Assembly (NCBI GenBank): GCA_963726435.1
Contig: CAVSCJ010000001.1
Location: forward strand, 199,208 to 263,207
From: an uncultured Coriobacteriia bacterium
GTDB lineage: Bacteria > Actinomycetota > Coriobacteriia > Anaerosomatales > PALSA-660
Length of the DNA stretch: 64,000 bases
Reading direction: 5' to 3'
The translations under genes were made by a program, and so were the position numbers. The number at the start of each line of letters is the position of its first letter. Positions within the stretch are counted from its first letter, which is position 1. Under the pieces are notes generated by a model. It was given only the letters and a program-made list of their open reading frames with translations, had not been told where the DNA came from and made no database searches. Below, piece after piece: positions 1 to 64,000 of this stretch.

Positions 1-1869
1 CGATCGCCGCTAGCTGGTCGGGCGTTTCGACGTAGGGGAAGCTGGCCTCCATCTCGAGTTGCCACGGAGTGTCGGGACCGAACGCGTACCCGGTCGCTGC
101 GGCGCGGCGCGCGTAGAGGTCGACCAGGTCGAAGGCGAGCTTCTTGGCGGCGGCGCGGGCCTTGCCCGTCGCTCGCGACCAGTCGGCGGTGTTCAGCCGC
201 GTGACGCGAGGAGATGACTGGTCCGGCCCGACGTACTTGGTTACGCGCTCCAGCTGTTCGACGGGCACGAAGAGCTTGTCGCCCTTCGCGTACTCCAGCA
301 GCAAGTAGTCGCGCTCGGCTCCCATCACGTCGCGGCGGGTCATCTCGCGGAACAGCGCGATCCCGTGCACCGAATGCACGACGTAGTCGCCCGCCTTGAA
401 TTCGAACGTGAGAGAGGTCGGGTCGACACTCCCGAGCGAGCGGCGCATCGAGCGCTGGTAGACGTCTTCGACGCTCACTACCGCCAGACCGGCGTCGGGG
501 ATGACGAACCCGGCCGGGATGTCGGCCACGCCCACGTTGACGACCTTCGCCGTCAGTCCGCCGGGCACGTCTCTTTCGCTGCCGGGAAGGACGTGGCTGA
601 CGCCCGTGTAGGTCGAGACTGGCAGACCACCGTTGGCGAGCGACGCCGCGAGCGTCTCGCGCTGACGCCGGTCTCGGGCCACCAGCACGACGGTGTTGCC
701 CGAGTCCACAAGCCCCCTCAGCCCTGCGATCGTCTTCGCCTCACCGCCGGCGACGTCGGGGCGACGGGATGCGAGTTCCGCATCGGCGGACGCGGCGGTC
801 CGAAGTACCGAGAGCATGGTGAGGCGCTGTCGCCCGCCGAGATCCAGCTTCGCGGGCGACACGAAGTGGCGCGAGGCGTCTTGGAACACGGACTCGGCCG
901 CCTCCTCGTACTCGGAATAGGTGCGGAGCGTGTCGTCGAAGAGCGCCCGCGGCTCGGCCACGGCTACTAGCGCGTCCTTCGACAGATAGTCGGCCACCGT
1001 CGCCAACTCCCGGTAGAGGTAGGGCAGGTACGACTCGACGCCGTCGAAGTAGACACCTTGCTCGAGCATCTCGAGCTCGTGTGCGAGTGCGGGCTCCCCG
1101 AGCGCGCGCCGCTGCATGTCCTTGAAGGAGGAGCGGTGCGAGTGCGAGACGTCCTTGGCCGTCCGGTTGGAGAGCCGTATCTCCCGGCATGGGTACGCCT
1201 CGATGCGCTCGACGTCCCCGACGCTCTGACCTGTCGACGGGACGAATCTGCGCAACGACTCGATCTCGTCTCCGCAAAGCTCGGCGCGAACAGGGACGTG
1301 GATGTCCGAGGGGTAGACGTCCAGGGTGCCTCCACGCACCGCGAACTGGCCTGGGTCCTCGGGGATCTCGACGCGCTGATAGCCCATCCTGGCTAGTAGG
1401 TCGACCGTCTCACCGAGATCGATCGATCCCCCGGCTTCGAGCACGAGCGGCTCGAACGCCTCCGCCGCCCCGCGAGGGGGCAGGAGGCGGAGCAGCCCGC
1501 GAGCGGAGGCGACCACGATCGCCGGGCGACCCTCCTCAAGGGCATGGAGAGCGCGTGCTCGACGACCCGTGACCCCGACGTCGCCAGGCTGTCGAGACCA
1601 TGGGAGCGTAGCGGGGGCAGGAAGGGGCAGCACGGACTCGAGAGGCAGGTAGGCGGTCAGCTGGCGCGCGAACCGCTCCGCCGCTTCCTCCCCCGGCACC
1701 GCGACGAGCACCGCTCGCGGCTTCGCGCGGAAGACCGCGGCCACCACGAGCGGCCGTATCGAAGGCGGCAGAGCCAGCGCGAAGTCCTCGCCCGCCTGCA
1801 GCGCGCCGGTCGCCTTCGCGAAACCTGGTGCGCGCTGGAGTAGTACCGACAGATCGGCGAGCAGGGACA
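1..1869 (-). CDS. mfd: Transcription-repair coupling factor Mfd, N-terminal ~620 aa (gene runs off the left edge)
   Basis: Absent from the ORF track because it has no stop in the window. Manual translation from the ATG at complement 1869 gives one uninterrupted frame: MSLLADLSVLLQRAPGF...FKAGDYVVHSVHGIALFREM...YLLLEYAKGDKLFVPVEQLERVTKY...FPYVETPDQLAAI. This covers the TRCF/CarD-like RNAP-interaction domain and the start of the helicase module. Confidence 0.85.
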
Positions 1870-2023
1870 TGCGGCGGATCTCCTTCGAGCATGGGGCACG
1901 GGCGAGCGAACGGGTGCGAACAGCACGACGGCCCCGCGCCGGAGACCGGGGCGGGGTGCGTTGCGTGCTGTGCGAGGGTATTCCCGCGCCCTGGCGGGGT
2001 CAAGCGGAGGAGAGAGCCGCAGA

Positions 2024-2704
2024 CTACCCGTCCCGGCGCGAGAGAAGGCCTTCGACGATAGCCCAGTCGGCGAGCTCGTCGATCTCGTAGTAGGTCGCCT
2101 CGTCCATCTCGACCAGGCCGATCCGGCCGCACAGCCGGCACCCCGACTGGAGAAGCGCCGCACGCGAGACGACGTAGAACGCACCGTTCTCGACGAAGAA
2201 TCCCTCGAACTCCTGGCGACGGGGCCGCCCTTTGAAGTCGTAGTTGACTGGAAGGGCGACCTCGCCCTCCTGCGTCCAGATGAAGCGCTTCTGGCGCACC
2301 ACCGAGAGCACCGAATCGTATCGTCCGCTCTCGAACAGGTCGATGCCCCGCTCGAGGTCATCGGCGGTCAGCAGGGGGGAAGTCGCCTGGATCAGCACCA
2401 TCGCGTCGAAATCATCGCGTTGGCGCGCGTACTCGAGCATGACCTGCTCCGTGCTCGCGGTATCGGAAGCGCTCTGCGCGGAGCGGTGGTGGATCTCGAC
2501 CTTGGGGGAGCCGTACTCGCCGGCCACGCTCGCGATATCCGGCGAATCCGTCGAGACGGCTATCCTGCCGATACGGGAGCACTCGTCGGCGGCCCTGATG
2601 GCCCAGTGCACGAGCGGCCGCCCCGCCATCTCCTTGATGTTCTTCAGGGGGATGGACTTGCTGCCCCCGCGCACGGGGATGAAGGCGGTGTAGCGGACGT
2701 CCAT
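2024..2704 (-). CDS. neuA: Acylneuraminate (nonulosonate) cytidylyltransferase, CMP-sugar synthetase
   Basis: 226-aa ORF with the N-terminal motif AFIPVRGGSKSIPLKNI typical of CMP-NeuAc synthetase-family enzymes. RBS GGAGGAG lies just upstream of the ATG at 2704. It is divergent from the neuB-like gene. Confidence 0.85.
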   Translation of the reverse strand: MDVRYTAFIPVRGGSKSIPLKNIKEMAGRPLVHWAIRAADECSRIGRIAVSTDSPDIASVAGEYGSPKVEIHHRSAQSASDTASTEQVMLEYARQRDDFDAMVLIQATSPLLTADDLERGIDLFESGRYDSVLSVVRQKRFIWTQEGEVALPVNYDFKGRPRRQEFEGFFVENGAFYVVSRAALLQSGCRLCGRIGLVEMDEATYYEIDELADWAIVEGLLSRRDG

Positions 2705-2839
2705 GGCTCCTCCGCCGGCATGAGGGGTCCTCGAGCGCGAACGATGATAGCACGAGGCCCGCGACGCTCCGTGCGGCGCTCGGCTACACTATCGAGACGT
2801 ATCCCACCGCAAACCGCGACCTGAACCCAAGGTGAGAAT

Positions 2840-4732
2840 GTGACCGGATCGAAGGATTTCGCCCTCGGCGGCCGTCCTGTGGGCCCCGGCCACCCTGTAT
2901 ACGTCATCGCCGAGATCGGCGTGAACCACAACGGAAACCCCGCTCTAGCCCACAGGCTGGTGGACGTGGCGGCCGCAGCGAAATGCGACGCAGTGAAGCT
3001 CCAGCGGCGCTCCATGGCCGACCTCTACGTCGCGCCCCTCTTGAACGACCCCGCAGCCGCCGAACAGTCGCTTCAGTACATGCTCCCCGTGCTCAGAGAC
3101 ACCGAGCTCGCCGACGAGGACTTCGTGGCGGTCAAGGAACACGCCGAGTCGCTGGGCCTGACCTTCCTCTGCACGCCATTCGACATCCCGAGCCTCCGGT
3201 ACCTCGAGAGCCTGGGCCTCAGCGCCTACAAGATCGGCTCGCCCGACCTCACGAACCTGCCGCTCATCGAGGCAGTCGCCCGCGCCGGCAAACCGATGCT
3301 GCTCTCGACCGGCATGTCCACTCACGACGAGGTCCTCACGACCGTGGCCCTCCTGGAGGAACTCGGCGCCGTCTACGCGCTGCTGCACTGCAGCTCCACC
3401 TACCCGACGCCGTTCGAGGAGGTCAACCTGCGCTACATGGTGGGCCTTATGGATCTGGGAGTGCCAGTCGGATACTCGGGCCACGAGCGTGGGATCGCGA
3501 TCTCGACCGCGGCGGTCGCCATGGGCGCGTGCATCATCGAGCGCCACGTGACCCTTGACCGCATGATGGTCGGGCCGGACCACGCCGCCAGTCTGGAACC
3601 GGTCGGGCTGGAGAAGCTCGTGCGCGACATCCGGAATCTAGAGTCGGCCATGGGATCGGGGCGGAAGCACACCAGCCGCATGGAGGTGCTGAACCGTGAG
3701 GTGCTCGGCAAGAGCCTCTACGCATCGAGAGACATCGCCGCAGGCGAGACGATCACACGCGAGGCGATAGCCATCAAGGGCCCGGCCAAGGGGCTCTCGC
3801 CGCAGATGATCGACCAGCTGGTCGGACGCCCCGCCCCCCGTGACATCCCGGACGACGGTCTGTTCCTCGCGAGCGACCTCGGCATCGTGCCGGCTACGCG
3901 CACCACGCCGGCGCACCTGGGAATGTGGGGCTTCGTGCTCAGGACTCCGGAGACCTCGCGCATCGAGGAACTGCACCCGCGGATGGTGGAGGTGCGTCTG
4001 ACCGATCGCGACGTGCTCACGCCCCTGCCCCCTATCACCGACCACGACATCCCTCTGGTGGTCCATCTCCCGGAGTACGACGGCCGCCATCTCGTGGACA
4101 TCGCGAGTCCCACGGAGTCCGTCAGGCGCCGGTCGATAGAGTCGGTGAAGCGGGCGATCGAGCGTGCGTTGGAGATCGCGCAGCACTTCCGTCCCGGCGT
4201 GCGAGCCGTCATCCATCCCACCGCAGCGTCGATGGAGCCCGCGACCGGGTCGGCTCCCTACATGGAAGCCCTCGCACTGAGTCTGGACGAACTGGACGGA
4301 ATGGGGCTCGAGTTGCTGCCCGAGAACCTGCCGCCACGCCCATGGTACTTCGGCGGTGAATACTTCACGTGCGCCTTCATGGACCCCGAGGACATCGCCG
4401 GGTTCTGCAAGGGCACCGGCCGCTCCATCTGCCTAGACATCTCCCACATGGCGCTCTACTGCAACTCGGTCGATAGCGATCTCGTCGCCTCATGCGCCGC
4501 GCTCATGCCGTACGCGACGCATCTGCACGTCGCCGACGCGTACGGCATCCACGGTGAGGGCGCGGGCATCGGCAACGGCGACATCGACTTCGCTTCCCTC
4601 GCCCCGCTCGTGGCGTCCTACAAGGGCACCTGGATCCCCGAGATCTGGCAGGGCCACCAGAACGACTTCGCCGGCTACTACGACGCGCTCGAGAGGCTCG
4701 CTCGCGTGTGGGTGCTGCCCGACCCTTCCTGA
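2840..4732 (+). CDS. neuB: N-acetylneuraminate/nonulosonate synthase (NeuB + SAF domain) fused to a C-terminal xylose-isomerase-like (AP endonuclease 2) TIM-barrel domain
   Basis: 630-aa ORF starting at a GTG. The N-terminus VYVIAEIGVNHNGN...STYPTPFEEVNL...ERHVTLD is NeuB-like, followed by a SAF-like segment (SLYASRDIAAGETITREAIAIKGP). Residues ~345-630 (VVHLPEY...LLPENLP...CLDISHM...THLHVADAYG...GDIDF) look like a sugar-phosphate isomerase/epimerase TIM barrel. Confidence 0.85.
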   Translation: MTGSKDFALGGRPVGPGHPVYVIAEIGVNHNGNPALAHRLVDVAAAAKCDAVKLQRRSMADLYVAPLLNDPAAAEQSLQYMLPVLRDTELADEDFVAVKEHAESLGLTFLCTPFDIPSLRYLESLGLSAYKIGSPDLTNLPLIEAVARAGKPMLLSTGMSTHDEVLTTVALLEELGAVYALLHCSSTYPTPFEEVNLRYMVGLMDLGVPVGYSGHERGIAISTAAVAMGACIIERHVTLDRMMVGPDHAASLEPVGLEKLVRDIRNLESAMGSGRKHTSRMEVLNREVLGKSLYASRDIAAGETITREAIAIKGPAKGLSPQMIDQLVGRPAPRDIPDDGLFLASDLGIVPATRTTPAHLGMWGFVLRTPETSRIEELHPRMVEVRLTDRDVLTPLPPITDHDIPLVVHLPEYDGRHLVDIASPTESVRRRSIESVKRAIERALEIAQHFRPGVRAVIHPTAASMEPATGSAPYMEALALSLDELDGMGLELLPENLPPRPWYFGGEYFTCAFMDPEDIAGFCKGTGRSICLDISHMALYCNSVDSDLVASCAALMPYATHLHVADAYGIHGEGAGIGNGDIDFASLAPLVASYKGTWIPEIWQGHQNDFAGYYDALERLARVWVLPDPS

Positions 4733-4756
4733 CATCGACGACGGAAGGACCGCACT

Positions 4757-6718
4757 GTGATGCATGACGTCGCCGGGCCGCAACGTGGCGATGCGCGCCG
4801 GCTGAACGTCCTGTTCGTCAGCGGCTTCGATTCGGCCAACTACGCCACGGTGGAGATCGTTCGCGAGCTCGAGGCACGCGGGCACCGGTACACCGTGCTC
4901 GTCGAGTACGAGCAGGACTTGGTGAACAATGCGATGTTCAATGCTGCGGGCATCCCTACCACGGCGATCGCCGACTATCCGCACAGTGAGCTCGATTCGG
5001 TCGACTTCGTGTTCGCCGGGCCGCACTTGAGACCGCGGACCCGGCCTCTGGTAGCGGAGATACAGCGCCGCGGCATGTTCGTCGTCTCGCTAGCGAACCT
5101 GTTCTCGGCCGTGACTATGAACGTCGCCCCCGACCTCGCGATGACCGGCGGCACGCGCAAGTTCGCCGAGTTCGAGGCGAACGGACTTCGCTACCGGGCG
5201 GTGGCCGTCGGGAACCCGCAGTACGACCCCCTCGTGCGCGCGCGCTTGGCGCGGCGCGACGAGCCGGAGCGTCCGGTGCGTCGCGTGCTGGTGGTCGACC
5301 AGGGCGCCTACCCGCTGGGCCAGACCGGCAAGCGGCAGCTCGCGGAGACGCTCATCGCGATCGCCCGCAACAACCCCGAGCTGGACTTCCACATCAAGCC
5401 GAGGCACCTGCCTCACGAGCCCGGCGACCAGGTGCACACCATCTCGGAGCACCTCTACTCGTACCTCACTCAGACTCCCGACAACCTCACGCTGATCCAG
5501 ACGCGTGCCGTCATCGAGGAGATCCTCCCGGACTTCGACGCGATGGTCACGACGTGGAGCACCTCGCACCTCGCCGCGGTGGCGCTGGGGATCCCGCTCC
5601 TGCTTGTAGGCGGTCTCGACTCGGACGACGTCTACGACGTCCGCTGTCGCAGGGTGGCCGAGGCCTACGAGCACTTGCGAACCAGCGGCTGCGTCGTCGA
5701 CTGGCGGGAGCTGCGATCCGGCCCCGTCCCATTCGCGCGAGTCTCACCGGAGTACGAGGCGCAAGAATTCGACCCGCCCATGGCACCGGCTGCGCCCCGG
5801 GTCGCAGATATCATCGAGGCCATAGACCGCCTCCTTCTGTCGCGCGGTGCGCGGTTCGCCACCGACTTCCAACTCGACTACGCCACCTTCATGCGCGAGG
5901 TGGCGAACATGGAGACGGTCGCGGACGGCCCAGGCCCGCGCCTGGAGCGAGCGGTGCGGGTGCAGCTCAATTCGCTCCTGCAACCTCTCGTCTTCGAGAA
6001 CCGCATCATGGGCTTCGCTCTGGACATGCGGCGCATGCTCCCGGTCTGGGACCGCCGGCTCGAGCCCGGCTCAGGCGAGGACGGCGTCCGCGTGATCGTC
6101 CGAGAAGCCCGGGAGCTCGCTATGGCACTCAAGGAGGAGTACTTCGCCGCGCACCCGGACGAGGTGGCGAACGACGTGTTCTTGCAGGACGCCTACTTCG
6201 ACTGGCTGCTGGCCGCTCGGCGGTACCAGATGCTGCTGGCGTACGACGGAAGGCTCGCGGCGCCCCAAAGCCTCGAGTTCGACCGTGGTATGGCGTATCT
6301 GCGGAGGTGGCGGCCGTTCCGCGCATTGCGGCACTTCGTCGAATCCTTCAGCATCTCGTTGCAGCGGCCGGGCCGGGTGCTCAGGAAGGACAGGAACGTC
6401 AGGATCATAGTGTCCCGGGCAGACGCGAGGCTTCTGTCGCACGCGATCCTGTTCTTCCTGAACCACTACAGGAAGTACGAGGCGCTTAGCGTCATCGAGG
6501 TCCCCGCCTCGGAGAACGCGGCGGCGGCCGTCTACTACAAGATGAGGGCGCTCGTCGCACTGGGGCGGGCCGAGGAGGCCCGAGCTCTCTACGACGAGCA
6601 CAACGCGACAGTGGCCCGGACACCCGCGCCGGTGAGAAGCCGGCGCAGGAGCGGTCAGGCGGCGGTGCTGATCGCCTGGTACAAGATGCTGTTGCGCCGC
6701 TACGCCGCGCGCCTCTGA
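4757..6718 (+). CDS. Hypothetical protein: GT-B/TagF- or capsule-synthesis-like N-terminal half plus helical TPR-like C-terminal half; candidate nonulosonate transferase
   Basis: 653-aa ORF (GTG 4757 or ATG 4760, RBS GGAAGGA) 25 nt after neuB. Motifs DFHIKPRHLPHEP and DFDAMVTTWSTSHLAAVALGIPLLLVG resemble the C-terminal half of TagF/KpsS-type transferases. The tail (AAAVYYKMRALVALGRAEEARALYDEH) is TPR-like. The coding call is solid. The function is inferred from context only. Confidence 0.6.
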   Translation: MMHDVAGPQRGDARRLNVLFVSGFDSANYATVEIVRELEARGHRYTVLVEYEQDLVNNAMFNAAGIPTTAIADYPHSELDSVDFVFAGPHLRPRTRPLVAEIQRRGMFVVSLANLFSAVTMNVAPDLAMTGGTRKFAEFEANGLRYRAVAVGNPQYDPLVRARLARRDEPERPVRRVLVVDQGAYPLGQTGKRQLAETLIAIARNNPELDFHIKPRHLPHEPGDQVHTISEHLYSYLTQTPDNLTLIQTRAVIEEILPDFDAMVTTWSTSHLAAVALGIPLLLVGGLDSDDVYDVRCRRVAEAYEHLRTSGCVVDWRELRSGPVPFARVSPEYEAQEFDPPMAPAAPRVADIIEAIDRLLLSRGARFATDFQLDYATFMREVANMETVADGPGPRLERAVRVQLNSLLQPLVFENRIMGFALDMRRMLPVWDRRLEPGSGEDGVRVIVREARELAMALKEEYFAAHPDEVANDVFLQDAYFDWLLAARRYQMLLAYDGRLAAPQSLEFDRGMAYLRRWRPFRALRHFVESFSISLQRPGRVLRKDRNVRIIVSRADARLLSHAILFFLNHYRKYEALSVIEVPASENAAAAVYYKMRALVALGRAEEARALYDEHNATVARTPAPVRSRRRSGQAAVLIAWYKMLLRRYAARL

Positions 6719-6723
6719 TCGGC

Positions 6724-7443
6724 CTAGGCGCCGGCTTCGACCTTTCGCGACGCGACCACGCCCGCGCTGCCCGTCAGCGTCCCGGTGTACTCGACCAAGT
6801 CGATCGCGCAATCCGGACCGATAGTGATGTTCGCGCCCCGGACGACCTTCGCCCGTGTGCTCTCGAGATAGACCGTGTCGCCCTCGATCGAGTCGGCCGT
6901 CAGGTTGCGCTCGCCCAGGAACGGCAGGAACACCCACGGCTGCGCGAGCCGGACGTCGATCGTCCCGCCGCCGATGTCGTGCGCGTCGCACCCGCCATAC
7001 AGTCGGACGGATACTGTGCCGGCGTTGAGCAGCCCGCCGACCGAGAAGACGCCCTGGGCGTCGAAGACCTCCGCCTGGCAGTCCCCGCCGATCTTGGTGG
7101 TCCCGCGGATGTCGATCCTCTGGGCTTTGACCGCGCCGTCTATGTGCGCGGCGCCGGTGACCTTGAGCGTGTCCGCACTCAGCGAACCGTGGACGTCGGC
7201 GTTGCCGCCCAGGAGCACGTCGCTTCCCTTGACGTCTCCCGTGAAGGTCGCTGTCCCGCCGACGGTTATCCTCTCGCAGGTCAGGTTGCCCTGCACGTCC
7301 GCGACGCCACCGGCCTTGAACGCAGTGCAGTCGACGTCACCGCGGACCGTTCCCGCGCCCGCTATCGTGACCTCGCCGTACACTCCCCCCGTCATGGTCC
7401 CCGCGCCCGCGATCTTGCTGTCGGGCCTGTTCGTGTCGCTCAT
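6724..7443 (-). CDS. Bactofilin-family polymer-forming cytoskeletal protein (YhbE/YhbF-like)
   Basis: 239-aa ORF with a Gly/Val/Thr/Asp-rich beta-helical repeat pattern (GGVYGEVTIAGAGTVRGDVDC...GTATFTGDVKGSDVLLGGNADVHGSL...). Its size matches the B. subtilis YhbE/YhbF class. It starts 18 nt after the yhbD-like stop. Confidence 0.8.
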   Translation of the reverse strand: MSDTNRPDSKIAGAGTMTGGVYGEVTIAGAGTVRGDVDCTAFKAGGVADVQGNLTCERITVGGTATFTGDVKGSDVLLGGNADVHGSLSADTLKVTGAAHIDGAVKAQRIDIRGTTKIGGDCQAEVFDAQGVFSVGGLLNAGTVSVRLYGGCDAHDIGGGTIDVRLAQPWVFLPFLGERNLTADSIEGDTVYLESTRAKVVRGANITIGPDCAIDLVEYTGTLTGSAGVVASRKVEAGA

Positions 7444-7461
7444 CTTCTTCTCTTCCTCTCC

Positions 7462-8091
7462 CTAGGACTTCAGTCGTGCTTTGAGTTGTTCGATGCGCTC
7501 GGGGAGACTGACGCGCGCGACCACGCGCGCGCCTGACTCCGCGAGCAGTTCGGACGCGCTCGACACGATAACCACAGCCGAGACGCCCATCTTGCGTATC
7601 AGAACGAGGTCGCAGCTCGCGGCCTCGCAAGTGGTCCAGCCTTCCTCGAGAGTCGCTATCGCCGCCAGAGCTTCATCGCGCCCCGCGTCGCCGCTCTTCA
7701 GGAGGGTGTCGGCCACAGCCACGGCCAGCAGCTCCGCGAAGCGCAGTTGGCTCGTGCCCGGATGACCCTCCGCGAACAGGTCGAGGGCGCTCGCAGAAAC
7801 GATCTCGCGTGCGAGCAGGTCCTCGCGCGCGAAGGTGTCGGGTAGAGGAGCCGTCGACACTGCCTCGGCGATCTCGTCGAGCGAGGCGTCCTCGTCCTTC
7901 ATGGCCAGGATGCGCTCGACTCTCGCGAGCATCTTCTCGCGCGGGAAGAAAGTCTCCTGCCCCGTGAATGAGGACTTCCGCACGAACCAGTCCTCGGGGA
8001 TGAGGCCCTTTCGCTTCCACCTGTAGAGCTGGCCGTAGCTGATGCCGGCAGCCAGCAGAAGGTCCTTCTTCGAGATCAGATCGGGTTCCAT
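7462..8091 (-). CDS. YhbD-like (DUF4004) MerR-type HTH protein
   Basis: MEPDLISKKDLLLAAGISYGQLYRWKRKGLIPEDWFVRKSSFTGQETFFPREKMLARVERI matches the YhbD/DUF4004 N-terminal HTH. I prefer the ATG at 8091 (RBS GAGGAGGTG 6 nt upstream, promoter at 8121-8149) over the track start at 8130. Confidence 0.7.
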   Translation of the reverse strand: MEPDLISKKDLLLAAGISYGQLYRWKRKGLIPEDWFVRKSSFTGQETFFPREKMLARVERILAMKDEDASLDEIAEAVSTAPLPDTFAREDLLAREIVSASALDLFAEGHPGTSQLRFAELLAVAVADTLLKSGDAGRDEALAAIATLEEGWTTCEAASCDLVLIRKMGVSAVVIVSSASELLAESGARVVARVSLPERIEQLKARLKS

Positions 8092-8114
8092 CCGGAGCAC
8101 CTCCTCGTGTGTCT

Positions 8115-8149
8115 GGACGTAGCGTAACAATGTGTTGTTACGCTGTCAA
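8115..8149 (-). promoter_or_regulatory. Sigma-70-like promoter with an embedded perfect 10-bp inverted repeat (candidate operator) for the yhbD-like/bactofilin operon
   Basis: Read on the minus strand: TTGACA (8149-8144), a 17-nt spacer, then TACGCT (8126-8121). The palindrome AGCGTAACAA-TGTG-TTGTTACGCT spans 8121-8144 and covers the spacer and the -10 element. Confidence 0.45.
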
Positions 8150-8202
8150 GAGGCGTCCTGCGTGGAGGGCGGGCAGGGACGTCAAGAGGGCGGCCCGGCT
8201 CC

Positions 8203-8685
8203 CTAGGCGCTATGCGCCCACTTCCCCGCGTTCGTTCCGGGATGGTCGGCCACCCACTGCTCCCAGCCCGGCACGGGCTCCCCCACCGAGTACAGGAAGT
8301 GGTAGGCGCCCATGTCGCCCAGGAAGCGGAAGCGCGACTTCAAGTCGGTGGCGAGCTCCTCGTAGGACCCCTTCGACCGGAGGTAGGTGCGGAAGCCGCC
8401 GCCCGCGCCGTCGAGGGCCAGCATCTCCGCGGCGTTGCCGATCACCGCCTCGATCTTCCGGTGGTTGCGGATCACTCGCGTGTCGGCCATCAGCCGCCCG
8501 ATGTCAGCCGGCGAATACGCCGCGACCTTCTTCGGGTCGAAGCCATCGAACGCCTCGACTATGCCCGGCCACTTCGACTCGACGACCTGCCAGCTCAGCC
8601 CCGGTTCGAACACGGCGCGTGACATCACGGACAGGTAGTCGGACAGGTGGGCCGGATCGACCTTCTCCGGTGCGTGCATATGCAT
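8203..8685 (-). CDS. tag: DNA-3-methyladenine glycosylase I family protein
   Basis: YLSVMSRAVFEPGLSWQVVESKWPGIVEAFDGFDPKKVAAYSPADIGRLMADTRVIRNHRKIEAVIGNA aligns with the Tag core. Start chosen at the ATG at 8685, preceded by AGGAGAGGA. The Zn-binding Cys motif of E. coli Tag is absent. Confidence 0.75.
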   Translation of the reverse strand: MHMHAPEKVDPAHLSDYLSVMSRAVFEPGLSWQVVESKWPGIVEAFDGFDPKKVAAYSPADIGRLMADTRVIRNHRKIEAVIGNAAEMLALDGAGGGFRTYLRSKGSYEELATDLKSRFRFLGDMGAYHFLYSVGEPVPGWEQWVADHPGTNAGKWAHSA

Positions 8686-8787
8686 GTCGGGTCCTCTCCT
8701 TCGCCCTCGCACGGCCGGTCACGGCCGCACGGGTATCCTTCTATTCGACGAGACGAGATGTACCCGCGCGGCGGTCAGGAGCAGCCG

Positions 8788-9458
8788 ATGGCGAGGAAGA
8801 TGACCGACTCCGACCGCGCGTGCGAGACGATGCGGCGGCTCGGCGAGCTGTACCCGAACGCCCACATCGCGCTCGACTACGACGACCCGTGGCACCTGCT
8901 GGTGGCCGTCATCCTCTCGGCGCAGACGACCGATGTGGGCGTGAACCGAGTCACGCCGAAGCTGTTCGCGCGTTTCCCGCGGCCGGAGGATCTGGCAGGC
9001 GCCGATCGTGCTCGAGGTCGAAGCGATCGTGCGGCCGACCGGCTTCTATCACCAGAAGACGAAGATCGATCATGGCCGCGGCCCGAATGGTCGTCGCGGA
9101 CTTCGGCGGCAAGGTGCCCGACACGATGGACGAGCTGATGCGCATCCCCGGGGTGGCGCGCAAGACGGCGAACATCGTGATCGCCAACGCCTACGGCAAG
9201 GTCGAGGGCATCGCTGTCGACACGCACGTGTTCCGCCTCGCGCACCGGCTCGGCCTCACCGGCGAGAAGGACCCCGACAAGGTGGAGCGCGACCTGTGCG
9301 CGCTGCTGCCGCGCGAGGACTGGTTCGCGGTGAACTACCGATTCATCGACCACGGGCGCGCTGTGTGCACGGCCAAGCGTCCCGCGTGCGGCGCGTGCGT
9401 GCTCTCCGACATCTGCCCGAGCGCGTTCACCATCCCGGGCTGGCGAGCCGAGATCTAG
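8788..9458 (+). pseudogene. nth: Endonuclease III (Nth), reading frame broken twice as sequenced
   Basis: The Nth sequence is spread over three frames. Frame of 8647 ORF: ...YDDPWHLLVAVILSAQTTDVGVNRVTPKLFARFPRPEDLAGADR. Frame of 9008 ORF: LEVEAIVRPTGFYHQKTKI. Frame of 8109 ORF: IMAAARMVVADFGGKVPDTMDELMRIPGVARKTANIV...CTAKRPACGACVLSDIC. The shifts are near 9010 and near 9068. Confidence 0.7.
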
Positions 9459-9545
9459 GGGCGACTACTTCACCTTCGTCGCGATCCAGGCGGCCTTGTG
9501 CGGCCTAGGCGGTTGCGCCGGCGATCGCGATCCCGCCAGTGAACG

Positions 9546-10286
9546 CTAGCCGAAGAACGCCCCGAGGATGCCCGCGACGAAGATGGCCGGCATCAGATTG
9601 CCGACGGGCAGGCGCTTTACGCCCATGAGGTCCATGCCGATCGCCAGGATCAGCGTCCCGCCCACCATCGACATCGAGGAGATCACCCCTGTAGTCAGGA
9701 GCGGCTGCAGGGCGTGCGCGCCGAGAGCGATCCCGCCCTGCACGATGATGATCGGGACGATCGAGAACCCGACGCCGATCCCGAGCGCGCTCGCGAGAGC
9801 GATCGAGGCCACGCCGTCGAGCAGCGCCTTGAGGTAGAGCAGGTTCGGCGAGCCCATGCCGTCCTGCAGCGAGCCGAGGATCGTCATCGTCCCCACGCAG
9901 AAGAGCAGCGATGCGACGACGAACCCTTCGACCATCTGGTGCTCGCCCTCACCCGCCGCGCTCTTGAGGAACGGCACCTTCACCGCCATCGAGCGCAGCC
10001 AGTGCCCGAACCGCTCGAGCGCCGCCTCGACCCCCACGGCCTCTCCAGTGAGGCCGCCGATGACGAGCGAGCCCACGAGCACGAGGAACGCGTACTTCGA
10101 CCCTGCCGCGTCGGCCTTGATCAACCCGCCGATGACCATCGTCGCGCCGATCGAGAAGGTCGAGAGGCCGAGTGCGTAGAAGGCGATCTTCCGGAATCGC
10201 TCGGTAATGAAGCGCCCAAAGGCAAGACCGATCGCGGATCCCACGATGACGGTGATGACGTTGGCGATGACACCCAGGCCCGGCAC
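9546..10286 (-). CDS. DUF554 family membrane protein (YdfK/YqgA-like)
   Basis: 246-aa polytopic membrane ORF. The N-terminus MPGLGVIANVITVIVGSAIGLAFGRFITERFR... and overall layout match DUF554. Confidence 0.7.
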   Translation of the reverse strand: MPGLGVIANVITVIVGSAIGLAFGRFITERFRKIAFYALGLSTFSIGATMVIGGLIKADAAGSKYAFLVLVGSLVIGGLTGEAVGVEAALERFGHWLRSMAVKVPFLKSAAGEGEHQMVEGFVVASLLFCVGTMTILGSLQDGMGSPNLLYLKALLDGVASIALASALGIGVGFSIVPIIIVQGGIALGAHALQPLLTTGVISSMSMVGGTLILAIGMDLMGVKRLPVGNLMPAIFVAGILGAFFG

Positions 10287-10289
10287 TTC

Positions 10290-10781
10290 TTAGGACTCCT
10301 CCTTCGGCAACCATGCGTCCGCAAGTTCCTTGGTGATCTCCGCATGCCCTTCAGGCAGCCCGCTCGACGCAACGTTCGCATCGCGGCGCTTGGCTCGCGT
10401 CTGCGGAGCGCCTTCGAACAGCGTGGAGGTCGGCAACGTCGCTGTTGAGCGGCCCTTGCGCTCCCTGACCCGCGACTTCAGCTCCCGGTCGGCCGTCACT
10501 ATCGTGACCGGTCCTTCCGCGGCCTCGGCCATCCGCACTATCACGTCGTCGGCCGTCTCATCGAGCGAGAAGACCGCCTCGACACCGGGCAGCGACTCCT
10601 CGCCGGCTCGCAGGCCCTTGTCCCAGACCACGACGATCCTACCCGGGCCAAGAAGGCCGCGGCCGCGCGCGGCCAGGCGGCGCATCAGCGCCAGCCTCTG
10701 GTCGTCGGGGAGCAGGCGGCGAGTGGCGTCGTCCGCCCGGGTCACGTTGTATCCGTCAACGAGGAAGAGCATGTGCGCCAT
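10290..10781 (-). CDS. NYN-domain / YacP-like predicted ribonuclease
   Basis: MLFLVDGYNVTRADD...IVVVWDKG...VFSLDETADDVIV...VTIVTADRELKSRV fits the YacP/NYN pattern. The start is uncertain (10781, 10772 or the track start 10832). Confidence 0.65.
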   Translation of the reverse strand: MAHMLFLVDGYNVTRADDATRRLLPDDQRLALMRRLAARGRGLLGPGRIVVVWDKGLRAGEESLPGVEAVFSLDETADDVIVRMAEAAEGPVTIVTADRELKSRVRERKGRSTATLPTSTLFEGAPQTRAKRRDANVASSGLPEGHAEITKELADAWLPKEES

Positions 10782-10852
10782 GTTACGCGAAAGCCGGGGC
10801 CCGGCCCCGCTGCGACGCGGTGCCGGGCCCACGTGCCATCGCGCGGGTCGCG

Positions 10853-11638
10853 CTACGTCGCCGAGCCGGCCCGGAATGACTTGGCCAGGCTTTCGGCCAT
10901 CGTCACGAACTCCGACGGCATCATGATGATCGTGGTCGTGTTCTGCTCCGCGCCCACCTCGGTGATCATCTGCATGCGGCGCAGCTCGAGGCCGAGCGGG
11001 TTCTCGGTGATGATCTTGGCCGCGTCAGCGAGCTTCGATGACGACTCGAGCTCGGCTTCGGCCTTGATGATGCGGGCGCGCTTCTCGCGCATGGCCTGCG
11101 CTTCCTGAGCCATCGCGCGCTGCATGCTGATCGGGATCTCGACGTCCTTCATCTCGACCATCTCGACCTTGACGCCCCACGGCTCGGTGGCCTGGTCGAC
11201 GACCGCCTGCAGCGACTCGTTGATCTTGTCGCGCTCCTTGAGCACCTCGTCGAGCACGTGCTGCCCGATGATGTTGCGTAGCGAGGTCAGCGCGACCTGA
11301 TACGACGCCGCGTAGTAGTTGGCGACCGAGACGACCGACTTGATCGGGTCGACGATCTTGAGCCAGACGACGGCGTTGACCTTCACCGTGACCGAGTCCT
11401 TGGTGATCGACTCCTGGCTCTCCATGTCCACGGTCATCGTGCGCAGGTCGACTTTGCGCTGCGTCTCGATGCCGAGCGGGATCAGCCAGTACAGGCCCGG
11501 CCCGCGCAGGCCCTTCAGGCGGCCGAGACGGAACACGACCGCGCGCTCGTACTCGTTGGCGACCCGCAGCCCCGAGATGGCGATGAAGACGATGAGTGCC
11601 AACCCGAGACCGAAGCAACCGAACAGGAACTCCGCCAT
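10853..11638 (-). CDS. SPFH/band-7 (stomatin/prohibitin-like) membrane protein
   Basis: 261-aa ORF with an N-terminal TM helix followed by RVANEYERAVVFRLGRLKGLRGPGLYWLIP...ITKDSVTVKVNAVVWLKIVDP...PWGVKVEMVEMKDVEIP...AMAQEAQAMREKRARIIKAEAE. Confidence 0.85.
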   Translation of the reverse strand: MAEFLFGCFGLGLALIVFIAISGLRVANEYERAVVFRLGRLKGLRGPGLYWLIPLGIETQRKVDLRTMTVDMESQESITKDSVTVKVNAVVWLKIVDPIKSVVSVANYYAASYQVALTSLRNIIGQHVLDEVLKERDKINESLQAVVDQATEPWGVKVEMVEMKDVEIPISMQRAMAQEAQAMREKRARIIKAEAELESSSKLADAAKIITENPLGLELRRMQMITEVGAEQNTTTIIMMPSEFVTMAESLAKSFRAGSAT

Positions 11639-11720
11639 TTGAGGTACTCCCTCCCCCGCGGCGCCGCCGACCGGCGCTGCACGTCACAGTATATGCACGG
11701 CGGACACGGCGCCGAGTCTC

Positions 11721-12068
11721 CTATGCGGAGCCGGGCGGGCCGGCGCACTCCGACTCGACGCGCGTCTTCACCGACAGGAGCCATTCGGCTATCCCGGCGC
11801 CTCCGTCGAGCATCCGGAAATGCTGGATCGCGCAACGCTGCACGTCCGGCTCCTCGGCGACACCGATCTGCTCGACCAAGCGCCAGTAGACGCACTCATC
11901 CTCGTCGCACAGGACCCCAGGGATCCCGCACGTTGCTCTCAGCAGGCATTCCGGCATCGCGATCCTCGTTTCCTCTCGCGTCCACTCGTAGCACGTACTG
12001 TAGCGGTCACCTCCGGCTGGGGCATATAGGCCGCAGACGTGCGCATCCTTCGAGAGGACAACCATCAT
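11721..12068 (-). CDS. Hypothetical Cys-rich (8 Cys) small protein
   Basis: The ORF has plausible, non-Arg-rich composition: MMVVLSKDAHVCGLYAPAGGDRYSTCYEWTREETRIAMPECLLRATCGIPGVLCDEDECVYW.... I recognise no family. Its ATG pair overlaps the bcp ATG on the other strand (CATCATGG at 12063-12070). Confidence 0.4.
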   Translation of the reverse strand: MMVVLSKDAHVCGLYAPAGGDRYSTCYEWTREETRIAMPECLLRATCGIPGVLCDEDECVYWRLVEQIGVAEEPDVQRCAIQHFRMLDGGAGIAEWLLSVKTRVESECAGPPGSA

Positions 12069-12540
12069 GGCCGGTTCACTCCCCATGCCCCGAGTCGGCG
12101 AGCAGGCGCCCGAGATCGACGCCGAGCTCACTGGCGGCGGGCGCTTCCGACTCGCCGACCAACGAGGGCGCTGGGTGGTCCTTTACTTCTACCCGCGCGC
12201 CAACACTCCCGGTTGATGCCATGAAGCCGACGACTTCCAGAAGCACGTCGAAGTCCTGGAGTCGTTGAACGCCCTGGTCGTGGGCGTGAGCGCCGACAGC
12301 GTCGAGGTACAGCGCAAGTTCATGAAGCGGTTCTCGGTCACCTTCCCGATGATCTCCGACACCGAGAAGCAGGTCATCAGCGCCTGGGGGGCGCGCGAGA
12401 TCCTCGGCATCGTGGCGAAACGTTCGACGTTCCTGATCGACCCCGATGGCAGGATCGCGCACGTGTGGCCGAGGGTCAGCGTCGAGGGCCACGCCGACGA
12501 CGTGGTCGCCACACTGCGCACGGCGCAGCAGCAGGGCTGA
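12067..12540 (+). CDS. bcp: Bcp/PrxQ-type peroxiredoxin with in-frame TGA (12214-12216) at the peroxidatic-Cys position; candidate selenocysteine protein
   Basis: ATG 12067 (RBS GAGAGGA) reads ...RWVVLYFYPRANTPG-TGA-CHEADDFQKHVEVLESL and continues in the same frame into track ORF 12265..12540. There are no other stops. It aligns column for column with E. coli Bcp VLVYFYPKAMTPGCTVQAC. Confidence 0.7.
12228..12267 (+). other. Candidate bacterial SECIS hairpin downstream of the bcp TGA
   Basis: 12228-12240 (CGACGACTTCCAG) pairs with 12256-12267 (CTGGAGTCGTTG): 12 bp including one G-U pair, plus one bulged U at 12235. The loop is 15 nt and contains G and U. The stem starts 11 nt after the TGA. 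Confidence 0.45.
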
Positions 12541-12600
12541 TCCCGCAGGTCGCTTCAGCGGCGAGTGCGCGCAAGCGTGCGAGCCCGCTGGAAGCGGCCC

Positions 12601-12972
12601 TTACTTGACGTTCACTGTCCCCGTCATGGACGGGTGGATCGTGCAGCGGATCGGGAAGGACCCCGCTGTCGGGAAGGTCTGCGAGAAGCTCTTGCCGGGA
12701 TCGAGTGGGCCGCTGGACCACGTGTCGCCCGCGACATTGTGCTGCACCGAGTCGTTGTTCATGAATGTCACGGTTCCGCCGACCGCCACGTCGACCTGCG
12801 CAGGGTTGAAGCTGATGTTCTCGAGAGAGACCGTCACGCTCGACGGAGCGGTTCCACCGGTCGTGGTCCCACCGGTCGTTGTCCCCGACGTCGAAGCGCC
12901 ACTCGAGCAGGCCCCGAGCGCGAGCACGAACACGGAAGCGAGAACGAGGACCAGTACTGTGAATCGACGCAT
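12601..12972 (-). CDS. Cupredoxin-fold (plastocyanin/amicyanin-like) blue-copper lipoprotein
   Basis: Signal peptide with lipobox LALGAC and a Thr/Gly linker. Type-1 Cu ligand pattern: ...SVQHNV... and RCTIHPSMTG (Cys-x2-His-x2-Met). The ATG at 12972 follows GGAAGGA. The track start at 12981 lies inside that RBS. Confidence 0.75.
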   Translation of the reverse strand: MRRFTVLVLVLASVFVLALGACSSGASTSGTTTGGTTTGGTAPSSVTVSLENISFNPAQVDVAVGGTVTFMNNDSVQHNVAGDTWSSGPLDPGKSFSQTFPTAGSFPIRCTIHPSMTGTVNVK

Positions 12973-13079
12973 CGTCGGCATCCTTCCGATCGCCTGTCGT
13001 GACCGTCACTTCATACCCACCAGGGCGCCGCACGCTATCCTTCAAGCGCATGGATCGTTGGCGATGAGGGAGTGACGAG

Positions 13080-14843
13080 TTGTCGAACCGCCTGGCAGGG
13101 TCGGAAAGTCCCTATCTACGGCTTCACGCCGACGATCCGGTGGACTGGTTCGAATGGGGCGGGGAGGCCTTTGCGCGCGCCCGGGACCTGGACCGTCCGG
13201 TTCTGCTGTCCTGCGGCTACTCGGCCTGTCACTGGTGCCACGTCATGCAAGCCGAGTCGTTCAAGGACCCGGAGACGGCCGCCCTGCTCAACGAGCGGTA
13301 CGTAGCCGTCAAGGTCGACCGCGAACTGCGCCCCGACATCGACGCGGTGTACCAGGACTACGTCCAGGCCACGGCCGGACGGGGGGGATGGCCGCTCACC
13401 GTGTGGCTGACCCCCGACAAGGCCCCGATCTTCGGCGGGACCTACTTCCCGAAGGAGACGTCGCACGGGATCAACGGCTTTCGAGAGGTGCTGACGGCGC
13501 TCGCCACCTCGTGGGTGGACGACCGAGCGGATGTCGACACGACCGCGGAGGCTGCGCTCGCGTTCCTAGGTCAGCAGACGGCCCGGCGGCGCGAAGAGCC
13601 CATCGACCGTGCCACGATCGACTCCTCGGTCGACTACTTGATGCAACGCCTGGACCCGCGGTACGGCGGACTCAAGGGAGCTCAGAAATTCCCGCAGCTG
13701 CCTGCGGTCGAGTTCCTCACCGCCTATGCGGGACTCGTCTCGGACTCCGAGTTGTCGTTCGTCATCGAGCAGGAGATGCTCGCCATCGTGCGAGGTGGGA
13801 TCTTCGACCAGGTCGGGGGAGGCGTCCACCGCTACACGGTGGACGAGAAGTGGCGCACCCCCCATTTCGAGAAGATGCTCTACGATCAGGGCCTCCTGCT
13901 CTCCGCGCTCTCTTGGGCCGCTCCGCTCGCCTCATCGCCGGAGGTCCGTGGGGAGTACGCGCGCGCCGCTAAGGCCACCGCGACCTTCCTCGGCGCCGAG
14001 ATGACCGGCCCCAGCGGGCTGCTGTACGCAGCGCTCTCGGCAGACACGGGCGGCGTCGAAGGCGCGACGTACACCTGGACCCGCGGACAACTGGCCTCCG
14101 TCCTCAACAGCGAGGAACTCGCGGTGGCGGACAAGGTGCTGGGGGCGGACGACGCGGCGGACGACGAGCCGGTGACCCTGGTCAGGCGCGAGGCCGGTGA
14201 GGCGACGACGCAGGCGGTCGATGCCGTGATCGCGAGACTGGCCACGGCGCGGACACTGAGACCGCAGCCGCAGGCCGACACCAAGACTCTCACGGCGTGG
14301 AACGCGATCGCGGCGCGCGGGCTGATGGACGCCGGCAAGGCTTTCGACGTGCCGGAGATGGTCGCCGAGGGCCTGTCCCTCACGCGCCGGCTGCTGGAGG
14401 TGGCCGTCACCCCCGACGGCGTGCTGCGAGAGCCGACCGACTCCTCCGTTGCACGCGTAAGGCTGCTCGAGGACGCAGCGCATCTGGTCTCGGCCATGCT
14501 CACCGCCGCGGACATCGGGGGTGCGAGCGAGATGCGCGACGACGCCCGCTCTCTCCACCTCGACGCCCTCGAGCGATTCGCGGAGGGCCATATCCTCTAC
14601 ATGACACCCGACGCCGGAGATCTGCCTGTCCGGCCCCGTGAGGGCGGCGACAGCGCCATGCCGGCCGGCTCGTCGACCACCATCCAGAACGCTGTGAGGC
14701 TGGGCCTGGCGGAAGGAGACGCCTCGCAGCTGGCATTCGCTCGGGCGGCGCTCGGCCAGGCATGGGCGGTCGCGGACTTCGCACCCGAGCAGGCTGGCCG
14801 TTCGCTCGCGGCCGCCGTAGCGCTGGAGCTCGCGGGCGGGTGA
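13080..14843 (+). CDS. Thioredoxin-domain protein, YyaL/DUF255 (SSP411-like) family
   Basis: 587-aa ORF with a TTG start after [59 protein letters not shown] is the family hallmark. The C-terminal part looks like the family's alpha/alpha-barrel region. Confidence 0.85.
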
Positions 14844-14864
14844 GCGCCCGCGGCGGGACGGACC

Positions 14865-15749
14865 CTACCCCTGCTTCACCGCTTGGATGACGAAGTGACA
14901 TGTCGTGAGCAGACGATCCGGCAGGCCAGACAGCTTCGCCCGCCAGTCGTCATTCAACAGGGACGCTCCTTCGCGCTCGAAGTCGGCGTCTCCTTCGAGC
15001 GACTGGTTGCTCGCAGCCCCGACAACTCGGAGCACGCGCAGGCGCTTCTCGAACTCCGTCCGGATCTCGTCCGGCTTCTTCTTGTTCAGGAAGCAGGCCG
15101 GAGGCGACTCTCCGGTCACATGGCCCCAAGGGGACGCGGCCACGTCGGCCTCGAAGCGGTGGCCGCCTGACGGACTGTAGAAGTTGTGCCAGAGCATGTC
15201 GACGACTCCGCCGGGACTGAGGACTCGTGCAGCCTCTTCGACGAAGGCCGACAGATCCTCCACGTGTTCGAGGACCGCGTTGGAGTAGATGACCGAGAAC
15301 GCTTCATCCGCGAACGGCAGATGACACCCATCGTAGGTGTGCAGCGACAGCGCCTGGTGATCAACGTCCACGCCGGAGAGAGCCGCGAGCTCCGCGTGGT
15401 ACCGCAGGGACTCGCTGTACCCGGGACCTGCACAGTTGAGCGCCCTCAACAGGCCCTTCTCCCGCATTCCCCTGCGAAAGGCGGCAGGTCTCCCGTCACG
15501 GAAGAACACCGGCTCGACGTCGACGCCGCACACATCGATGCCCTCCGCTTTGAAGAGTATGACGTTCGGGTACCCGTAGCCGCAGCCCAGGTCCAGCATG
15601 CCCAGCTCGCTCGACAACGGCTTCCCCAGGAGCCCCTCAAGGCGAGCCCGTAGCTTCGGATGCACGTTCTCGACGTCTTGGACGGCGTGTCTGCGAGCCC
15701 GGTCCGCCGAGCCCGCGACCGAAAGCACCGTACGCAACTTCCCGCCCAC
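14865..15749 (-). CDS. Class I SAM-dependent methyltransferase
   Basis: Motif I MLDLGCGYGYP, and motif post-II/III FSVIYSNAVLEHVEDL...LSPGGVV. GTG start preceded by GAGAGGGG. Confidence 0.75.
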   Translation of the reverse strand: MGGKLRTVLSVAGSADRARRHAVQDVENVHPKLRARLEGLLGKPLSSELGMLDLGCGYGYPNVILFKAEGIDVCGVDVEPVFFRDGRPAAFRRGMREKGLLRALNCAGPGYSESLRYHAELAALSGVDVDHQALSLHTYDGCHLPFADEAFSVIYSNAVLEHVEDLSAFVEEAARVLSPGGVVDMLWHNFYSPSGGHRFEADVAASPWGHVTGESPPACFLNKKKPDEIRTEFEKRLRVLRVVGAASNQSLEGDADFEREGASLLNDDWRAKLSGLPDRLLTTCHFVIQAVKQG

Positions 15750-15876
15750 GGAGGCCCCTCTCGCTGCGAAGCTTCACCGACCAAGACCGCAGCCGTCACG
15801 TATCGGGCGCGATTGTACCGCCTGACGCCCCGCACGTCGCGAGCTACGATCTCGTCCCCGGTGATGCTCGGAAACG

Positions 15877-17094
15877 CTATCGCCGGCGGCGCCGGCCCAT
15901 GACGCGCCCGCCGAACGCTTTGCGCTTCTTGCGCATCGCGAGCCGGCCCGCCCGCGGAACCGCCCGCTCACGGTAGGGGAAACCTTCGAGCTCCTCCACC
16001 GGGATCTCGGTGTCGATGAGCATCTCGATGGCATCGAGTTCGGGGAACTCGCGGATGTCGACGAAGGTGAACGCGGTCCCCGACGCCCCGGCGCGCGCGG
16101 TGCGGCCGATGCGGTGGACGTAGTCCTCCGGGTTGTTCGGCACGTCGTAGTTCACGACGTGGCTGATGCCCTCGATGTCGATCCCCCGCGAGACGACGTC
16201 GGTCGCCACCAGGACGCGGACCTTGCCTGCGCGGAACCGCTCGAGCGCCTTGGTACGCTGCTCCTGGGTCCTGTCCGAATGGATGGTCACGGTCGGGATG
16301 CCCGCGCGCTGCAGACCGAGCGCCACCGCGTCGCTGCGCTGCTTCGTGCGGCAGAAGACAAGCGTCGAGTCGAAGTCGCCGTGCGCCTCCATCAGCGCGA
16401 CCATCAGATCGACCTTCTGGGACGCGTCCACCGGATAGAGAGCCTGATGGATCAGGTCGATGGGCACGTTGGGGGGTGACACCTCGACGCGCACGGGCTC
16501 GTCGAGTGCGTTGTGGACGATCCGCAGGACCTCGGGGGCCATTGTGGCGGAGAACAGCATGGTCTGCCGCTTGGCGGGCAGGGCAGCCAAGATGCGCCGC
16601 ACGTCGGGCCAGAAGCCCATGTCGAGCATGCGGTCCGCCTCGTCGAGCACCAGGATCTCGACGCGGTCCAACTTGGCGTTGCCGCGCTTCATGAGGTCCA
16701 GAAGGCGCCCCGGGGTCGCGACGAGCAGGTCGACACCGTCTTTGAGCGCCTTGATCTGCGGATCGAGTGACACGCCGCCCACGGCTGCGAGGATCTTGTG
16801 CCCGGTATGGCTGCTCATCGCGGTCGCAAAGACCTCGGTCTGTTGGGCGAGCTCGCGAGTCGGGGCGACCACCAGCGTGCGCAGAACCCCGTCGGCCGGG
16901 GTGCGCTGCAGCGCCGGCAGCACGAAGGCGGCGGTCTTGCCGGTCCCGGTCTGCGCGCAGCCGACGACGTCGCGGCCGGCGAGCGCGTAGGGCATCGCCT
17001 CTTCTTGGATCGGCGTCGGCGTCTCATAGCCGAGCTCACGCACGCCCGCGAGGAGCGCGGGTGTCAATCCCAGTTCCTCGAAGCTCACGAGCAT
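15877..17094 (-). CDS. DEAD-box ATP-dependent RNA helicase (RhlE-like) with a basic C-terminal tail
   Basis: From the ATG at 17094: MLVSFEELGLTPALL...TPIQEEA...AQTGTGKT...PTRELA...VLDEADRMLDMGF...SAT...HRIGRTARAG, ending in an RRRRR tail. The track merges it with the upstream aldolase into a 748-aa ORF. Confidence 0.85.
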   Translation of the reverse strand: MLVSFEELGLTPALLAGVRELGYETPTPIQEEAMPYALAGRDVVGCAQTGTGKTAAFVLPALQRTPADGVLRTLVVAPTRELAQQTEVFATAMSSHTGHKILAAVGGVSLDPQIKALKDGVDLLVATPGRLLDLMKRGNAKLDRVEILVLDEADRMLDMGFWPDVRRILAALPAKRQTMLFSATMAPEVLRIVHNALDEPVRVEVSPPNVPIDLIHQALYPVDASQKVDLMVALMEAHGDFDSTLVFCRTKQRSDAVALGLQRAGIPTVTIHSDRTQEQRTKALERFRAGKVRVLVATDVVSRGIDIEGISHVVNYDVPNNPEDYVHRIGRTARAGASGTAFTFVDIREFPELDAIEMLIDTEIPVEELEGFPYRERAVPRAGRLAMRKKRKAFGGRVMGRRRRR

Positions 17095-18123
17095 CCTTCC
17101 ATCGCGGCGGGGATCGCCGCTGTGAAGCGGTCCACATCCTCTTCGGTCGTGTCCCACGAGCACACCCAGCGCACGACGACACGGTCGCCGCGCACCTCCC
17201 AGTCGTAGAAGTCGGTGACTGCGCGCAGGCGCTGCATCGCCTCGTGCGGCAGCAGGGCGAAGACCTCGTTGGCCTGCGGCTCCCAGGCCAGCTCGACGCC
17301 GGCCTCGCGAGCTCCGGCGGCCAGTCGGGCTGCCATCTCGTTCGCGTGCGAGGCCATCTCGCGCCAGAGGCTCGAGCCGTAGATCGGCGGCGAACTGCGC
17401 GCCGATGAAGCGCATCTTGCTCGCCAGCTGCCCGCCGCTCTTGCGCTCGTACGGGAAGCTGTCGGCCAGTCCCGGCGCCAGCAGGCACACGGCCTCGCCG
17501 AAGAGCAGCCCGTTCTTGGTGCCGCCGAACGAGAGCACGTCCACGCCCGCGTCGGTCGTCAGAGAGCTGATGGGCAGGCCGAGGGCCACCGCGGCGTTGG
17601 AGATCCGCGCGCCGTCCATGTGCAGGTACATCGCGTTGTCGTGAGCGAGATCGGCGAGCGCCCGCACCTCGTCCGCCGTGTAGACCACCCCGGTCTCCGC
17701 CACCTGGGAGATCGAGATCACGCGTGGCTGGACGTGGTGCATGTTGCCGTGCGCGGAGAGCAGCGGCTCGACGTCGGCCGGGCGCAGCTTGCCGTCTGCA
17801 GTGGAGAGGACGGTCACTTTGCAGCCCGTGAAGCGCTCGGGAGCGCCACACTCGTCCACGGCGACGTGCGCGGTATCGGGCGTGACGATGCAGTCGCCGT
17901 GGCCGAGCAGCGACGAGAGCCCGGTGACGTTCGCGCCGGTCCCGTTGAACACGAAGAAGACATCCGCGGCTTCGCCGACGTGCGAGCGGATGGCACGCAC
18001 GCCGCGCGCGGTCCACGGGTCGTCACCGTAGGCGTGAACGTGCCCGTCGTTCGCCTCGGCTATGGCGATCAGGGCAGCCGGATGCGCCCCCGAGTTGTTG
18101 TCTGATGCGAAGGTCCTGCTCAC
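17085..18123 (-). CDS. ltaE: Threonine aldolase-family PLP enzyme, one frameshift near 17385 as sequenced
   Basis: N-terminal 245 aa in the 18123 frame: FASDNNSGAHP...FVFNGTGANV...HMDGARISNA...DVLSFGGTKNG...KMRFIGAQFAA. The C-terminal 90 aa are in the frame of track ORF 17085..17357: (I)YGSSLWREMASHANEMAARL...VRWVCSWDTTEEDVDRF. One extra nucleotide at about 17385 separates the two parts. Confidence 0.7.
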
Positions 18124-18254
18124 GCTGGTATGCCCCTGGCCTTTGGCTTGCGTCTCGATCGCCAGTCTACCGCAGCGACGACGGACGGCAGCGGGCCGCG
18201 GACGCGCCCGAGAAGGAATAGAGTGCGGGGAGAGTCCCTGGGACCGGAGATGCC

Positions 18255-19298
18255 ATGGAGCGACGCGAGTTCTGCCGGTTGGTCGGCGTGTGTTCGGTAG
18301 TCGGTTGTGCCGGGGGGTTGGCCGGCTGCGCGCGTCTGCTCGACTGGTCGTCGTCGGACACCACCCCAGCGGTCCGCGAGCTCAAGCCGAGCCGCGCTGT
18401 CCCCTCTCCCGGCGCGACCTCCACGGTGGTTCCGTCCGCCTCCGCGAGCGAGACCGAGTCCGCGGCGACGACCGGCGCGCCGGCGACCTCCGGCCCACCC
18501 GACCTCGCGATGTTCGTGGGTGACGACCCAGGGCTCAACGCCAGGGCCGCGGTCGCGGCGCTCGGCGGGATGACCCGGTTCGTCCGCCGAGGCGACCGCG
18601 TCTTGGTCAAGCCGAACGCCGTCGTGGGACGCGCGCCCGAGATCGGCGCCACGACCAATCCCTTCGTCGTCGCTGCCATCGTCGAGATGGCCATCGGAGC
18701 GGGCGCGGCGGACGTCGTGGTCGCCGACCGGCCGACCGGGGCCGTCCGGAACGCCTTCGAGGTCAGCGGCATCGCGAAAGCGGTCGCCGACGCGGGCGGT
18801 CGCGTGAAGTACCTCTCGGACCGCGACTTCGTCAACACGGCGATCCCGAACGGCCTGGTGCTGAAAGCGTGGCCGATACTGCAGGACGTCTTCGACGCCG
18901 ACGTGTTCATCAACGTGCCTATCGCGAAGACCCACGCCATGGCCGGCCTGACCCTGTCGATGAAGAACCTCATGGGGATCCTCGGCGGATCGCGGGGCAA
19001 CATGCACCAGGACTTCGACCAGAAGATCGTCGACGTCAACTCGCTCGTGCGTCCCCACCTCGTCGTGCTCGACGCCTACCGCATCATGATCCGAAACGGG
19101 CCGACAGGCGGCAGCCCGGCCGACCTACGGATGGCGAAGACGTGCATCGCTGGGACCGACCCTGTCGCGGTCGACTCCCTCGCGACCTCGCTGTTCGGCA
19201 TGAAGCCGTCCGATCTCGGCTACCTCGTCAACGCCGCGGGGCGCGGCATCGGCGTGACCGACCTGTCGAAGGTCACGGTCCTGAGGGGCAAGTCATGA
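18255..19298 (+). CDS. DUF362 domain protein with N-terminal export signal (Tat/lipoprotein-like)
   Basis: MERREFCRLVGVCSVVGCAGGLAGC..., then a Ser/Thr/Pro linker. The DUF362 core follows: RFVRRGDRVLVKPNAV...NVPIAKTHAMAGLTLSMKNLMG...VLDAYRIMIRNGP. The stop overlaps the next gene's start (ATGA). Confidence 0.75.
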   Translation: MERREFCRLVGVCSVVGCAGGLAGCARLLDWSSSDTTPAVRELKPSRAVPSPGATSTVVPSASASETESAATTGAPATSGPPDLAMFVGDDPGLNARAAVAALGGMTRFVRRGDRVLVKPNAVVGRAPEIGATTNPFVVAAIVEMAIGAGAADVVVADRPTGAVRNAFEVSGIAKAVADAGGRVKYLSDRDFVNTAIPNGLVLKAWPILQDVFDADVFINVPIAKTHAMAGLTLSMKNLMGILGGSRGNMHQDFDQKIVDVNSLVRPHLVVLDAYRIMIRNGPTGGSPADLRMAKTCIAGTDPVAVDSLATSLFGMKPSDLGYLVNAAGRGIGVTDLSKVTVLRGKS

Positions 19299-20899
19299 GC
19301 GACACGACTGACTCCCCGGCCGCTGGCCGCCAGTCTGAGCCCCCCGACCGTCGCCGTCCGGGCGTCCACCGCCTCCGCCGCGCGATGCAGATCGGCTTCC
19401 TGATCCTGTTCCTCGTCCTGCTGACGCTCACCGTCTGGCCGCTCGGACAGGTCTACCTCGGTGCGTTCCTGCTCGCCGACCCGCTCATCGCTGTCAATTC
19501 GATAGTCGGCGGAGTCTGGAAGCCGGCGATGTTGCTCGCGGGCGTGATGCTGCTGCTTCCGCTGGTGGCGGGCCGAGCGTTCTGCGGCTACGCGTGTCCG
19601 ACGGGGGCGCTGCTGGAGTGGACGACGCCGAAACGCAAGGCCGAGAAGCAGGGACTTCCCAAGCGATTCAACCGCTCGCGCGTTCCCGTGCGCGTGCGCG
19701 AAGCCCTGCGCAAGGCGCCTCCGTTCGTCCTGATCGGGAGCGCGGGGCTGCTGCTGTTCGCCTCCAGCTTCTACCTCTGGCTGGACCCGATCGCGACGAT
19801 CACACGTACCGCGACGGTCCTGCTCTATCCCCTGCTCGACCGCATCGTGCGTCTGACATCGGACGTGCTCTATCTCGCCCCGCCTCTGCAGCCCGCCGTG
19901 GACGCCGTGAACGGATTCCTCACGGGGCGCATCGTCTTCGCCCGCCCTCTGACCTTCGGGCTGACGGGCCTGGCCCTAGGCTGGGCGGTCCTCCTTGTCG
20001 GGCTCAACGTCCTCGAGCCGCGCTTGTGGTGCCGTCACATCTGCCCGCTCGGAGGCCTTCTCGGAATGGTGGGCCGCGTCGCTCCCTTCGGCCGAAACGT
20101 CGATGCCGAGACCTGCATCCACTGCGGAAGGTGCGAGCGGGTGTGCCCGCTCGACGCCGTGCGGGACGAGTACTTGGCGACCGACACGTCGCGATGCCAG
20201 CTATGCATGGACTGCGCCGACGTCTGTCCCACGGCAGCGATATCCACCGGAGTGCGCCCGGCTCGCGCGGTCTACTCGCCCGCGCGCCGGGCCCTGCTGG
20301 GGGCATCCGGGCTCGCGATGCTGAGCGGACTGGTCACCTACACGGGGCTGGCGCGCTTCGAGCGCGACGTCCGGCTCGTCCGCCCGCCCGGCGCCTCCGG
20401 CAACGCCGGCGTGCTCCAGCTGTGCACGCGCTGCGGCCAGTGCATGAAGGTGTGCCCGACCAACGTCATCCAGCCGTCCTTGGCGAAGTCCGGCCTCGAG
20501 GGCGTGTTCACCCCCGAGATGGACTACCGGGCCGGCTTCTGCGACTGGTCGTGCAACGAGTGCGGCAAGGTCTGCCCCACAGGAGCCATCATGCCGCTCG
20601 AACTCGAGGCGAAGCGCACGACGAAGATCGGGCGCGCGTACATCGACAAGAACCGCTGCATACCGTGGGCCGACTACAACACGTGCCTCGTGTGCCAGGA
20701 GCTCTGCCCGGTTCCCGACAAGGCGATAGCACTGACTCAGGTCGAGGTGACGAAGCCCGGCGGCGGGACGATCAAGCTCGCGCGCCCGGAGGTGGTGGCC
20801 GACCGCTGCATCGGGTGCGGGGTGTGCGAGAACGCCTGTCCCGTGGTGCACGAGTCCGCGATCCAGGTGCGGGCCATCGAACCGGAGCGGACGGCGTAG
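19295..20899 (+). CDS. Membrane-anchored polyferredoxin (NapH/MauN-like N-terminus plus multiple 4Fe-4S motifs)
   Basis: The ATG at 19295 is in frame within track ORF 18869..20899. TM segments carry FCGYACPTGALLEW and WCRHICPLGGL. Six Cys motifs follow: CIHCGRCERVCP, CQLCMDCADVCP, CTRCGQCMKVCP, CNECGKVCP, CLVCQELCP, CIGCGVCENACP. Confidence 0.8.
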   Translation: MSDTTDSPAAGRQSEPPDRRRPGVHRLRRAMQIGFLILFLVLLTLTVWPLGQVYLGAFLLADPLIAVNSIVGGVWKPAMLLAGVMLLLPLVAGRAFCGYACPTGALLEWTTPKRKAEKQGLPKRFNRSRVPVRVREALRKAPPFVLIGSAGLLLFASSFYLWLDPIATITRTATVLLYPLLDRIVRLTSDVLYLAPPLQPAVDAVNGFLTGRIVFARPLTFGLTGLALGWAVLLVGLNVLEPRLWCRHICPLGGLLGMVGRVAPFGRNVDAETCIHCGRCERVCPLDAVRDEYLATDTSRCQLCMDCADVCPTAAISTGVRPARAVYSPARRALLGASGLAMLSGLVTYTGLARFERDVRLVRPPGASGNAGVLQLCTRCGQCMKVCPTNVIQPSLAKSGLEGVFTPEMDYRAGFCDWSCNECGKVCPTGAIMPLELEAKRTTKIGRAYIDKNRCIPWADYNTCLVCQELCPVPDKAIALTQVEVTKPGGGTIKLARPEVVADRCIGCGVCENACPVVHESAIQVRAIEPERTA

Positions 20900-20931
20900 A
20901 GAGGGCATCCGGCGAGAGGCAGGCCAGCCGG

Positions 20932-21222
20932 TCACCGGACGCGTCTGACGTCGGTGGCGAGCACCAGTACCCGGTCGTCGAGCACCTCGACGATCCCGGC
21001 CTCCGCGATCGCGCGGCCAGCTGCCTCGCCCCGCCTCCACGTGATCTCACCGGCCGCGCTCCGCGCGAGAAGGGAACCGTGTCGGGGGCGTATCGTGATG
21101 TAGCTCCCCAGCTCAGCGCGGTCCTCGCGGCGGCGGAAGACCACTTCGTCGAGGCCCCGCTCGACAAGATGCGCCCCGGACGGGCACACGACCTCCAGCC
21201 TGATCGCCCCCATCGTCGCCAC
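20932..21222 (-). CDS. atpC: F1 ATP synthase epsilon subunit, short form (beta-sandwich only)
   Basis: 96-aa ORF 1 nt after the atpD stop: IRLEVVCPSGAHLVERGLDEVVF...ITIRPRHGSLLA...VEVLDDRVLVLA. No C-terminal helical hairpin is encoded before the stop. Confidence 0.7.
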   Translation of the reverse strand: MATMGAIRLEVVCPSGAHLVERGLDEVVFRRREDRAELGSYITIRPRHGSLLARSAAGEITWRRGEAAGRAIAEAGIVEVLDDRVLVLATDVRRVR

Positions 21223-21223
21223 C

Positions 21224-22840
<1,617 letters not shown>

Positions 22841-22847
<7 letters not shown>

Positions 22848-23791
22848 ACCCTTCCCCCGCCGAGAGCCGCCGCGCTATCGTTCTCCGCCTCGCGCACGCG
22901 AGACGCGAACAGCACGCCGATCAGATCGGAGGTGATGCTCTCCCGCCGCAGCCGGTTGTGGGTCACCCGAAGATCGTGGAGGGTCTTGTCGGCGCGCTCG
23001 GTCGCTTCCTCCATCGTTATCATCCGTGCTCCCTGCTCCGACGCGTACGACTCCAAGAGCACGTCTTCGACCTGCAGCCGCAGGAGTATGCCGAGCAGCT
23101 CGTCGAGGATGGCCGCGATGTCGGGCTCGTAGAACCACAGCTCGCCCGTGGAGACCTCGAGGAGGCCGGGACGGACCGCCGGGGCGCCCTCGAGCACGAG
23201 GGGGAGGAGCCGGACGATGCACGGCTCGCGCCGCAGAGGCGAGAAGAAGCGCGTGTAGGCGCACCACACCTCGTCGTGGGTGCCAGACAGGAACGCCTGC
23301 TGCATGGTGTCCGAGGCCTCGTCCACCTCGGCGTCCGTGACTCCCGCCCGCGGCCACCCGGACGCAGAGATCACCGTCGCAGACGTCTTGCGGCTGATGT
23401 AGCGCTCGCCCTTGCCACCCTTCGTGATGACGTCCACGCCGAAACCGAGCCGCTGCATCCGGGAGATGAACGACGACGCCATCCGGTTGATCGACATGTT
23501 GTAGGAACCGCACATCCCCCGGTCGCTGGCCAGATGGAGCAGCAGGATCCGGTTGACCGGACGGGGTGTCATGAAGCGTGAGACACGGGCCACGTCGATC
23601 CCTCGCCGTGCCGCGTAGGCCTGCTGGCGCTGGACCACCTGGCGCACCATCTCCGTGTACTCGCGGATGCCCGCCGCGCGTTCCTTCGAGCGCGAGAGCT
23701 TGGCGGACGCGACAGTGGCCATGGTGCGGACGACCGACCTGATGCTGTCGACCGTTCTCATCCTCTTGCGGACCTCGTAGAGCTTCTGCAT
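22841..23791 (-). CDS. atpG: F1 ATP synthase gamma subunit
   Basis: From the ATG at 23791: MQKLYEVRKRMRTVDSIRSVVRTMATVASAKL...DRGMCGSYN...ARMITMEEATERADKTLHDLRVTHNRLRRESITSDLIGV. The 83 extra N-terminal residues in the track ORF overlap atpA and are Arg-rich noise. Confidence 0.85.
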
Positions 23792-23801
23792 GAGTCCCGC
23801 G

Positions 23802-26033
23802 TCACCGCACTTCCGGCTGCATCGCCGTTTCGGCCGTCTCGATTTCTGCGGGCTGCGCCTCGTTGGCCGCTTCGGCGACCGCCTCGTCCCTCGGAGGGAC
23901 CTCGCCACCTTCTTCCGGCGCGCGCGCCCATTGCGCCAGGAACGCCTCGACCGCTTCGAGCATGGCTGACTCGAGCGCGGGGGTGAGCTCCGTCGCCGCC
24001 CGCACGTCGTCCATGAGGCTCGCCCTATGGACCTCCGCATACCGGAGCAGGTCCTGCTCTAGGAGCCCGAGCCCCTCGACCGGTATGTCCTGGAAGAGCC
24101 CGCTCACGACCGCGTAGAGCACGAGCACCTCGTGCTCGAGCGGCATCGGCTCGTGCTGTCCCTGCTTGAGCAGCTCCCGGCTCCTCTCGCCGCGTGCCAG
24201 CTGTTGCAGCGTGGCCGCGTCGACCTCCGCCCCGAACTTCACGAACTGCGCCATCTCCTGGTACTGGGCCAAGTCGATACGCAGCCTGCCGGCGACCTGC
24301 TTCATGACCTTCGCCTGAGCGGATCCGCCGACTCGTGACACCGACAGGCCGGCATCCATGGCCGGGCGCGTGCCTTCGTTGAACTGCGCCGTGTCGAGGT
24401 AGATCTGCCCGTCGCAGATCGAGATGACGTTGGTCGGGATGAAGGCGGATATGTCGCCGGCCAGCGTCTCGGCGATGGGGATCGCGGTCAGCGAGCCGCC
24501 GCCCCGCTCCTCGGACAGGTGGGCGGCACGTTCCAGCAGTCGCGAGTGGACGTAGAAGACGTCGCCCGGATACGCCTCGCGACCGACAGGACGTTTGAGC
24601 AGCGCCGACATCTCCCGGTAGGTCACCGCGTGCTTAGTCAGGTCGTCGTAGACTACGAGCGCGTCCTTCCCCATCTCCATGAAGTACTCGCCCATGGCGC
24701 ACGCCGCATACGGTGCGACGTAGCGGAACGCCGGCGGTTCGTTGGAGAGCGCCACGACCACGGACGTGTACTCCATGGCCCCGTTCTCCTCGAGAGTCCG
24801 GACCGCACGCGCGATCGACGAGGCCTTCTGCCCGATCGCCGCGTAGATACACATGACCCCCGTGCCGCGCTGACTGAGGATGGTGTCGATGGCGATCGTG
24901 GTCTTGCCGATCTTGCGGTCGCCGATGATTAGCTCCCGCTGCCCCCGACCCAGCGGAACCAGCGCGTCGATGACCTTGATGCCCGTGTGCAGCGGGGTGT
25001 TCACCGGCAAGCGGTCGACGACGCCCGGAGCCTTGCGCTCCACAGGCATGTGGGACGTCGGGACGATAGGCCCCCTCCCGTCGATGGGCTGGCCCAGCGC
25101 GTTGACTATCCTGCCCATCATCGTGTCGCCCACGGGCACTGTGAGAAGGTGCCCCGTGCACTGCACGCCGCTACCCTCGCGGATGCCCTCCTCCCGGCCG
25201 AGCAGGATGCATCCGACCTTGTCGCCCATGAGGCTGAACGCCAGGCCCTGCACGCCTCCTTCGAACTCTACGAGCTCCTGGGACCCTACGTCGCGAAGGC
25301 CTGCGACGAGCGCGACACCGTCGCCGACCTCCAGGACCGTCCCCGTCTGTGTCGCGCCTTCGAGGCGCAGTTCGTGCTCGGTCTCCTCGATCGTGCCCCG
25401 GAGGAACTCGCCGACCCCCAAGGGAGTCGCGGTGCCGGCGTCCTGCCTCTCCCTGATCGTCCTCTCGAGCTCGGCGACCCACGTGTAGCGTTGGTCGAGC
25501 ACGATCCTGCGGTCCGACCCCATCTGGAGCGAGACGTTCGACTCGAGGCGCGGCTCCACGACGGTCTCGACTTCTATCTGCCTGCCCGCGGCGAGGGTGA
25601 GTTTGGCTCCGAGCGCATCCACCACGTCCGAATCCACCGGCGTCCGCGATCGCAACACCACACTGTGGCCGCCCATCTCCGCCAAGAGCCGCCCCAGGTT
25701 GCTCTCGCGGACCTCCGGCCTGACGTGCGGATCGAAGTCTGCCACGGCGTCCGCGGCCGAGCGGACCGCCTCGTCAGGGAGCGCGCCCTCCGTCGCGCGG
25801 TCCAGGACCTCCTTGAGCTCGGCGAGAGGCCGCTCGAAGTCCCACGACACGTTGCGGTGTCCGTCGATGACCAGCGACGCGGAGTGGGTCCGTTCGTCGA
25901 TGAGTTCGGTCACGCGAACGGGGCGCGCGAGAGCCGCCTCGAGATGCTCCCGCACGCTCTCCGATACGTCAGCGCCGAGCGGCACAGGAGTCCTGATGAC
26001 AGCCTCGACGGGCCGGCCCGCGGACGGAGCCAC
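23802..26033 (-). CDS. atpA: F1 ATP synthase alpha subunit with a ~215-aa N-terminal extension made of two delta/OSCP C-terminal-domain-like modules, plus an acidic C-terminal tail
   Basis: 743-aa ORF with a GTG start. The alpha core starts near residue 215: GTVLEVGDGVALVAGL...GDRKIGKTTIAIDTI...PGREAYPGDVFYVHSRLLERA. Residues ~10-75 and ~133-205 each resemble the delta C-terminal domain (..V.R...P....V...L...L.....V.....D/E.R......G......D....AEL...). There is no separate atpH between b' and alpha. Confidence 0.8.
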   Translation of the reverse strand: MAPSAGRPVEAVIRTPVPLGADVSESVREHLEAALARPVRVTELIDERTHSASLVIDGHRNVSWDFERPLAELKEVLDRATEGALPDEAVRSAADAVADFDPHVRPEVRESNLGRLLAEMGGHSVVLRSRTPVDSDVVDALGAKLTLAAGRQIEVETVVEPRLESNVSLQMGSDRRIVLDQRYTWVAELERTIRERQDAGTATPLGVGEFLRGTIEETEHELRLEGATQTGTVLEVGDGVALVAGLRDVGSQELVEFEGGVQGLAFSLMGDKVGCILLGREEGIREGSGVQCTGHLLTVPVGDTMMGRIVNALGQPIDGRGPIVPTSHMPVERKAPGVVDRLPVNTPLHTGIKVIDALVPLGRGQRELIIGDRKIGKTTIAIDTILSQRGTGVMCIYAAIGQKASSIARAVRTLEENGAMEYTSVVVALSNEPPAFRYVAPYAACAMGEYFMEMGKDALVVYDDLTKHAVTYREMSALLKRPVGREAYPGDVFYVHSRLLERAAHLSEERGGGSLTAIPIAETLAGDISAFIPTNVISICDGQIYLDTAQFNEGTRPAMDAGLSVSRVGGSAQAKVMKQVAGRLRIDLAQYQEMAQFVKFGAEVDAATLQQLARGERSRELLKQGQHEPMPLEHEVLVLYAVVSGLFQDIPVEGLGLLEQDLLRYAEVHRASLMDDVRAATELTPALESAMLEAVEAFLAQWARAPEEGGEVPPRDEAVAEAANEAQPAEIETAETAMQPEVR

Positions 26034-26059
26034 GACTTCTCACCCCGCTTCCCCTTGGC

Positions 26060-26617
26060 TCAGGCGAGCGCGACCCTGTCCAGGTCGTCCAGGCTCTCCA
26101 GGATCGTCCGGCGCACCATCTCCCGCTGCGCCTGAGGCGCCAGTCCCTGGTCCAGCATCTGGCGTGTGGCCATGACGACCACGTCCACGAGCTGGCTGTG
26201 GATCCTGCTCAGCGTCTCGGATCGCTCCCGGTCCAAGTTCTCGCGAGCCTGTTTGAGGATCTCCTCGACCTCCGCGGACGTCGCTTGTTCGGCATCGATC
26301 GCCTCTTGCTCCGCTGCCGCCCGCGCCTCCTTGAGTTGCGCGCGCGCGGCGGCCCGCACATGCGCGATCTCCGCCTTGGCTTCCTTGCGGGCAAAGACGA
26401 GCCCGTCGTCTGCCGCGTCGATGCGCGCGATCTGCGCCTCGACCCGCTTGCGACGTTCGACGAGCATGTTGCCCAGGAAGCCCTTGCTCTTCTTGCCGAA
26501 GCCGAAGGCGACCGCCTTGATGATGAGCAGGAGCACCGCGAACTGCACCAGCTCGATCGCGAACTTCAGTGGATCGAGAGCTACCTCGTGCACCACGGCT
26601 GTCAGGAGTTCGATCAT
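26060..26617 (-). CDS. Fo ATP synthase b-type subunit (second copy, b-prime-like)
   Basis: 185-aa ORF with one N-terminal TM helix (FAIELVQFAVLLLIIKAVAFGF). A long Ala/Glu/Arg-rich coiled-coil follows (RRKRVEAQIARIDAA...AKAEIAHVRAAARAQLKEARAAAEQEA). Confidence 0.75.
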   Translation of the reverse strand: MIELLTAVVHEVALDPLKFAIELVQFAVLLLIIKAVAFGFGKKSKGFLGNMLVERRKRVEAQIARIDAADDGLVFARKEAKAEIAHVRAAARAQLKEARAAAEQEAIDAEQATSAEVEEILKQARENLDRERSETLSRIHSQLVDVVVMATRQMLDQGLAPQAQREMVRRTILESLDDLDRVALA

Positions 26618-26636
26618 CTCCTACGTCCACCTCACT

Positions 26637-27131
26637 TCAGCGAAGGGTCTTGGCTATCGCGCGGTCGACGTTCGATTCGACGACAGCGCGGTCGACCGAG
26701 CCGAACAGCTTCTCGCACGAGAGCGAGACGCATTCGAGTGCCTCGGTCCGCAACCGGCCTCGCTCCGACTCGGCCTCCTCGAGGATCGACGCCCTGCCCT
26801 CCTCCAGGAGCACCTCCGTCTGCGCGCGAGCCGCGGCGAGCCTCGCCTCGTGCACCTCGTCGGCCTCGGCGCGCGACCGCTCGACCGCCTCGCGGACCTT
26901 CTCGTTCGTCTCCTCGCCGATGCGGGCCGCCTCCTGTCCGGCGGCATCGAGGATGCGCTGCGCCTCGGCGTACTTCTCCTCGGCCTCGAGCCGTCGTGCG
27001 TTCCGGCGTTCCATCACTTCGATGGTGGGCAGGAAGAAGACCTTGCGCATCACCAAGTAGGTGACCGAGAACGTGGCGATGGTAGCGGCCACGACCGCGG
27101 GGTCCAGTTGTTTGAGCGGGTTCAGTTCCAT
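26637..27131 (-). CDS. atpF: Fo ATP synthase b subunit
   Basis: From the ATG at 27131 (RBS GGTGAGGGGG): MELNPLKQLDPAVVAATIATFSVTYLVMRKVFFLPTIEVMERRNARRLEAEEKYAEAQRILDAA.... This is one TM helix plus a coiled-coil. Confidence 0.75.
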   Translation of the reverse strand: MELNPLKQLDPAVVAATIATFSVTYLVMRKVFFLPTIEVMERRNARRLEAEEKYAEAQRILDAAGQEAARIGEETNEKVREAVERSRAEADEVHEARLAAARAQTEVLLEEGRASILEEAESERGRLRTEALECVSLSCEKLFGSVDRAVVESNVDRAIAKTLR

Positions 27132-27160
27132 GGCAAGCCCCCTCACCAGCCTTGCTGGCC

Positions 27161-27397
27161 CTAGGCGGCCGTAAGGGTCCCGGCCAGCATCAGGGACACG
27201 ACCAGGCAGTAGATGCACAGCGCCTCGATCAGCGCCATGCCTATCAGCATCGCGGTGAACAGCTGCGGCGCGATCTCGGGCTGCCGGGTCATCCCCTCGA
27301 CGGCCGAGACGGATATCCGTCTCATCGACAGCGCCGCGATCACCGCGCCGATGATGATCGGCAGCGTGGTGATGAGTGTCAGCAGGACCTTGTTCAT
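27161..27397 (-). CDS. atpE: Fo ATP synthase c subunit
   Basis: From the ATG at 27397 (RBS GAGGAGGGG): MNKVLLTLITTLPIIIGAVIAALSM...EGMTRQPEIAPQLFTAMLIGMALIEALCIYCLVVSLML. This is the two-helix hairpin with the ion-binding Glu in ALIEAL. Confidence 0.85.
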   Translation of the reverse strand: MNKVLLTLITTLPIIIGAVIAALSMRRISVSAVEGMTRQPEIAPQLFTAMLIGMALIEALCIYCLVVSLMLAGTLTAA

Positions 27398-27410
27398 CTT
27401 CAACCCCTCC

Positions 27411-28220
27411 TCAAAGGACCCGATCCCTCCACCCAGCTCCAAGCTCGGGCGGCCGTTCTAACCTGCGACGCGCGCCGTTCGGACTCGCTGCCGCAGCGGC
27501 CTGGGCCGCCGCGGCCGGAACCAGCTCGCGTCGCGCCGCTTGCTCGCCCGCGACCGCATCACCAGCGTTCTCCTCTTCGTGCCTCTTGTGGATCACTCCC
27601 GCCACGAAGCTGGTCGTCAGCAGCGTGAAGACCAGTGCCTGCACGAACGCCGGGATGAGCCCGAGGACGTGCAGGATGAGCGGGATCCCGTACGGGACGG
27701 TGGACATCACCAGCACCACGGTCATGTGCTCGCCGCCGATGTTGCCGAACAGACGCAATGACAGCGACATCACGTCCGTGAACTCCGAGATCAGCTGCAG
27801 GGGGTTCGGCCACACCAGATGCTTCAGCGCCCCCATGATCCCGTTCAGCGCGCCGCTGACAACGAGGGTGCCGCCGACCGCGCAGAGCGCCAGCCCCAAG
27901 GGCACGCTGAAGTATGCCGTCGGCGGGTTGTTGAGCAGCGGCAGAGGCAACATGCCCATGACGTTACTGAGCAGGATGAACAGGAAGCAGGTGGCAAGGA
28001 ACGGAGCCACCGCCTTCACGACACGGCTGTCGCCCATGTCGCGGGTCTTGTTCACGAAGAAGTCGAGCACGAACTCCCCGACGTTCTGCCGCGCGTCCGG
28101 CACCCCATCTGTCAGCTGTCCCGAGGCGAGCTTGCGACCGACCACGATCATGACTATCGCGACCAGCGCGAAGTTCACCATCACGATGTAGGACATGTAG
28201 TGCTCGAGCAGCGCCTCCAC
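27411..28220 (-). CDS. atpB: Fo ATP synthase a subunit with a low-complexity C-terminal tail
   Basis: 269-aa polytopic ORF with a GTG start: ...SLSLRLFGNIGGEHMTVVLV...LGLIPAFVQALVFTLLT. It contains the conserved Arg of the a subunit. The last ~55 aa are Ala/Arg-rich. Confidence 0.8.
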   Translation of the reverse strand: MEALLEHYMSYIVMVNFALVAIVMIVVGRKLASGQLTDGVPDARQNVGEFVLDFFVNKTRDMGDSRVVKAVAPFLATCFLFILLSNVMGMLPLPLLNNPPTAYFSVPLGLALCAVGGTLVVSGALNGIMGALKHLVWPNPLQLISEFTDVMSLSLRLFGNIGGEHMTVVLVMSTVPYGIPLILHVLGLIPAFVQALVFTLLTTSFVAGVIHKRHEEENAGDAVAGEQAARRELVPAAAAQAAAAASPNGARRRLERPPELGAGWRDRVL

Positions 28221-28279
28221 GACTACTCAACCCCTCCCAACCATTCGGTCGCCCCTCGCCGCTCGGCGCGACGGAGGAG

Positions 28280-28682
28280 TCACGCGAGAGTGAGGGCCCT
28301 CCTGCCCTCGGAGACGAGCAGGACCGCGTCGGCCGCGACCATGCCCGCGACGACCCCCCACATGTCGACAAGCGCCGGAGCCACGAATGCCACAACCATC
28401 AGGAGCGCGACCCCCAAGAACCGCACGTCCCATGAGCACGCCCGCGAGGGTTCCCGCGCGCGCCGGCTGGCCGGCCTCCAGCGCAGTCCTACCCGAACGT
28501 GCTGCGGCCGCGATCGTGCCGAAGGCGAGCGCCGCGGAGGCCGCGGCCCCTACTCCGAACGCAAGCCTGCCCGTCGCAAGGACGCTGAGCGCCGCGATCG
28601 CACCGACCGCCGACACGACGAGGATGGCGCGCGACGCCTGTCCTATCCCCGGCCCGCTGTCTCCCCGGCCGCATGGTCGCAC
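28280..28682 (-). CDS. atpI: AtpI-like small membrane protein, one frameshift near 28421 as sequenced
   Basis: The track ORF 28227..28682 is hydrophobic up to ...TLAGVLMGRA and then turns Arg-rich. Shifting one frame at about 28421 restores FLGVALLMVVAFVAPALVDMWGVVAGMVAADAVLLVSEGRRALTLA, with a stop at 28280-28282. Confidence 0.55.
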
Positions 28683-28686
28683 CCGC

Positions 28687-28947
28687 CTAGTCCCACTCTT
28701 TGCGGAGGCGCAGCATGTCCCGCACGGCCAAGGCGACTGCGAGGAGCAGACCGACGCCCGTCAGATACGGGAAGAACCCGAGCCATCGGTCAGCGGCATA
28801 GCCGATCAGCCCACCGGCCAGCAGGTAGCTGGGGATGAGTGACCAGACCGAGATGATGCGCAGGAACTCGCGCGGGATCAGTTCGACGTGCTTGTCGTGC
28901 TGCTCGTCCGGCGCGATCCCCGCCGAACCGGTGGAAGCCGGAGTCAT
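28687..28947 (-). CDS. atpZ: AtpZ/AtpI-family small membrane protein preceding the ATP synthase genes
   Basis: FLRIISVWSLIPSYLLAGGLIGYAADRWLGFFPYLTGVGLLLAVALAVRDM matches the putative F0F1-ATPase-associated two-TM family. The ATG at 28947 follows GAGAGGGGG. The track start is 28980. Confidence 0.6.
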   Translation of the reverse strand: MTPASTGSAGIAPDEQHDKHVELIPREFLRIISVWSLIPSYLLAGGLIGYAADRWLGFFPYLTGVGLLLAVALAVRDMLRLRKEWD

Positions 28948-29146
28948 GCAACCCGCCCCCTCTCGCGCGCCGCCGGACACTCCGCCGGGGTGCAGCTTCC
29001 TTCTCGAGAGGGCCCGCTTTGGGTCGCGCCCCGGTGGTCGACCGGGTCTGCTGGATCCGGGTCGGAACCCGAACCACTATTTAGCAGTACCCCGGTTCGG
29101 GGCGCGAGAAACACCGGTCGCGGAATAGGCGAGCGCGGTCCCGCCC

Positions 29147-31582
29147 CTACTCGTAGGCGATGGCGTCCCTCACGGACACCTGGGACGCCCGGTACGCGGG
29201 CAGCAGCGACGCGGCCGCCGATATCGCCGACACGATCACGAGCCACAGACCCACGGTCTGCCACGAGAACGAGTAGGTCAGCGGCAGCCCGATAGCGGCC
29301 TGCAGGAGCATCACCAGCCCCCAGCTCATCGGGAACGACAGCAGGACGCCGCCGGCCCACGAGATCAACCCGATCACGAAGCCTTCGGTGACGAACACCC
29401 GGAAGATCGACCCGTGGCTGGCTCCGACAGCGCGCATCACCCCGATCTCGCGCGTGGACTCCAGCACGTTGATGATCATCGTCCCGATCAGGCCGATCAC
29501 CCCGACGATCGCCAGGATGATCGCCATGATCACCAGGAACGTGACGAGGATCCCGAGCTCGTTCGAGAGTGCCTCCGACTGGCGGGCCTGTCCCTGGACG
29601 CCCGTGACCAGCAGCCCGAGATCGGTGAACCTCCGCTCGAGTCGGTCTCCGGTCGCGTCCTGGTCGGCCATGGAGTGCGAGGAGGTCCGCGCCATCAGCC
29701 TAGTGATCGATCCCTTGAGCGACAGGACGCCGTCGAGGTAGCCGACGTCCGCGAAGAACACCGACCCCATCATCTGGCCGCGGGCCACGCCGACGATCTT
29801 GAACGTGCTGTCCACCCCGCGGATCTTGAGCGTCACGGAATCCCCGACGGCCAGATGCTCGTCCTTGACGACGTCTGTGTTGACCACCACGCCGCCCTCC
29901 TCGCCGGGCGTCAGCCAGCGACCCTCGACGATCTGGGGCGAGATGAAGGTCGTGTCGGGCGGCAGACCGATGACCGAGAGGGCCTCGTTCTCCGTGCCGT
30001 CGCCGCGCTTCAGCGACGCCGACGCGACGACCCAGCCCTCCGAAGCGGTCACCCCTGGTACCTTGGCCGCCTCCCGCTCGGCCACTCGCGCACTCACCGG
30101 CTGGGCGAAGGTGATCTGGGAGTCGTAGTGCCACCAGGACGACATGTCCTCGACGGTGGCGAGGATCGATGCGCGGACACTGCCGACGCTCATGACGACC
30201 GCCGAGGCCAGCACCAGCGTGGCGAGGGTCATCGCCAGCCGCCCCTTGCGCAGGAACGTGTTGCGGAGCGCGAGCGCGACAGGACGCGGGAGCCCCCGGA
30301 TCCTGCCCAGTACCCGGTCGATCAGTCCGTGCCCGAAGTGAGCGCCGCTCATCCCGGTCGAGTTGAACGCCGTCACCACCGAGACGCGCGTGCCCGCGTG
30401 CACGGGCACGTACGCGGCTGCTATCGGCACGACGAAGCCGACCGCGATCGCCAGTCCGACCGCATAGAGCGGCGGAGTCGTCGCGCCTGGCCCGAAGTTG
30501 AGCAGACCCCCGGCGAACGCCGCGAACCACGATGCCCAGTAGGCACCCACCGGCAGCCCGACCAGCACGGCGAACGCCCCGTAGATGGCCACGAGCACGA
30601 GATACATGCGAGTGATCTGCCACGAGGTGCCGCCGACGGCCTTCATGATGCCGACCTGCCGCACCTGTTGGGTGAGTAGGGCCGTGATCGTGTTCACCAC
30701 AAGGAACCCCGAGAGCACGAGCGCCATGACGCCGAGCGCGAGCAGCAGGACCGAGACCGCCTTGAAGATGTCGCCCAGCCGGTGGCTACCGACCTCCGGG
30801 ACGTAGGTGCCGAGCACGCGTACCCCGGTCGGCGTGACGACGTCATCGCGGATCTTGGAGACGATGCGCGTGGCCCCCGCGCGGTCGAGCCCCGTCGTGT
30901 CCAGGGACACGAGAAGCTCGCCCATGTCCTCGGGCGCACCCAGGTCGGCCATCGTGTCGACAGAGACGTAGCCGCGGATCTGCCCGACGAACATCGCGGG
31001 GAACGCGTTGATGTCGTGCGCGAAGCCGGCCACCCTCAGCAGCCTACGGCTGCCGTCGGTAGCGTCCACCGTGACCAGGTCGCTCGTGTGGAGGCCGACG
31101 ACCTGCTTGTCCGAGGTCTCGAGCACCACCTCGCCGCGGGGAGGCGGCCAGAGCGTGCCCGCCTCCGGGAAGACCAACTCGAGCCGCGACGTCGTCCAGT
31201 CCTCGGCGGAAGCCAGCTCGATAGCCTTGGAGCGCTCGGCCTGCGCCATCTCCGCCGGCGGCTCGGCTAAGCTCGTCACGTTGCCTGTGCGGTAGCGCAG
31301 CGTGACCACGCGTCGTCCGTCGGCATCGCGCACGCCCGGGAACCTGCGGACCCGGTCGAGCAATGCCCGGTCGAAGCCGGACGTGTACAGGATCGCCGTC
31401 GAGGGATTCGACTTGGGGAAGTTGGCGGTGAAGGTGTCGAGCAGGATGCCGCGACCCCCCATGACGACGAGGATCGCGAATATCCCCACGGCGATCGAGA
31501 GCACGACGAGCGCGGTCCGCAACTTGTGGGACATCAGGTCGCGCAGGACCTTGCGCCATCGCGGGTCGAGTCCGACGGCCAT
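29147..31582 (-). CDS. ABC transporter permease, FtsX/MacB-type with two FtsX domains
   Basis: 811-aa ORF: MAVGLDPRWRKVLRDLMSHKLRTALVVLSIAVGIF.... It has two four-TM FtsX modules (..REIGVMRAVGASHGSIFRVFVTEGFVIGLISW..) separated by large extracytoplasmic regions. It directly follows the ATPase gene. Confidence 0.8.
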   Translation of the reverse strand: MAVGLDPRWRKVLRDLMSHKLRTALVVLSIAVGIFAILVVMGGRGILLDTFTANFPKSNPSTAILYTSGFDRALLDRVRRFPGVRDADGRRVVTLRYRTGNVTSLAEPPAEMAQAERSKAIELASAEDWTTSRLELVFPEAGTLWPPPRGEVVLETSDKQVVGLHTSDLVTVDATDGSRRLLRVAGFAHDINAFPAMFVGQIRGYVSVDTMADLGAPEDMGELLVSLDTTGLDRAGATRIVSKIRDDVVTPTGVRVLGTYVPEVGSHRLGDIFKAVSVLLLALGVMALVLSGFLVVNTITALLTQQVRQVGIMKAVGGTSWQITRMYLVLVAIYGAFAVLVGLPVGAYWASWFAAFAGGLLNFGPGATTPPLYAVGLAIAVGFVVPIAAAYVPVHAGTRVSVVTAFNSTGMSGAHFGHGLIDRVLGRIRGLPRPVALALRNTFLRKGRLAMTLATLVLASAVVMSVGSVRASILATVEDMSSWWHYDSQITFAQPVSARVAEREAAKVPGVTASEGWVVASASLKRGDGTENEALSVIGLPPDTTFISPQIVEGRWLTPGEEGGVVVNTDVVKDEHLAVGDSVTLKIRGVDSTFKIVGVARGQMMGSVFFADVGYLDGVLSLKGSITRLMARTSSHSMADQDATGDRLERRFTDLGLLVTGVQGQARQSEALSNELGILVTFLVIMAIILAIVGVIGLIGTMIINVLESTREIGVMRAVGASHGSIFRVFVTEGFVIGLISWAGGVLLSFPMSWGLVMLLQAAIGLPLTYSFSWQTVGLWLVIVSAISAAASLLPAYRASQVSVRDAIAYE

Positions 31583-32299
31583 CTACTGCTCCCGCCGGAT
31601 GTCGTCGACGATCTCTCCGTCGCGAACGTGCAGGGCGCGGGCGACGCGAGCGGCGATGTCGTTGTCGTGGGTGACCATCACGATCGTCTTACCGCCCGCG
31701 ACGAGCTTCTCGAAGAGCCCGAAGACCGACTCGGCGGTCACGGAGTCGAGGTTGCCCGTCGGCTCATCGGCGGCCAGTATCGGAGGGTCGTTGGCGAGCG
31801 CCCGGGCGATGGCGACCCGCTGCTGCTGGCCGCCCGAGAGCGCCGACGGCAGCTTGTGCGCCTGGTCGGCCATCTCGACCTGCTCGAGGAGCGAGAGCGC
31901 GTACGACTCTCGCTCCCGCGGGAGGTGAACGTTGCAGAAGTCCATCGGGAGCATCACGTTCTCGACGACCGTCAGCGTGGGCAGCAGCTGGAAGAACTGG
32001 AAGACCACGCCGATCGTTCGGCCGCGCCACACGGCCAGCTTGTTCTCGGACAGCGCGTGCACCGGGGTGCCCGAGATGAGGACCTCCCCGGATGTGGGCC
32101 GGTCTATTCCGGTGATCATGTTGATCAACGTCGTCTTCCCGGAGCCGGACTTGCCGATCAGCCCCACGAACTCGCCCGAGCGCACGGTGAGGTCCACGCC
32201 CTTGAGCGCGGTGAACGGCACCTCGCCCGTGTCGTAGGTCTTGACCACTTCGGCGAGGCGGATGAGGTGTTCGGTCTCCGGCTGCGTGCGAGGCGTCAT
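31583..32299 (-). CDS. ABC transporter ATP-binding protein (MacB/LolD-like)
   Basis: Walker [10 protein letters not shown], signature [15 protein letters not shown], Walker [13 protein letters not shown]. Confidence 0.9.
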
Positions 32300-32498
32300 C
32301 GGTCCCCTTCAGGTCCATCCGGGTGGAGTGCGCCGCCCCCTACAGCGCGCACCCTGCCAACCCTACGCCTCGCGGCTTGCCGGGGCGACCCTGTGTCATC
32401 GCATCGGCAACAACGCGTCCACGCCCGGCAACGGCTCGGGAGCCGTGCCGGGAGAGCAGCCTACGCTCAGGCTCCTCAGGCCGTACAAGGGGGACATC

Positions 32499-33920
32499 GT
32501 GAAGGTCAAGCTCATCCTGCCGGCTCTCGAGGAAGCGACGGACCCGCACTTCCGTCCTATCAAGTACTCGCTCTTCCCGCCGCTCGGGCTCATGACGCTG
32601 GCCGCGTATCTCGACCCGGACGACGAGGTCGAGATCTGCGACGAGCACGTCGCGACCACGCGCACCGATGACGCACCGGACCTTGTCGCGATACAGACCT
32701 ACATCACGTCGGCCCACCGCGCCTACGAGCTCTCGGCTCTCTACCGCTCGCGCGGCTCCCACGTGGTGCTGGGCGGGCTGCACCCCACCTCCCTGCCCGA
32801 TGAAGCGGCGCTGCACGCCGACACGATCGTGCTCGGCCCCGGCGAGGGCGCGTGGCCATCCTTCCTCGCCGACTTCCGCGCCGGCAGGCCCGCGGCACGG
32901 TATCGGTCTCCCGTCCGAACGCTCGAGGGCACGCCCATGCCCAGACGCGACCTTGTCGACCCGTCGCGCTATCTGGTGCCAAACTCCCTGGTGGTCTCGC
33001 GCGGCTGCCCGCATTCCTGCGACTTCTGCTACAAGGACTCCTTCTACGAGGGCGGCCGATCGTTCTATACGATGAGCGTCGACCGCGCGCTGACCGAGAT
33101 CGATTCCCTTCGGGGGCGACATCTCTACTTCCTGGACGACAACCTTCTGGCGGACGAGAGGTTCGCGCGCAACCTGTTCGCCGACATGCGCGGCGGACGC
33201 CGCGTGTGGCAGGCGGCTGGAACCGTCGAGTCCGTGCTGCGCCCGGGGCTGATCGAGGCCGCCGCGACCGCGGGGCTGCGGTCCCTCTTCGTCGGCTTCG
33301 AGACGCTGGACCAGACCGCGCTCGCCGACCAGGGCAAGTCGCACAACGTCGGCCGCGACTACGACGAGGCCGTGAGACGCCTGCACTCCGCGGGCGTGAT
33401 GATCAACGCCAGCTTCGTCTTCGGGATGGACCACCACGGTCCGGACGTGTTCGATCGAACGGTGGAGTGGGCGGTCAGCCGCGGGATCGAGACCGCGACG
33501 TTCCACGTCCTGACGCCCTATCCGGGCACGCGCCTGTACGCGCGGATGGCCGCGCAAGGCCGCATCACGACCGCCGACTGGCACCGCTACGACACCCGCC
33601 ATGCGGTCATCAGGCACCCGACCATGTCGGCGGAGCAGATCGAGGCTGGATACGAGCGGGCGCGGCACGAGTTCTATCGTTGGGGCTCGATCCTGCGGGG
33701 AGCCGCGGCACGCGAGACGATCGGCGAGGGTCTCCGCCACGCGGCGTACCAGATCGGGTGGAAGAAGCTCGGGCCGGCGTGGGACGCGGCGATACGGCTG
33801 AAGCGGCTCGCTATCGCAAGACCTGCGTTGGAGGGGGTGCTCGGCGCGGCGGGAGTCGCGCAGGGCGCGGAACCGGCTGCGCCGGTCGCTTCCCCTTCGC
33901 TCGCCCGTACCCGGCACTGA
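32499..33920 (+). CDS. B12-binding-domain radical SAM protein
   Basis: GTG at 32499 after AAGGGGGA. The N-terminal region looks cobalamin-binding (KVKLILPAL...PPLGLMTLAAYL...VAIQTY). The radical SAM cluster motif is VVSRGCPHSCDFCY. The upstream 86 residues of the track ORF look non-coding. Confidence 0.8.
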   Translation: MKVKLILPALEEATDPHFRPIKYSLFPPLGLMTLAAYLDPDDEVEICDEHVATTRTDDAPDLVAIQTYITSAHRAYELSALYRSRGSHVVLGGLHPTSLPDEAALHADTIVLGPGEGAWPSFLADFRAGRPAARYRSPVRTLEGTPMPRRDLVDPSRYLVPNSLVVSRGCPHSCDFCYKDSFYEGGRSFYTMSVDRALTEIDSLRGRHLYFLDDNLLADERFARNLFADMRGGRRVWQAAGTVESVLRPGLIEAAATAGLRSLFVGFETLDQTALADQGKSHNVGRDYDEAVRRLHSAGVMINASFVFGMDHHGPDVFDRTVEWAVSRGIETATFHVLTPYPGTRLYARMAAQGRITTADWHRYDTRHAVIRHPTMSAEQIEAGYERARHEFYRWGSILRGAAARETIGEGLRHAAYQIGWKKLGPAWDAAIRLKRLAIARPALEGVLGAAGVAQGAEPAAPVASPSLARTRH

Positions 33921-34004
33921 CGGCTCCGCCCCCCGTCCGTGTTGCGACCGCGCGCGGCGGGTAGTCTATTGTCATGGGGACATCAAAGCCGGGGAGGACC
34001 TGCA

Positions 34005-35078
34005 ATGCCTGACGTCACGGTAGGACTGATCGGCTACGGGTACTGGGGACCCAACCTGCTGCGCAACTACATGGATCTCCCGGCCGCAGACGTCAAGTGG
34101 GTCTGCGACGTCCGCGAGGACCGCCTCGGGAAGGCGACCACCCGGTACCCTTCGGTGCGGGCGACCACTGACGCGCGGACTGTCTTTGACGATCCAGAAG
34201 TGGACGCCGTCCTGATAGCGACCCCCATCTCCTCGCACCATCCGCTTGCGATGGAGGCCCTGCACGCCGGAAAGCACGTCTTCGTTGAGAAGCCCATGGC
34301 GATGACCGTGGGCCAATGCGACGAGATGTGCGACGCCGCAGAGCAGCGAGGGCTCACACTCATGGTCGGGCACACATTCGTCTACAGCCCTCCGGTCCGT
34401 GCCGTGAAACAGATCCTGGACTCCGGAGAACTCGGCGACGTGCGCTTCATCACGTGCTCGCGCGTCAACCTCGGTCTGCACTCCAAGGATGTCAGCGTCG
34501 TTTGGGACCTCGCCCCGCACGACCTCTCCATCCTGGCGTACTGGCTCGGAGAGACCCCCCTGTCCGTACAGGCCATGGGACGCAGCTGCATCGCGAACGG
34601 CATCCCGGATGTCGCCTTCCTGAACGTCCGCTACTCGTCGGGGATCATCGCGGAACTCGAGGTGTCTTGGCTCTCCCCAGTCAAGCTGCGCCGGACGGTG
34701 ATCGTCGGCAGCAAGAAGATGCTGATGTACGACGACACGGAGAGCGTCGAGAAGGTCAAGATCTTCGACCAGGGAGTCGACTACAGGGACCCGGAGACGT
34801 TCGGCGAGTTCCACCTGTCCTACCGGACGGGCGACATCTACTCCCCCAGGGTCGAGAACACGGAGCCACTCTTCATCGAGGCGTCCCACTTCATGGACTG
34901 CGTGGCGAACGGGACGAAGCCGTTGACCGACGGGCTCTCCGGCCGTCTCGTGGTGGCTGCCCTGGAAGCGGCGCAGGAGTCCCTCGACGGGTGCACGAAC
35001 GCGCCGACAGAACGGCGAGGTCGCGTGGAGAGACGGCGGCACCCGCGCGAGGAAGCCACCCCGGACCCCACGCTGTAG
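34005..35078 (+). CDS. Gfo/Idh/MocA-family NAD-dependent sugar oxidoreductase (WbpB-like)
   Basis: ATG at 34005 after GGGGAGGA. Rossmann N-terminus VTVGLIGYGYWGPNLLRNY, plus ...HVFVEKPMA..., with the family's usual C-terminal alpha/beta domain. Confidence 0.8.
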   Translation: MPDVTVGLIGYGYWGPNLLRNYMDLPAADVKWVCDVREDRLGKATTRYPSVRATTDARTVFDDPEVDAVLIATPISSHHPLAMEALHAGKHVFVEKPMAMTVGQCDEMCDAAEQRGLTLMVGHTFVYSPPVRAVKQILDSGELGDVRFITCSRVNLGLHSKDVSVVWDLAPHDLSILAYWLGETPLSVQAMGRSCIANGIPDVAFLNVRYSSGIIAELEVSWLSPVKLRRTVIVGSKKMLMYDDTESVEKVKIFDQGVDYRDPETFGEFHLSYRTGDIYSPRVENTEPLFIEASHFMDCVANGTKPLTDGLSGRLVVAALEAAQESLDGCTNAPTERRGRVERRRHPREEATPDPTL

Positions 35079-35099
35079 ATCGCCTTCTCCGGCTGAATG

Positions 35100-35132
35100 C
35101 AGGAGAGGCCCCGCATCGCGGGGCCTCTCCTG
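35100..35132. terminator. Perfect 15-bp stem / 3-nt loop hairpin between convergent genes (bidirectional terminator candidate)
   Basis: CAGGAGAGGCCCCGC-ATC-GCGGGGCCTCTCCTG lies between the stop at 35078 (+) and the stop at 35151 (-). There is no long U-tract on either side. Confidence 0.55.
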
Positions 35133-35150
35133 CCTCATCCGTTCCTGGGG

Positions 35151-38036
35151 CTACCGGACCCGGATCCTGATGATCCTGCTTACGCTCGCGGCGTTCGCCG
35201 CGCTGGTCGCAACACGGATGCGGTACGCGTAGGTGCGACGAGCATGGGGTCGGACACGGACCAGGTATCGACCGGTCGAGCTCACGGACACGCGCTTCAC
35301 AGTGATCCACCTGTGGCCGACCTTTCGCTGAAGGACTGCGCGAACGACCGGCGGACTCACGATGGCGGTGCTCTCTGCGCCTTCGACGGTCGCGACCATC
35401 GCCGCGCTCGCCGTGGCGCGAGCACCCGTCGTCACAGTTCCGCTCATCGAGACGAGCCTGTTGCGGTGGACCGTGCGGCGTGAACTCTTGACTGTTGCGC
35501 GGGCCCTCACTCTCACGTTGACGACGCCTGAAACGACACCCGCGTCGGCGGTCGACACGCGGTACTCGGTCGTGACCAAGGGAGTCACTGCGAGACGGGC
35601 GGCTCCGCTCGAGTCGGTCATCAGCGTCGCGACCTGGACCCAATCAGAGGTCGCGGTCTTGCCCTCGACGCGCACCGTCATGCTGGAGGCCGGGCTGACC
35701 GCGACACTCAGAACGGCGGTGTGGCCGTAGTCGAGGATCGTGGAAGAGGAGCGCAACGTCACGGTTGACGCCGACGGCACGACCGGAGCCGGAGGCTCGA
35801 CCGGAGCCGGGGGCTCGACCGGAGCCGGGGGCTCGAGCTGCGGAGCCGGGGGCTCGACCGGAGCCGGGGGCTCGACCGGAGCCGGGGGCTCGACCGGAGC
35901 CGGGGGCTGTATGGGGATGGGAGGCTCGGTCGGAGCCGGGGGCTCGACCGGAAGCGTCAGGTGGATCGAGTGGGACCGCGCGAGGACGCCTCCGGAAGTG
36001 CTGCGGTACTGGGCGGCGACCACGTAGTCTCCGTCAGCCGCCGGCAGAGTGACCTGTGCGGCGGAGACGTAGGCCGTCCAATCACTCCAGAAGCTGCTGT
36101 CGACCTGGAAGCGCATCTCGGAAGCGTTGCTCGCCGAAGAGGCCACGGGGATGACCACGCTGCTGACCGTCGAGGCGCCACCAGCGAGAACGAAGTCGCC
36201 GGTCGGCACCACGGGTGCCGGAGCCAAGAGCTCGACGGTGTCCGACACCTGGAGCGTGCCGGCGGCGTTGCGGTACTCGACGCGTACCGTCTTGACGCCG
36301 GGAGTGCCGGCGAGCGTGATCTGCACGGACGCAGTGTAGCCGGTCCACGCTCCGAAAGTACCGCTGCCGGGATCGATGCGCATATCGATGGCACCAGTCA
36401 CCGCGCTGGCGACCGCGACGTCAGGCGAGCTGACCTGCGCGGCGCCTCCGGCGACCGTCATCGTGCCAACCGGGGCGACAGGGGCGACCTTCAACAGGAT
36501 GATCCCGTCGCGGGGCTGCAGGGTGACGGCCGTGACGAGGCTGCCGTCGTTGACCGTGGGAGCCTGGGTGCCGTGGATCTTGCGGAAGGTCCCGCCGAGC
36601 TGCACGGTGACCGCTGCCGTGGTCGGGTTCACGAGCGCGATGCCATTGGCGTAGTCGCGACGCCAGGCATTCCCGACCCTGGTCGCCGAGCCCGCCGGCT
36701 GACCGAGGTAGCCGCGGCCGGCTCCCGCGTTGTCGTACTCGTCGTACCAGTAGATGCCGTTCACGGCGTGGCCGCTGGATGACAGCGCGTAGGAGAAGTA
36801 GCCGTTGTTCATGAGCGTCGAGCACAACCCATAGCGCATCAGCTGGTAGTCGTTGGCGGCGCCATAGGTCTGAATCATCGTGAGGTTCGGACCGACCGCG
36901 TTGGCGATCCACTCGGGATAGGAGGCGCGCGGGTAGTCGTACGGGCCGACGAAGATGTAGTCCCACCATTCGGGCCTCAGGGTAGAGTACGGGAACTCCT
37001 CGAAGATGTTGCCATTGAGCGAGTAGTTCCTCATGTTGCCGTTGCCGATGAGGATCTTGCTCCCGCACGCTACGCGCAGCGCGTCGCCATAGGCCTCGGC
37101 GCCGGCGTTCCATGCGGTGTTGAACGACGCGTAGCCATCGGTGACCGGGATGTTCGTGCGCATAAGATCGATCGACCGGTTGTTGCCGCCAGTGACGAAC
37201 CACGACGTGTTGCCTTCGAGGCAGTCGATGAGCAGACCGTCCCAGCCGGCGGACTGAAGAACGCTCTGGCCCCGGCGCACGTTCCAGTCACTCCATGTCT
37301 CGGGTCCGTGGCCCACGTCGGCCTTGGGGCAACTGGTGGTGAGGTTCATCGTGATCGCACCTGTCCAGTTGGCCACGACGGAGGCGATCCGGGCCCCGGC
37401 GGTGTGAGACGCCGGCGGGTTCACAGGCCCACGTGCCATCACGGTCAGGCTGGAGGAGCCGATGGCCTCGACGTGCATGAGCTCGTGATCGACCAGGACC
37501 ATCTCGCCGACGGCGAACTTGGTGACGTCCGCGACCGGGATCGAGGTCGTCGAGGCGGTGATACCGGAGGTGAGCGTCGAACCGACCTGAGTGAGCATCC
37601 AATCCGTCGATGCGCTGCGGACCTCTTCGTTCAACCTGGCGTCCCAAGCTGAGCCCGAGAGGCCGTAGCTCAGTTCGCGCGCGTTGGTGTTGGCCAAGAT
37701 GATGATGCTCGGGTTGGCTGCGCGCAGCTCCGCGATGTGGTCGGAGTCCTGGCTCTGGAGTCCGATCCAGTCGCATCGGGCACGATCCGCGACCGGCTGG
37801 GTGTCGTTGCTGGGCCACCAGATGGCGAGGCGCGGGAACGCCGGGTTGGTCACAACTGCATGCGCGGCCCGGGGCCCCACGAACAGGACCGCGAGGAACG
37901 CGACAACCAGAAGGAACGTGCCTGCCCGAAAGACCGTGGATCGCGTCTCGCAGGCGTGGGTCTCGGTGATGTGATGCACGGTGTGCGCCTCGCAGGCTCT
38001 CCGGAACGCAACGGACCCGATCTCCTCCTGCGTCAA
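35151..38036 (-). CDS. Large secreted protein: GHL15-type putative glycoside-hydrolase-like TIM-barrel domain, two Ig-like modules, a Pro-rich PAPVEP linker, and a C-terminal beta-rich domain
   Basis: 961-aa ORF with a signal/TM segment (FLLVVAFLAVLFVGPRAAHA). The core is PAFPRLAIWWP...CDWIGLQ...GIYWYDEYDNAGAGRGYLG. The family assignment is tentative. The start codon is uncertain (TTG at 38036 has no SD). It is a paralogue of 42962..45071. Confidence 0.7.
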   Translation of the reverse strand: MTQEEIGSVAFRRACEAHTVHHITETHACETRSTVFRAGTFLLVVAFLAVLFVGPRAAHAVVTNPAFPRLAIWWPSNDTQPVADRARCDWIGLQSQDSDHIAELRAANPSIIILANTNARELSYGLSGSAWDARLNEEVRSASTDWMLTQVGSTLTSGITASTTSIPVADVTKFAVGEMVLVDHELMHVEAIGSSSLTVMARGPVNPPASHTAGARIASVVANWTGAITMNLTTSCPKADVGHGPETWSDWNVRRGQSVLQSAGWDGLLIDCLEGNTSWFVTGGNNRSIDLMRTNIPVTDGYASFNTAWNAGAEAYGDALRVACGSKILIGNGNMRNYSLNGNIFEEFPYSTLRPEWWDYIFVGPYDYPRASYPEWIANAVGPNLTMIQTYGAANDYQLMRYGLCSTLMNNGYFSYALSSSGHAVNGIYWYDEYDNAGAGRGYLGQPAGSATRVGNAWRRDYANGIALVNPTTAAVTVQLGGTFRKIHGTQAPTVNDGSLVTAVTLQPRDGIILLKVAPVAPVGTMTVAGGAAQVSSPDVAVASAVTGAIDMRIDPGSGTFGAWTGYTASVQITLAGTPGVKTVRVEYRNAAGTLQVSDTVELLAPAPVVPTGDFVLAGGASTVSSVVIPVASSASNASEMRFQVDSSFWSDWTAYVSAAQVTLPAADGDYVVAAQYRSTSGGVLARSHSIHLTLPVEPPAPTEPPIPIQPPAPVEPPAPVEPPAPVEPPAPQLEPPAPVEPPAPVEPPAPVVPSASTVTLRSSSTILDYGHTAVLSVAVSPASSMTVRVEGKTATSDWVQVATLMTDSSGAARLAVTPLVTTEYRVSTADAGVVSGVVNVRVRARATVKSSRRTVHRNRLVSMSGTVTTGARATASAAMVATVEGAESTAIVSPPVVRAVLQRKVGHRWITVKRVSVSSTGRYLVRVRPHARRTYAYRIRVATSAANAASVSRIIRIRVR
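35781..35952 (-). repeat. In-frame tandem 18-bp repeat (GGAGCCGGGGGCTCGACC on + strand) encoding (PAPVEP)n linker
   Basis: About nine near-identical 18-bp units are visible, translating on the minus strand to PPAPVEPPAPVEPPAPVEPPAPQLEPPAPVEPPAPVEPPAPV. Confidence 0.85.
36500..37630 (-). repeat. Dispersed repeat copy A (~1.1 kb, high nucleotide identity to 43540..44662)
   Basis: Long identical runs are visible, for example gtgacgtccgcgaccgggatcgaggtcgtcgaggcggtgataccggaggtgagcgtcgaaccgacctgagtgagcatcc in both copies. Boundaries are approximate. Confidence 0.8.
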
Positions 38037-38077
38037 AGCCGAGGGGGGACCGGGTCCGTGTTAGTGTTCGGAGCCCG

Positions 38078-38178
38078 CTTCCGACGGCAGCCCGGCTGTC
38101 ATGGGGAGTCGTGACTCCCGGTAGACCCGTGGCTTTGCGAGGCCGGCTTTCGCCGACTGTGCCTTTGTCGCGGTGAGG
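38078..38178 (-). promoter_or_regulatory. Candidate c-di-GMP-I (GEMM-I) riboswitch aptamer in the leader of the 961-aa secreted protein gene
   Basis: Minus-strand RNA: CGACAAAGGCACAGUCGGCGAAAGCCGGCCUCGCAAAGCCACGGGUCUACCGGGAGUCACGACUCCCCAUGACAGCCGGGCUGCCGUCGG. It has the GEMM-I hallmarks: GGC / 6-bp stem / GAAA tetraloop / stem / CGCAAAGCC, then ACGGGUCU...GACAGCCGGGCUGCCG. Compare Vc2: GGGCAAACCAUUCGAAAGAGUGGGACGCAAAGCC. Confidence 0.6.
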
Positions 38179-38425
38179 TTAGCCGCTGCGTCGCTGTTTC
38201 AAGGACACTAGGAGTATCGGGAGGCAGCCGTACGTTCTTTAGCACGGAGACGCGCGTTTCTACAGGCGGTAGGTGACGGCGTCGCGGCCCCTGCATCCGC
38301 AGTCGAGGGTGCGCACGCGCAAGGTGTCGCATGCCGTATCCTTCGGGCGGGACGTTCCGGGACGCGCCGGCGGACAGCGGTGCACCTCAGCCGGCATCGG
38401 CGCGCGCTTCGGCGAGGGGGAGGCG

Positions 38426-39340
38426 TTGGATAGTCAAAGAGGAAGCGAGCCGGAGCGCCAGGGCCTCAAGAAGGCCACGAAAGCGGTCGCCTTCTGGATC
38501 GTGCGGTACACGGGGGCAGCGTTCCTTGCGCGCCACACCGCCCAGAGCCGGCGCGTCACCATACTGGCGTACCACGATCCGGATCCCGACACCTTCGAGA
38601 GCCATCTGGCCCTGCTGAAGTCGCTGTACTCGGTCATCCCTCTGGAGGCCTTCCTGTCAGCCCGGCGCGTGGGCAACCTGCGCGGTCTGCCGAGGCGTCC
38701 GCTCGTCATCACCCTCGACGATGGGTGGGCGGGCAATGCCCGTCTGCTCCCCGCTCTCAAGCGCCACGGAGTCCGGCCGACAGTGTTCGTTTGCACCTCG
38801 ATCGTCGGCACGAAGAGGCACTACTGGTGGACGCATGCCCCGGACCCGGCCGATCGGGAGATCCTGAAGCGGACTGCAGAGGACGACCGCCTGCGGGCGC
38901 TCGCGTCGTCCGGATTCGCATCCGATACCGAGTACGCGGACCGACAGGCGCTGTCAGCCGATGATCTCGCAGAGATGAACCCTTGGGTCGACTTCCAGTC
39001 CCACACTCGTACGCACCCTATCCTCCCCTGCTGCTCGGATGAGCGCGCGGCCTCGGAGATCGCCGGCTCGGCGGAGGACATCGAGCGCCTCACGGGTGTC
39101 CGTCCACGTGCGCTCGCCTACCCGGACGGGGCCCACTGCGAGAGGGACGTCGAACTAGTTCGGCAAGCCGGCTACGAGTGCGCCATCACCATCGTTCCGG
39201 GCTCCAACGATGCGAAGACAGATCCCTGTCGCCTCAAGCGAATCATCATCAGCGACGGGGCGGGATCCACCGAGCTCGTCGCGCGGGCGAGCGGCGTCTT
39301 CGGGACCCTCGTGGAGTCGATGCACCGACTGTTCCGCTGA
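38426..39340 (+). CDS. Polysaccharide deacetylase (CE4/NodB family)
   Basis: TTG at 38426 after GAGGGGGAGG. Motifs RPLVITLDDGWAGN and FQSHTRTHPIL, with a TM-like N-terminus (AVAFWIVRYTGAAFLA). Confidence 0.8.
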   Translation: MDSQRGSEPERQGLKKATKAVAFWIVRYTGAAFLARHTAQSRRVTILAYHDPDPDTFESHLALLKSLYSVIPLEAFLSARRVGNLRGLPRRPLVITLDDGWAGNARLLPALKRHGVRPTVFVCTSIVGTKRHYWWTHAPDPADREILKRTAEDDRLRALASSGFASDTEYADRQALSADDLAEMNPWVDFQSHTRTHPILPCCSDERAASEIAGSAEDIERLTGVRPRALAYPDGAHCERDVELVRQAGYECAITIVPGSNDAKTDPCRLKRIIISDGAGSTELVARASGVFGTLVESMHRLFR

Positions 39341-39392
39341 GTCGCCGAACAGGGCACCGGTCGGGAAGCGATGGACCGCCGCAGTGGTCCTC

Positions 39393-39863
39393 CTAGCGGG
39401 CGTCCGTTTGGCCGACCACGCGGGCGGGGTTGCCCGCGACGATGGTGCCTTCAGGCACGTCGCGGGTCACGACGCTGCCCGCGCCGATCATGGAATGCGA
39501 TCCGATCGTCAGGCCCGGCAGGATCGTCGCGTTGGCGCCGATGGACGCCCCCTCGTCGATGCGGGTGAGCGCGATCTCGTGGCCGTACGACCTGCTCCGT
39601 GGGAACGGGTCGTTGGTGAAGGTCGCGTTCGGCCCTATGAACACGTCGTCGCCGACGCGCATTCCGTCCCACAGCTGCACACCGTTCTTCACGGTCACAC
39701 GGTCCCCCACGATGACGTCGTTCTCGATGAAGGCATGGTCGCCGACGTTGCAGTCGGCACCGATACGCGCGCCTGCGAGCACGTGCGCGAACGCCCAGAT
39801 ACGCGTACCTTCGCCGATGTCGGTGGTCTCGCAGATCGCCTGCGGGTGAACGAAGTACGTCAC
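39393..39863 (-). CDS. Left-handed beta-helix (hexapeptide) sugar N-acetyltransferase (WbpD/WxcM-like)
   Basis: 156-aa ORF with hexapeptide repeats throughout: IGEGTRIWAFAHVLAGARIGADCNVGDHAFIENDVIVGDRVTVKNGV...IGANATILPGLTIGSHSMIGAGSVV. Confidence 0.8.
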   Translation of the reverse strand: MTYFVHPQAICETTDIGEGTRIWAFAHVLAGARIGADCNVGDHAFIENDVIVGDRVTVKNGVQLWDGMRVGDDVFIGPNATFTNDPFPRSRSYGHEIALTRIDEGASIGANATILPGLTIGSHSMIGAGSVVTRDVPEGTIVAGNPARVVGQTDAR

Positions 39864-39903
39864 TTTGGCCCCGTCCTTCCCTCGACTTGCTGTCGCGTCG
39901 GCA

Positions 39904-41761
39904 CTACAGCCGCTCCAGCCCGACGTCCAGAACCAGGTCCCCCGAGAGCGGCAGCGCCAGCCGGGCGCCCCTGTCGCCCAACGATGTCGTGAGCAGTTCG
40001 CCCGATGCCGTCTTCCATGCGCGGACGCTCGACACGCGCCACCCCGCCGGGGGCCCGACGGTCACGGTCGTCGGGACGTCCTGGAGGTCGGCCTGTCTCA
40101 CGAGGAACAACCGGTACCGGGAGACGATCGCGCTCCCCGGCCGCCAAGCGCCCGGGACCGTGGTGACGATCGTCTCGCGTTGCTTGTGCCCGCGAGCGAG
40201 CTCGAAGGTACGGACCGCAGTAGGGAGTCCGAGATCCACCGTGGCCGTGCTTCCTTGAGCGGAGTGGGGGTCGGGCACGATCAAGGTGCCCCGCGCCCGG
40301 TAGACGCGCAGGTAGTTGCTGAACACGCTGTTCTGCGACGCCGGAAGGTCGAATGGAGCGGTGTTCGAGTAGTCCAAGACGAGTGTCGTCTCCGCCGACC
40401 CGTCTGGCTGGAGCTCGACTTCATAATCGATCGTCTTGCGTATCGCGATGTTGATCTTGCCGCCCACGTTCATCGCGTTGCAGACGGCGAGCATGTCGGT
40501 CGTCCCGTCCGGAGGCTCGATCGCTCCCGACCACCTCATGCCCAAGGCCGCCGCTTGCGCCCGGGCGTCGGTGAAGTACATCTGAACGTGCTTCGCATCG
40601 GCCGCCTTCGCGAGCGCCAACGCCGAGAGGGACAGGTCCTTCGGGCTGGCATCGAGCATCCGCTGCTCGAGTTCGTTGGCCAACGCAACGAGCACGCCCT
40701 TCTTGTCAGGTTCGGCGCCGAACTTGATCTCGACCAGATACAGCAGGCGTTGCAGCAGGTTCTCCGCGGTGAACGTCTCTTTGTAGCTCGGCACGGCGAT
40801 CGGCCCGAACACCTCGAGCAGGTCTCGCACCGAAACGACGTCGATCGCGATGATCCCGTCGACCGGGGGCTGGCCCGACTCCTTCCAGTACCCCAGCATG
40901 GCCCTAGCGCTCGTGGGGAAGTCGATCCACCAGTTCGCATCGCGGAACCCGAAGTGCACGGCCCCTGGCGCCCCCGGTGGCGGCACCGAGATCCTTGGCG
41001 GGTTCGGGATGGTCCAGACGTCCGCATACTTCTCGAGGGTGAACCCCTTCGGACCGACGTCCAGGATGGCGAAGGTGCCGACGAATCCGCCCGTCGGCCT
41101 CAGTTCGGCGCTGTTCTGCGAGATCACGAGGATGCGGCGATCCGATCCCAGCAGATACCTTTCGAGCGCCAGCAGCGCCCTGCCCCGGTCAAGGAACGGC
41201 GCGACTCCCTTCAACGCATCCTTGACCGAGCGGACGGCTCTCGCAAGCGGCGGGACAAGGCCCTCCTCGCTCAAGCCGGCGGAGAGGTCGGCGGCGTCGC
41301 ACAGCGCCGCCAACGCATTGTCTATGCGCTCGCGCCCACGTGAAAGCAGTGACCCGAGCCTCGTCGACCCCGCGGTCGAGGACGCGGGCGGCGACTCCCG
41401 CAGGACCGAAGAGAGCTCGGCGCCTGCGCTCGATCCGTCGAGCCCTATGGCGACGAGAGTCCTTGCGACGGAGTACTGGCGACCCACCTGCGGGATCACG
41501 TTCGCGACGCCCCGGAGCCACTCGGGGCCCAGCATCGCCCTCGCACTGGTGAAGGACTCCAGCGCCGCTCCGAACTGGGACACCGCGGCCGTGGCGTCCT
41601 GGGCGGCCAGGCTCTGGGCTCCCGCCTTCGCCTGGGCCTTGCCCGTGTTGGCGGCGTTCTCGAAGCCCCTCGCCCACAGAGGACCCGGCGAGGGCGACCG
41701 CGGCAAGACAGGCCGCGATCGCGACGATGATGATGACCGCACGGCGAGAGGGTCGCTTCAT
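39904..41761 (-). CDS. DUF4012 domain protein (N-terminal membrane anchor), one frameshift near 41683 as sequenced
   Basis: The body is track ORF 39904..41742: ...RILVISQNSAELRPTGGFVGTFAILDV...DANWWIDFPTSA...DGIIAIDVV.... The anchor MKRPSRRAVIIIVAIAACLAAVALAG is in the frame of track ORF 41189..41761. The two frames meet at GCCGGG-T-CCTCTGTGG. Confidence 0.7.
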
Positions 41762-41805
41762 GCTGTCAGACTACAGGGTCGGTGGGCCCGGCGTCGCGCT
41801 TAGCC

Positions 41806-42909
41806 TCAGGCCACCGCGGTCCGAAGCGCCTCCACGACGTACTCGATCTGTCCTCCGGTCAGATACGGGTGCATGGGGAGCGACAGGATGCGCCCGGCCA
41901 TCCCCTCCGCCACGGGAAAGTCACCGGGCGCGTATCCGAGATACCGGTAGGCGGGAGTGAGATGCAACGGCACCGGGTAGTGGATCCCGCTGTCGATGCC
42001 CGCGGAATCGAGCGCGGCCCTGACGGCATCGCGCCCATCCACCTGGACTACGTAGAGGTGATAGACGTGCTCGACGTCATCGCGATGGCCGACCGGGTCG
42101 ACGCCCGCGACCCCGGCGAGCAGACGGTCGTAGAGTGCGGCGGCGGCGCGCCTCTTCGCGTTGGATTCCACCAGATAAGGGAGCTTCACGGACAGGAATG
42201 CGGCCTGGAGGTTGTGGAGCCGGTCGCAGTACCCGACCACCGCGTGCGTGTACTTGTCAGACTGGCCGTGATTGCGCAGGAGCGCGATCTGGTCGGCGAC
42301 GCGCGCGTCGTTCGTGGTGACCGCGCCACCGTCTCCGAGAGCGCCCAGGTTCTTGCCGGGGTAGAAGCTGAACGCAGCGGCCGCTCCCAGGCAGCCCACG
42401 GGGCGCCCTTCCCAAGTGGCTCCGTGGGCCTGGCAGGCGTCCTCGACCACGGGTATCCCCCGGTCCACGGCGAACTCCCGGATCGCGCGCATGTCCGCGG
42501 GTTGTCCGTAGAGGTGCACGGGCACGATGGCCCGGGTGCGATCGGTACACGCGTCCGCGAGCTTCTCCGGGTCCATGTTCGCCGTCTCGGCCAAGCAGTC
42601 AACGAAGACGGGCGTCGCGCCGATGTGGCTGGCGGCCTCGGCCGTGGCGATGAACGTGTTGACCGGCATCACGACCTCGTCGCCCGGACGGACACCGACG
42701 GCCGTGTACGCTAGCTTCAGGGCGTCGGTACCGGAGCTGACGCCGATCGCGCGACTGCACCCGCACAGTCGCGCGAAGGCCGACTCGAAATCGGCGACCT
42801 CGGGACCGAGCGTGTAGGCCGCGCGGTCCACGACCGAGCGGAACGCCGCGTCGAACTCGGGCAGAAGCTCCCTGCCCTGGCTTTGCAGGTCGACGAACGG
42901 GATCCTCAT
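41806..42909 (-). CDS. DegT/DnrJ/EryC1/StrS-family PLP sugar aminotransferase (WbpE-like)
   Basis: 367-aa ORF: FVDLQSQ...GPEVADFE..FA...SSGTDALKLA...VPVHLYGQPADM...EDACQAHGA...FSFYPGKNLGALGDGGAV. Confidence 0.9.
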   Translation of the reverse strand: MRIPFVDLQSQGRELLPEFDAAFRSVVDRAAYTLGPEVADFESAFARLCGCSRAIGVSSGTDALKLAYTAVGVRPGDEVVMPVNTFIATAEAASHIGATPVFVDCLAETANMDPEKLADACTDRTRAIVPVHLYGQPADMRAIREFAVDRGIPVVEDACQAHGATWEGRPVGCLGAAAAFSFYPGKNLGALGDGGAVTTNDARVADQIALLRNHGQSDKYTHAVVGYCDRLHNLQAAFLSVKLPYLVESNAKRRAAAALYDRLLAGVAGVDPVGHRDDVEHVYHLYVVQVDGRDAVRAALDSAGIDSGIHYPVPLHLTPAYRYLGYAPGDFPVAEGMAGRILSLPMHPYLTGGQIEYVVEALRTAVA

Positions 42910-42961
42910 GGCTCTTCCACCCCTCCAGCCGGCCCCGGGATACGTGCCGCCCGCCGGCTGC

Positions 42962-45071
42962 CTACCGGACCGAGACTCGGACGGTGGCGCTCTTCGCAGC
43001 GAAGTGACTCCTGTCGGCCGGGACGAAGACCCGGTAGGAGAAGGATCCGCGCTTCGAGAAGGCGACCTTGGTGGAGTAGCGCCCGGAGAGAGTCCTGAGC
43101 AGCTTCACGGTCCTCCATCTGCCACCCGTATAGCGCTGCAGGCTGACCGTGACACGGCCCGGATGGCTGACCGTGCCGCTGAACACGACTCGGCCGCCCC
43201 TCGACACGCTCTTCCTCGAGGCCCTGAGCGCCACTCGTGGTCGTACGCCGACCTTCAGCGAGTTTGAAACGTCGCCGGTGTCGACTAGAACGACACGGTA
43301 CTCGGTCGTCACGACCAGTGTGCGTGACAGACGGGCCAAGCCGTCCGCTCCGGTCGTCAGTGTCGCGACCGATCGCCACGAGGGCGCCGCGGCTGTCCGC
43401 TGCTCGATGTGAACGGAGACGGCCGACCCCGGCGCGACGATGACTTGCAGAGTGGTTCCCCGACCGTATTCGATCGCGGTGCTCGAGGCCTGCAGGCCTG
43501 CGGCGGGAGCCGCATTCGGGCTGATCCGCAACAGGACGATGCCGTCGCGCGGCTGCAGGGTGACGGCCGTGACAACGCTTCCGTCGTTGACCGATGGGAG
43601 CCTGGGTGCCGTTGATCTTGCGGAAGGTCCCGCCGAGTTGCACTGTGACCGCTGCCGTGGTCGGGTTCACGAGCGCGATGCCATTGGCGTAGTCGCGACG
43701 CCAGGCATTCCCGACCCTGGTCGCCGAGCCCGTCGGCTGACCGAGGTAGCCGCGGCCGGCTCCCGCGTTATCGTACTCGTCGTACCAGTAGATGCCGTTT
43801 ACGGCGTGGCCTGCGGAGGACAGCGCGTAGGAGAAGTAGCCGTCGTTCATGAGAGCCGAGCACAGACCGAAGCGCATCAGCTGATAGTCGTTCGAGGCGC
43901 CGTAGGTTTGGACCGTCGTGAGGTTCGGAGCGGCCGCGCTCGCGATCCACTCGGGATAGGAGGCGCGCGGGTAGTCGTACGGGCCGACGAAGATGTAGTC
44001 CCACCATGAGGGCCTAAGGGTAGAGTACGGGAACTCCTCGAAGACGGTGCCGTTGAAGTCGTAGTCCCTCATGTTGCCGTTGCCGATGAGGATCTTGTCC
44101 CCACACGCTGCGCGCAGCGCATTGCCATAGGCCTCGGCGCCGGCGTTCCATGCGGTGTTGAACGACGCGTAGCCGTCCGTGACCGGGATGTTCGTGCGCA
44201 TAAGATCGATCGAGCGGTTCTCGCCGTTCGTGGCCAGCCACGACACATTGCCTTCAAGCCCGTCGATGAGAAGACCGTCCCAGTCAGCGGACTGAAGAAC
44301 GCTCTGGCCCCGGCGCACGTTCCAGTCGCTCCATGTCTCGGGTCCGTGGCCCACGTCCCGCTTGGGACAACTGGTGGTGAGATCCATCGCGATGGAGTCG
44401 TGCCAGTGGGTCACCACTGAGGCGATCCGGGCCCCGGCGGCGTGAGACGCCGGCGGGTTCACAGGTCCACGTGCCATCACGGTCAGGCCGGAGGAGCCGA
44501 TGGCCTCGACGCGCATGAGCTCGCGATCGACCAGGACCATCTCGCCGACGGCGAACTTGGTGACGTCCGCGACCGGGATCGAGGTCGTCGAGGCGGTGAT
44601 ACCGGAGGTGAGCGTCGAACCGACCTGAGTGAGCATCCAGTCCGTCGAAGCGCTGCGAAGCTCGACGTTGAGGGGGCTGTCGTAGTCCCCAAGACTGTAG
44701 TTCACCTCGCGAGCGGCGGTCGGACCCAGGACAACGATGTTCGGGTTCAGCCCGCGCAGATCGGCGATACGACCGGCGTCCTCGCTCCGCAGCGCGATCC
44801 AATCGCATTGCGCGAGACTCGCGAGCGGCTGCCTGCTGGCATCGGGCCACCAGATCGCAAGCCGCGGGAAGGCGGGTCGCGCGACTGCTGCGCGGGCCGC
44901 GACGGGGCCACGAAGCGGGAGCGTGAGGAATGCCATGGTCAACAGGAACGTGCCGACCAACAGGACCACTGGTCGCGGCCCGGACGTGTGGGGCTGGGTA
45001 GCCGATCGCATCTTCGTTGTCGCGAGACCTCCATCGCTGCGGCGTTCGCTCGGAAGGATAGCACTGCGCAT
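42962..45071 (-). pseudogene. Paralogue of the 961-aa GHL15-type secreted protein, frame broken by a 1-nt insertion at ~43594
   Basis: The N-terminal ~490 aa (track ORF 42906..45071) align closely with 35151..38036. After ...GTFRKINGTQAP the frame is lost. The remainder (...ISPNAAPAAGLQASSTAIEYG...VRVSVR) is in track ORF 42962..43531. Against the paralogue, ttgaccgAtgggagcctgg here compares with ttgaccgtgggagcctgg, which pinpoints the extra base. Confidence 0.7.
43540..44662 (-). repeat. Dispersed repeat copy B (core of the paralogous secreted-protein gene)
   Basis: Same orientation as copy A and about 7 kb away. By eye, roughly nine of ten encoded residues are identical over the core. Boundaries are approximate. 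Confidence 0.8.
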
Positions 45072-45141
45072 CTGACCGTGCTGCCGCCACGCGAGACCGT
45101 GGCGACGGGCGGACGCGTTCCGGTGCAGAGCGAGCCGGTGG

Positions 45142-46188
45142 CTACATGTCGCAGTGCAGACACATGGGGAGCTCCTCGAACCGCCTCTCTTGGTGGATGC
45201 TCCGGACGGCCTGCAACTGGTCGCAGTTCCAGATCTCCGCGATCGAATCGCTGTTCAGGTCCCCCAGTGGCCGCTCGCAATCGAAGTCACCGTTGCACTG
45301 CGGGACCTGCCCGTTCCAAGCGACCAACAGCCGCTCGTATATCCCGTTGCACGGATGGCTCCGCGTGACCGCGTTGACTCCTTCTCTGTTGTACTCCCGG
45401 AACTCGATCGATATCTCCCCGAGCCTCGCATGGTCGACCTTGCCCCGCCAGAATCGAAGGAAGTCCTCTGCCTCATGCTGGGTCTCGGGGGGCGCATTGA
45501 AGATCGTCTCGATCACGGGGCCGTTGACGCCGAGCTCCTTGCGCACTCTCACCAGCTCGATGACGTTCCGGACGACGAGGTCGTGGTCGACGCCGGCCAT
45601 GGTTGCCTCGTGGCTCTGCTTCGAGTGTCCGATGAAGGAGATCGTCAGCTGGTCGGCGCTGTTCACGCCGGTCCCGAGCAGCACGACACTTCTCTCCGGC
45701 GTGAGCATCGTTCCGTTCGTGACGAGGTGTAGCGCGAGACCCTGTGACTTCACGAAGCCGATCATCTCGAAGATCTTGGGATGGAGCATGGATTCTCCAC
45801 GGAGGTAGAGATGGATCCTCTTCACGCCGATCTCGGATGCCTCCGAGACGATCTTGCGGAAGAGACCCATGTCCATGTAGCCCCTCGGGAACCGACTCCT
45901 CGCGCCGGGGCACGTTATGCAGCGCAGATTACAGAGGTTCGTCGGTTCGATCTGGACACTCGGCGGGACAAGAGCCAGTTCGCGGGAAGGCAGTCCGCCT
46001 CCCAGAGTCGGCAGCTTGTAGGCGATCTTCGCACGGAGAATGCGTAGATCCTCGAGTGATCTGAGGAACTTGAGTTCCTCGAGACCGTACCGGAGGGAGG
46101 TGGACGCGTTGTCGCGCATGCCCATCACCATCTCCCCCTGACCCACGCAAACCGGCCGCTGCGGCCGATTCGAAGGCAGCGTCTCCAA
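45142..46188 (-). CDS. Radical SAM enzyme with Cys-rich SPASM/twitch-like C-terminus
   Basis: IEPTNLCNLRCITCPG is the CxxxCxxC motif. The C-terminal cysteines are HPCNG...VPQCNGDFDCERPLG...LPMCLHCDM. The likely true start is the ATG at 46125 (GGGGGAG upstream). The track start is TTG at 46188. Confidence 0.8.
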   Translation of the reverse strand: METLPSNRPQRPVCVGQGEMVMGMRDNASTSLRYGLEELKFLRSLEDLRILRAKIAYKLPTLGGGLPSRELALVPPSVQIEPTNLCNLRCITCPGARSRFPRGYMDMGLFRKIVSEASEIGVKRIHLYLRGESMLHPKIFEMIGFVKSQGLALHLVTNGTMLTPERSVVLLGTGVNSADQLTISFIGHSKQSHEATMAGVDHDLVVRNVIELVRVRKELGVNGPVIETIFNAPPETQHEAEDFLRFWRGKVDHARLGEISIEFREYNREGVNAVTRSHPCNGIYERLLVAWNGQVPQCNGDFDCERPLGDLNSDSIAEIWNCDQLQAVRSIHQERRFEELPMCLHCDM

Positions 46189-46347
46189 GCGCTGACTATA
46201 CGCGACCGACGTGCGCGGAACATCCTCGCATCCCCTGTCTCGAATGCCGATCGAACGCGCGCCTGGGTGTCAGCTGCCGGGGTGATACGCTGACGAAGGC
46301 CAAGAGAGCCCTGCCACGTCCGACGATCCGTCGTCTCCGACCGCCCC

Positions 46348-47415
46348 ATGGGCCACTCAGCCTATCAGGTCCGTTACACCCTGGGAGCCGAAGTGAGAGT
46401 CTGCGCGATCCCCGTGGATGATCTTGAATGGCGCGACTTCACTTCCTCGCACCCGCGCGCGACCCCCTTTCATCTACCTGCCTGGACATCCTTGATCGCC
46501 GACTGCTACCACTTCGACGCATTCGCCCTGGCGATCAGAGACAGCGACGGCGAGATCCTTGCAGGAGCCCCCGTAGTGGCGGTGCGCTCCCCCTTGGGCC
46601 GGTTGCGCTGGGTGTCTCTTCCCTTCTCTGACTCCTGCCCGCTGCTCGTGCGCTCCGATACCGCTGTCGACGAAGTCGTGGGGGCTCTCAGGGAGCACGT
46701 TCTCGCTGGTCCCGCGCGAGAACTCGAAGTCCGCGCTGAACTGCCCGAGGCGGAGAGTCTGTACCGGGTCGAAGTCGGATACGACCACGTGCTGGAACTG
46801 CCGCGGGACCCGGCTGACCTGCACCCCAACAAGGGCCATCGCAACAGCCGCAACAGGGCCATCCGAAAGGGCGTCCAGGTCACTCGCGGGACGGCGACGC
46901 AAGATGTCGCAACGTTCTACCGACTCCACGCGCTGACGCGACGGCGACACGGCGTGCCGGTCCAGCCGCGCCGCTTCTTCGACTTGATCCAGGATCGTCT
47001 TCTGGCCCGGGGACAGGGATTCGTGGCGACCGCGAGGCTGGACGGCGACGTTCTGGCTGCAGGCCTCTACCTGCACCACAACGGCACCCTTGCTGCGAAG
47101 TTCTACGCGTCGGACCCCGGTCGCCCGGACGTCGGCGCGGGCTATCTGATCGAATGGGAGACCATGGTGGCTGCGTGCATGGACGGCTACCACACGCTCG
47201 ACATGGGCCGCACCGACTCCGGGGCCGAAGGACTGCGCCTCTACAAGGCCTCCTGGGGCACCGTTGAGAGACCGCTCGTATACACGCACATCTCTCGCAC
47301 GCCGCTGATCGAGCAGCGCCCGAGAGTGGCCGACCTGCCTGCACAGATCATCCGCCGGTCGCCGGTCTGGGTCTGCCGCGCGCTCGGAGAGGTGCTCTAC
47401 CGCTGGAGCGCGTGA
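46348..47415 (+). CDS. FemAB-family/GNAT-fold acyl- or aminoacyl-transferase-like protein
   Basis: 355-aa ORF: ...WRDFTSSHPRATPFHLPAWTSLI...NSRNRAIRKGVQ...FYRLHALTRRRHGVPVQPRRFF...AKFYASDP....GAGYLIEWETM....GYHTLDMGRTD. This is the pattern of FemAB-related proteins found in EPS loci. Confidence 0.7.
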   Translation: MGHSAYQVRYTLGAEVRVCAIPVDDLEWRDFTSSHPRATPFHLPAWTSLIADCYHFDAFALAIRDSDGEILAGAPVVAVRSPLGRLRWVSLPFSDSCPLLVRSDTAVDEVVGALREHVLAGPARELEVRAELPEAESLYRVEVGYDHVLELPRDPADLHPNKGHRNSRNRAIRKGVQVTRGTATQDVATFYRLHALTRRRHGVPVQPRRFFDLIQDRLLARGQGFVATARLDGDVLAAGLYLHHNGTLAAKFYASDPGRPDVGAGYLIEWETMVAACMDGYHTLDMGRTDSGAEGLRLYKASWGTVERPLVYTHISRTPLIEQRPRVADLPAQIIRRSPVWVCRALGEVLYRWSA

Positions 47416-47529
47416 GCCCGGGCGCTCGGCGCAGCAGACTGCTATCGTGCCCATGTGAGAAGAGCGGGCTGCTCGCGTCGCCCGGACCGACGTTCTTGAG
47501 CGCGGACGGGACACAAGAAGGAGAAGTCC

Positions 47530-48762
47530 TTGGCGTCTTCGGTGACAGGTGATCGCGAACACCGGCCGAGAGCGCTCATCCTCGTCGAGAACGCGCCCCT
47601 GCCGGACGACCGCCGAGTTACCGAGGAAGCCCGGTCACTTCAGGCGAGCGGCTACGTCGTCAGCGTCATCTGTCCCGGCGTCGCCGGTCAGCCGCTCGCG
47701 GAGTCGCTCGACGGTGTCGAGATCCGGCGCTATCGGCCGTGGGCTTCACGGGGCGGGGCGCTCTCCCAAGGCATGGAGTATCTGACCGCGCTCACCAAGA
47801 CCCTCGGGCTCATGATCGCCCTCTCGCGCAACCCCGGCTTCGACGTGATCCAGGCGTGCAACCCACCCGATCTCTTCTTCCTGATCGTGTGGCCTTTCAA
47901 GCTCGCGGGAAAGCGGTTCATCTTCGACCAGCACGACCTGTCTCCCGAGTTGTACGCGAGCCTGTACTCCCGCGATCGCGGTCTCCTGATGTGGCTCCTG
48001 CGAAGAACCGAACGCCTCTCCTACGGGCTCTCCGACGCGGTCATCGTCACCAACGAGTCCTATCGACGCCTCGCCTTGTCGCGGGGTCGCGTGCGCCCAG
48101 ACAGGGTCTTCGTCGTAAGGAACGGGCCCCGCGAAGGCTGGCCGAGACCGGTGTCTGCCGACGAGTCGCTCAAGAAGGGGCGCCGCTATCTGGTGGTGTA
48201 CATGGGAGTCATGGGGCAACAGGACGGTGTGGACGTTCTCCTCCGGGCCGTCGGCACCCTGGTGCACGGCACGGGGTTCTGCGAAGCGACCGTGGCGCTC
48301 GTCGGGAGCGGCAAGGCGGCGGAGTCCCTCAAGGAGCTGGCACGCGACCTGGGCATCGAGGAGTACGTGTACTTCACCGGATGGATCAAGGACGAGGCGG
48401 TGCTCTCCCGCTACCTCGTGACGGCGGACGCGTGCGTCTGTCCGGAGCCCTCGAGCCCGCTCAACGACCATTCGACCTTCATCAAGGTCATGGAGTACAT
48501 GGCATCGCGCACGCCGATAGTTGCGTTCGACCTCCCCGAGACCAGGATCTCCGCGCAGGACGCCGCAGTCTACGCCGCTCCGGGTGATGTGGAAGGGTTC
48601 GCCGAACTTCTGAGAGATGTCCTGATCGACGGCGACCTTCGGTCGAAGATGACAGCAGCGGCCGCCGATCGGATCCCGTCCCTGAGATGGGAGCGTCAGG
48701 TGCCGAATCTGCTGTCCGCCTACGATCGTGCGCTCCTCCCCGTCCGACGGGGGTCACGATGA
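47530..48762 (+). CDS. GT4-family (GT-B) glycosyltransferase
   Basis: TTG start after AAGGAG. ...ALILVENAPLPDDRRV...VICP.... and the C-terminal E-x7-E region FIKVMEYMASRTPIVAFDLPETR. Confidence 0.85.
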   Translation: MASSVTGDREHRPRALILVENAPLPDDRRVTEEARSLQASGYVVSVICPGVAGQPLAESLDGVEIRRYRPWASRGGALSQGMEYLTALTKTLGLMIALSRNPGFDVIQACNPPDLFFLIVWPFKLAGKRFIFDQHDLSPELYASLYSRDRGLLMWLLRRTERLSYGLSDAVIVTNESYRRLALSRGRVRPDRVFVVRNGPREGWPRPVSADESLKKGRRYLVVYMGVMGQQDGVDVLLRAVGTLVHGTGFCEATVALVGSGKAAESLKELARDLGIEEYVYFTGWIKDEAVLSRYLVTADACVCPEPSSPLNDHSTFIKVMEYMASRTPIVAFDLPETRISAQDAAVYAAPGDVEGFAELLRDVLIDGDLRSKMTAAAADRIPSLRWERQVPNLLSAYDRALLPVRRGSR

Positions 48763-49895
48763 CCCGCTCCGCGCAGCGAGACGGATCCACTCGCATCCGC
48801 AAGGCCGGCGCGTACACTGTGCGCGTCTCACGGGAAGCGGACGACCAGGCGTGGGACGACTTCCTCGAGTCGAGCCCGATCGGGCACCACGCGCAGACGA
48901 GCTGCTGGGGCCGCGCCCGCGACTCCATCGGCTGGCGCCCGGTCCGCGTGACGGTCTCGGAGGACGGGCGCGTCGTGGGAGGCGCTCAGATGGTGACCCG
49001 TCCGATGCCTATCGGGGGGGAGATCGGCTTCGTGCACAGGGGTCCCAACGTCCCCGAGGACCGGCCTGATCTCGTCGCACTCGTCTTCGACGAGATGATG
49101 GCGATGGGCAAGGCGAACGACGTGCAGTATCTCGTCGTCCAGCCGCCGCCCGGCGCGCACTGGATGATCGAGGAGCTGGCGCGACGCGGGTTCCGCTACG
49201 GAGCGTTCGATATCGACCACACGGCCACTGTGCGCGCTGACCTGAGGCTCAGCCTCGACCAGCTCCTCGCGAACATGGGTCGCAACAGGAGGAAGCACCT
49301 CAGATCGGCCCACCGGCGTGGTCTGACTATCCGAAGGGGCTCGGAAGCGGACCTGCCGATCTTCAACCACCTCAAGGACTTGCACAGCACGCGCCTCGGC
49401 TACGCCCGCCGGAGCCCGGAGTACTACCAGGAGATGTGGCGTGCTCTCTCGCCCCGCGGGCACATCGAACTCTTCGTCGCCGAGTTCGAGGGCGAGCCGG
49501 TCTCGGCCCAGCTCCTCATACCGTTCGGGGACACGTGCCGGCACATGGAACGACCATGGTCGGGAGCGCATGCGAATCGAAGGCCGAACGAGATCATCGA
49601 ATGGGAGGCCGTGCAGTGGGCCAAGTCCGCCGGCTACCTGTTCACCGACTGGGAGGGGATCGAGGCGCCGGTAGCGGCGGCGATGTTGTCCGGGGCCGAG
49701 CTCCCGAGAGATCCCGCCTATTCAGCCGCGCGCTTCAAGGTCAAGTTCGGCGGCGATGTCGTGGTCGATCCGTCCTCGTACGACTATGTCTACAACCCGG
49801 TGCTCCGCTTCGGGTACCGGTGCATCCCGGTGAAGGTCATGAGATCAGCGTGGGTCAGAAAGGTCCTATTCAGGTTCCGCGAGACGGGGTCCTGA
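48759..49895 (+). CDS. FemAB-family peptidyl/aminoacyl-transferase-like protein (second copy)
   Basis: The ATG at 48759 overlaps the GT4 stop (ATGA). ...WDDFLESSPIGHHAQTSCWGRAR...NRRKHLRSAHRRGLTIR...FNHLKDLHSTRLGY...EIIEWEAVQWAKSAGYLFTDWEG. Confidence 0.7.
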   Translation: MTRSAQRDGSTRIRKAGAYTVRVSREADDQAWDDFLESSPIGHHAQTSCWGRARDSIGWRPVRVTVSEDGRVVGGAQMVTRPMPIGGEIGFVHRGPNVPEDRPDLVALVFDEMMAMGKANDVQYLVVQPPPGAHWMIEELARRGFRYGAFDIDHTATVRADLRLSLDQLLANMGRNRRKHLRSAHRRGLTIRRGSEADLPIFNHLKDLHSTRLGYARRSPEYYQEMWRALSPRGHIELFVAEFEGEPVSAQLLIPFGDTCRHMERPWSGAHANRRPNEIIEWEAVQWAKSAGYLFTDWEGIEAPVAAAMLSGAELPRDPAYSAARFKVKFGGDVVVDPSSYDYVYNPVLRFGYRCIPVKVMRSAWVRKVLFRFRETGS

Positions 49896-49962
49896 GCCGG
49901 TACAGACGCCGAACCGTCCCGCGCGGAACCATTGAGCACAGCCCCGAACGCGGGAACCCCTG

Positions 49963-51378
49963 CTAGCGCGTCGGCGGAACGATCTCTACGCGTCCCGACG
50001 GCGAGAGGACAGCCTTCCCCAACGAGGCCCCCTCCAGCGCCGCGATCGATTCGAGCGACACCTCCGCGCGCGAACGCCACCACCGCGCCAGATCGCGCGG
50101 CAGTGCGGTCCATGCGTCGGACGCGGCCACCGCGTCGAGCACCTGCGCGTAGTTGGCCTCGTTCGCCGCCATCCCTGTGTACCCCGCCGCGGGGTCGGGG
50201 TGCGTCAGCACGCACGCCATCCCATTCGCTTCGCGGATGCGCTCAAGGCAGGTCAACCAGGTGTCCGCGCCGGTCTGCTCCAGCAACTCGAAGAGCGTGT
50301 GGTCCTGGGGCAGGGTGATCGGCAGCTCGACCATCCGACCGAGGGGGAACGGGAAGAAGGACCCGCAGCCCCCCGGCTGTGGTTCGCAGGGCGCCGTGTT
50401 CGAGAACGACGAGTCGTACTCGAATGCGAGCAGGGGGAGCCACTCGTGGTTGCGGTAGGTTGCCGGCGACCGGAAGCCCGCCGCGCCCCAGCGGCGGGCG
50501 AACTCGTCGATGGTGACAGCCCTCTCGTCGAATACGGCCCGGCTCGAGAAGAGCAGTCCGTCGTGCTTGTAGCCGTGAACGCCGACTTCGAACCCGTCCT
50601 CGTTCAGATCGCGAACGAGCGGGTCCGGGACCTCGTAGTCTCGAGCAACAAGGTTGAACGAGGACCGGAGACCTCGTTGGCGCTCCAGGTCCGCGATATG
50701 CGGGATGTTCGCGAGACCGTTCGCAGTCTCCACGTCGTGCGTGAGCGTGACCGCCCACGGGTGCCGGTCCGGCCAGAACCACACGAAGTCGAGTTCCTGC
50801 CGGTCCGCTGCGAGCATCGTCGCCCGGAGAAGGAAGCGCTGGAGCAGATCGAGGCTCTGGTCGGTCGGCCATGCGAGAAGGGCGCCGGACGCGACGGCGC
50901 GTCGAGCCATCGCCCTGCGCAGCCGCCGCTTGACTCCGGCCGGGATGAGCGGCTTCGCGAGTGAGTAGTAGAGATGTAGGAGCGCCTTGGGCAAGGCAGT
51001 CCGATCCTTGGGAGGAACGTAGTCCTCGTGCCAGAACGACTCGATCGCCTCGTTCGGGTCGAACGGCACGACCACCGCCCCGGCAGCGGGGAACCGCAAT
51101 ACGTACGAGTAGTGGATGCCCGAAGGTTCGAGGATCTCGGCCACCATCTCGGCGGATGCCGGGACGACGTCGATCGGATGGACCGACGCGAACAGCAGGA
51201 ACTCAGACTGGCAGTCCACGATCCGGTAGGGCCGCGCCTCCGAACCCGCGCGCAAGGCGTTCAGGCCCGCCACGGGCGGCTGCCCGGGATCCCGGTAGAC
51301 GGACCGCTCTCCCAGGTCCGACGGACCGAGCAGCGGCTTCCAGAAGCCGAGAACGTGATCGAGAGGTGTGATCGTCAC
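49963..51378 (-). CDS. Polysaccharide deacetylase-like (CE4-related, THDVE-type) protein with an extra N-terminal domain
   Basis: The GTG at 51378 overlaps the upstream GT stop (GTGA). Motifs WAVTLTHDVET, VGVHGYKHDG and FRSPATYRN. The first 256 residues of track ORF 49963..52146 are an out-of-frame overlap with the GT gene. Confidence 0.7.
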   Translation of the reverse strand: MTITPLDHVLGFWKPLLGPSDLGERSVYRDPGQPPVAGLNALRAGSEARPYRIVDCQSEFLLFASVHPIDVVPASAEMVAEILEPSGIHYSYVLRFPAAGAVVVPFDPNEAIESFWHEDYVPPKDRTALPKALLHLYYSLAKPLIPAGVKRRLRRAMARRAVASGALLAWPTDQSLDLLQRFLLRATMLAADRQELDFVWFWPDRHPWAVTLTHDVETANGLANIPHIADLERQRGLRSSFNLVARDYEVPDPLVRDLNEDGFEVGVHGYKHDGLLFSSRAVFDERAVTIDEFARRWGAAGFRSPATYRNHEWLPLLAFEYDSSFSNTAPCEPQPGGCGSFFPFPLGRMVELPITLPQDHTLFELLEQTGADTWLTCLERIREANGMACVLTHPDPAAGYTGMAANEANYAQVLDAVAASDAWTALPRDLARWWRSRAEVSLESIAALEGASLGKAVLSPSGRVEIVPPTR

Positions 51379-52496
51379 CGCCCGCCCTCTCCCATGACCT
51401 CTTCGAAGACCCGCACGTAGTCCTGAACGACCCTGCCCGGCGCGAAGTCCCCGGCCTTGCGGATGTTGTTCTCCCCCATCGTCGCTCGCAGGGTCTCGTC
51501 GTCCAGTAGCCTTTCCAGCGCCTTCGCCATAGGGCCGGCGTCCCGAGCGGGCACGAACAGGGCGTTCTCGCCCTCGGTCAGATGGTCGGCAGCGCCGCTT
51601 ATGCGCGTGGTGACGATCGGAAGGCCGAAGCTCATCGCCTCCAGGAGCACGGTGGGCAACCCCTCGCTGTACGAGGGAAGCACGAGGACGTCCGCTCCGC
51701 GGTAGAAGCGGCTCACGTCCTCCTCGATCAGGTGACCGGTGAACTCCACGTCTTGGGCGACACCGAGTTGCGAGGCCCGGAGCCGCAGCCTGTCCGATTC
51801 CGGCCCCTCTCCCACCACGGTCAGGCGACACACCCGCTTCGAACGTACGGTGGCGAATGCTTCGAGCAGTTCGTACAGCCCCTTCTCGCGGATCAAGCGG
51901 CCGACGAAGAGAAGCTCCGGAGGCGCCGCCCGCCGAACAGGAGGGCCGGACATCGCCGTGAGCGCGGGCGCCAGTGCGTTCGCGACGAGGTGATAGCGGC
52001 CCGGAGGGTAGAGCCGCTTCCACTCGGCCACGTCCTCGGAGGACAGGAGCAGCACCGCACTCGCGCGTCGGGCCAGGCGGCGAGTGGCCAGATCGAACAG
52101 GCGTCGACCGCGCCGAAAGTGGCTGCCATGGATCAGAAGGACCCACCTGACACGTGCCGAGCTCGGGAGAACCAGCGCCAGATCCCTGACGAGAGCGCGC
52201 CAGTCGTGGGTCGTGTTGACGAAGACCAGGTCGTACGAGCCTCGACCGATGCGCCCGCGGATACGGATGAGGTCCGCAGCACGGCCCAGCACCTTCCGGA
52301 CGGGGCCCTCCTCTCGTTCATGGCGACCCCACAACTCCGTATCGACCGCGTAGCCCACAGCCCTGAGAGCGTCCGCGAGCCGGTAGGCCAGTCTCCCGAT
52401 CGGCCCTGGCACGGGACCCGAGATGGTCGCATCGGGGGCGAGCATCAGGACACGACCGTGCACCTCGCGACCCTCTGTGCTGCCGTCGCTGGTCAT
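51375..52496 (-). CDS. GT4-family glycosyltransferase
   Basis: ...LLFVGRLIREKGLYELLEAF...LTVVGEGPE...ADVLVLPSYSEGLPTVLLEAMSFGLPIVTTRISGAADHL. The start is uncertain (ATG 52496 preferred; the track start is 52694). Confidence 0.8.
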   Translation of the reverse strand: MTSDGSTEGREVHGRVLMLAPDATISGPVPGPIGRLAYRLADALRAVGYAVDTELWGRHEREEGPVRKVLGRAADLIRIRGRIGRGSYDLVFVNTTHDWRALVRDLALVLPSSARVRWVLLIHGSHFRRGRRLFDLATRRLARRASAVLLLSSEDVAEWKRLYPPGRYHLVANALAPALTAMSGPPVRRAAPPELLFVGRLIREKGLYELLEAFATVRSKRVCRLTVVGEGPESDRLRLRASQLGVAQDVEFTGHLIEEDVSRFYRGADVLVLPSYSEGLPTVLLEAMSFGLPIVTTRISGAADHLTEGENALFVPARDAGPMAKALERLLDDETLRATMGENNIRKAGDFAPGRVVQDYVRVFEEVMGEGGR

Positions 52497-52749
52497 GCCG
52501 CCGAGCGTACCACACGGGTCTTGGGGCCCCGCCGCGGGAACAAGCCTCCGGGACCCGCCCCATGGGAACAGTGCCCGGCGGGGACCCATCTCTAGAAACG
52601 CGAGACGGCGGTACCCCGCCAGGTCTTCCACGCGCGTCCGGCGTGACACTGCACTGTCTTGCTGACACAATCGTGCCGATAGGGTTGTGTGCATCTCCCC
52701 GCAGGCCGGGGGGATCGCTGCAAGACCCGCTACCGGTCTGGGGGCCTCG

Positions 52750-54291
52750 ATGGAGCTCAGGGACTATCTGAAGGTCATACGATCCCGGCTGCCCCTCATC
52801 GTGGCGTCCGTCGTCGTCATCACCCTCGGCTTCTTCGCATACTCGGCGTCGCAGAAGCCCTCCTACCAAGGGGTCGCCCTCGTGCTCGTGGCGCAGCAGG
52901 ACGCCGGTGTCACGATCCTGGGTACGCCTCAGCCCGATCAGCCATACCAGCCGGGGCGCGATATCGTCCAAACCCAGGTAGAGGTCATCAACTCGCCCCG
53001 GATCGCCGGGCAGGTCGTCGCTATGCTGGGTCTCAAGGAATCAGCTTCCAGCCTCCTGAAGCGGGTCACGGCCTCGGCCGACACGGGGACCAACAACATC
53101 GAGATCCGGGCGATCGACCCCTCGGCCGGCGGGGCGGCGAGGATCGCGAACGCGTTCGCCGAGGCGTACGTGACGTGGTCGCGCGACAACCAGAGCGCCA
53201 GCATCAAGACCGCCGCGGACGACGTCCAGCGGCGGCTCGACCAGGCGCAGAAGCAGATCGTCGCCATCGAGCAGACAGTCACCACCTCGCCATCGGACCA
53301 GGCGAGACTGCAGGCGGCCAGGGAACTGTACACGTCGCTGGCGGACAAGCTCGAGCAGTTGCGCATCGCCGAGCAGCTCGCCACCGGCGCGGGCAGTGTG
53401 CTCGCAAGCGCTACGCCCGACCCGGCTCCGGTGTCGCCAAGGCCCTCCCGTGACATCGGTGTCGGCCTCGCCATCGGCCTGCTCGTCGGCCTCGGCGGCG
53501 CGTTCGTGGCGGAGCAGCTCGACACACGGATCAAGTCGGCGGACGAAGCGTCCGAGATCTACGGAGCGCCCGTACTCGCCAACATCCCGACGGAGAAGGT
53601 CAACAAGGCGGACCTCGCGCGGCTCACGGTGAGCGACCGCCCGGGAAGCCCCGCCGCCGAAGCGTACCGTATGCTGCGCAACAACCTCGGCTTCGTGAAC
53701 TTCGACAGGGGCATCAAGACGATGCTCGTGACCTCGGCCGTGCCGAGTGAGGGCAAGTCCACGATCGCCGCCAACCTGGCGACGGTGCTGGCAGGCGCCG
53801 GGAGCAAGGTCGTCCTGGTCGTCTGCGACTTCCACCTGCCAGCTGCCGAGCGGTTCTTCGAGATCGACTACACGGTGGGGCTGTCGAACGTTCTGTCCGG
53901 TTCCGGACTTCTCTCGGACGCCCTCCAGAAGCCAGCCGGGTCCGAGAACCTATCGGTCATCCCCCCCGGCCCCCTGCCCCCGAACCCCAGCGAGCTCCTG
54001 GGGTCCGAGGCCATGGGCAAGCTGGTGACCGCCCTGCGTGAGGTGGCCGACTGGGTGATCCTGGACACAGCTCCCGTGCTCGCCACGGCGGAGGCTGCCG
54101 CAGCGACCAAGTGGGTCGATGGTGTCCTGGTGGTCGCCCGTATCGGGGTAACGAAGCGCGACGCGGCGCGGGCCGGCCACCAGCAGCTGCAGAACGTCGG
54201 CGCGCGGATCCTGGGCCTGGCGGTGTGGGGGCCCATGGACACCGTCTCCTCTCGGGGGTACTACGGGTATCACGACTCCGCTTCACTCTGA
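52750..54291 (+). CDS. Polysaccharide co-polymerase (Wzz domain) fused to BY-kinase (tyrosine autokinase, Wzc/CapAB-like)
   Basis: From the ATG at 52750: MELRDYLKVIRSRLPLIV, then a TM helix, a periplasmic coiled region and a second TM. Kinase Walker A is VTSAVPSEGKST, A-prime VVLVVCDFH, B VILDTAPV. The C-terminal Tyr cluster is SRGYYGYHD. Confidence 0.85.
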   Translation: MELRDYLKVIRSRLPLIVASVVVITLGFFAYSASQKPSYQGVALVLVAQQDAGVTILGTPQPDQPYQPGRDIVQTQVEVINSPRIAGQVVAMLGLKESASSLLKRVTASADTGTNNIEIRAIDPSAGGAARIANAFAEAYVTWSRDNQSASIKTAADDVQRRLDQAQKQIVAIEQTVTTSPSDQARLQAARELYTSLADKLEQLRIAEQLATGAGSVLASATPDPAPVSPRPSRDIGVGLAIGLLVGLGGAFVAEQLDTRIKSADEASEIYGAPVLANIPTEKVNKADLARLTVSDRPGSPAAEAYRMLRNNLGFVNFDRGIKTMLVTSAVPSEGKSTIAANLATVLAGAGSKVVLVVCDFHLPAAERFFEIDYTVGLSNVLSGSGLLSDALQKPAGSENLSVIPPGPLPPNPSELLGSEAMGKLVTALREVADWVILDTAPVLATAEAAAATKWVDGVLVVARIGVTKRDAARAGHQQLQNVGARILGLAVWGPMDTVSSRGYYGYHDSASL

Positions 54292-54300
54292 CCGTGCCTT

Positions 54301-55599
54301 TTGGGGTCGACTCCTGGCGGGATGGACTCGATCAAGATGGCTAGCAGCCCCTTCGGACGGCGCGTGCTCCTCGGCGTGCTGATCGCGTTCGTCGTCTTCT
54401 GCGCGATCGGCATGGCGTACCTGCCGTTCGTCTACCTGAACGCGGCCGGCCACGTCAGCTACTTCTACCTCATGCTGGCCGTAGCGGGAGTCGTTGGGGT
54501 CGGCGGCCTCGTCCGGGCCGCGAGCTCACCGGAGTGCGGCGCGTCGCGCACGCTCTCCAGGATCGTGATCGCCTACCTGCTCTTCGATCTCCTAGTGGTC
54601 GTTCCCTTGGCCGTGGGGATCGGCACGATGACGCTGAACACGATCGTCGGCGAGGTGGCCGTTCGATTCAGCTGGCTGCTCTTCCCGATCGGTCTTGCGG
54701 TGTTCGCGGACGACAGAACCCGGAAGGTCGCAGGAGCTGTCGCCGTCGTCGCCGCGCTCTGCCTCGCCGGCTGGGCGGTTGTCTCCGCCGTGACCGGCGG
54801 CGGCGGCTATTACGTCGAGTCCGGCGTCACCCGCTGGCGGGCACTGGCCCTGGGAGGCGGAGGACTGCTGCTGTTCGCGTGGCCGTTCGCCCTGGTCGCG
54901 TCGCGCGCGGTCCCCAAGCGCTACAACGTCTTGCTGCTGGTGGCCTCGACGACCGGCCTCGTACTCACCAACAGCCGATCGGGTCTCATCGCGTTCGCTG
55001 TGGCGGGGCTGGTCTGCGTGGCGATGTCCGGCCAAGTGCGCCGCATAGTACCGTGGGTCCTCCCCGTCGTGCTGATCGGTATCGTGGCGGCTCTTCTGTG
55101 GGGACAGCAGGCGTCAGGGGCCTTCGGCTACACCTTGGCGCATCTCTTCGACGTCGGCTCGGGCAACGGCCTTGAACGGCTGACTCGCTGGCGGCTGGCT
55201 TGGGACTTCTTCGTCGCTCATCCGTTCAACGACTTGGTGTGGACCTGGCGCTACTACCTCGTGTACGTGCCGGATCCGTACCCGCCCCACAACTTCGTGC
55301 TCCAGGTAGCCGTGACTGAGGGCATCGCCGGTCTTCTCTTCTATGGAGCGGTTCTGTGGAGGGCGCTGGCCGGCGCGTGGAACTGGGCGCGAAAGGACGC
55401 CGAAGCGCGAGCTCTCCTCGGCTACCTGATCGTCTATGTGGTCTTCTCGCTGCAGAACGCCGACTGGTACTTGCCGGTCGCGCTCCCGCTGCTGGTAATC
55501 GCGGTCGCCGCTCTCGCCACACGCCTCGACCGTCTGCGATCGCCGGAAGGACCCCCGCCGGTGTACGCAGTCGACATTCTCGAGCCGCGGCTGGCGTAG
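54301..55599 (+). CDS. O-antigen ligase/polymerase-family (Wzy_C domain) membrane protein
   Basis: Polytopic 432-aa ORF with ...LVLTNSRSGLIAFAVAGLV... and a large loop bearing ...HPFNDLVWTWRYY...PHNFVLQVAVTEGIAG. The start is uncertain. Confidence 0.7.
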   Translation: MGSTPGGMDSIKMASSPFGRRVLLGVLIAFVVFCAIGMAYLPFVYLNAAGHVSYFYLMLAVAGVVGVGGLVRAASSPECGASRTLSRIVIAYLLFDLLVVVPLAVGIGTMTLNTIVGEVAVRFSWLLFPIGLAVFADDRTRKVAGAVAVVAALCLAGWAVVSAVTGGGGYYVESGVTRWRALALGGGGLLLFAWPFALVASRAVPKRYNVLLLVASTTGLVLTNSRSGLIAFAVAGLVCVAMSGQVRRIVPWVLPVVLIGIVAALLWGQQASGAFGYTLAHLFDVGSGNGLERLTRWRLAWDFFVAHPFNDLVWTWRYYLVYVPDPYPPHNFVLQVAVTEGIAGLLFYGAVLWRALAGAWNWARKDAEARALLGYLIVYVVFSLQNADWYLPVALPLLVIAVAALATRLDRLRSPEGPPPVYAVDILEPRLA

Positions 55600-55669
55600 C
55601 GCGCCGACGGGCCGGTGCACGCTGGTGCGCACGCGGGCGATGCGGGGCCGACGGGTCTAGCGGGGCTGT

Positions 55670-55698
55670 TTGCACGCCGCAACCGCCGTTGCTAGAGT
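55670..55698 (+). promoter_or_regulatory. Sigma-70-like promoter candidate upstream of the ABC exporter gene
   Basis: TTGCAC (55670-55675), a 17-nt spacer, then TAGAGT (55693-55698). It lies 59 nt upstream of the ATG at 55757. Confidence 0.35.
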
Positions 55699-55756
55699 GA
55701 GGCGGCTCAAGAACCCCTCGCCGCGCACGGTCCGCACGAGTCTTCCAGAGGCCAAG

Positions 55757-57538
55757 ATGCAGATCCGCTACCTCGTGTCGAGGATTCTGAGGGACCAGCC
55801 ACTCCGGTTCTCACTCTCCGTGGTGACGCTGACGGTCGCGGGGCTGCTGGAAGGCGTCGGTGTGGCCGCCCTCGTTCCGATGCTTCAGATCGCCGAGAAC
55901 GCGGATATGCGGGGCGCCAGTGGCGACGGCATCGGGCGCTTCGTCGGCGTCGTCCTGGAGTCCATGCATCTGCCGTTCAACTTGGCCACCTCCCTCGGGT
56001 TCATCTTGGTCGCCATCCTAGCCAGCGAGGGCGCCAGCCTCCTACAGCAGAGGCTGCTGGCCGACTCGTCGGAACTGTTTCAGGCCAGTCTGCGCAAGAG
56101 GCTCTTCGCGGCGGTGACCGACGCGGACTGGCCCTACTTCGTCCGCACCAAGACGGCGGACCTCATCTCGGCTCTGATCAGCGCCACCGACCGCGCGGGC
56201 GCGGCGTACTTCACGCTCGTGCAGATGCTCGGCGCGATCATCGTGGTCCTGGTCTACACGGCGCTGACGGTGGTCCTCTCGTGGCAGATGACGCTCGCAG
56301 TCGTGGTCACGAGCGGCGTGGTCGTCTTCCTGCTTAGGCACAGGGCCCGCCGCGGCACGAAGTTCGGGCAGGACGTCAACCGCGTCGACGCGGAGATCCA
56401 AAGCGAGACGCAGGAGAACCTGACCGCGGCCAAGGTGGTGAAGGCGTCCTCGGCCGAATCTGAAGTGCAGCGGCGGTTCGACGCCCTTACGGAGGTGCGA
56501 CAGCGGGTCCGCTACCGCAATGTGATGAATCAGGCGTGGCTCAAGACGCTCTACGAATCCGCCACGATTGTGACCATCTTCATCGGCATCTACGCCGCCA
56601 TCACCTTCTTCGGCATGAGCGTCGCAACGCTCACGGTCTTCCTATTCGCCTACTACCGACTGTCGCCTCGGATCTCGACCCTGCAGGCCAACCAGAGCTT
56701 CCTGCTCTCACTCGTCCCGGCGGTGATCAGGGTCGACGAGTACACTGCGGCCGCGGCCGCCTCTCGCGAGAAGACCGGCGACGCACGCTTGGGCCAGTTC
56801 TCGGACTCGATCGAGCTCGACGACGTCTCCTTCGCCTATGGCGCCGACCTCCCGGTGCTCAGGCAGGTCAGTCTGTCCATCCCGCATGGCGGCTCAACCG
56901 CGATCGTCGGCGCCTCGGGCGCGGGCAAGACCACCGTCCTCGACCTGATCCTGGGCCTGCTCCGACCCGATTCCGGTGACGTGTTGGTCGACGGCTCCTC
57001 GCTGCGGGACGTCCGCCTCAAGGACTGGCGACGCCAGATCGGCTACGTTCCCCAGGACGCCTCGTTCTTCCACGCCACGGTCGCCGAGAACATCGCCTGG
57101 GGCTTCGAAGGCGCGTCACGCGAGGACATCGTGGAGGCCGCCAAGCTCGCGGACGCCGATGAGTTCATCCTTGGCTTCCCGGAAGGCTACGATACGATCA
57201 TCGGCGACCGTGGGATGCGGATGTCGGGTGGGCAGCGTCAGCGGCTTGGTCTCGCGAGAGCCATCGTCCGCGAGCCTTCGATACTCGTGCTCGACGAGGC
57301 GACGAGCGCCCTCGACGCCGAATCCGAGGAGAAGGTCCAGTCAGCGGTCGAGCGGCTGACGGGGACGCTGACCGTCCTCATAGTCACACATCGCCTTGCG
57401 ACTGTACGCGGGTGCGGTCTCATCCACGTGCTCGACAACGGTCGGCTCATCGAATCCGGATCCTGGGATGAGCTACTGCGGAGGAGAGGCAAGTTCGCCG
57501 AACTCGTCGATCTGCAGACCCTGGAACAGCAGGCCTAG
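55757..57538 (+). CDS. ABC exporter, fused permease/ATPase (MsbA-like type I exporter)
   Basis: ATG at 55757 after AGAGG. Six TM helices, then Walker A GASGAGKTT, signature MSGGQRQRLGLARA and Walker B ILVLDEATSALD. Confidence 0.85.
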   Translation: MQIRYLVSRILRDQPLRFSLSVVTLTVAGLLEGVGVAALVPMLQIAENADMRGASGDGIGRFVGVVLESMHLPFNLATSLGFILVAILASEGASLLQQRLLADSSELFQASLRKRLFAAVTDADWPYFVRTKTADLISALISATDRAGAAYFTLVQMLGAIIVVLVYTALTVVLSWQMTLAVVVTSGVVVFLLRHRARRGTKFGQDVNRVDAEIQSETQENLTAAKVVKASSAESEVQRRFDALTEVRQRVRYRNVMNQAWLKTLYESATIVTIFIGIYAAITFFGMSVATLTVFLFAYYRLSPRISTLQANQSFLLSLVPAVIRVDEYTAAAAASREKTGDARLGQFSDSIELDDVSFAYGADLPVLRQVSLSIPHGGSTAIVGASGAGKTTVLDLILGLLRPDSGDVLVDGSSLRDVRLKDWRRQIGYVPQDASFFHATVAENIAWGFEGASREDIVEAAKLADADEFILGFPEGYDTIIGDRGMRMSGGQRQRLGLARAIVREPSILVLDEATSALDAESEEKVQSAVERLTGTLTVLIVTHRLATVRGCGLIHVLDNGRLIESGSWDELLRRRGKFAELVDLQTLEQQA

Positions 57539-57539
57539 A

Positions 57540-58904
57540 GTGGCCTGGTGTCCGCGCGTGTTGGTCGTCGGCCAACCGTTCGAAAGAACGTCGGGCGGCG
57601 GCATCACGCTATGCAACCTATTCGAGGGGTGGCCGCGAGACCGTCTGGCGGCGGCCGTGGTGTCAGATCGGCATCTCGCATTCGATGTCTGCGATCGCTA
57701 CTACGCACTCGGAACAAGCGAGATCACATGGGTCTGGCCGCTTTCGGTCGTGACCCGGACCGAGACCCCTCCATCGAAGGCCGACGTCGAGGAGCCAGGC
57801 CCCGCCAGCGCGGGCCCGGCCTCCGCAGTCACGCCGGAGCTGACCCTTCCCAGGAAGGTCTTCCGCTCTGGACTCGACGGGCTGGGGCTCGAGGACGCTC
57901 TGCGCAGGATGCGGCTGTCGAGCCGGCTGCGAGACTGGATCAATGCCTTCCAGCCGGACCTCGTCTACTCGCAGCTCGCCAACCTGGCAGTCATGACGCT
58001 CGTGGCCGAGATCCTGGACGACTCAGGCTTGCCCCTCGCACTCCACATCATGGATGACTGGCCCAGCACGATGTACCGCCATGGGCTGCTGGCGTGGACG
58101 GTCAGGGCACGAGCCGAACGTGCATTCCAATCGCTTCTCGACCGCTCGAAGGCCCGTATGGCCATTGGCGACGCGATGGCCGAGGAGTACCTGCACCGCT
58201 ACGGAATGACATTCGTTCCGATCCAGAACTCTGTCGACATCGCGAGGCAGGACGCCCTCGCGTCCCTCCACCGCAACGAGTACCAGCAGCCCGGTGACTC
58301 CCCTGCGAGCGTCGTCTACGCAGGACGCGTCGGCCGGGCCAACGCCGGCGCCCTCCTGCAGGTTGCCGAGGCCGTCGCGGAGATGGCGGCAGGCGGCGCG
58401 CCGATCCGCCTGCGCCTGTACACTCCCACCGCCGACCACCCGGTCGTCGCGCGGATGTCCCGACTCGAAGGCGTCGAGGTTCATCCGGCCGTGCCGTACG
58501 ACAACGTGCCCGGTCTTCTCGCGAGCGCGGACATACTCCTCATTGCCCTCGACTTCGACGAAGCTGGTGTGCAGTTCGCGCGCCTTTCGATGCCGACGAA
58601 GATCCCGGAGTACCTGGCCGCCGGGCGCGCCGTGCTCACATATGCCCCGCGCGGATGCGCCGCTGCCGAGTACGCGCGACACGGCGGATGGTCGTTGCTC
58701 GTGGATGAAGCTGATCCCAGCCTGATCCACGACGCGCTGATGACGTTGGCCGGCGATCGAGCCTCGCGAGACGCGATGGGCGAGCGCGGCCGACGTCTCG
58801 CGATCGAGAAGCATGATGCTGCGACGGTGCGTGCGCGATTCGCCGAGGAGCTGGCTCGAGCGAGCACTGAGTCGGGCCTGGGCGAGGCGCCGGTCGGGCT
58901 CTAG
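57540..58904 (+). CDS. Glycosyltransferase (GT-B, GT4-like C-terminal half)
   Basis: The GTG at 57540 is 1 nt after the ABC stop. RVLVVGQPFERTSGGGITLCNLF...VVYAGRVGRANAG...ADILLIALDFDEAGVQFARLSMPTKIPEYLAAGRAVL. Confidence 0.7.
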   Translation: MAWCPRVLVVGQPFERTSGGGITLCNLFEGWPRDRLAAAVVSDRHLAFDVCDRYYALGTSEITWVWPLSVVTRTETPPSKADVEEPGPASAGPASAVTPELTLPRKVFRSGLDGLGLEDALRRMRLSSRLRDWINAFQPDLVYSQLANLAVMTLVAEILDDSGLPLALHIMDDWPSTMYRHGLLAWTVRARAERAFQSLLDRSKARMAIGDAMAEEYLHRYGMTFVPIQNSVDIARQDALASLHRNEYQQPGDSPASVVYAGRVGRANAGALLQVAEAVAEMAAGGAPIRLRLYTPTADHPVVARMSRLEGVEVHPAVPYDNVPGLLASADILLIALDFDEAGVQFARLSMPTKIPEYLAAGRAVLTYAPRGCAAAEYARHGGWSLLVDEADPSLIHDALMTLAGDRASRDAMGERGRRLAIEKHDAATVRARFAEELARASTESGLGEAPVGL

Positions 58905-58967
58905 ACCGGCGTGGCGGTCAGGCCGGGCACCGCGAACCGCAAGTCTGCCTGCCAGCTCCGAGCTTGG

Positions 58968-60365
58968 CTAGAACTGGAAGTAGATGAACGGCGCCAGCCT
59001 CTCCGGGGAGAGCGTCAGCACCCCGAGCACCACCACGGTGATGGCGAAGGCACCGGAGAAGGACAGGAGCCTGAGCCGCGTCGGCATGCCGCTGCGCGCG
59101 CCAACCCAGTGTGCGAGCACGACTGCCGGCAGCGCCAAGGCGAGAGAGGTCGGGAGCCAGTTGATGCCGCCGACGTCGCCCGTGAAGACCATCTTCGCGA
59201 CCACGGCAAGCGCCACTTGGAAGTCGGGAGACCGGAAGAACACCCACGACATACACAGGAAAGCGAAGGTCATGAGCCACGAGACAGCGCTGCCGAGCAA
59301 CGAGGCTGGGCGATCCTCGACCTTCGGAACCACCACTCGGAACAGGCGTTGCATGACCATCGCGAATCCGTGCAGCGCGCCCCAAGCCACAAAGTGCCAC
59401 GCCGCACCGTGCCACAGGCCGCTCAGCAGCATGACTGCCATCGTGTTCAGACTTGCCCGCGCCACGCCCCGGCGGTTGCCTCCGAGCGGGATGTAGACAT
59501 ACCTGCGGAACCACGTCGAGAGCGATATGTGCCAGCGACTCCAGAACTCCGACACGTTTCTCGACAGATACGGCATGTTGAAGTTGGCTGGTATCTCGAG
59601 ACCGAAGCAGCGGGCGCTAGCGATCGCGATGTCCGAATAGCCCGAGAAATCGCAGTAGATCTGCAACGCATACGCCACTGCGGCGAGCCAGACCGTGGGA
59701 GAACTGTAGAGGCCGGGGCGCGCATAGACGCTGTCGACGAACAGCGCCAGTGAGTCGGCGATCAGCACCTTCTTCACGAAGCCGAGAAGGAAGCCGGGCA
59801 AAGCGCGCTCGATGTTGTCCCAAGAGACGTCGAGGCGACGCTGCAGTTGGGGCAGGAAGTCGGCGGGCTTCAGGATCGGGCCGGCGACCAGGTGCGGAAA
59901 GAACATCACCAGCAGAGCCAGATCGGCAAAGGATCTGGCCTCTGGCTCGCCCCGATAGACATCGATCAAGTAGCTCAGAACTTCGAAGGTGACGAACGAG
60001 ATGCCGACCGGAAGGATGAGACCCAGAGACACCGGGTCCGGAACGCGAAGGACCGCGGCGATGGACCCGGAGAAGAAGTCGTAGTACTTGAACAGGCCGA
60101 GCACGCCCAGGTTCAGGGCTATTCCGATCACGAGGCCGGTACGTCGTGAGCGCGCGCCAGATGCGCGAGCGACGTAGCGTGCGGCCAAGAACGAGGCGCC
60201 AGCCATGGCGAGAAGGACTGGAACGAGACGCACTTCGAAGAACCCGTAGAACGCGCAGCTCGCAACCAGCAGGAAGACCCGTGATGAGCGCTCTCCGCGC
60301 ATCAGGCGAACGATCACGAGTGTCGCGGCCAAGAACGCGAGGTACTGCCACGTCACGAAGGACAT
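58968..60365 (-). CDS. MBOAT-family membrane O-acyltransferase (AlgI/DltB-like)
   Basis: ...FFPHLVAGPILKPADFLPQL...NVSEFWSRWHISLSTWFRRYVYIPLGGNRRG.... This includes the catalytic His region. Confidence 0.9.
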   Translation of the reverse strand: MSFVTWQYLAFLAATLVIVRLMRGERSSRVFLLVASCAFYGFFEVRLVPVLLAMAGASFLAARYVARASGARSRRTGLVIGIALNLGVLGLFKYYDFFSGSIAAVLRVPDPVSLGLILPVGISFVTFEVLSYLIDVYRGEPEARSFADLALLVMFFPHLVAGPILKPADFLPQLQRRLDVSWDNIERALPGFLLGFVKKVLIADSLALFVDSVYARPGLYSSPTVWLAAVAYALQIYCDFSGYSDIAIASARCFGLEIPANFNMPYLSRNVSEFWSRWHISLSTWFRRYVYIPLGGNRRGVARASLNTMAVMLLSGLWHGAAWHFVAWGALHGFAMVMQRLFRVVVPKVEDRPASLLGSAVSWLMTFAFLCMSWVFFRSPDFQVALAVVAKMVFTGDVGGINWLPTSLALALPAVVLAHWVGARSGMPTRLRLLSFSGAFAITVVVLGVLTLSPERLAPFIYFQF

Positions 60366-60366
60366 A

Positions 60367-61443
60367 TCAGTCGCCGCCGACCGTGTCGTGCGCGGATGTG
60401 AGGAACCGCACGAGTTCCGTCGCGACCACCGCGTGACCGCCGGCGTTCAAGTGCCCGTTCCCCGGCACAGTGTTGGCGAAGCCATTGAGGGGCTGGCGCG
60501 TCTCGGCGTAGCGCGCCGAGAGAGCGCCTCTGACGTCGATGAAACCGACCCCGACTCGGTCGCAGACGTCGTGGACGAGCGTTTCGGTGGCCGTCGGTAC
60601 GGTCGTATCGCCTAGCCAGTCGATCTGCGGGATGTAGAGGACCAGAAGATCCGACCCATACTCGTCGCGGAGCTTGGCTACGACCCATTCGACGATGCGC
60701 GGATCGGCTGAGTACTCGGTGACCGCGAATTGGGCAGGCGACGTGTCGGATGCCTCGAGGGCAGCGTCCTTCCAGATCTTCTGGTAGATGTAGTAGGCCG
60801 CTGGCACGCGCGGGCCCAGTTCGCGCAACCACCCGGCCACGGACTGCTCATTGGCGATTCGAACCGTCCAATCGCCGTCTCCAGGCTCCAGCCAACGGAC
60901 AGACCGCGTGCTGGTGAGCGACGGTCCGAAGTCTGCGTCGGCGAGTTGCACAACGACTTGAGTGGGTGCATAGGCGGCTTGCAGAGTGGGAGCAAGATAG
61001 AGGTAGTCTGCCGGACCGGCGCCCGCGACCCCCGCATTCACGCACGCCACCCGCCGTCCCCGGCTTGACAGCGCCTTCTCGACGCGCAGCACGAACGTCT
61101 CGTCGTCCATGACCTGGTAGGCCTCTGTGATGCTGTCCCCGAGGAACAGCACGCGTTCGGGGAACCCGCGCACGTCCGAGGGCTCAGGCGCCCGGAACCC
61201 CATGCTGTTCAGCCGTGTGGCGCAGTAGCCCTCGGTCCCGGAGACGAACAGCCCCGCGCGGCGGACGTTCCCAAGGACGGGATCGACCCTGCGGGCGGGC
61301 GCGTACGAGACAGTTGTCGCGACGACGATGTTGGCGACGACGAAGCCGACCAGAGCCCCCGCCGCAGCACGGCTCAATCGACTCAGCAGGGAGCCTCTAG
61401 AGAGAGAGGCGTCGCTCGGCGGAAGCACGGCCCGAGTTCGCAT
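60367..61443 (-). CDS. SGNH/GDSL hydrolase-fold protein with N-terminal anchor (AlgX/AlgJ/PatB-type partner of the MBOAT)
   Basis: ATG at 61443 after GGAGGGGGAAGG. A TM anchor, then the block I motif VLFLGDSITEAY. The stop is 1 nt before the MBOAT start. The upstream 94 residues in the track ORF are Arg/Cys-rich noise. Confidence 0.7.
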   Translation of the reverse strand: MRTRAVLPPSDASLSRGSLLSRLSRAAAGALVGFVVANIVVATTVSYAPARRVDPVLGNVRRAGLFVSGTEGYCATRLNSMGFRAPEPSDVRGFPERVLFLGDSITEAYQVMDDETFVLRVEKALSSRGRRVACVNAGVAGAGPADYLYLAPTLQAAYAPTQVVVQLADADFGPSLTSTRSVRWLEPGDGDWTVRIANEQSVAGWLRELGPRVPAAYYIYQKIWKDAALEASDTSPAQFAVTEYSADPRIVEWVVAKLRDEYGSDLLVLYIPQIDWLGDTTVPTATETLVHDVCDRVGVGFIDVRGALSARYAETRQPLNGFANTVPGNGHLNAGGHAVVATELVRFLTSAHDTVGGD

Positions 61444-61610
61444 GGATCGAGCCTTCCCCCTCCTCCACCGCAGTCCGCCCGTCGCAATTGTATGCGCGCG
61501 CGGCGCCTGCGGGCAGTGCTGTATCCTTGTGCGGGAGTCCGCGGGGGCGCACATGGAAGCATTGAGCGCACCTGCCGGGCATCCGTCCAGACACCGGCAA
61601 GGGAGCATCG

Positions 61611-62683
61611 ATGAGCGATCCCGATGGACGCGACTTCGAGGGCAAGCGCATCCTGGTGACCGGGGGGACGGGCTCGCTCGGACAGGTGCTCGTGCGCCGG
61701 CTGCTCTCCGGGGTGAACGGCACACCGGCGAAGGTCATCGTCTTCTCGCGCGACGAGGCCAAGCAGCACTACATGCGGCTGAGCTTCCAGCACCGGCGCG
61801 CCGCCACCGACGAGATCATCTACCGCAACTTCGAGCAGTGCCTGGAGTTCCGCATCGGCGACGTCCGCGACTACCACAGCGTCGCGGCCGCCCTGCGCGA
61901 CACCGACGTGGTGTTCAGCGCCGCCGCCCTCAAGCAGGTGCCCGACGTGCGAGTACTTCCCGTGGGAGGCCGTCCGCACCAACATCGAGGGAGCCGAGAA
62001 CATCGTTCGAGCCATCCGGGAATTCGACTTTCCCGTCGAGACGGTCGTCGGGATCTCGACGGACAAGGCCTGCAAGCCGGTCAACGTGATGGGCATGACC
62101 AAGGCCATCCAGGAGCGCGTGTACATCCAGGGGAACATGCGCCGCCCCGAGACCAGGTTCATCTGCGTTCGCTACGGCAACGTCCTGGCTTCTCGCGGCT
62201 CCGTCGTGCCCCTGTTCCTGGAACAGATCGCCGCCGGGGGACCGGTGACGATCACCACGCCGGACATGACGAGGTTCCTCCTCACGCTCGACGACGCGGT
62301 CGACACGATCTTCGCCGCCGTGCGAAGCGCGGCCCCCGGCGAGACGTACATCCCTCGCGTCCCCTCGGCGCGCATCGTCGACGTGGCCGAGGCGCTCATC
62401 GCCGGAGCCGACATCCCGATCGTGACGACCGGCATCCGTCCCGGCGAGAAGATCCACGAGATCCTGATCTCCGACGAGGAGTCGTACAGGACCGTCCACG
62501 GCGCCGAGGGCTACTACGCTCTGCGCCCGATGCTGCCGGAGGTCGCAGGCGACCTCGCCGTCGAACCGGTGCTGAAGGCGGAGTACAGCTCGGCGGACAA
62601 TCTGATGGCGGCATCGGAAGTGGTCGGCTACCTCGCCGACGCGTGTGCCGGAGGTCGCCGACGCGTCCTATCTGGAAGCGTGA
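61611..62683 (+). pseudogene. UDP-GlcNAc 4,6-dehydratase/5-epimerase of the CapE/FnlA/WbjB type, frame broken near 61944-61947 (and probably again near its 3' end)
   Basis: KRILVTGGTGSLGQVLVRRLL...VFSRDEAKQ...IGDVRDY...VFSAAALKQVP, then a 1-nt shift. It continues as CEYFPWEAVRTNIEGAENIV...STDKACKPVNVMGMTKA...VRYGNVLASRGSVVPLF...TTPDMTRFLLTLDDAV. In the reading frame no stop separates it from the next gene. An alternative frame ends ...DASYLEA-TGA at 62681-62683. Confidence 0.7.
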
Positions 62684-62691
62684 CAGGCGAC

Positions 62692-63790
62692 ATGAAGGTC
62701 ATCACCATCCTCGGAACGCGGCCTGAGATCATCCGGCTGCGCTGCGTCATCGACGTGCTCGACGACTCCTGCGACCACCTGCTCGTGCACACCGGCCAGA
62801 ACTTCGACCACCGCCTGAGCCAGCTGTTCTTCGACGAGCTGCGGCCTGCGCGAGCCGGACTTCCACCTGGGGGTGCGCGGGGACGGCTTCGCGGAGCAGA
62901 TCGGCCAGATCGTCTCGCGAGCCGGAGCCCTGTTCGCAGAGCAGCAGCCGGACGCGCTCCTCGTGCTCGGCGACACCAACTCGGGACTGAGCCGCGCGTC
63001 GTCGCCAAACGCATGGGCATCTCCGTGTTCCACATGGAGGCGGGGAACCGCTGCTACGACGACCGGGTCCCCGAAGAGGTCAACCGCCGGGTCATCGACC
63101 ACTCGAGCTCGGTGCTGATGCCCTACACCCATCGCAGTGCGGCGAACCTCGTGCGCGAGGGAATCGAGCGCCGGAGGGTGTTCGTCACCGGCAACCCGAT
63201 CAAGGAGGTGCTCGACCGCTACGCGGATCGGATCGCCGCCTCGCACTGCGCTGCCGGACCTCGGGCTCGACCGCGAGCGGATTCATGCTCGCCACCGTCC
63301 ATCGCGCGGAGACCGTCGACGTCGAGCCGCGGCTCCGCTCTCTGGCCTCCGCGCTCGAAGCTGTCGTCGCCAACTACGACATGCCGGTCGTGTGCTCGCT
63401 GCATCCGAGAACGGCCGATCGGATGAGGTCGTTCGGCGTGTCCGCGGACAGGGTGCGCTTCGTCGAGCCGCTCGGGCTCTTCGACTTCGTGGCCTTGGAG
63501 AAGGCGGCGTTCTGCGTGCTCAGCGACAGCGGCACCGTCCAGGAGGAGTGCTGCATCTTCGGCGTTCCGACGGTCACGCTGCGCGAGGTCACCGAGCGCC
63601 CCGAGACGATCGAGTGCGGCAGCAACATCCTGTCGGGCGTCGAGCCCGAGCCGGTGCTGAGCTGCGTCGGACCTCGCGGTGCGCCGACGCGGCGGATGGC
63701 GCCTCCAGCCGAGTACTTGGTCGACAACGTGTCCGAGACCGTCGCGCGCATCGTCGTCGGCCACTCTGTCCTCGAGTCGGTGCCGCATGA
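62692..63790 (+). pseudogene. UDP-N-acetylglucosamine 2-epimerase (non-hydrolysing type), at least five frame disruptions
   Basis: The sequence can be followed across frames: MKVITILGTRPEIIRL...LSQLFFDEL | GLREPDFHLGVRGDGFAEQIGQI...LVLGDTNSGLS | VVAKRMGISVFHMEAGNRCYDDRVPEEVNRRVIDH...VTGNPIKEVL...IAAS | TALPDLGLDRERI | MLATVHRAETVD...SLHPRT...VLSDSGTVQEECCIFGVPTVTLREVTERPETIE.... The shifts are at 62842, ~62990-63000, 63244, 63284 and near 63780. Confidence 0.7.
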
Positions 63791-64000
63791 GAGCGCTCGT
63801 CACGGGTGGCGCCGGGTTCATCGGCAGCAACCTGGTCGAGCTGCTGCTCGACGAGGGACACGAGGTCGTCGTACTCGACAACATCTCCTCCGGCTACGAG
63901 GAGAACCTGCTCGACGAAGCCGAGTTCGTCCGGGGGGATGTCACCGACGCCGACGTAGTCTGCTCGGCGATGTCGGGCTGCGATGCCGTGTTCCATCTCG
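63787..64000 (+). CDS. NAD-dependent epimerase/dehydratase (SDR family), N-terminal 71 aa; runs off the right edge
   Basis: The ATG at 63787 overlaps the TGA at 63788-63790. [41 protein letters not shown]...[11 protein letters not shown]. Confidence 0.8.

Follow-up and report, generated by a model that had tools for sequence, protein, structure and literature searches.

Class-I c-di-GMP riboswitches (Rfam family RF01051), exemplified by Vc2 and Vc1 of Vibrio cholerae, are built from two hairpins on a short P1 helix, the first hairpin being capped by a GAAA tetraloop; a GNRA loop at this place docks into a receptor in P2. The riboswitches are found in the 5'-UTR on the strand of the regulated gene. 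In Vc2, c-di-GMP is contacted by the residues G20, A47 and C92, and C44 and G83 form an interhelical pair (PMC4744006, PMC5888326), while an A at position 20 is the mark of the c-AMP-GMP class, GEMM-Ib (PMC7266159). The gene for Cap, a collagen adhesion protein of Bacillus thuringiensis, is preceded by the riboswitch Bc2 (PMC4933901), and Bc1 has a long expression platform with rho-independent terminators (PMC11218506). In Actinobacteria, a different c-di-GMP output acts on a protein: sigma-WhiG is sequestered by the anti-sigma factor RsiG in complex with c-di-GMP (PMC8325347). No report of a class-I c-di-GMP riboswitch preceding a gene of the GHL15 family, or occurring in the lineage considered here, was found in the literature searched. 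GHL15 itself belongs to the hypothetical glycoside-hydrolase families described by Naumoff and is uncharacterised (PMC5765458).

The window analysed here, a 64-kb stretch of DNA from an uncultured Coriobacteriia bacterium with a GC content of 67%, contains a single Rfam match at gathering level, located at 38172..38082 on the minus strand (cmscan, Rfam 15). The match is to RF03167, a member of the c-di-GMP-I clan CL00126, with 61.7 bits (gathering score 59) and an E value of 3.9e-12, and the alignment covers the full model (positions 1-80 of 80). One more overlapping CL00126 match within the window exceeds its own gathering score and was suppressed by clan competition. The window's own RF01051 score is masked by the same competition, and the class assignment discussed below leans on individual nucleotides and on the scores of orthologous leaders. 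A home-built covariance model, CM R1, gives the window aptamer 116.5 bits. Together with covariation over ten orthologues, these matches delimit an aptamer at 38082..38172 that is almost certainly real.

All leader features described here lie on the minus strand. P1 is formed by 38172-38169 with 38086-38082 and closes the P1a hairpin (38157-38142, GAAA loop at 38151-38148) and P2 (38134-38089, distal hairpin at 38119-38104). In Vc2 numbering, the equivalents of G20, C44, A47 and C92 are located at 38163, 38139, 38136 and 38087, respectively. The sequence that a first-pass annotation of this DNA had quoted is present on the minus strand letter for letter, and so is the GEMM-I core that it had described, with GGC at 38163-38161, the 6-bp stem and GAAA loop of P1a, CGCAAAGCC at 38139-38131 and P2 as the second hairpin. 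Its proposal that Rfam would recognise the element holds for the c-di-GMP-I clan, which is reached above the gathering score, but not for the family, the best window model being RF03167 and not RF01051.

Conservation was followed in ten aptamer-bearing leaders upstream of GHL15 genes, namely that of the window (W) and those of nine other environmental Coriobacteriia-like contigs (L001, L002, L004, L023, L024, L025, L026, L029 and L030). Eight leaders are close (57-73% protein identity) and two, L025 and L026, are diverged (48%). The only relative from a genome collection is L001, a Coriobacteriia MAG with 66% amino-acid identity; the others are metagenomic or were obtained via protein homologues. 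In the ten-leader alignment, 97.1% of the cells of the GEMM-I structure are paired, compared with 24-48% in slid controls, and seven pairs carry changes on both sides, compared with 0-3 in the controls; the covariation score was reached by none of 500 shuffles. P1a occurs as GUCGGC/GCCGGC, GCUCGC/GCGGGC or CCCCGC/GCGGGG, and the base of P2 changes from C-G to U-A among leaders. Conservation of the leader exceeds that of the N-terminal coding sequence. Rfam and CM R1 detected no aptamer upstream of more distant GHL15 homologues or the short paralogue (L003, L005-L022, L031-L037). The same scans confirm an earlier remark on the paralogue within the window (42906-45071), whose upstream gap of 70 nt (45072-45141) has no such element.

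Two alternative identities have to be weighed against this picture. A GEMM-like sequence that has decayed or arisen by chance, and that has no regulatory function, could account for the non-GNRA loop in two of the orthologues (GAAA is found in eight of ten leaders including W, CAAA in L002 and L004) and for the degenerate tetraloop receptor, in which the receptor-like CUAAN...YAUG reads CUACC...CCAUG in W. It could also invoke the contig L028, which encodes a protein identical to that of L029 and lacks approx. 45 nt, a loss that affects the aptamer's 3' half together with the linker behind it. Set against an E value of 3.9e-12, a near-invariant sequence despite 48-73% protein identity among orthologues and compensatory changes in every variable helix, this explanation retains hardly any probability. 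The other alternative takes the Rfam assignment at face value and places the element in c-di-GMP-I-GGC (RF03167), a variant class the altered pocket of which would hint at a ligand other than c-di-GMP. RF03167 is indeed the family that scores highest in the window and in six orthologues (L001, L002, L023, L025, L026 and L029, with 59.2-71 bits), all above the gathering score of 59, and its blocks AAAGGCA, CGAAAG and GACAGCCGGGCUGCC are nearly identical here. The 'GGC' in the variant name reportedly denotes the nucleotides at positions 20, 47 and 92, and the Rfam consensus agrees with this. Where that consensus reads ...GACGCGAAgCc..., the window has ...CUCGCAAAGCC..., and the only mismatch in the block is an A for a G at the A47 equivalent, visible in the mismatch column of the cmscan alignment. 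The window and all nine orthologues carry CGCAAA (CGCAAAG) and not the CGCGAA of the RF03167 type, so that the position that names the variant is G in the model but A in 10/10 sequences. In addition, RF01051 is the best-scoring family for three orthologous copies of the element (L004, 64.4 bits; L024, 69.5 bits; L030, 69.1 bits; gathering score 35). Which of the two families scores higher depends on the variable distal part of P2, unstructured in RF03167 and modelled as a stem in RF01051. Membership in the GGC variant is rejected on the defining nucleotide, even though the score lies above the threshold, and is very unlikely to be correct.

The element is instead assigned to the canonical c-di-GMP-I aptamers, because G20, A47 and C92 are present in all ten leaders and three orthologues are best described by RF01051. 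The equivalents of the three residues (38163, 38136, 38087) are unchanged in 10/10 leaders, as are the C44/G83 nucleotides, i.e., C 38139 and the G of the AG bulge at 38096. The invariant G at 38163 also excludes a c-AMP-GMP riboswitch (GEMM-Ib), as A20 does not occur in any of the ten. These canonical contacts point to c-di-GMP as the probable ligand, and neither to the ligand of the GGC variant nor to 3'3'-cGAMP. The reading of the element as GEMM-I-like and c-di-GMP-responsive, already offered by the first-pass annotation, is thus upheld by orthologues with 64-69 bits on RF01051 and by the A, not G, in all copies. Judged by its nucleotides and their covariation, the element is a genuine, conserved and canonical-type c-di-GMP-I riboswitch, a known kind of switch. 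As the window and six orthologues receive the label 'c-di-GMP-I-GGC' despite a canonical defining nucleotide, censuses of 'variant' riboswitches that consider only the best hit will be contaminated.

The two-hairpin architecture, the nucleotides G20/A47/C92 and C44/G83, the GAAA tetraloop and the 5'-UTR position are thus common to this element and Vc2/Vc1. Differences to these riboswitches are the high-GC environmental Coriobacteriia lineage, the degenerate receptor and the expression platform of approx. 105 nt, which has no terminator and includes a long-range leader helix. Bc2 (PMC4933901) and Bc1 (PMC11218506) resemble the arrangement proposed here in that each is a single class-I aptamer through which c-di-GMP controls a matrix-related protein, secreted or at the surface. 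Bc1 also demonstrates that long multi-element platforms exist, but its platform contains rho-independent terminators, whereas none was detected here. The range of class-I c-di-GMP riboswitches is widened by this element to Coriobacteriia-like Actinomycetota that are environmental and uncultured, and to GHL15, an enzyme family that is uncharacterised and is encoded here in a Wzy-type polysaccharide locus.

The leader alignments place the start codon of the regulated gene at GTG 37979. Nucleotide identity is near-perfect as far as this codon and falls directly beyond it; an ATG is aligned to it in L024, and L004 has an ATG 2 nt upstream of the position. The Shine-Dalgarno (SD) sequence GAGG (37988..37991) is located 8 nt upstream of the start codon within the block CCUGCGAGG, which is unchanged in 7/8 close orthologues and reads ACUGCGAGG in L002. 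The start at TTG 38036 that had been annotated initially has to be replaced by this GTG with its own SD, and the reading frame from TTG 38036 is, by the same alignments, an open-frame artefact. The motif GGAGGAG, which was correctly located at 38028-38022, belongs to a hairpin termed H1. Use of this motif as an SD for a start at TTG 38011 or TTG 38036 is incompatible with the indels between H1 and GTG 37979 among leaders, which are not multiples of three. TTG 38011 is furthermore in a different frame from GTG 37979, and in orthologues the corresponding codon is either CUG or missing.

The leader is approx. 230 nt long, and 95-105 nt separate the aptamer from the start codon in the ten leaders. 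H1 (38011..38059; approx. 49 nt) is predicted in all ten as a GC-rich stem of approx. 19 bp, with CCCCCCUC (38048-38041) in its 5' arm and GGAGGAG in its 3' arm, and its 3' end lies 31 nt before the start codon. The location of GGAGGAG within an H1 arm indicates that it is part of this structure and not the SD of the GHL15 gene. Compensatory changes are found in the lower stem of H1 (RNAalifold pairs 205-217 with 237-249); pair 212:242, for example, is AU in five, GC in three and GU in two leaders. Pairing of the H1 loop (GACGCAG) with the 3' flank in a pseudoknot was considered and is ruled out by geometry, given a stem of approx. 19 bp.

A second conserved element is the long-range helix P0, which surrounds the aptamer and H1 and was predicted by RNAalifold without prompting from the ten-leader alignment (columns 64-71 with 250-257). 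Its 5' strand GACGCAGCGG (38183..38192) is located upstream of the aptamer, and its 3' strand CCGUUGCGUU (38005..38014) just after H1, the last bases of which it overlaps. In a register test, 92% of the P0 cells were paired, compared with 26-67% in slid registers, and three pairs were changed on both sides. In close orthologues, the G residues of P0 face either C or U in the 3' strand. The equivalents of P0 in L025 (GCAUCGC:GCGAUGU) and L026 (GAGCAUC:GAUGCUU) are in registers placed by hand from flanking anchors. Between aptamer and H1, the linker GAAGCGGGCUCCGAACACUAAC (38060..38081) can pair with 38004-37992, which would extend H1 to the base beside the SD; this extension, as far as CCUGC beside the SD, is present in the platform MFE folds of W, L001, L004, L029 and L030. 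No terminator-like site was detected in 37800-38500, and the H1 tail UUGCGUUCC has no U-tract. Canonical terminators are not enriched across 40 kb of the window, and for this reason the absent U-tract is weak evidence against termination at H1.

Conservation of the leaders begins upstream of P0, at a promoter-like motif T(A/C/T)A(A/G)-N17-CCGATA. In the window, this motif reads TAAAG-N16-CCCGATA (38215..38241), a pattern of the sigma-28/FliA/WhiG type, and is the only match in the window as compared with 0.01 expected. T(A/C)A(A/G)-N17-CCGATA occurs at the same place in 10/11 riboswitch leaders, i.e., the ten that bear the aptamer and the deletion variant L028; the exception, L004, has TTAG at -35. 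CCGATA is unchanged in all leaders, the -35 being TAAA, TAAG, TCAA or TTAG, and a search of approx. 350 kb found the motif with this spacing in riboswitch leaders only. Its spacer is 1 nt longer than that of the sigma-28/WhiG consensus. The flagellar/WhiG consensus itself (PMC8325347) combines TAAA at -35 with GCCGATAA at -10, to which the window motif TAAA-N16-CCCGATAC has two mismatches at the -10, with 1-2 across leaders. If the promoter is real, transcription is predicted to start at approx. 38207, which would include P0 in the transcript. TTGAMA (38202-38197) was considered as a sigma-70 -35 and rejected, as there is no consistent -10 at 16-18 nt and scanning gave no match.

The likeness to the sigma-WhiG/RsiG switch consists of a c-di-GMP output in Actinobacteria and a similar TAAA...CCGATA motif, but that switch acts on a protein, whereas the present element is an RNA leader in which the motif has 1-2 mismatches (PMC8325347). 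With sigma-WhiG sequestered by RsiG-c-di-GMP in other Actinobacteria, a real promoter of this kind would imply a double c-di-GMP input. By analogy, the GHL15 transcript might be placed under two stacked inputs, a WhiG/FliA-type promoter and a class-I riboswitch with a terminator-less, P0-based platform, a scenario that is rather improbable. If it is true, the timing of a matrix-cutting enzyme would be set by the stacked inputs, acting as a feed-forward (or band-pass) circuit, and the riboswitch platform would be unusual in having no terminator and in having P0 around aptamer and H1. The putative WhiG-type promoter is a lead and not a finding.

With an invariant SD block at the end of the platform and no terminator in it, translational control is the likeliest mode, by a slight preponderance. 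A plausible contact for such a mechanism is provided by the aptamer core segment GCCUCGCA (38136..38143), a perfect complement of the SD region UGCGAGGC (37994-37987) and a candidate anti-SD. The resulting core:SD duplex of 8 bp is formed in the unconstrained MFE structures of W and L001 and is kept in L004 through the changes G:C to A:U and C:G to U:G; it has a terminal A.C mismatch in four close orthologues, and the complementarity is missing in the diverged L025/L026. Pyrimidine tracts able to pair with the SD are found in this core, in a CCUC located two nt 5' of P1 and in the segment after H1. In the proposed ON mechanism, the unlocked core GCCUCGCA would pair with UGCGAGGC in the ligand-free leader and mask the SD. 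Binding of c-di-GMP would fix the core in the binding pocket, while the linker would lengthen H1 to the base beside the SD, and the SD would be freed. In constrained folding, imposing the aptamer fold costs 2.4-9.3 kcal/mol of stability relative to the free ensemble in 10/10 leaders, a gap that ligand binding could plausibly overcome to tip a thermodynamic switch. Provided that control is translational, the ON direction is narrowly preferred; for the full reading as a functional class-I (GEMM-I) c-di-GMP riboswitch that acts on translation, with ON as the leading version, the chances are about even.

The strongest rival to the ON switch is a translational OFF switch with the same aptamer and ligand, in which c-di-GMP would mask the SD; this is possible and distinctly less probable. 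Here, the ligand-stabilised P1 would close a compact three-way junction, consisting of P1, the extended H1 and a helix between CCUC (38178-38175) and the SD. With the aptamer constrained, the SD indeed pairs with the leader CCUC at a probability of 0.9-1.0 in 5/8 close orthologues, and the geometry is tight: CCUC is separated from P1 by 2 nt and P1 from the linker helix by 3-4 nt, and the linker helix adjoins GAGG without a gap (0 nt). Tract and SD also change together, albeit loosely, with UUCCCC and GGGGAA in L025 and UCCC and GGGA in L026, but these registers were picked by eye, the L025 tract overlaps the 5' strand of P1 and would require the opposite logic, and in the window type the CCUC:SD helix has no more than 4 bp. 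Should the sigma-WhiG-like promoter be real, an OFF switch would be coherent with the c-di-GMP-RsiG sequestration of the sigma factor (PMC8325347). Thermodynamic modelling leaves the SD mostly paired whether the ensemble is free or bound, and the energies for opening the ribosome-binding site differ by no more than approx. 3.5 kcal/mol between the two states, with a sign that varies across the ten leaders. The opening energies hence give the OFF switch no consistent difference between states, and folding is unfit to decide between ON and OFF. A further rival retains the aptamer but lets H1 act on the transcript and not on the ribosome, either as a U-tract-poor intrinsic terminator, as a Rho-access element or as a stability element, such that ligand-dependent formation of P0 or H1 would decide on read-through. 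The GC-rich stem of approx. 19 bp kept in all ten leaders, moderately U-containing tails after H1 (e.g., UUGCGUU, GAUGUCUCUU) and the overlap of P0 with the base of H1, which could make P0 an anti-terminator, are in line with this idea, and local terminators may be atypical in a genome segment that is not enriched in canonical ones. Against it stand the lack of a detectable terminator-like site, the end of H1 31 nt before the start codon followed by the invariant SD block, which fits a translational platform, and the absence of aptamer:H1-arm complementarity conserved across both leader types. Control at the transcript level is accordingly rather unlikely, and translational control with the ON direction continues to be the preferred reading. 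The leader combines a promoter-like motif, P0 and H1 with several anti-SD-like tracts that compete with one another, and it offers a compact system for testing c-di-GMP platforms without a terminator in high-GC bacteria.

The gene downstream of the riboswitch (35151..37979, minus strand) encodes 942 aa from GTG 37979 and is matched by Pfam GHL15 (PF14885) with 44.9 bits against a cut-off of 27. From this start, the protein opens with a typical signal peptide (MHHITETHACETRSTVFRAGTFLLVVAFLAVLFVGPRAAHA), in agreement with its earlier description as a GHL-type secreted protein. The signal peptide is followed by a TIM-barrel glycanase-like domain, two modules of approx. 85 aa and a basic C-terminal region; a Pro-rich PAPVEPP linker is encoded at 35775-35951. 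The Ig-like modules that had been proposed for the protein are not borne out, since Pfam detected no Ig-like domains in its C-terminal half and a PDB sequence search returned weak transthyretin-like matches and nothing else. An AlphaFold (AF2) model of residues 43-520 (pLDDT 93.7) shows a TIM barrel and a C-terminal beta domain. Its best PDB structure matches are GH168 endo-1,3-fucanases (E 4e-13), and the hydrolase domain of PelA is also matched. Based on the likeness of the model to the GH168 and PelA TIM-barrel hydrolases, the best guess is that the protein is an endo-acting polysaccharide-processing enzyme. GHL15 is probably an exopolysaccharide-processing or matrix-remodelling glycanase, the production of which would be timed by c-di-GMP.

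The GHL15 gene is part of a large Wzx/Wzy-type polysaccharide locus, which agrees with the polysaccharide setting noted in the first-pass annotation. The locus contains genes for a Wzz/tyrosine-kinase protein, Wzy, GT4 glycosyltransferases, NeuB, an MBOAT protein and a DegT aminotransferase. It further encodes a hexapeptide acetyltransferase, a polysaccharide deacetylase as divergent neighbour, DUF4012 and radical-SAM enzymes. Exact-protein look-ups yielded no record for the DegT protein or for P0001, and the closest homologues of the window's AtpD are proteins from Coriobacteriia and Actinobacteria MAGs. No GGDEF motif was found within the 64-kb window. Gene order is retained in L024, L028 and L030, where a short GHL15 paralogue, DegT, DUF4012, the acetyltransferase and (the deacetylase) are followed by the riboswitch, the long GHL15 and GFO/IDH/MocA.

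The c-di-GMP-I aptamer in the GHL15 gene leader (window 38172-38082, minus strand) and its counterparts ahead of GHL15 orthologues, ten leaders in all, constitute one orthologous element, for which the top Rfam match alternates between RF03167 (the GGC variant) and RF01051. The nucleotides of the binding site are canonical, and best-hit annotation alone would wrongly label the window element as a variant. The aptamer, together with the conserved hairpin H1 between it and the start codon, is enclosed by a predicted long-range helix, P0, formed by 38192-38183 with 38014-38005 (minus strand). The heptamer GACGCAG is found again in the H1 loop (38035-38029).

Upstream of the riboswitch leaders lies a conserved motif, TAAAG-N16-(C/G)CCGATA (window 38215-38241, minus strand), with same-position counterparts on ten other contigs (L001, L002, L004, L023-L026 and L028-L030; the -35 element of L004 reads TTAG). 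By its sequence, the motif resembles the sigma-28/FliA/WhiG promoter consensus. In other Actinobacteria, PMC8325347 describes sigma-WhiG as being under c-di-GMP control. Between window positions 20001 and 60000, canonical hairpin-plus-T-tract terminators are not more frequent than in shuffled sequence; transcription in this organism may end at atypical terminators or through Rho.

Two metagenome contigs, L028 and L029, encode an identical GHL15 protein, but comparison of L028 2848-2945 with L029 1854-1956 shows that L028 is devoid of approximately 45 nt, corresponding to the aptamer 3' half and the linker. The missing segment is flanked by short GAAG(G)A repeats; either L028 is a naturally occurring variant that has lost its sensor, or the gap stems from assembly. 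In L026, from a diverged lineage, the riboswitch (469-561) lies upstream of the leading member of a tandem pair of GHL15+DUF5648 paralogues (662-2773 and 3001-5691), suggesting that one sensor serves both genes.

In the GHL15 protein of the window, a proline-rich PAPVEPP repeat linker (35775-35951, minus strand) connects two modules of about 85 aa to a C-terminal region that is basic and rich in Arg and Val. Pfam found no Ig-like domain in this protein, to which the first-pass annotation had assigned Ig-like modules; similarity to transthyretin-like proteins is weak.

On the minus strand at 15877-18123, a single 748-aa ORF carries a Beta_elim_lyase (threonine-aldolase-like) domain at its N-terminus and a DEAD-box helicase at its C-terminus; it represents either a gene fusion or two separate genes joined by an open frame that runs through both. 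In the 743-aa ATP synthase alpha-type ORF (23802-26033, minus strand), the alpha domains start at about residue 230; the stretch ahead of them could correspond to a delta or b-like subunit fused to the N-terminus, or the ORF may have been called too long.
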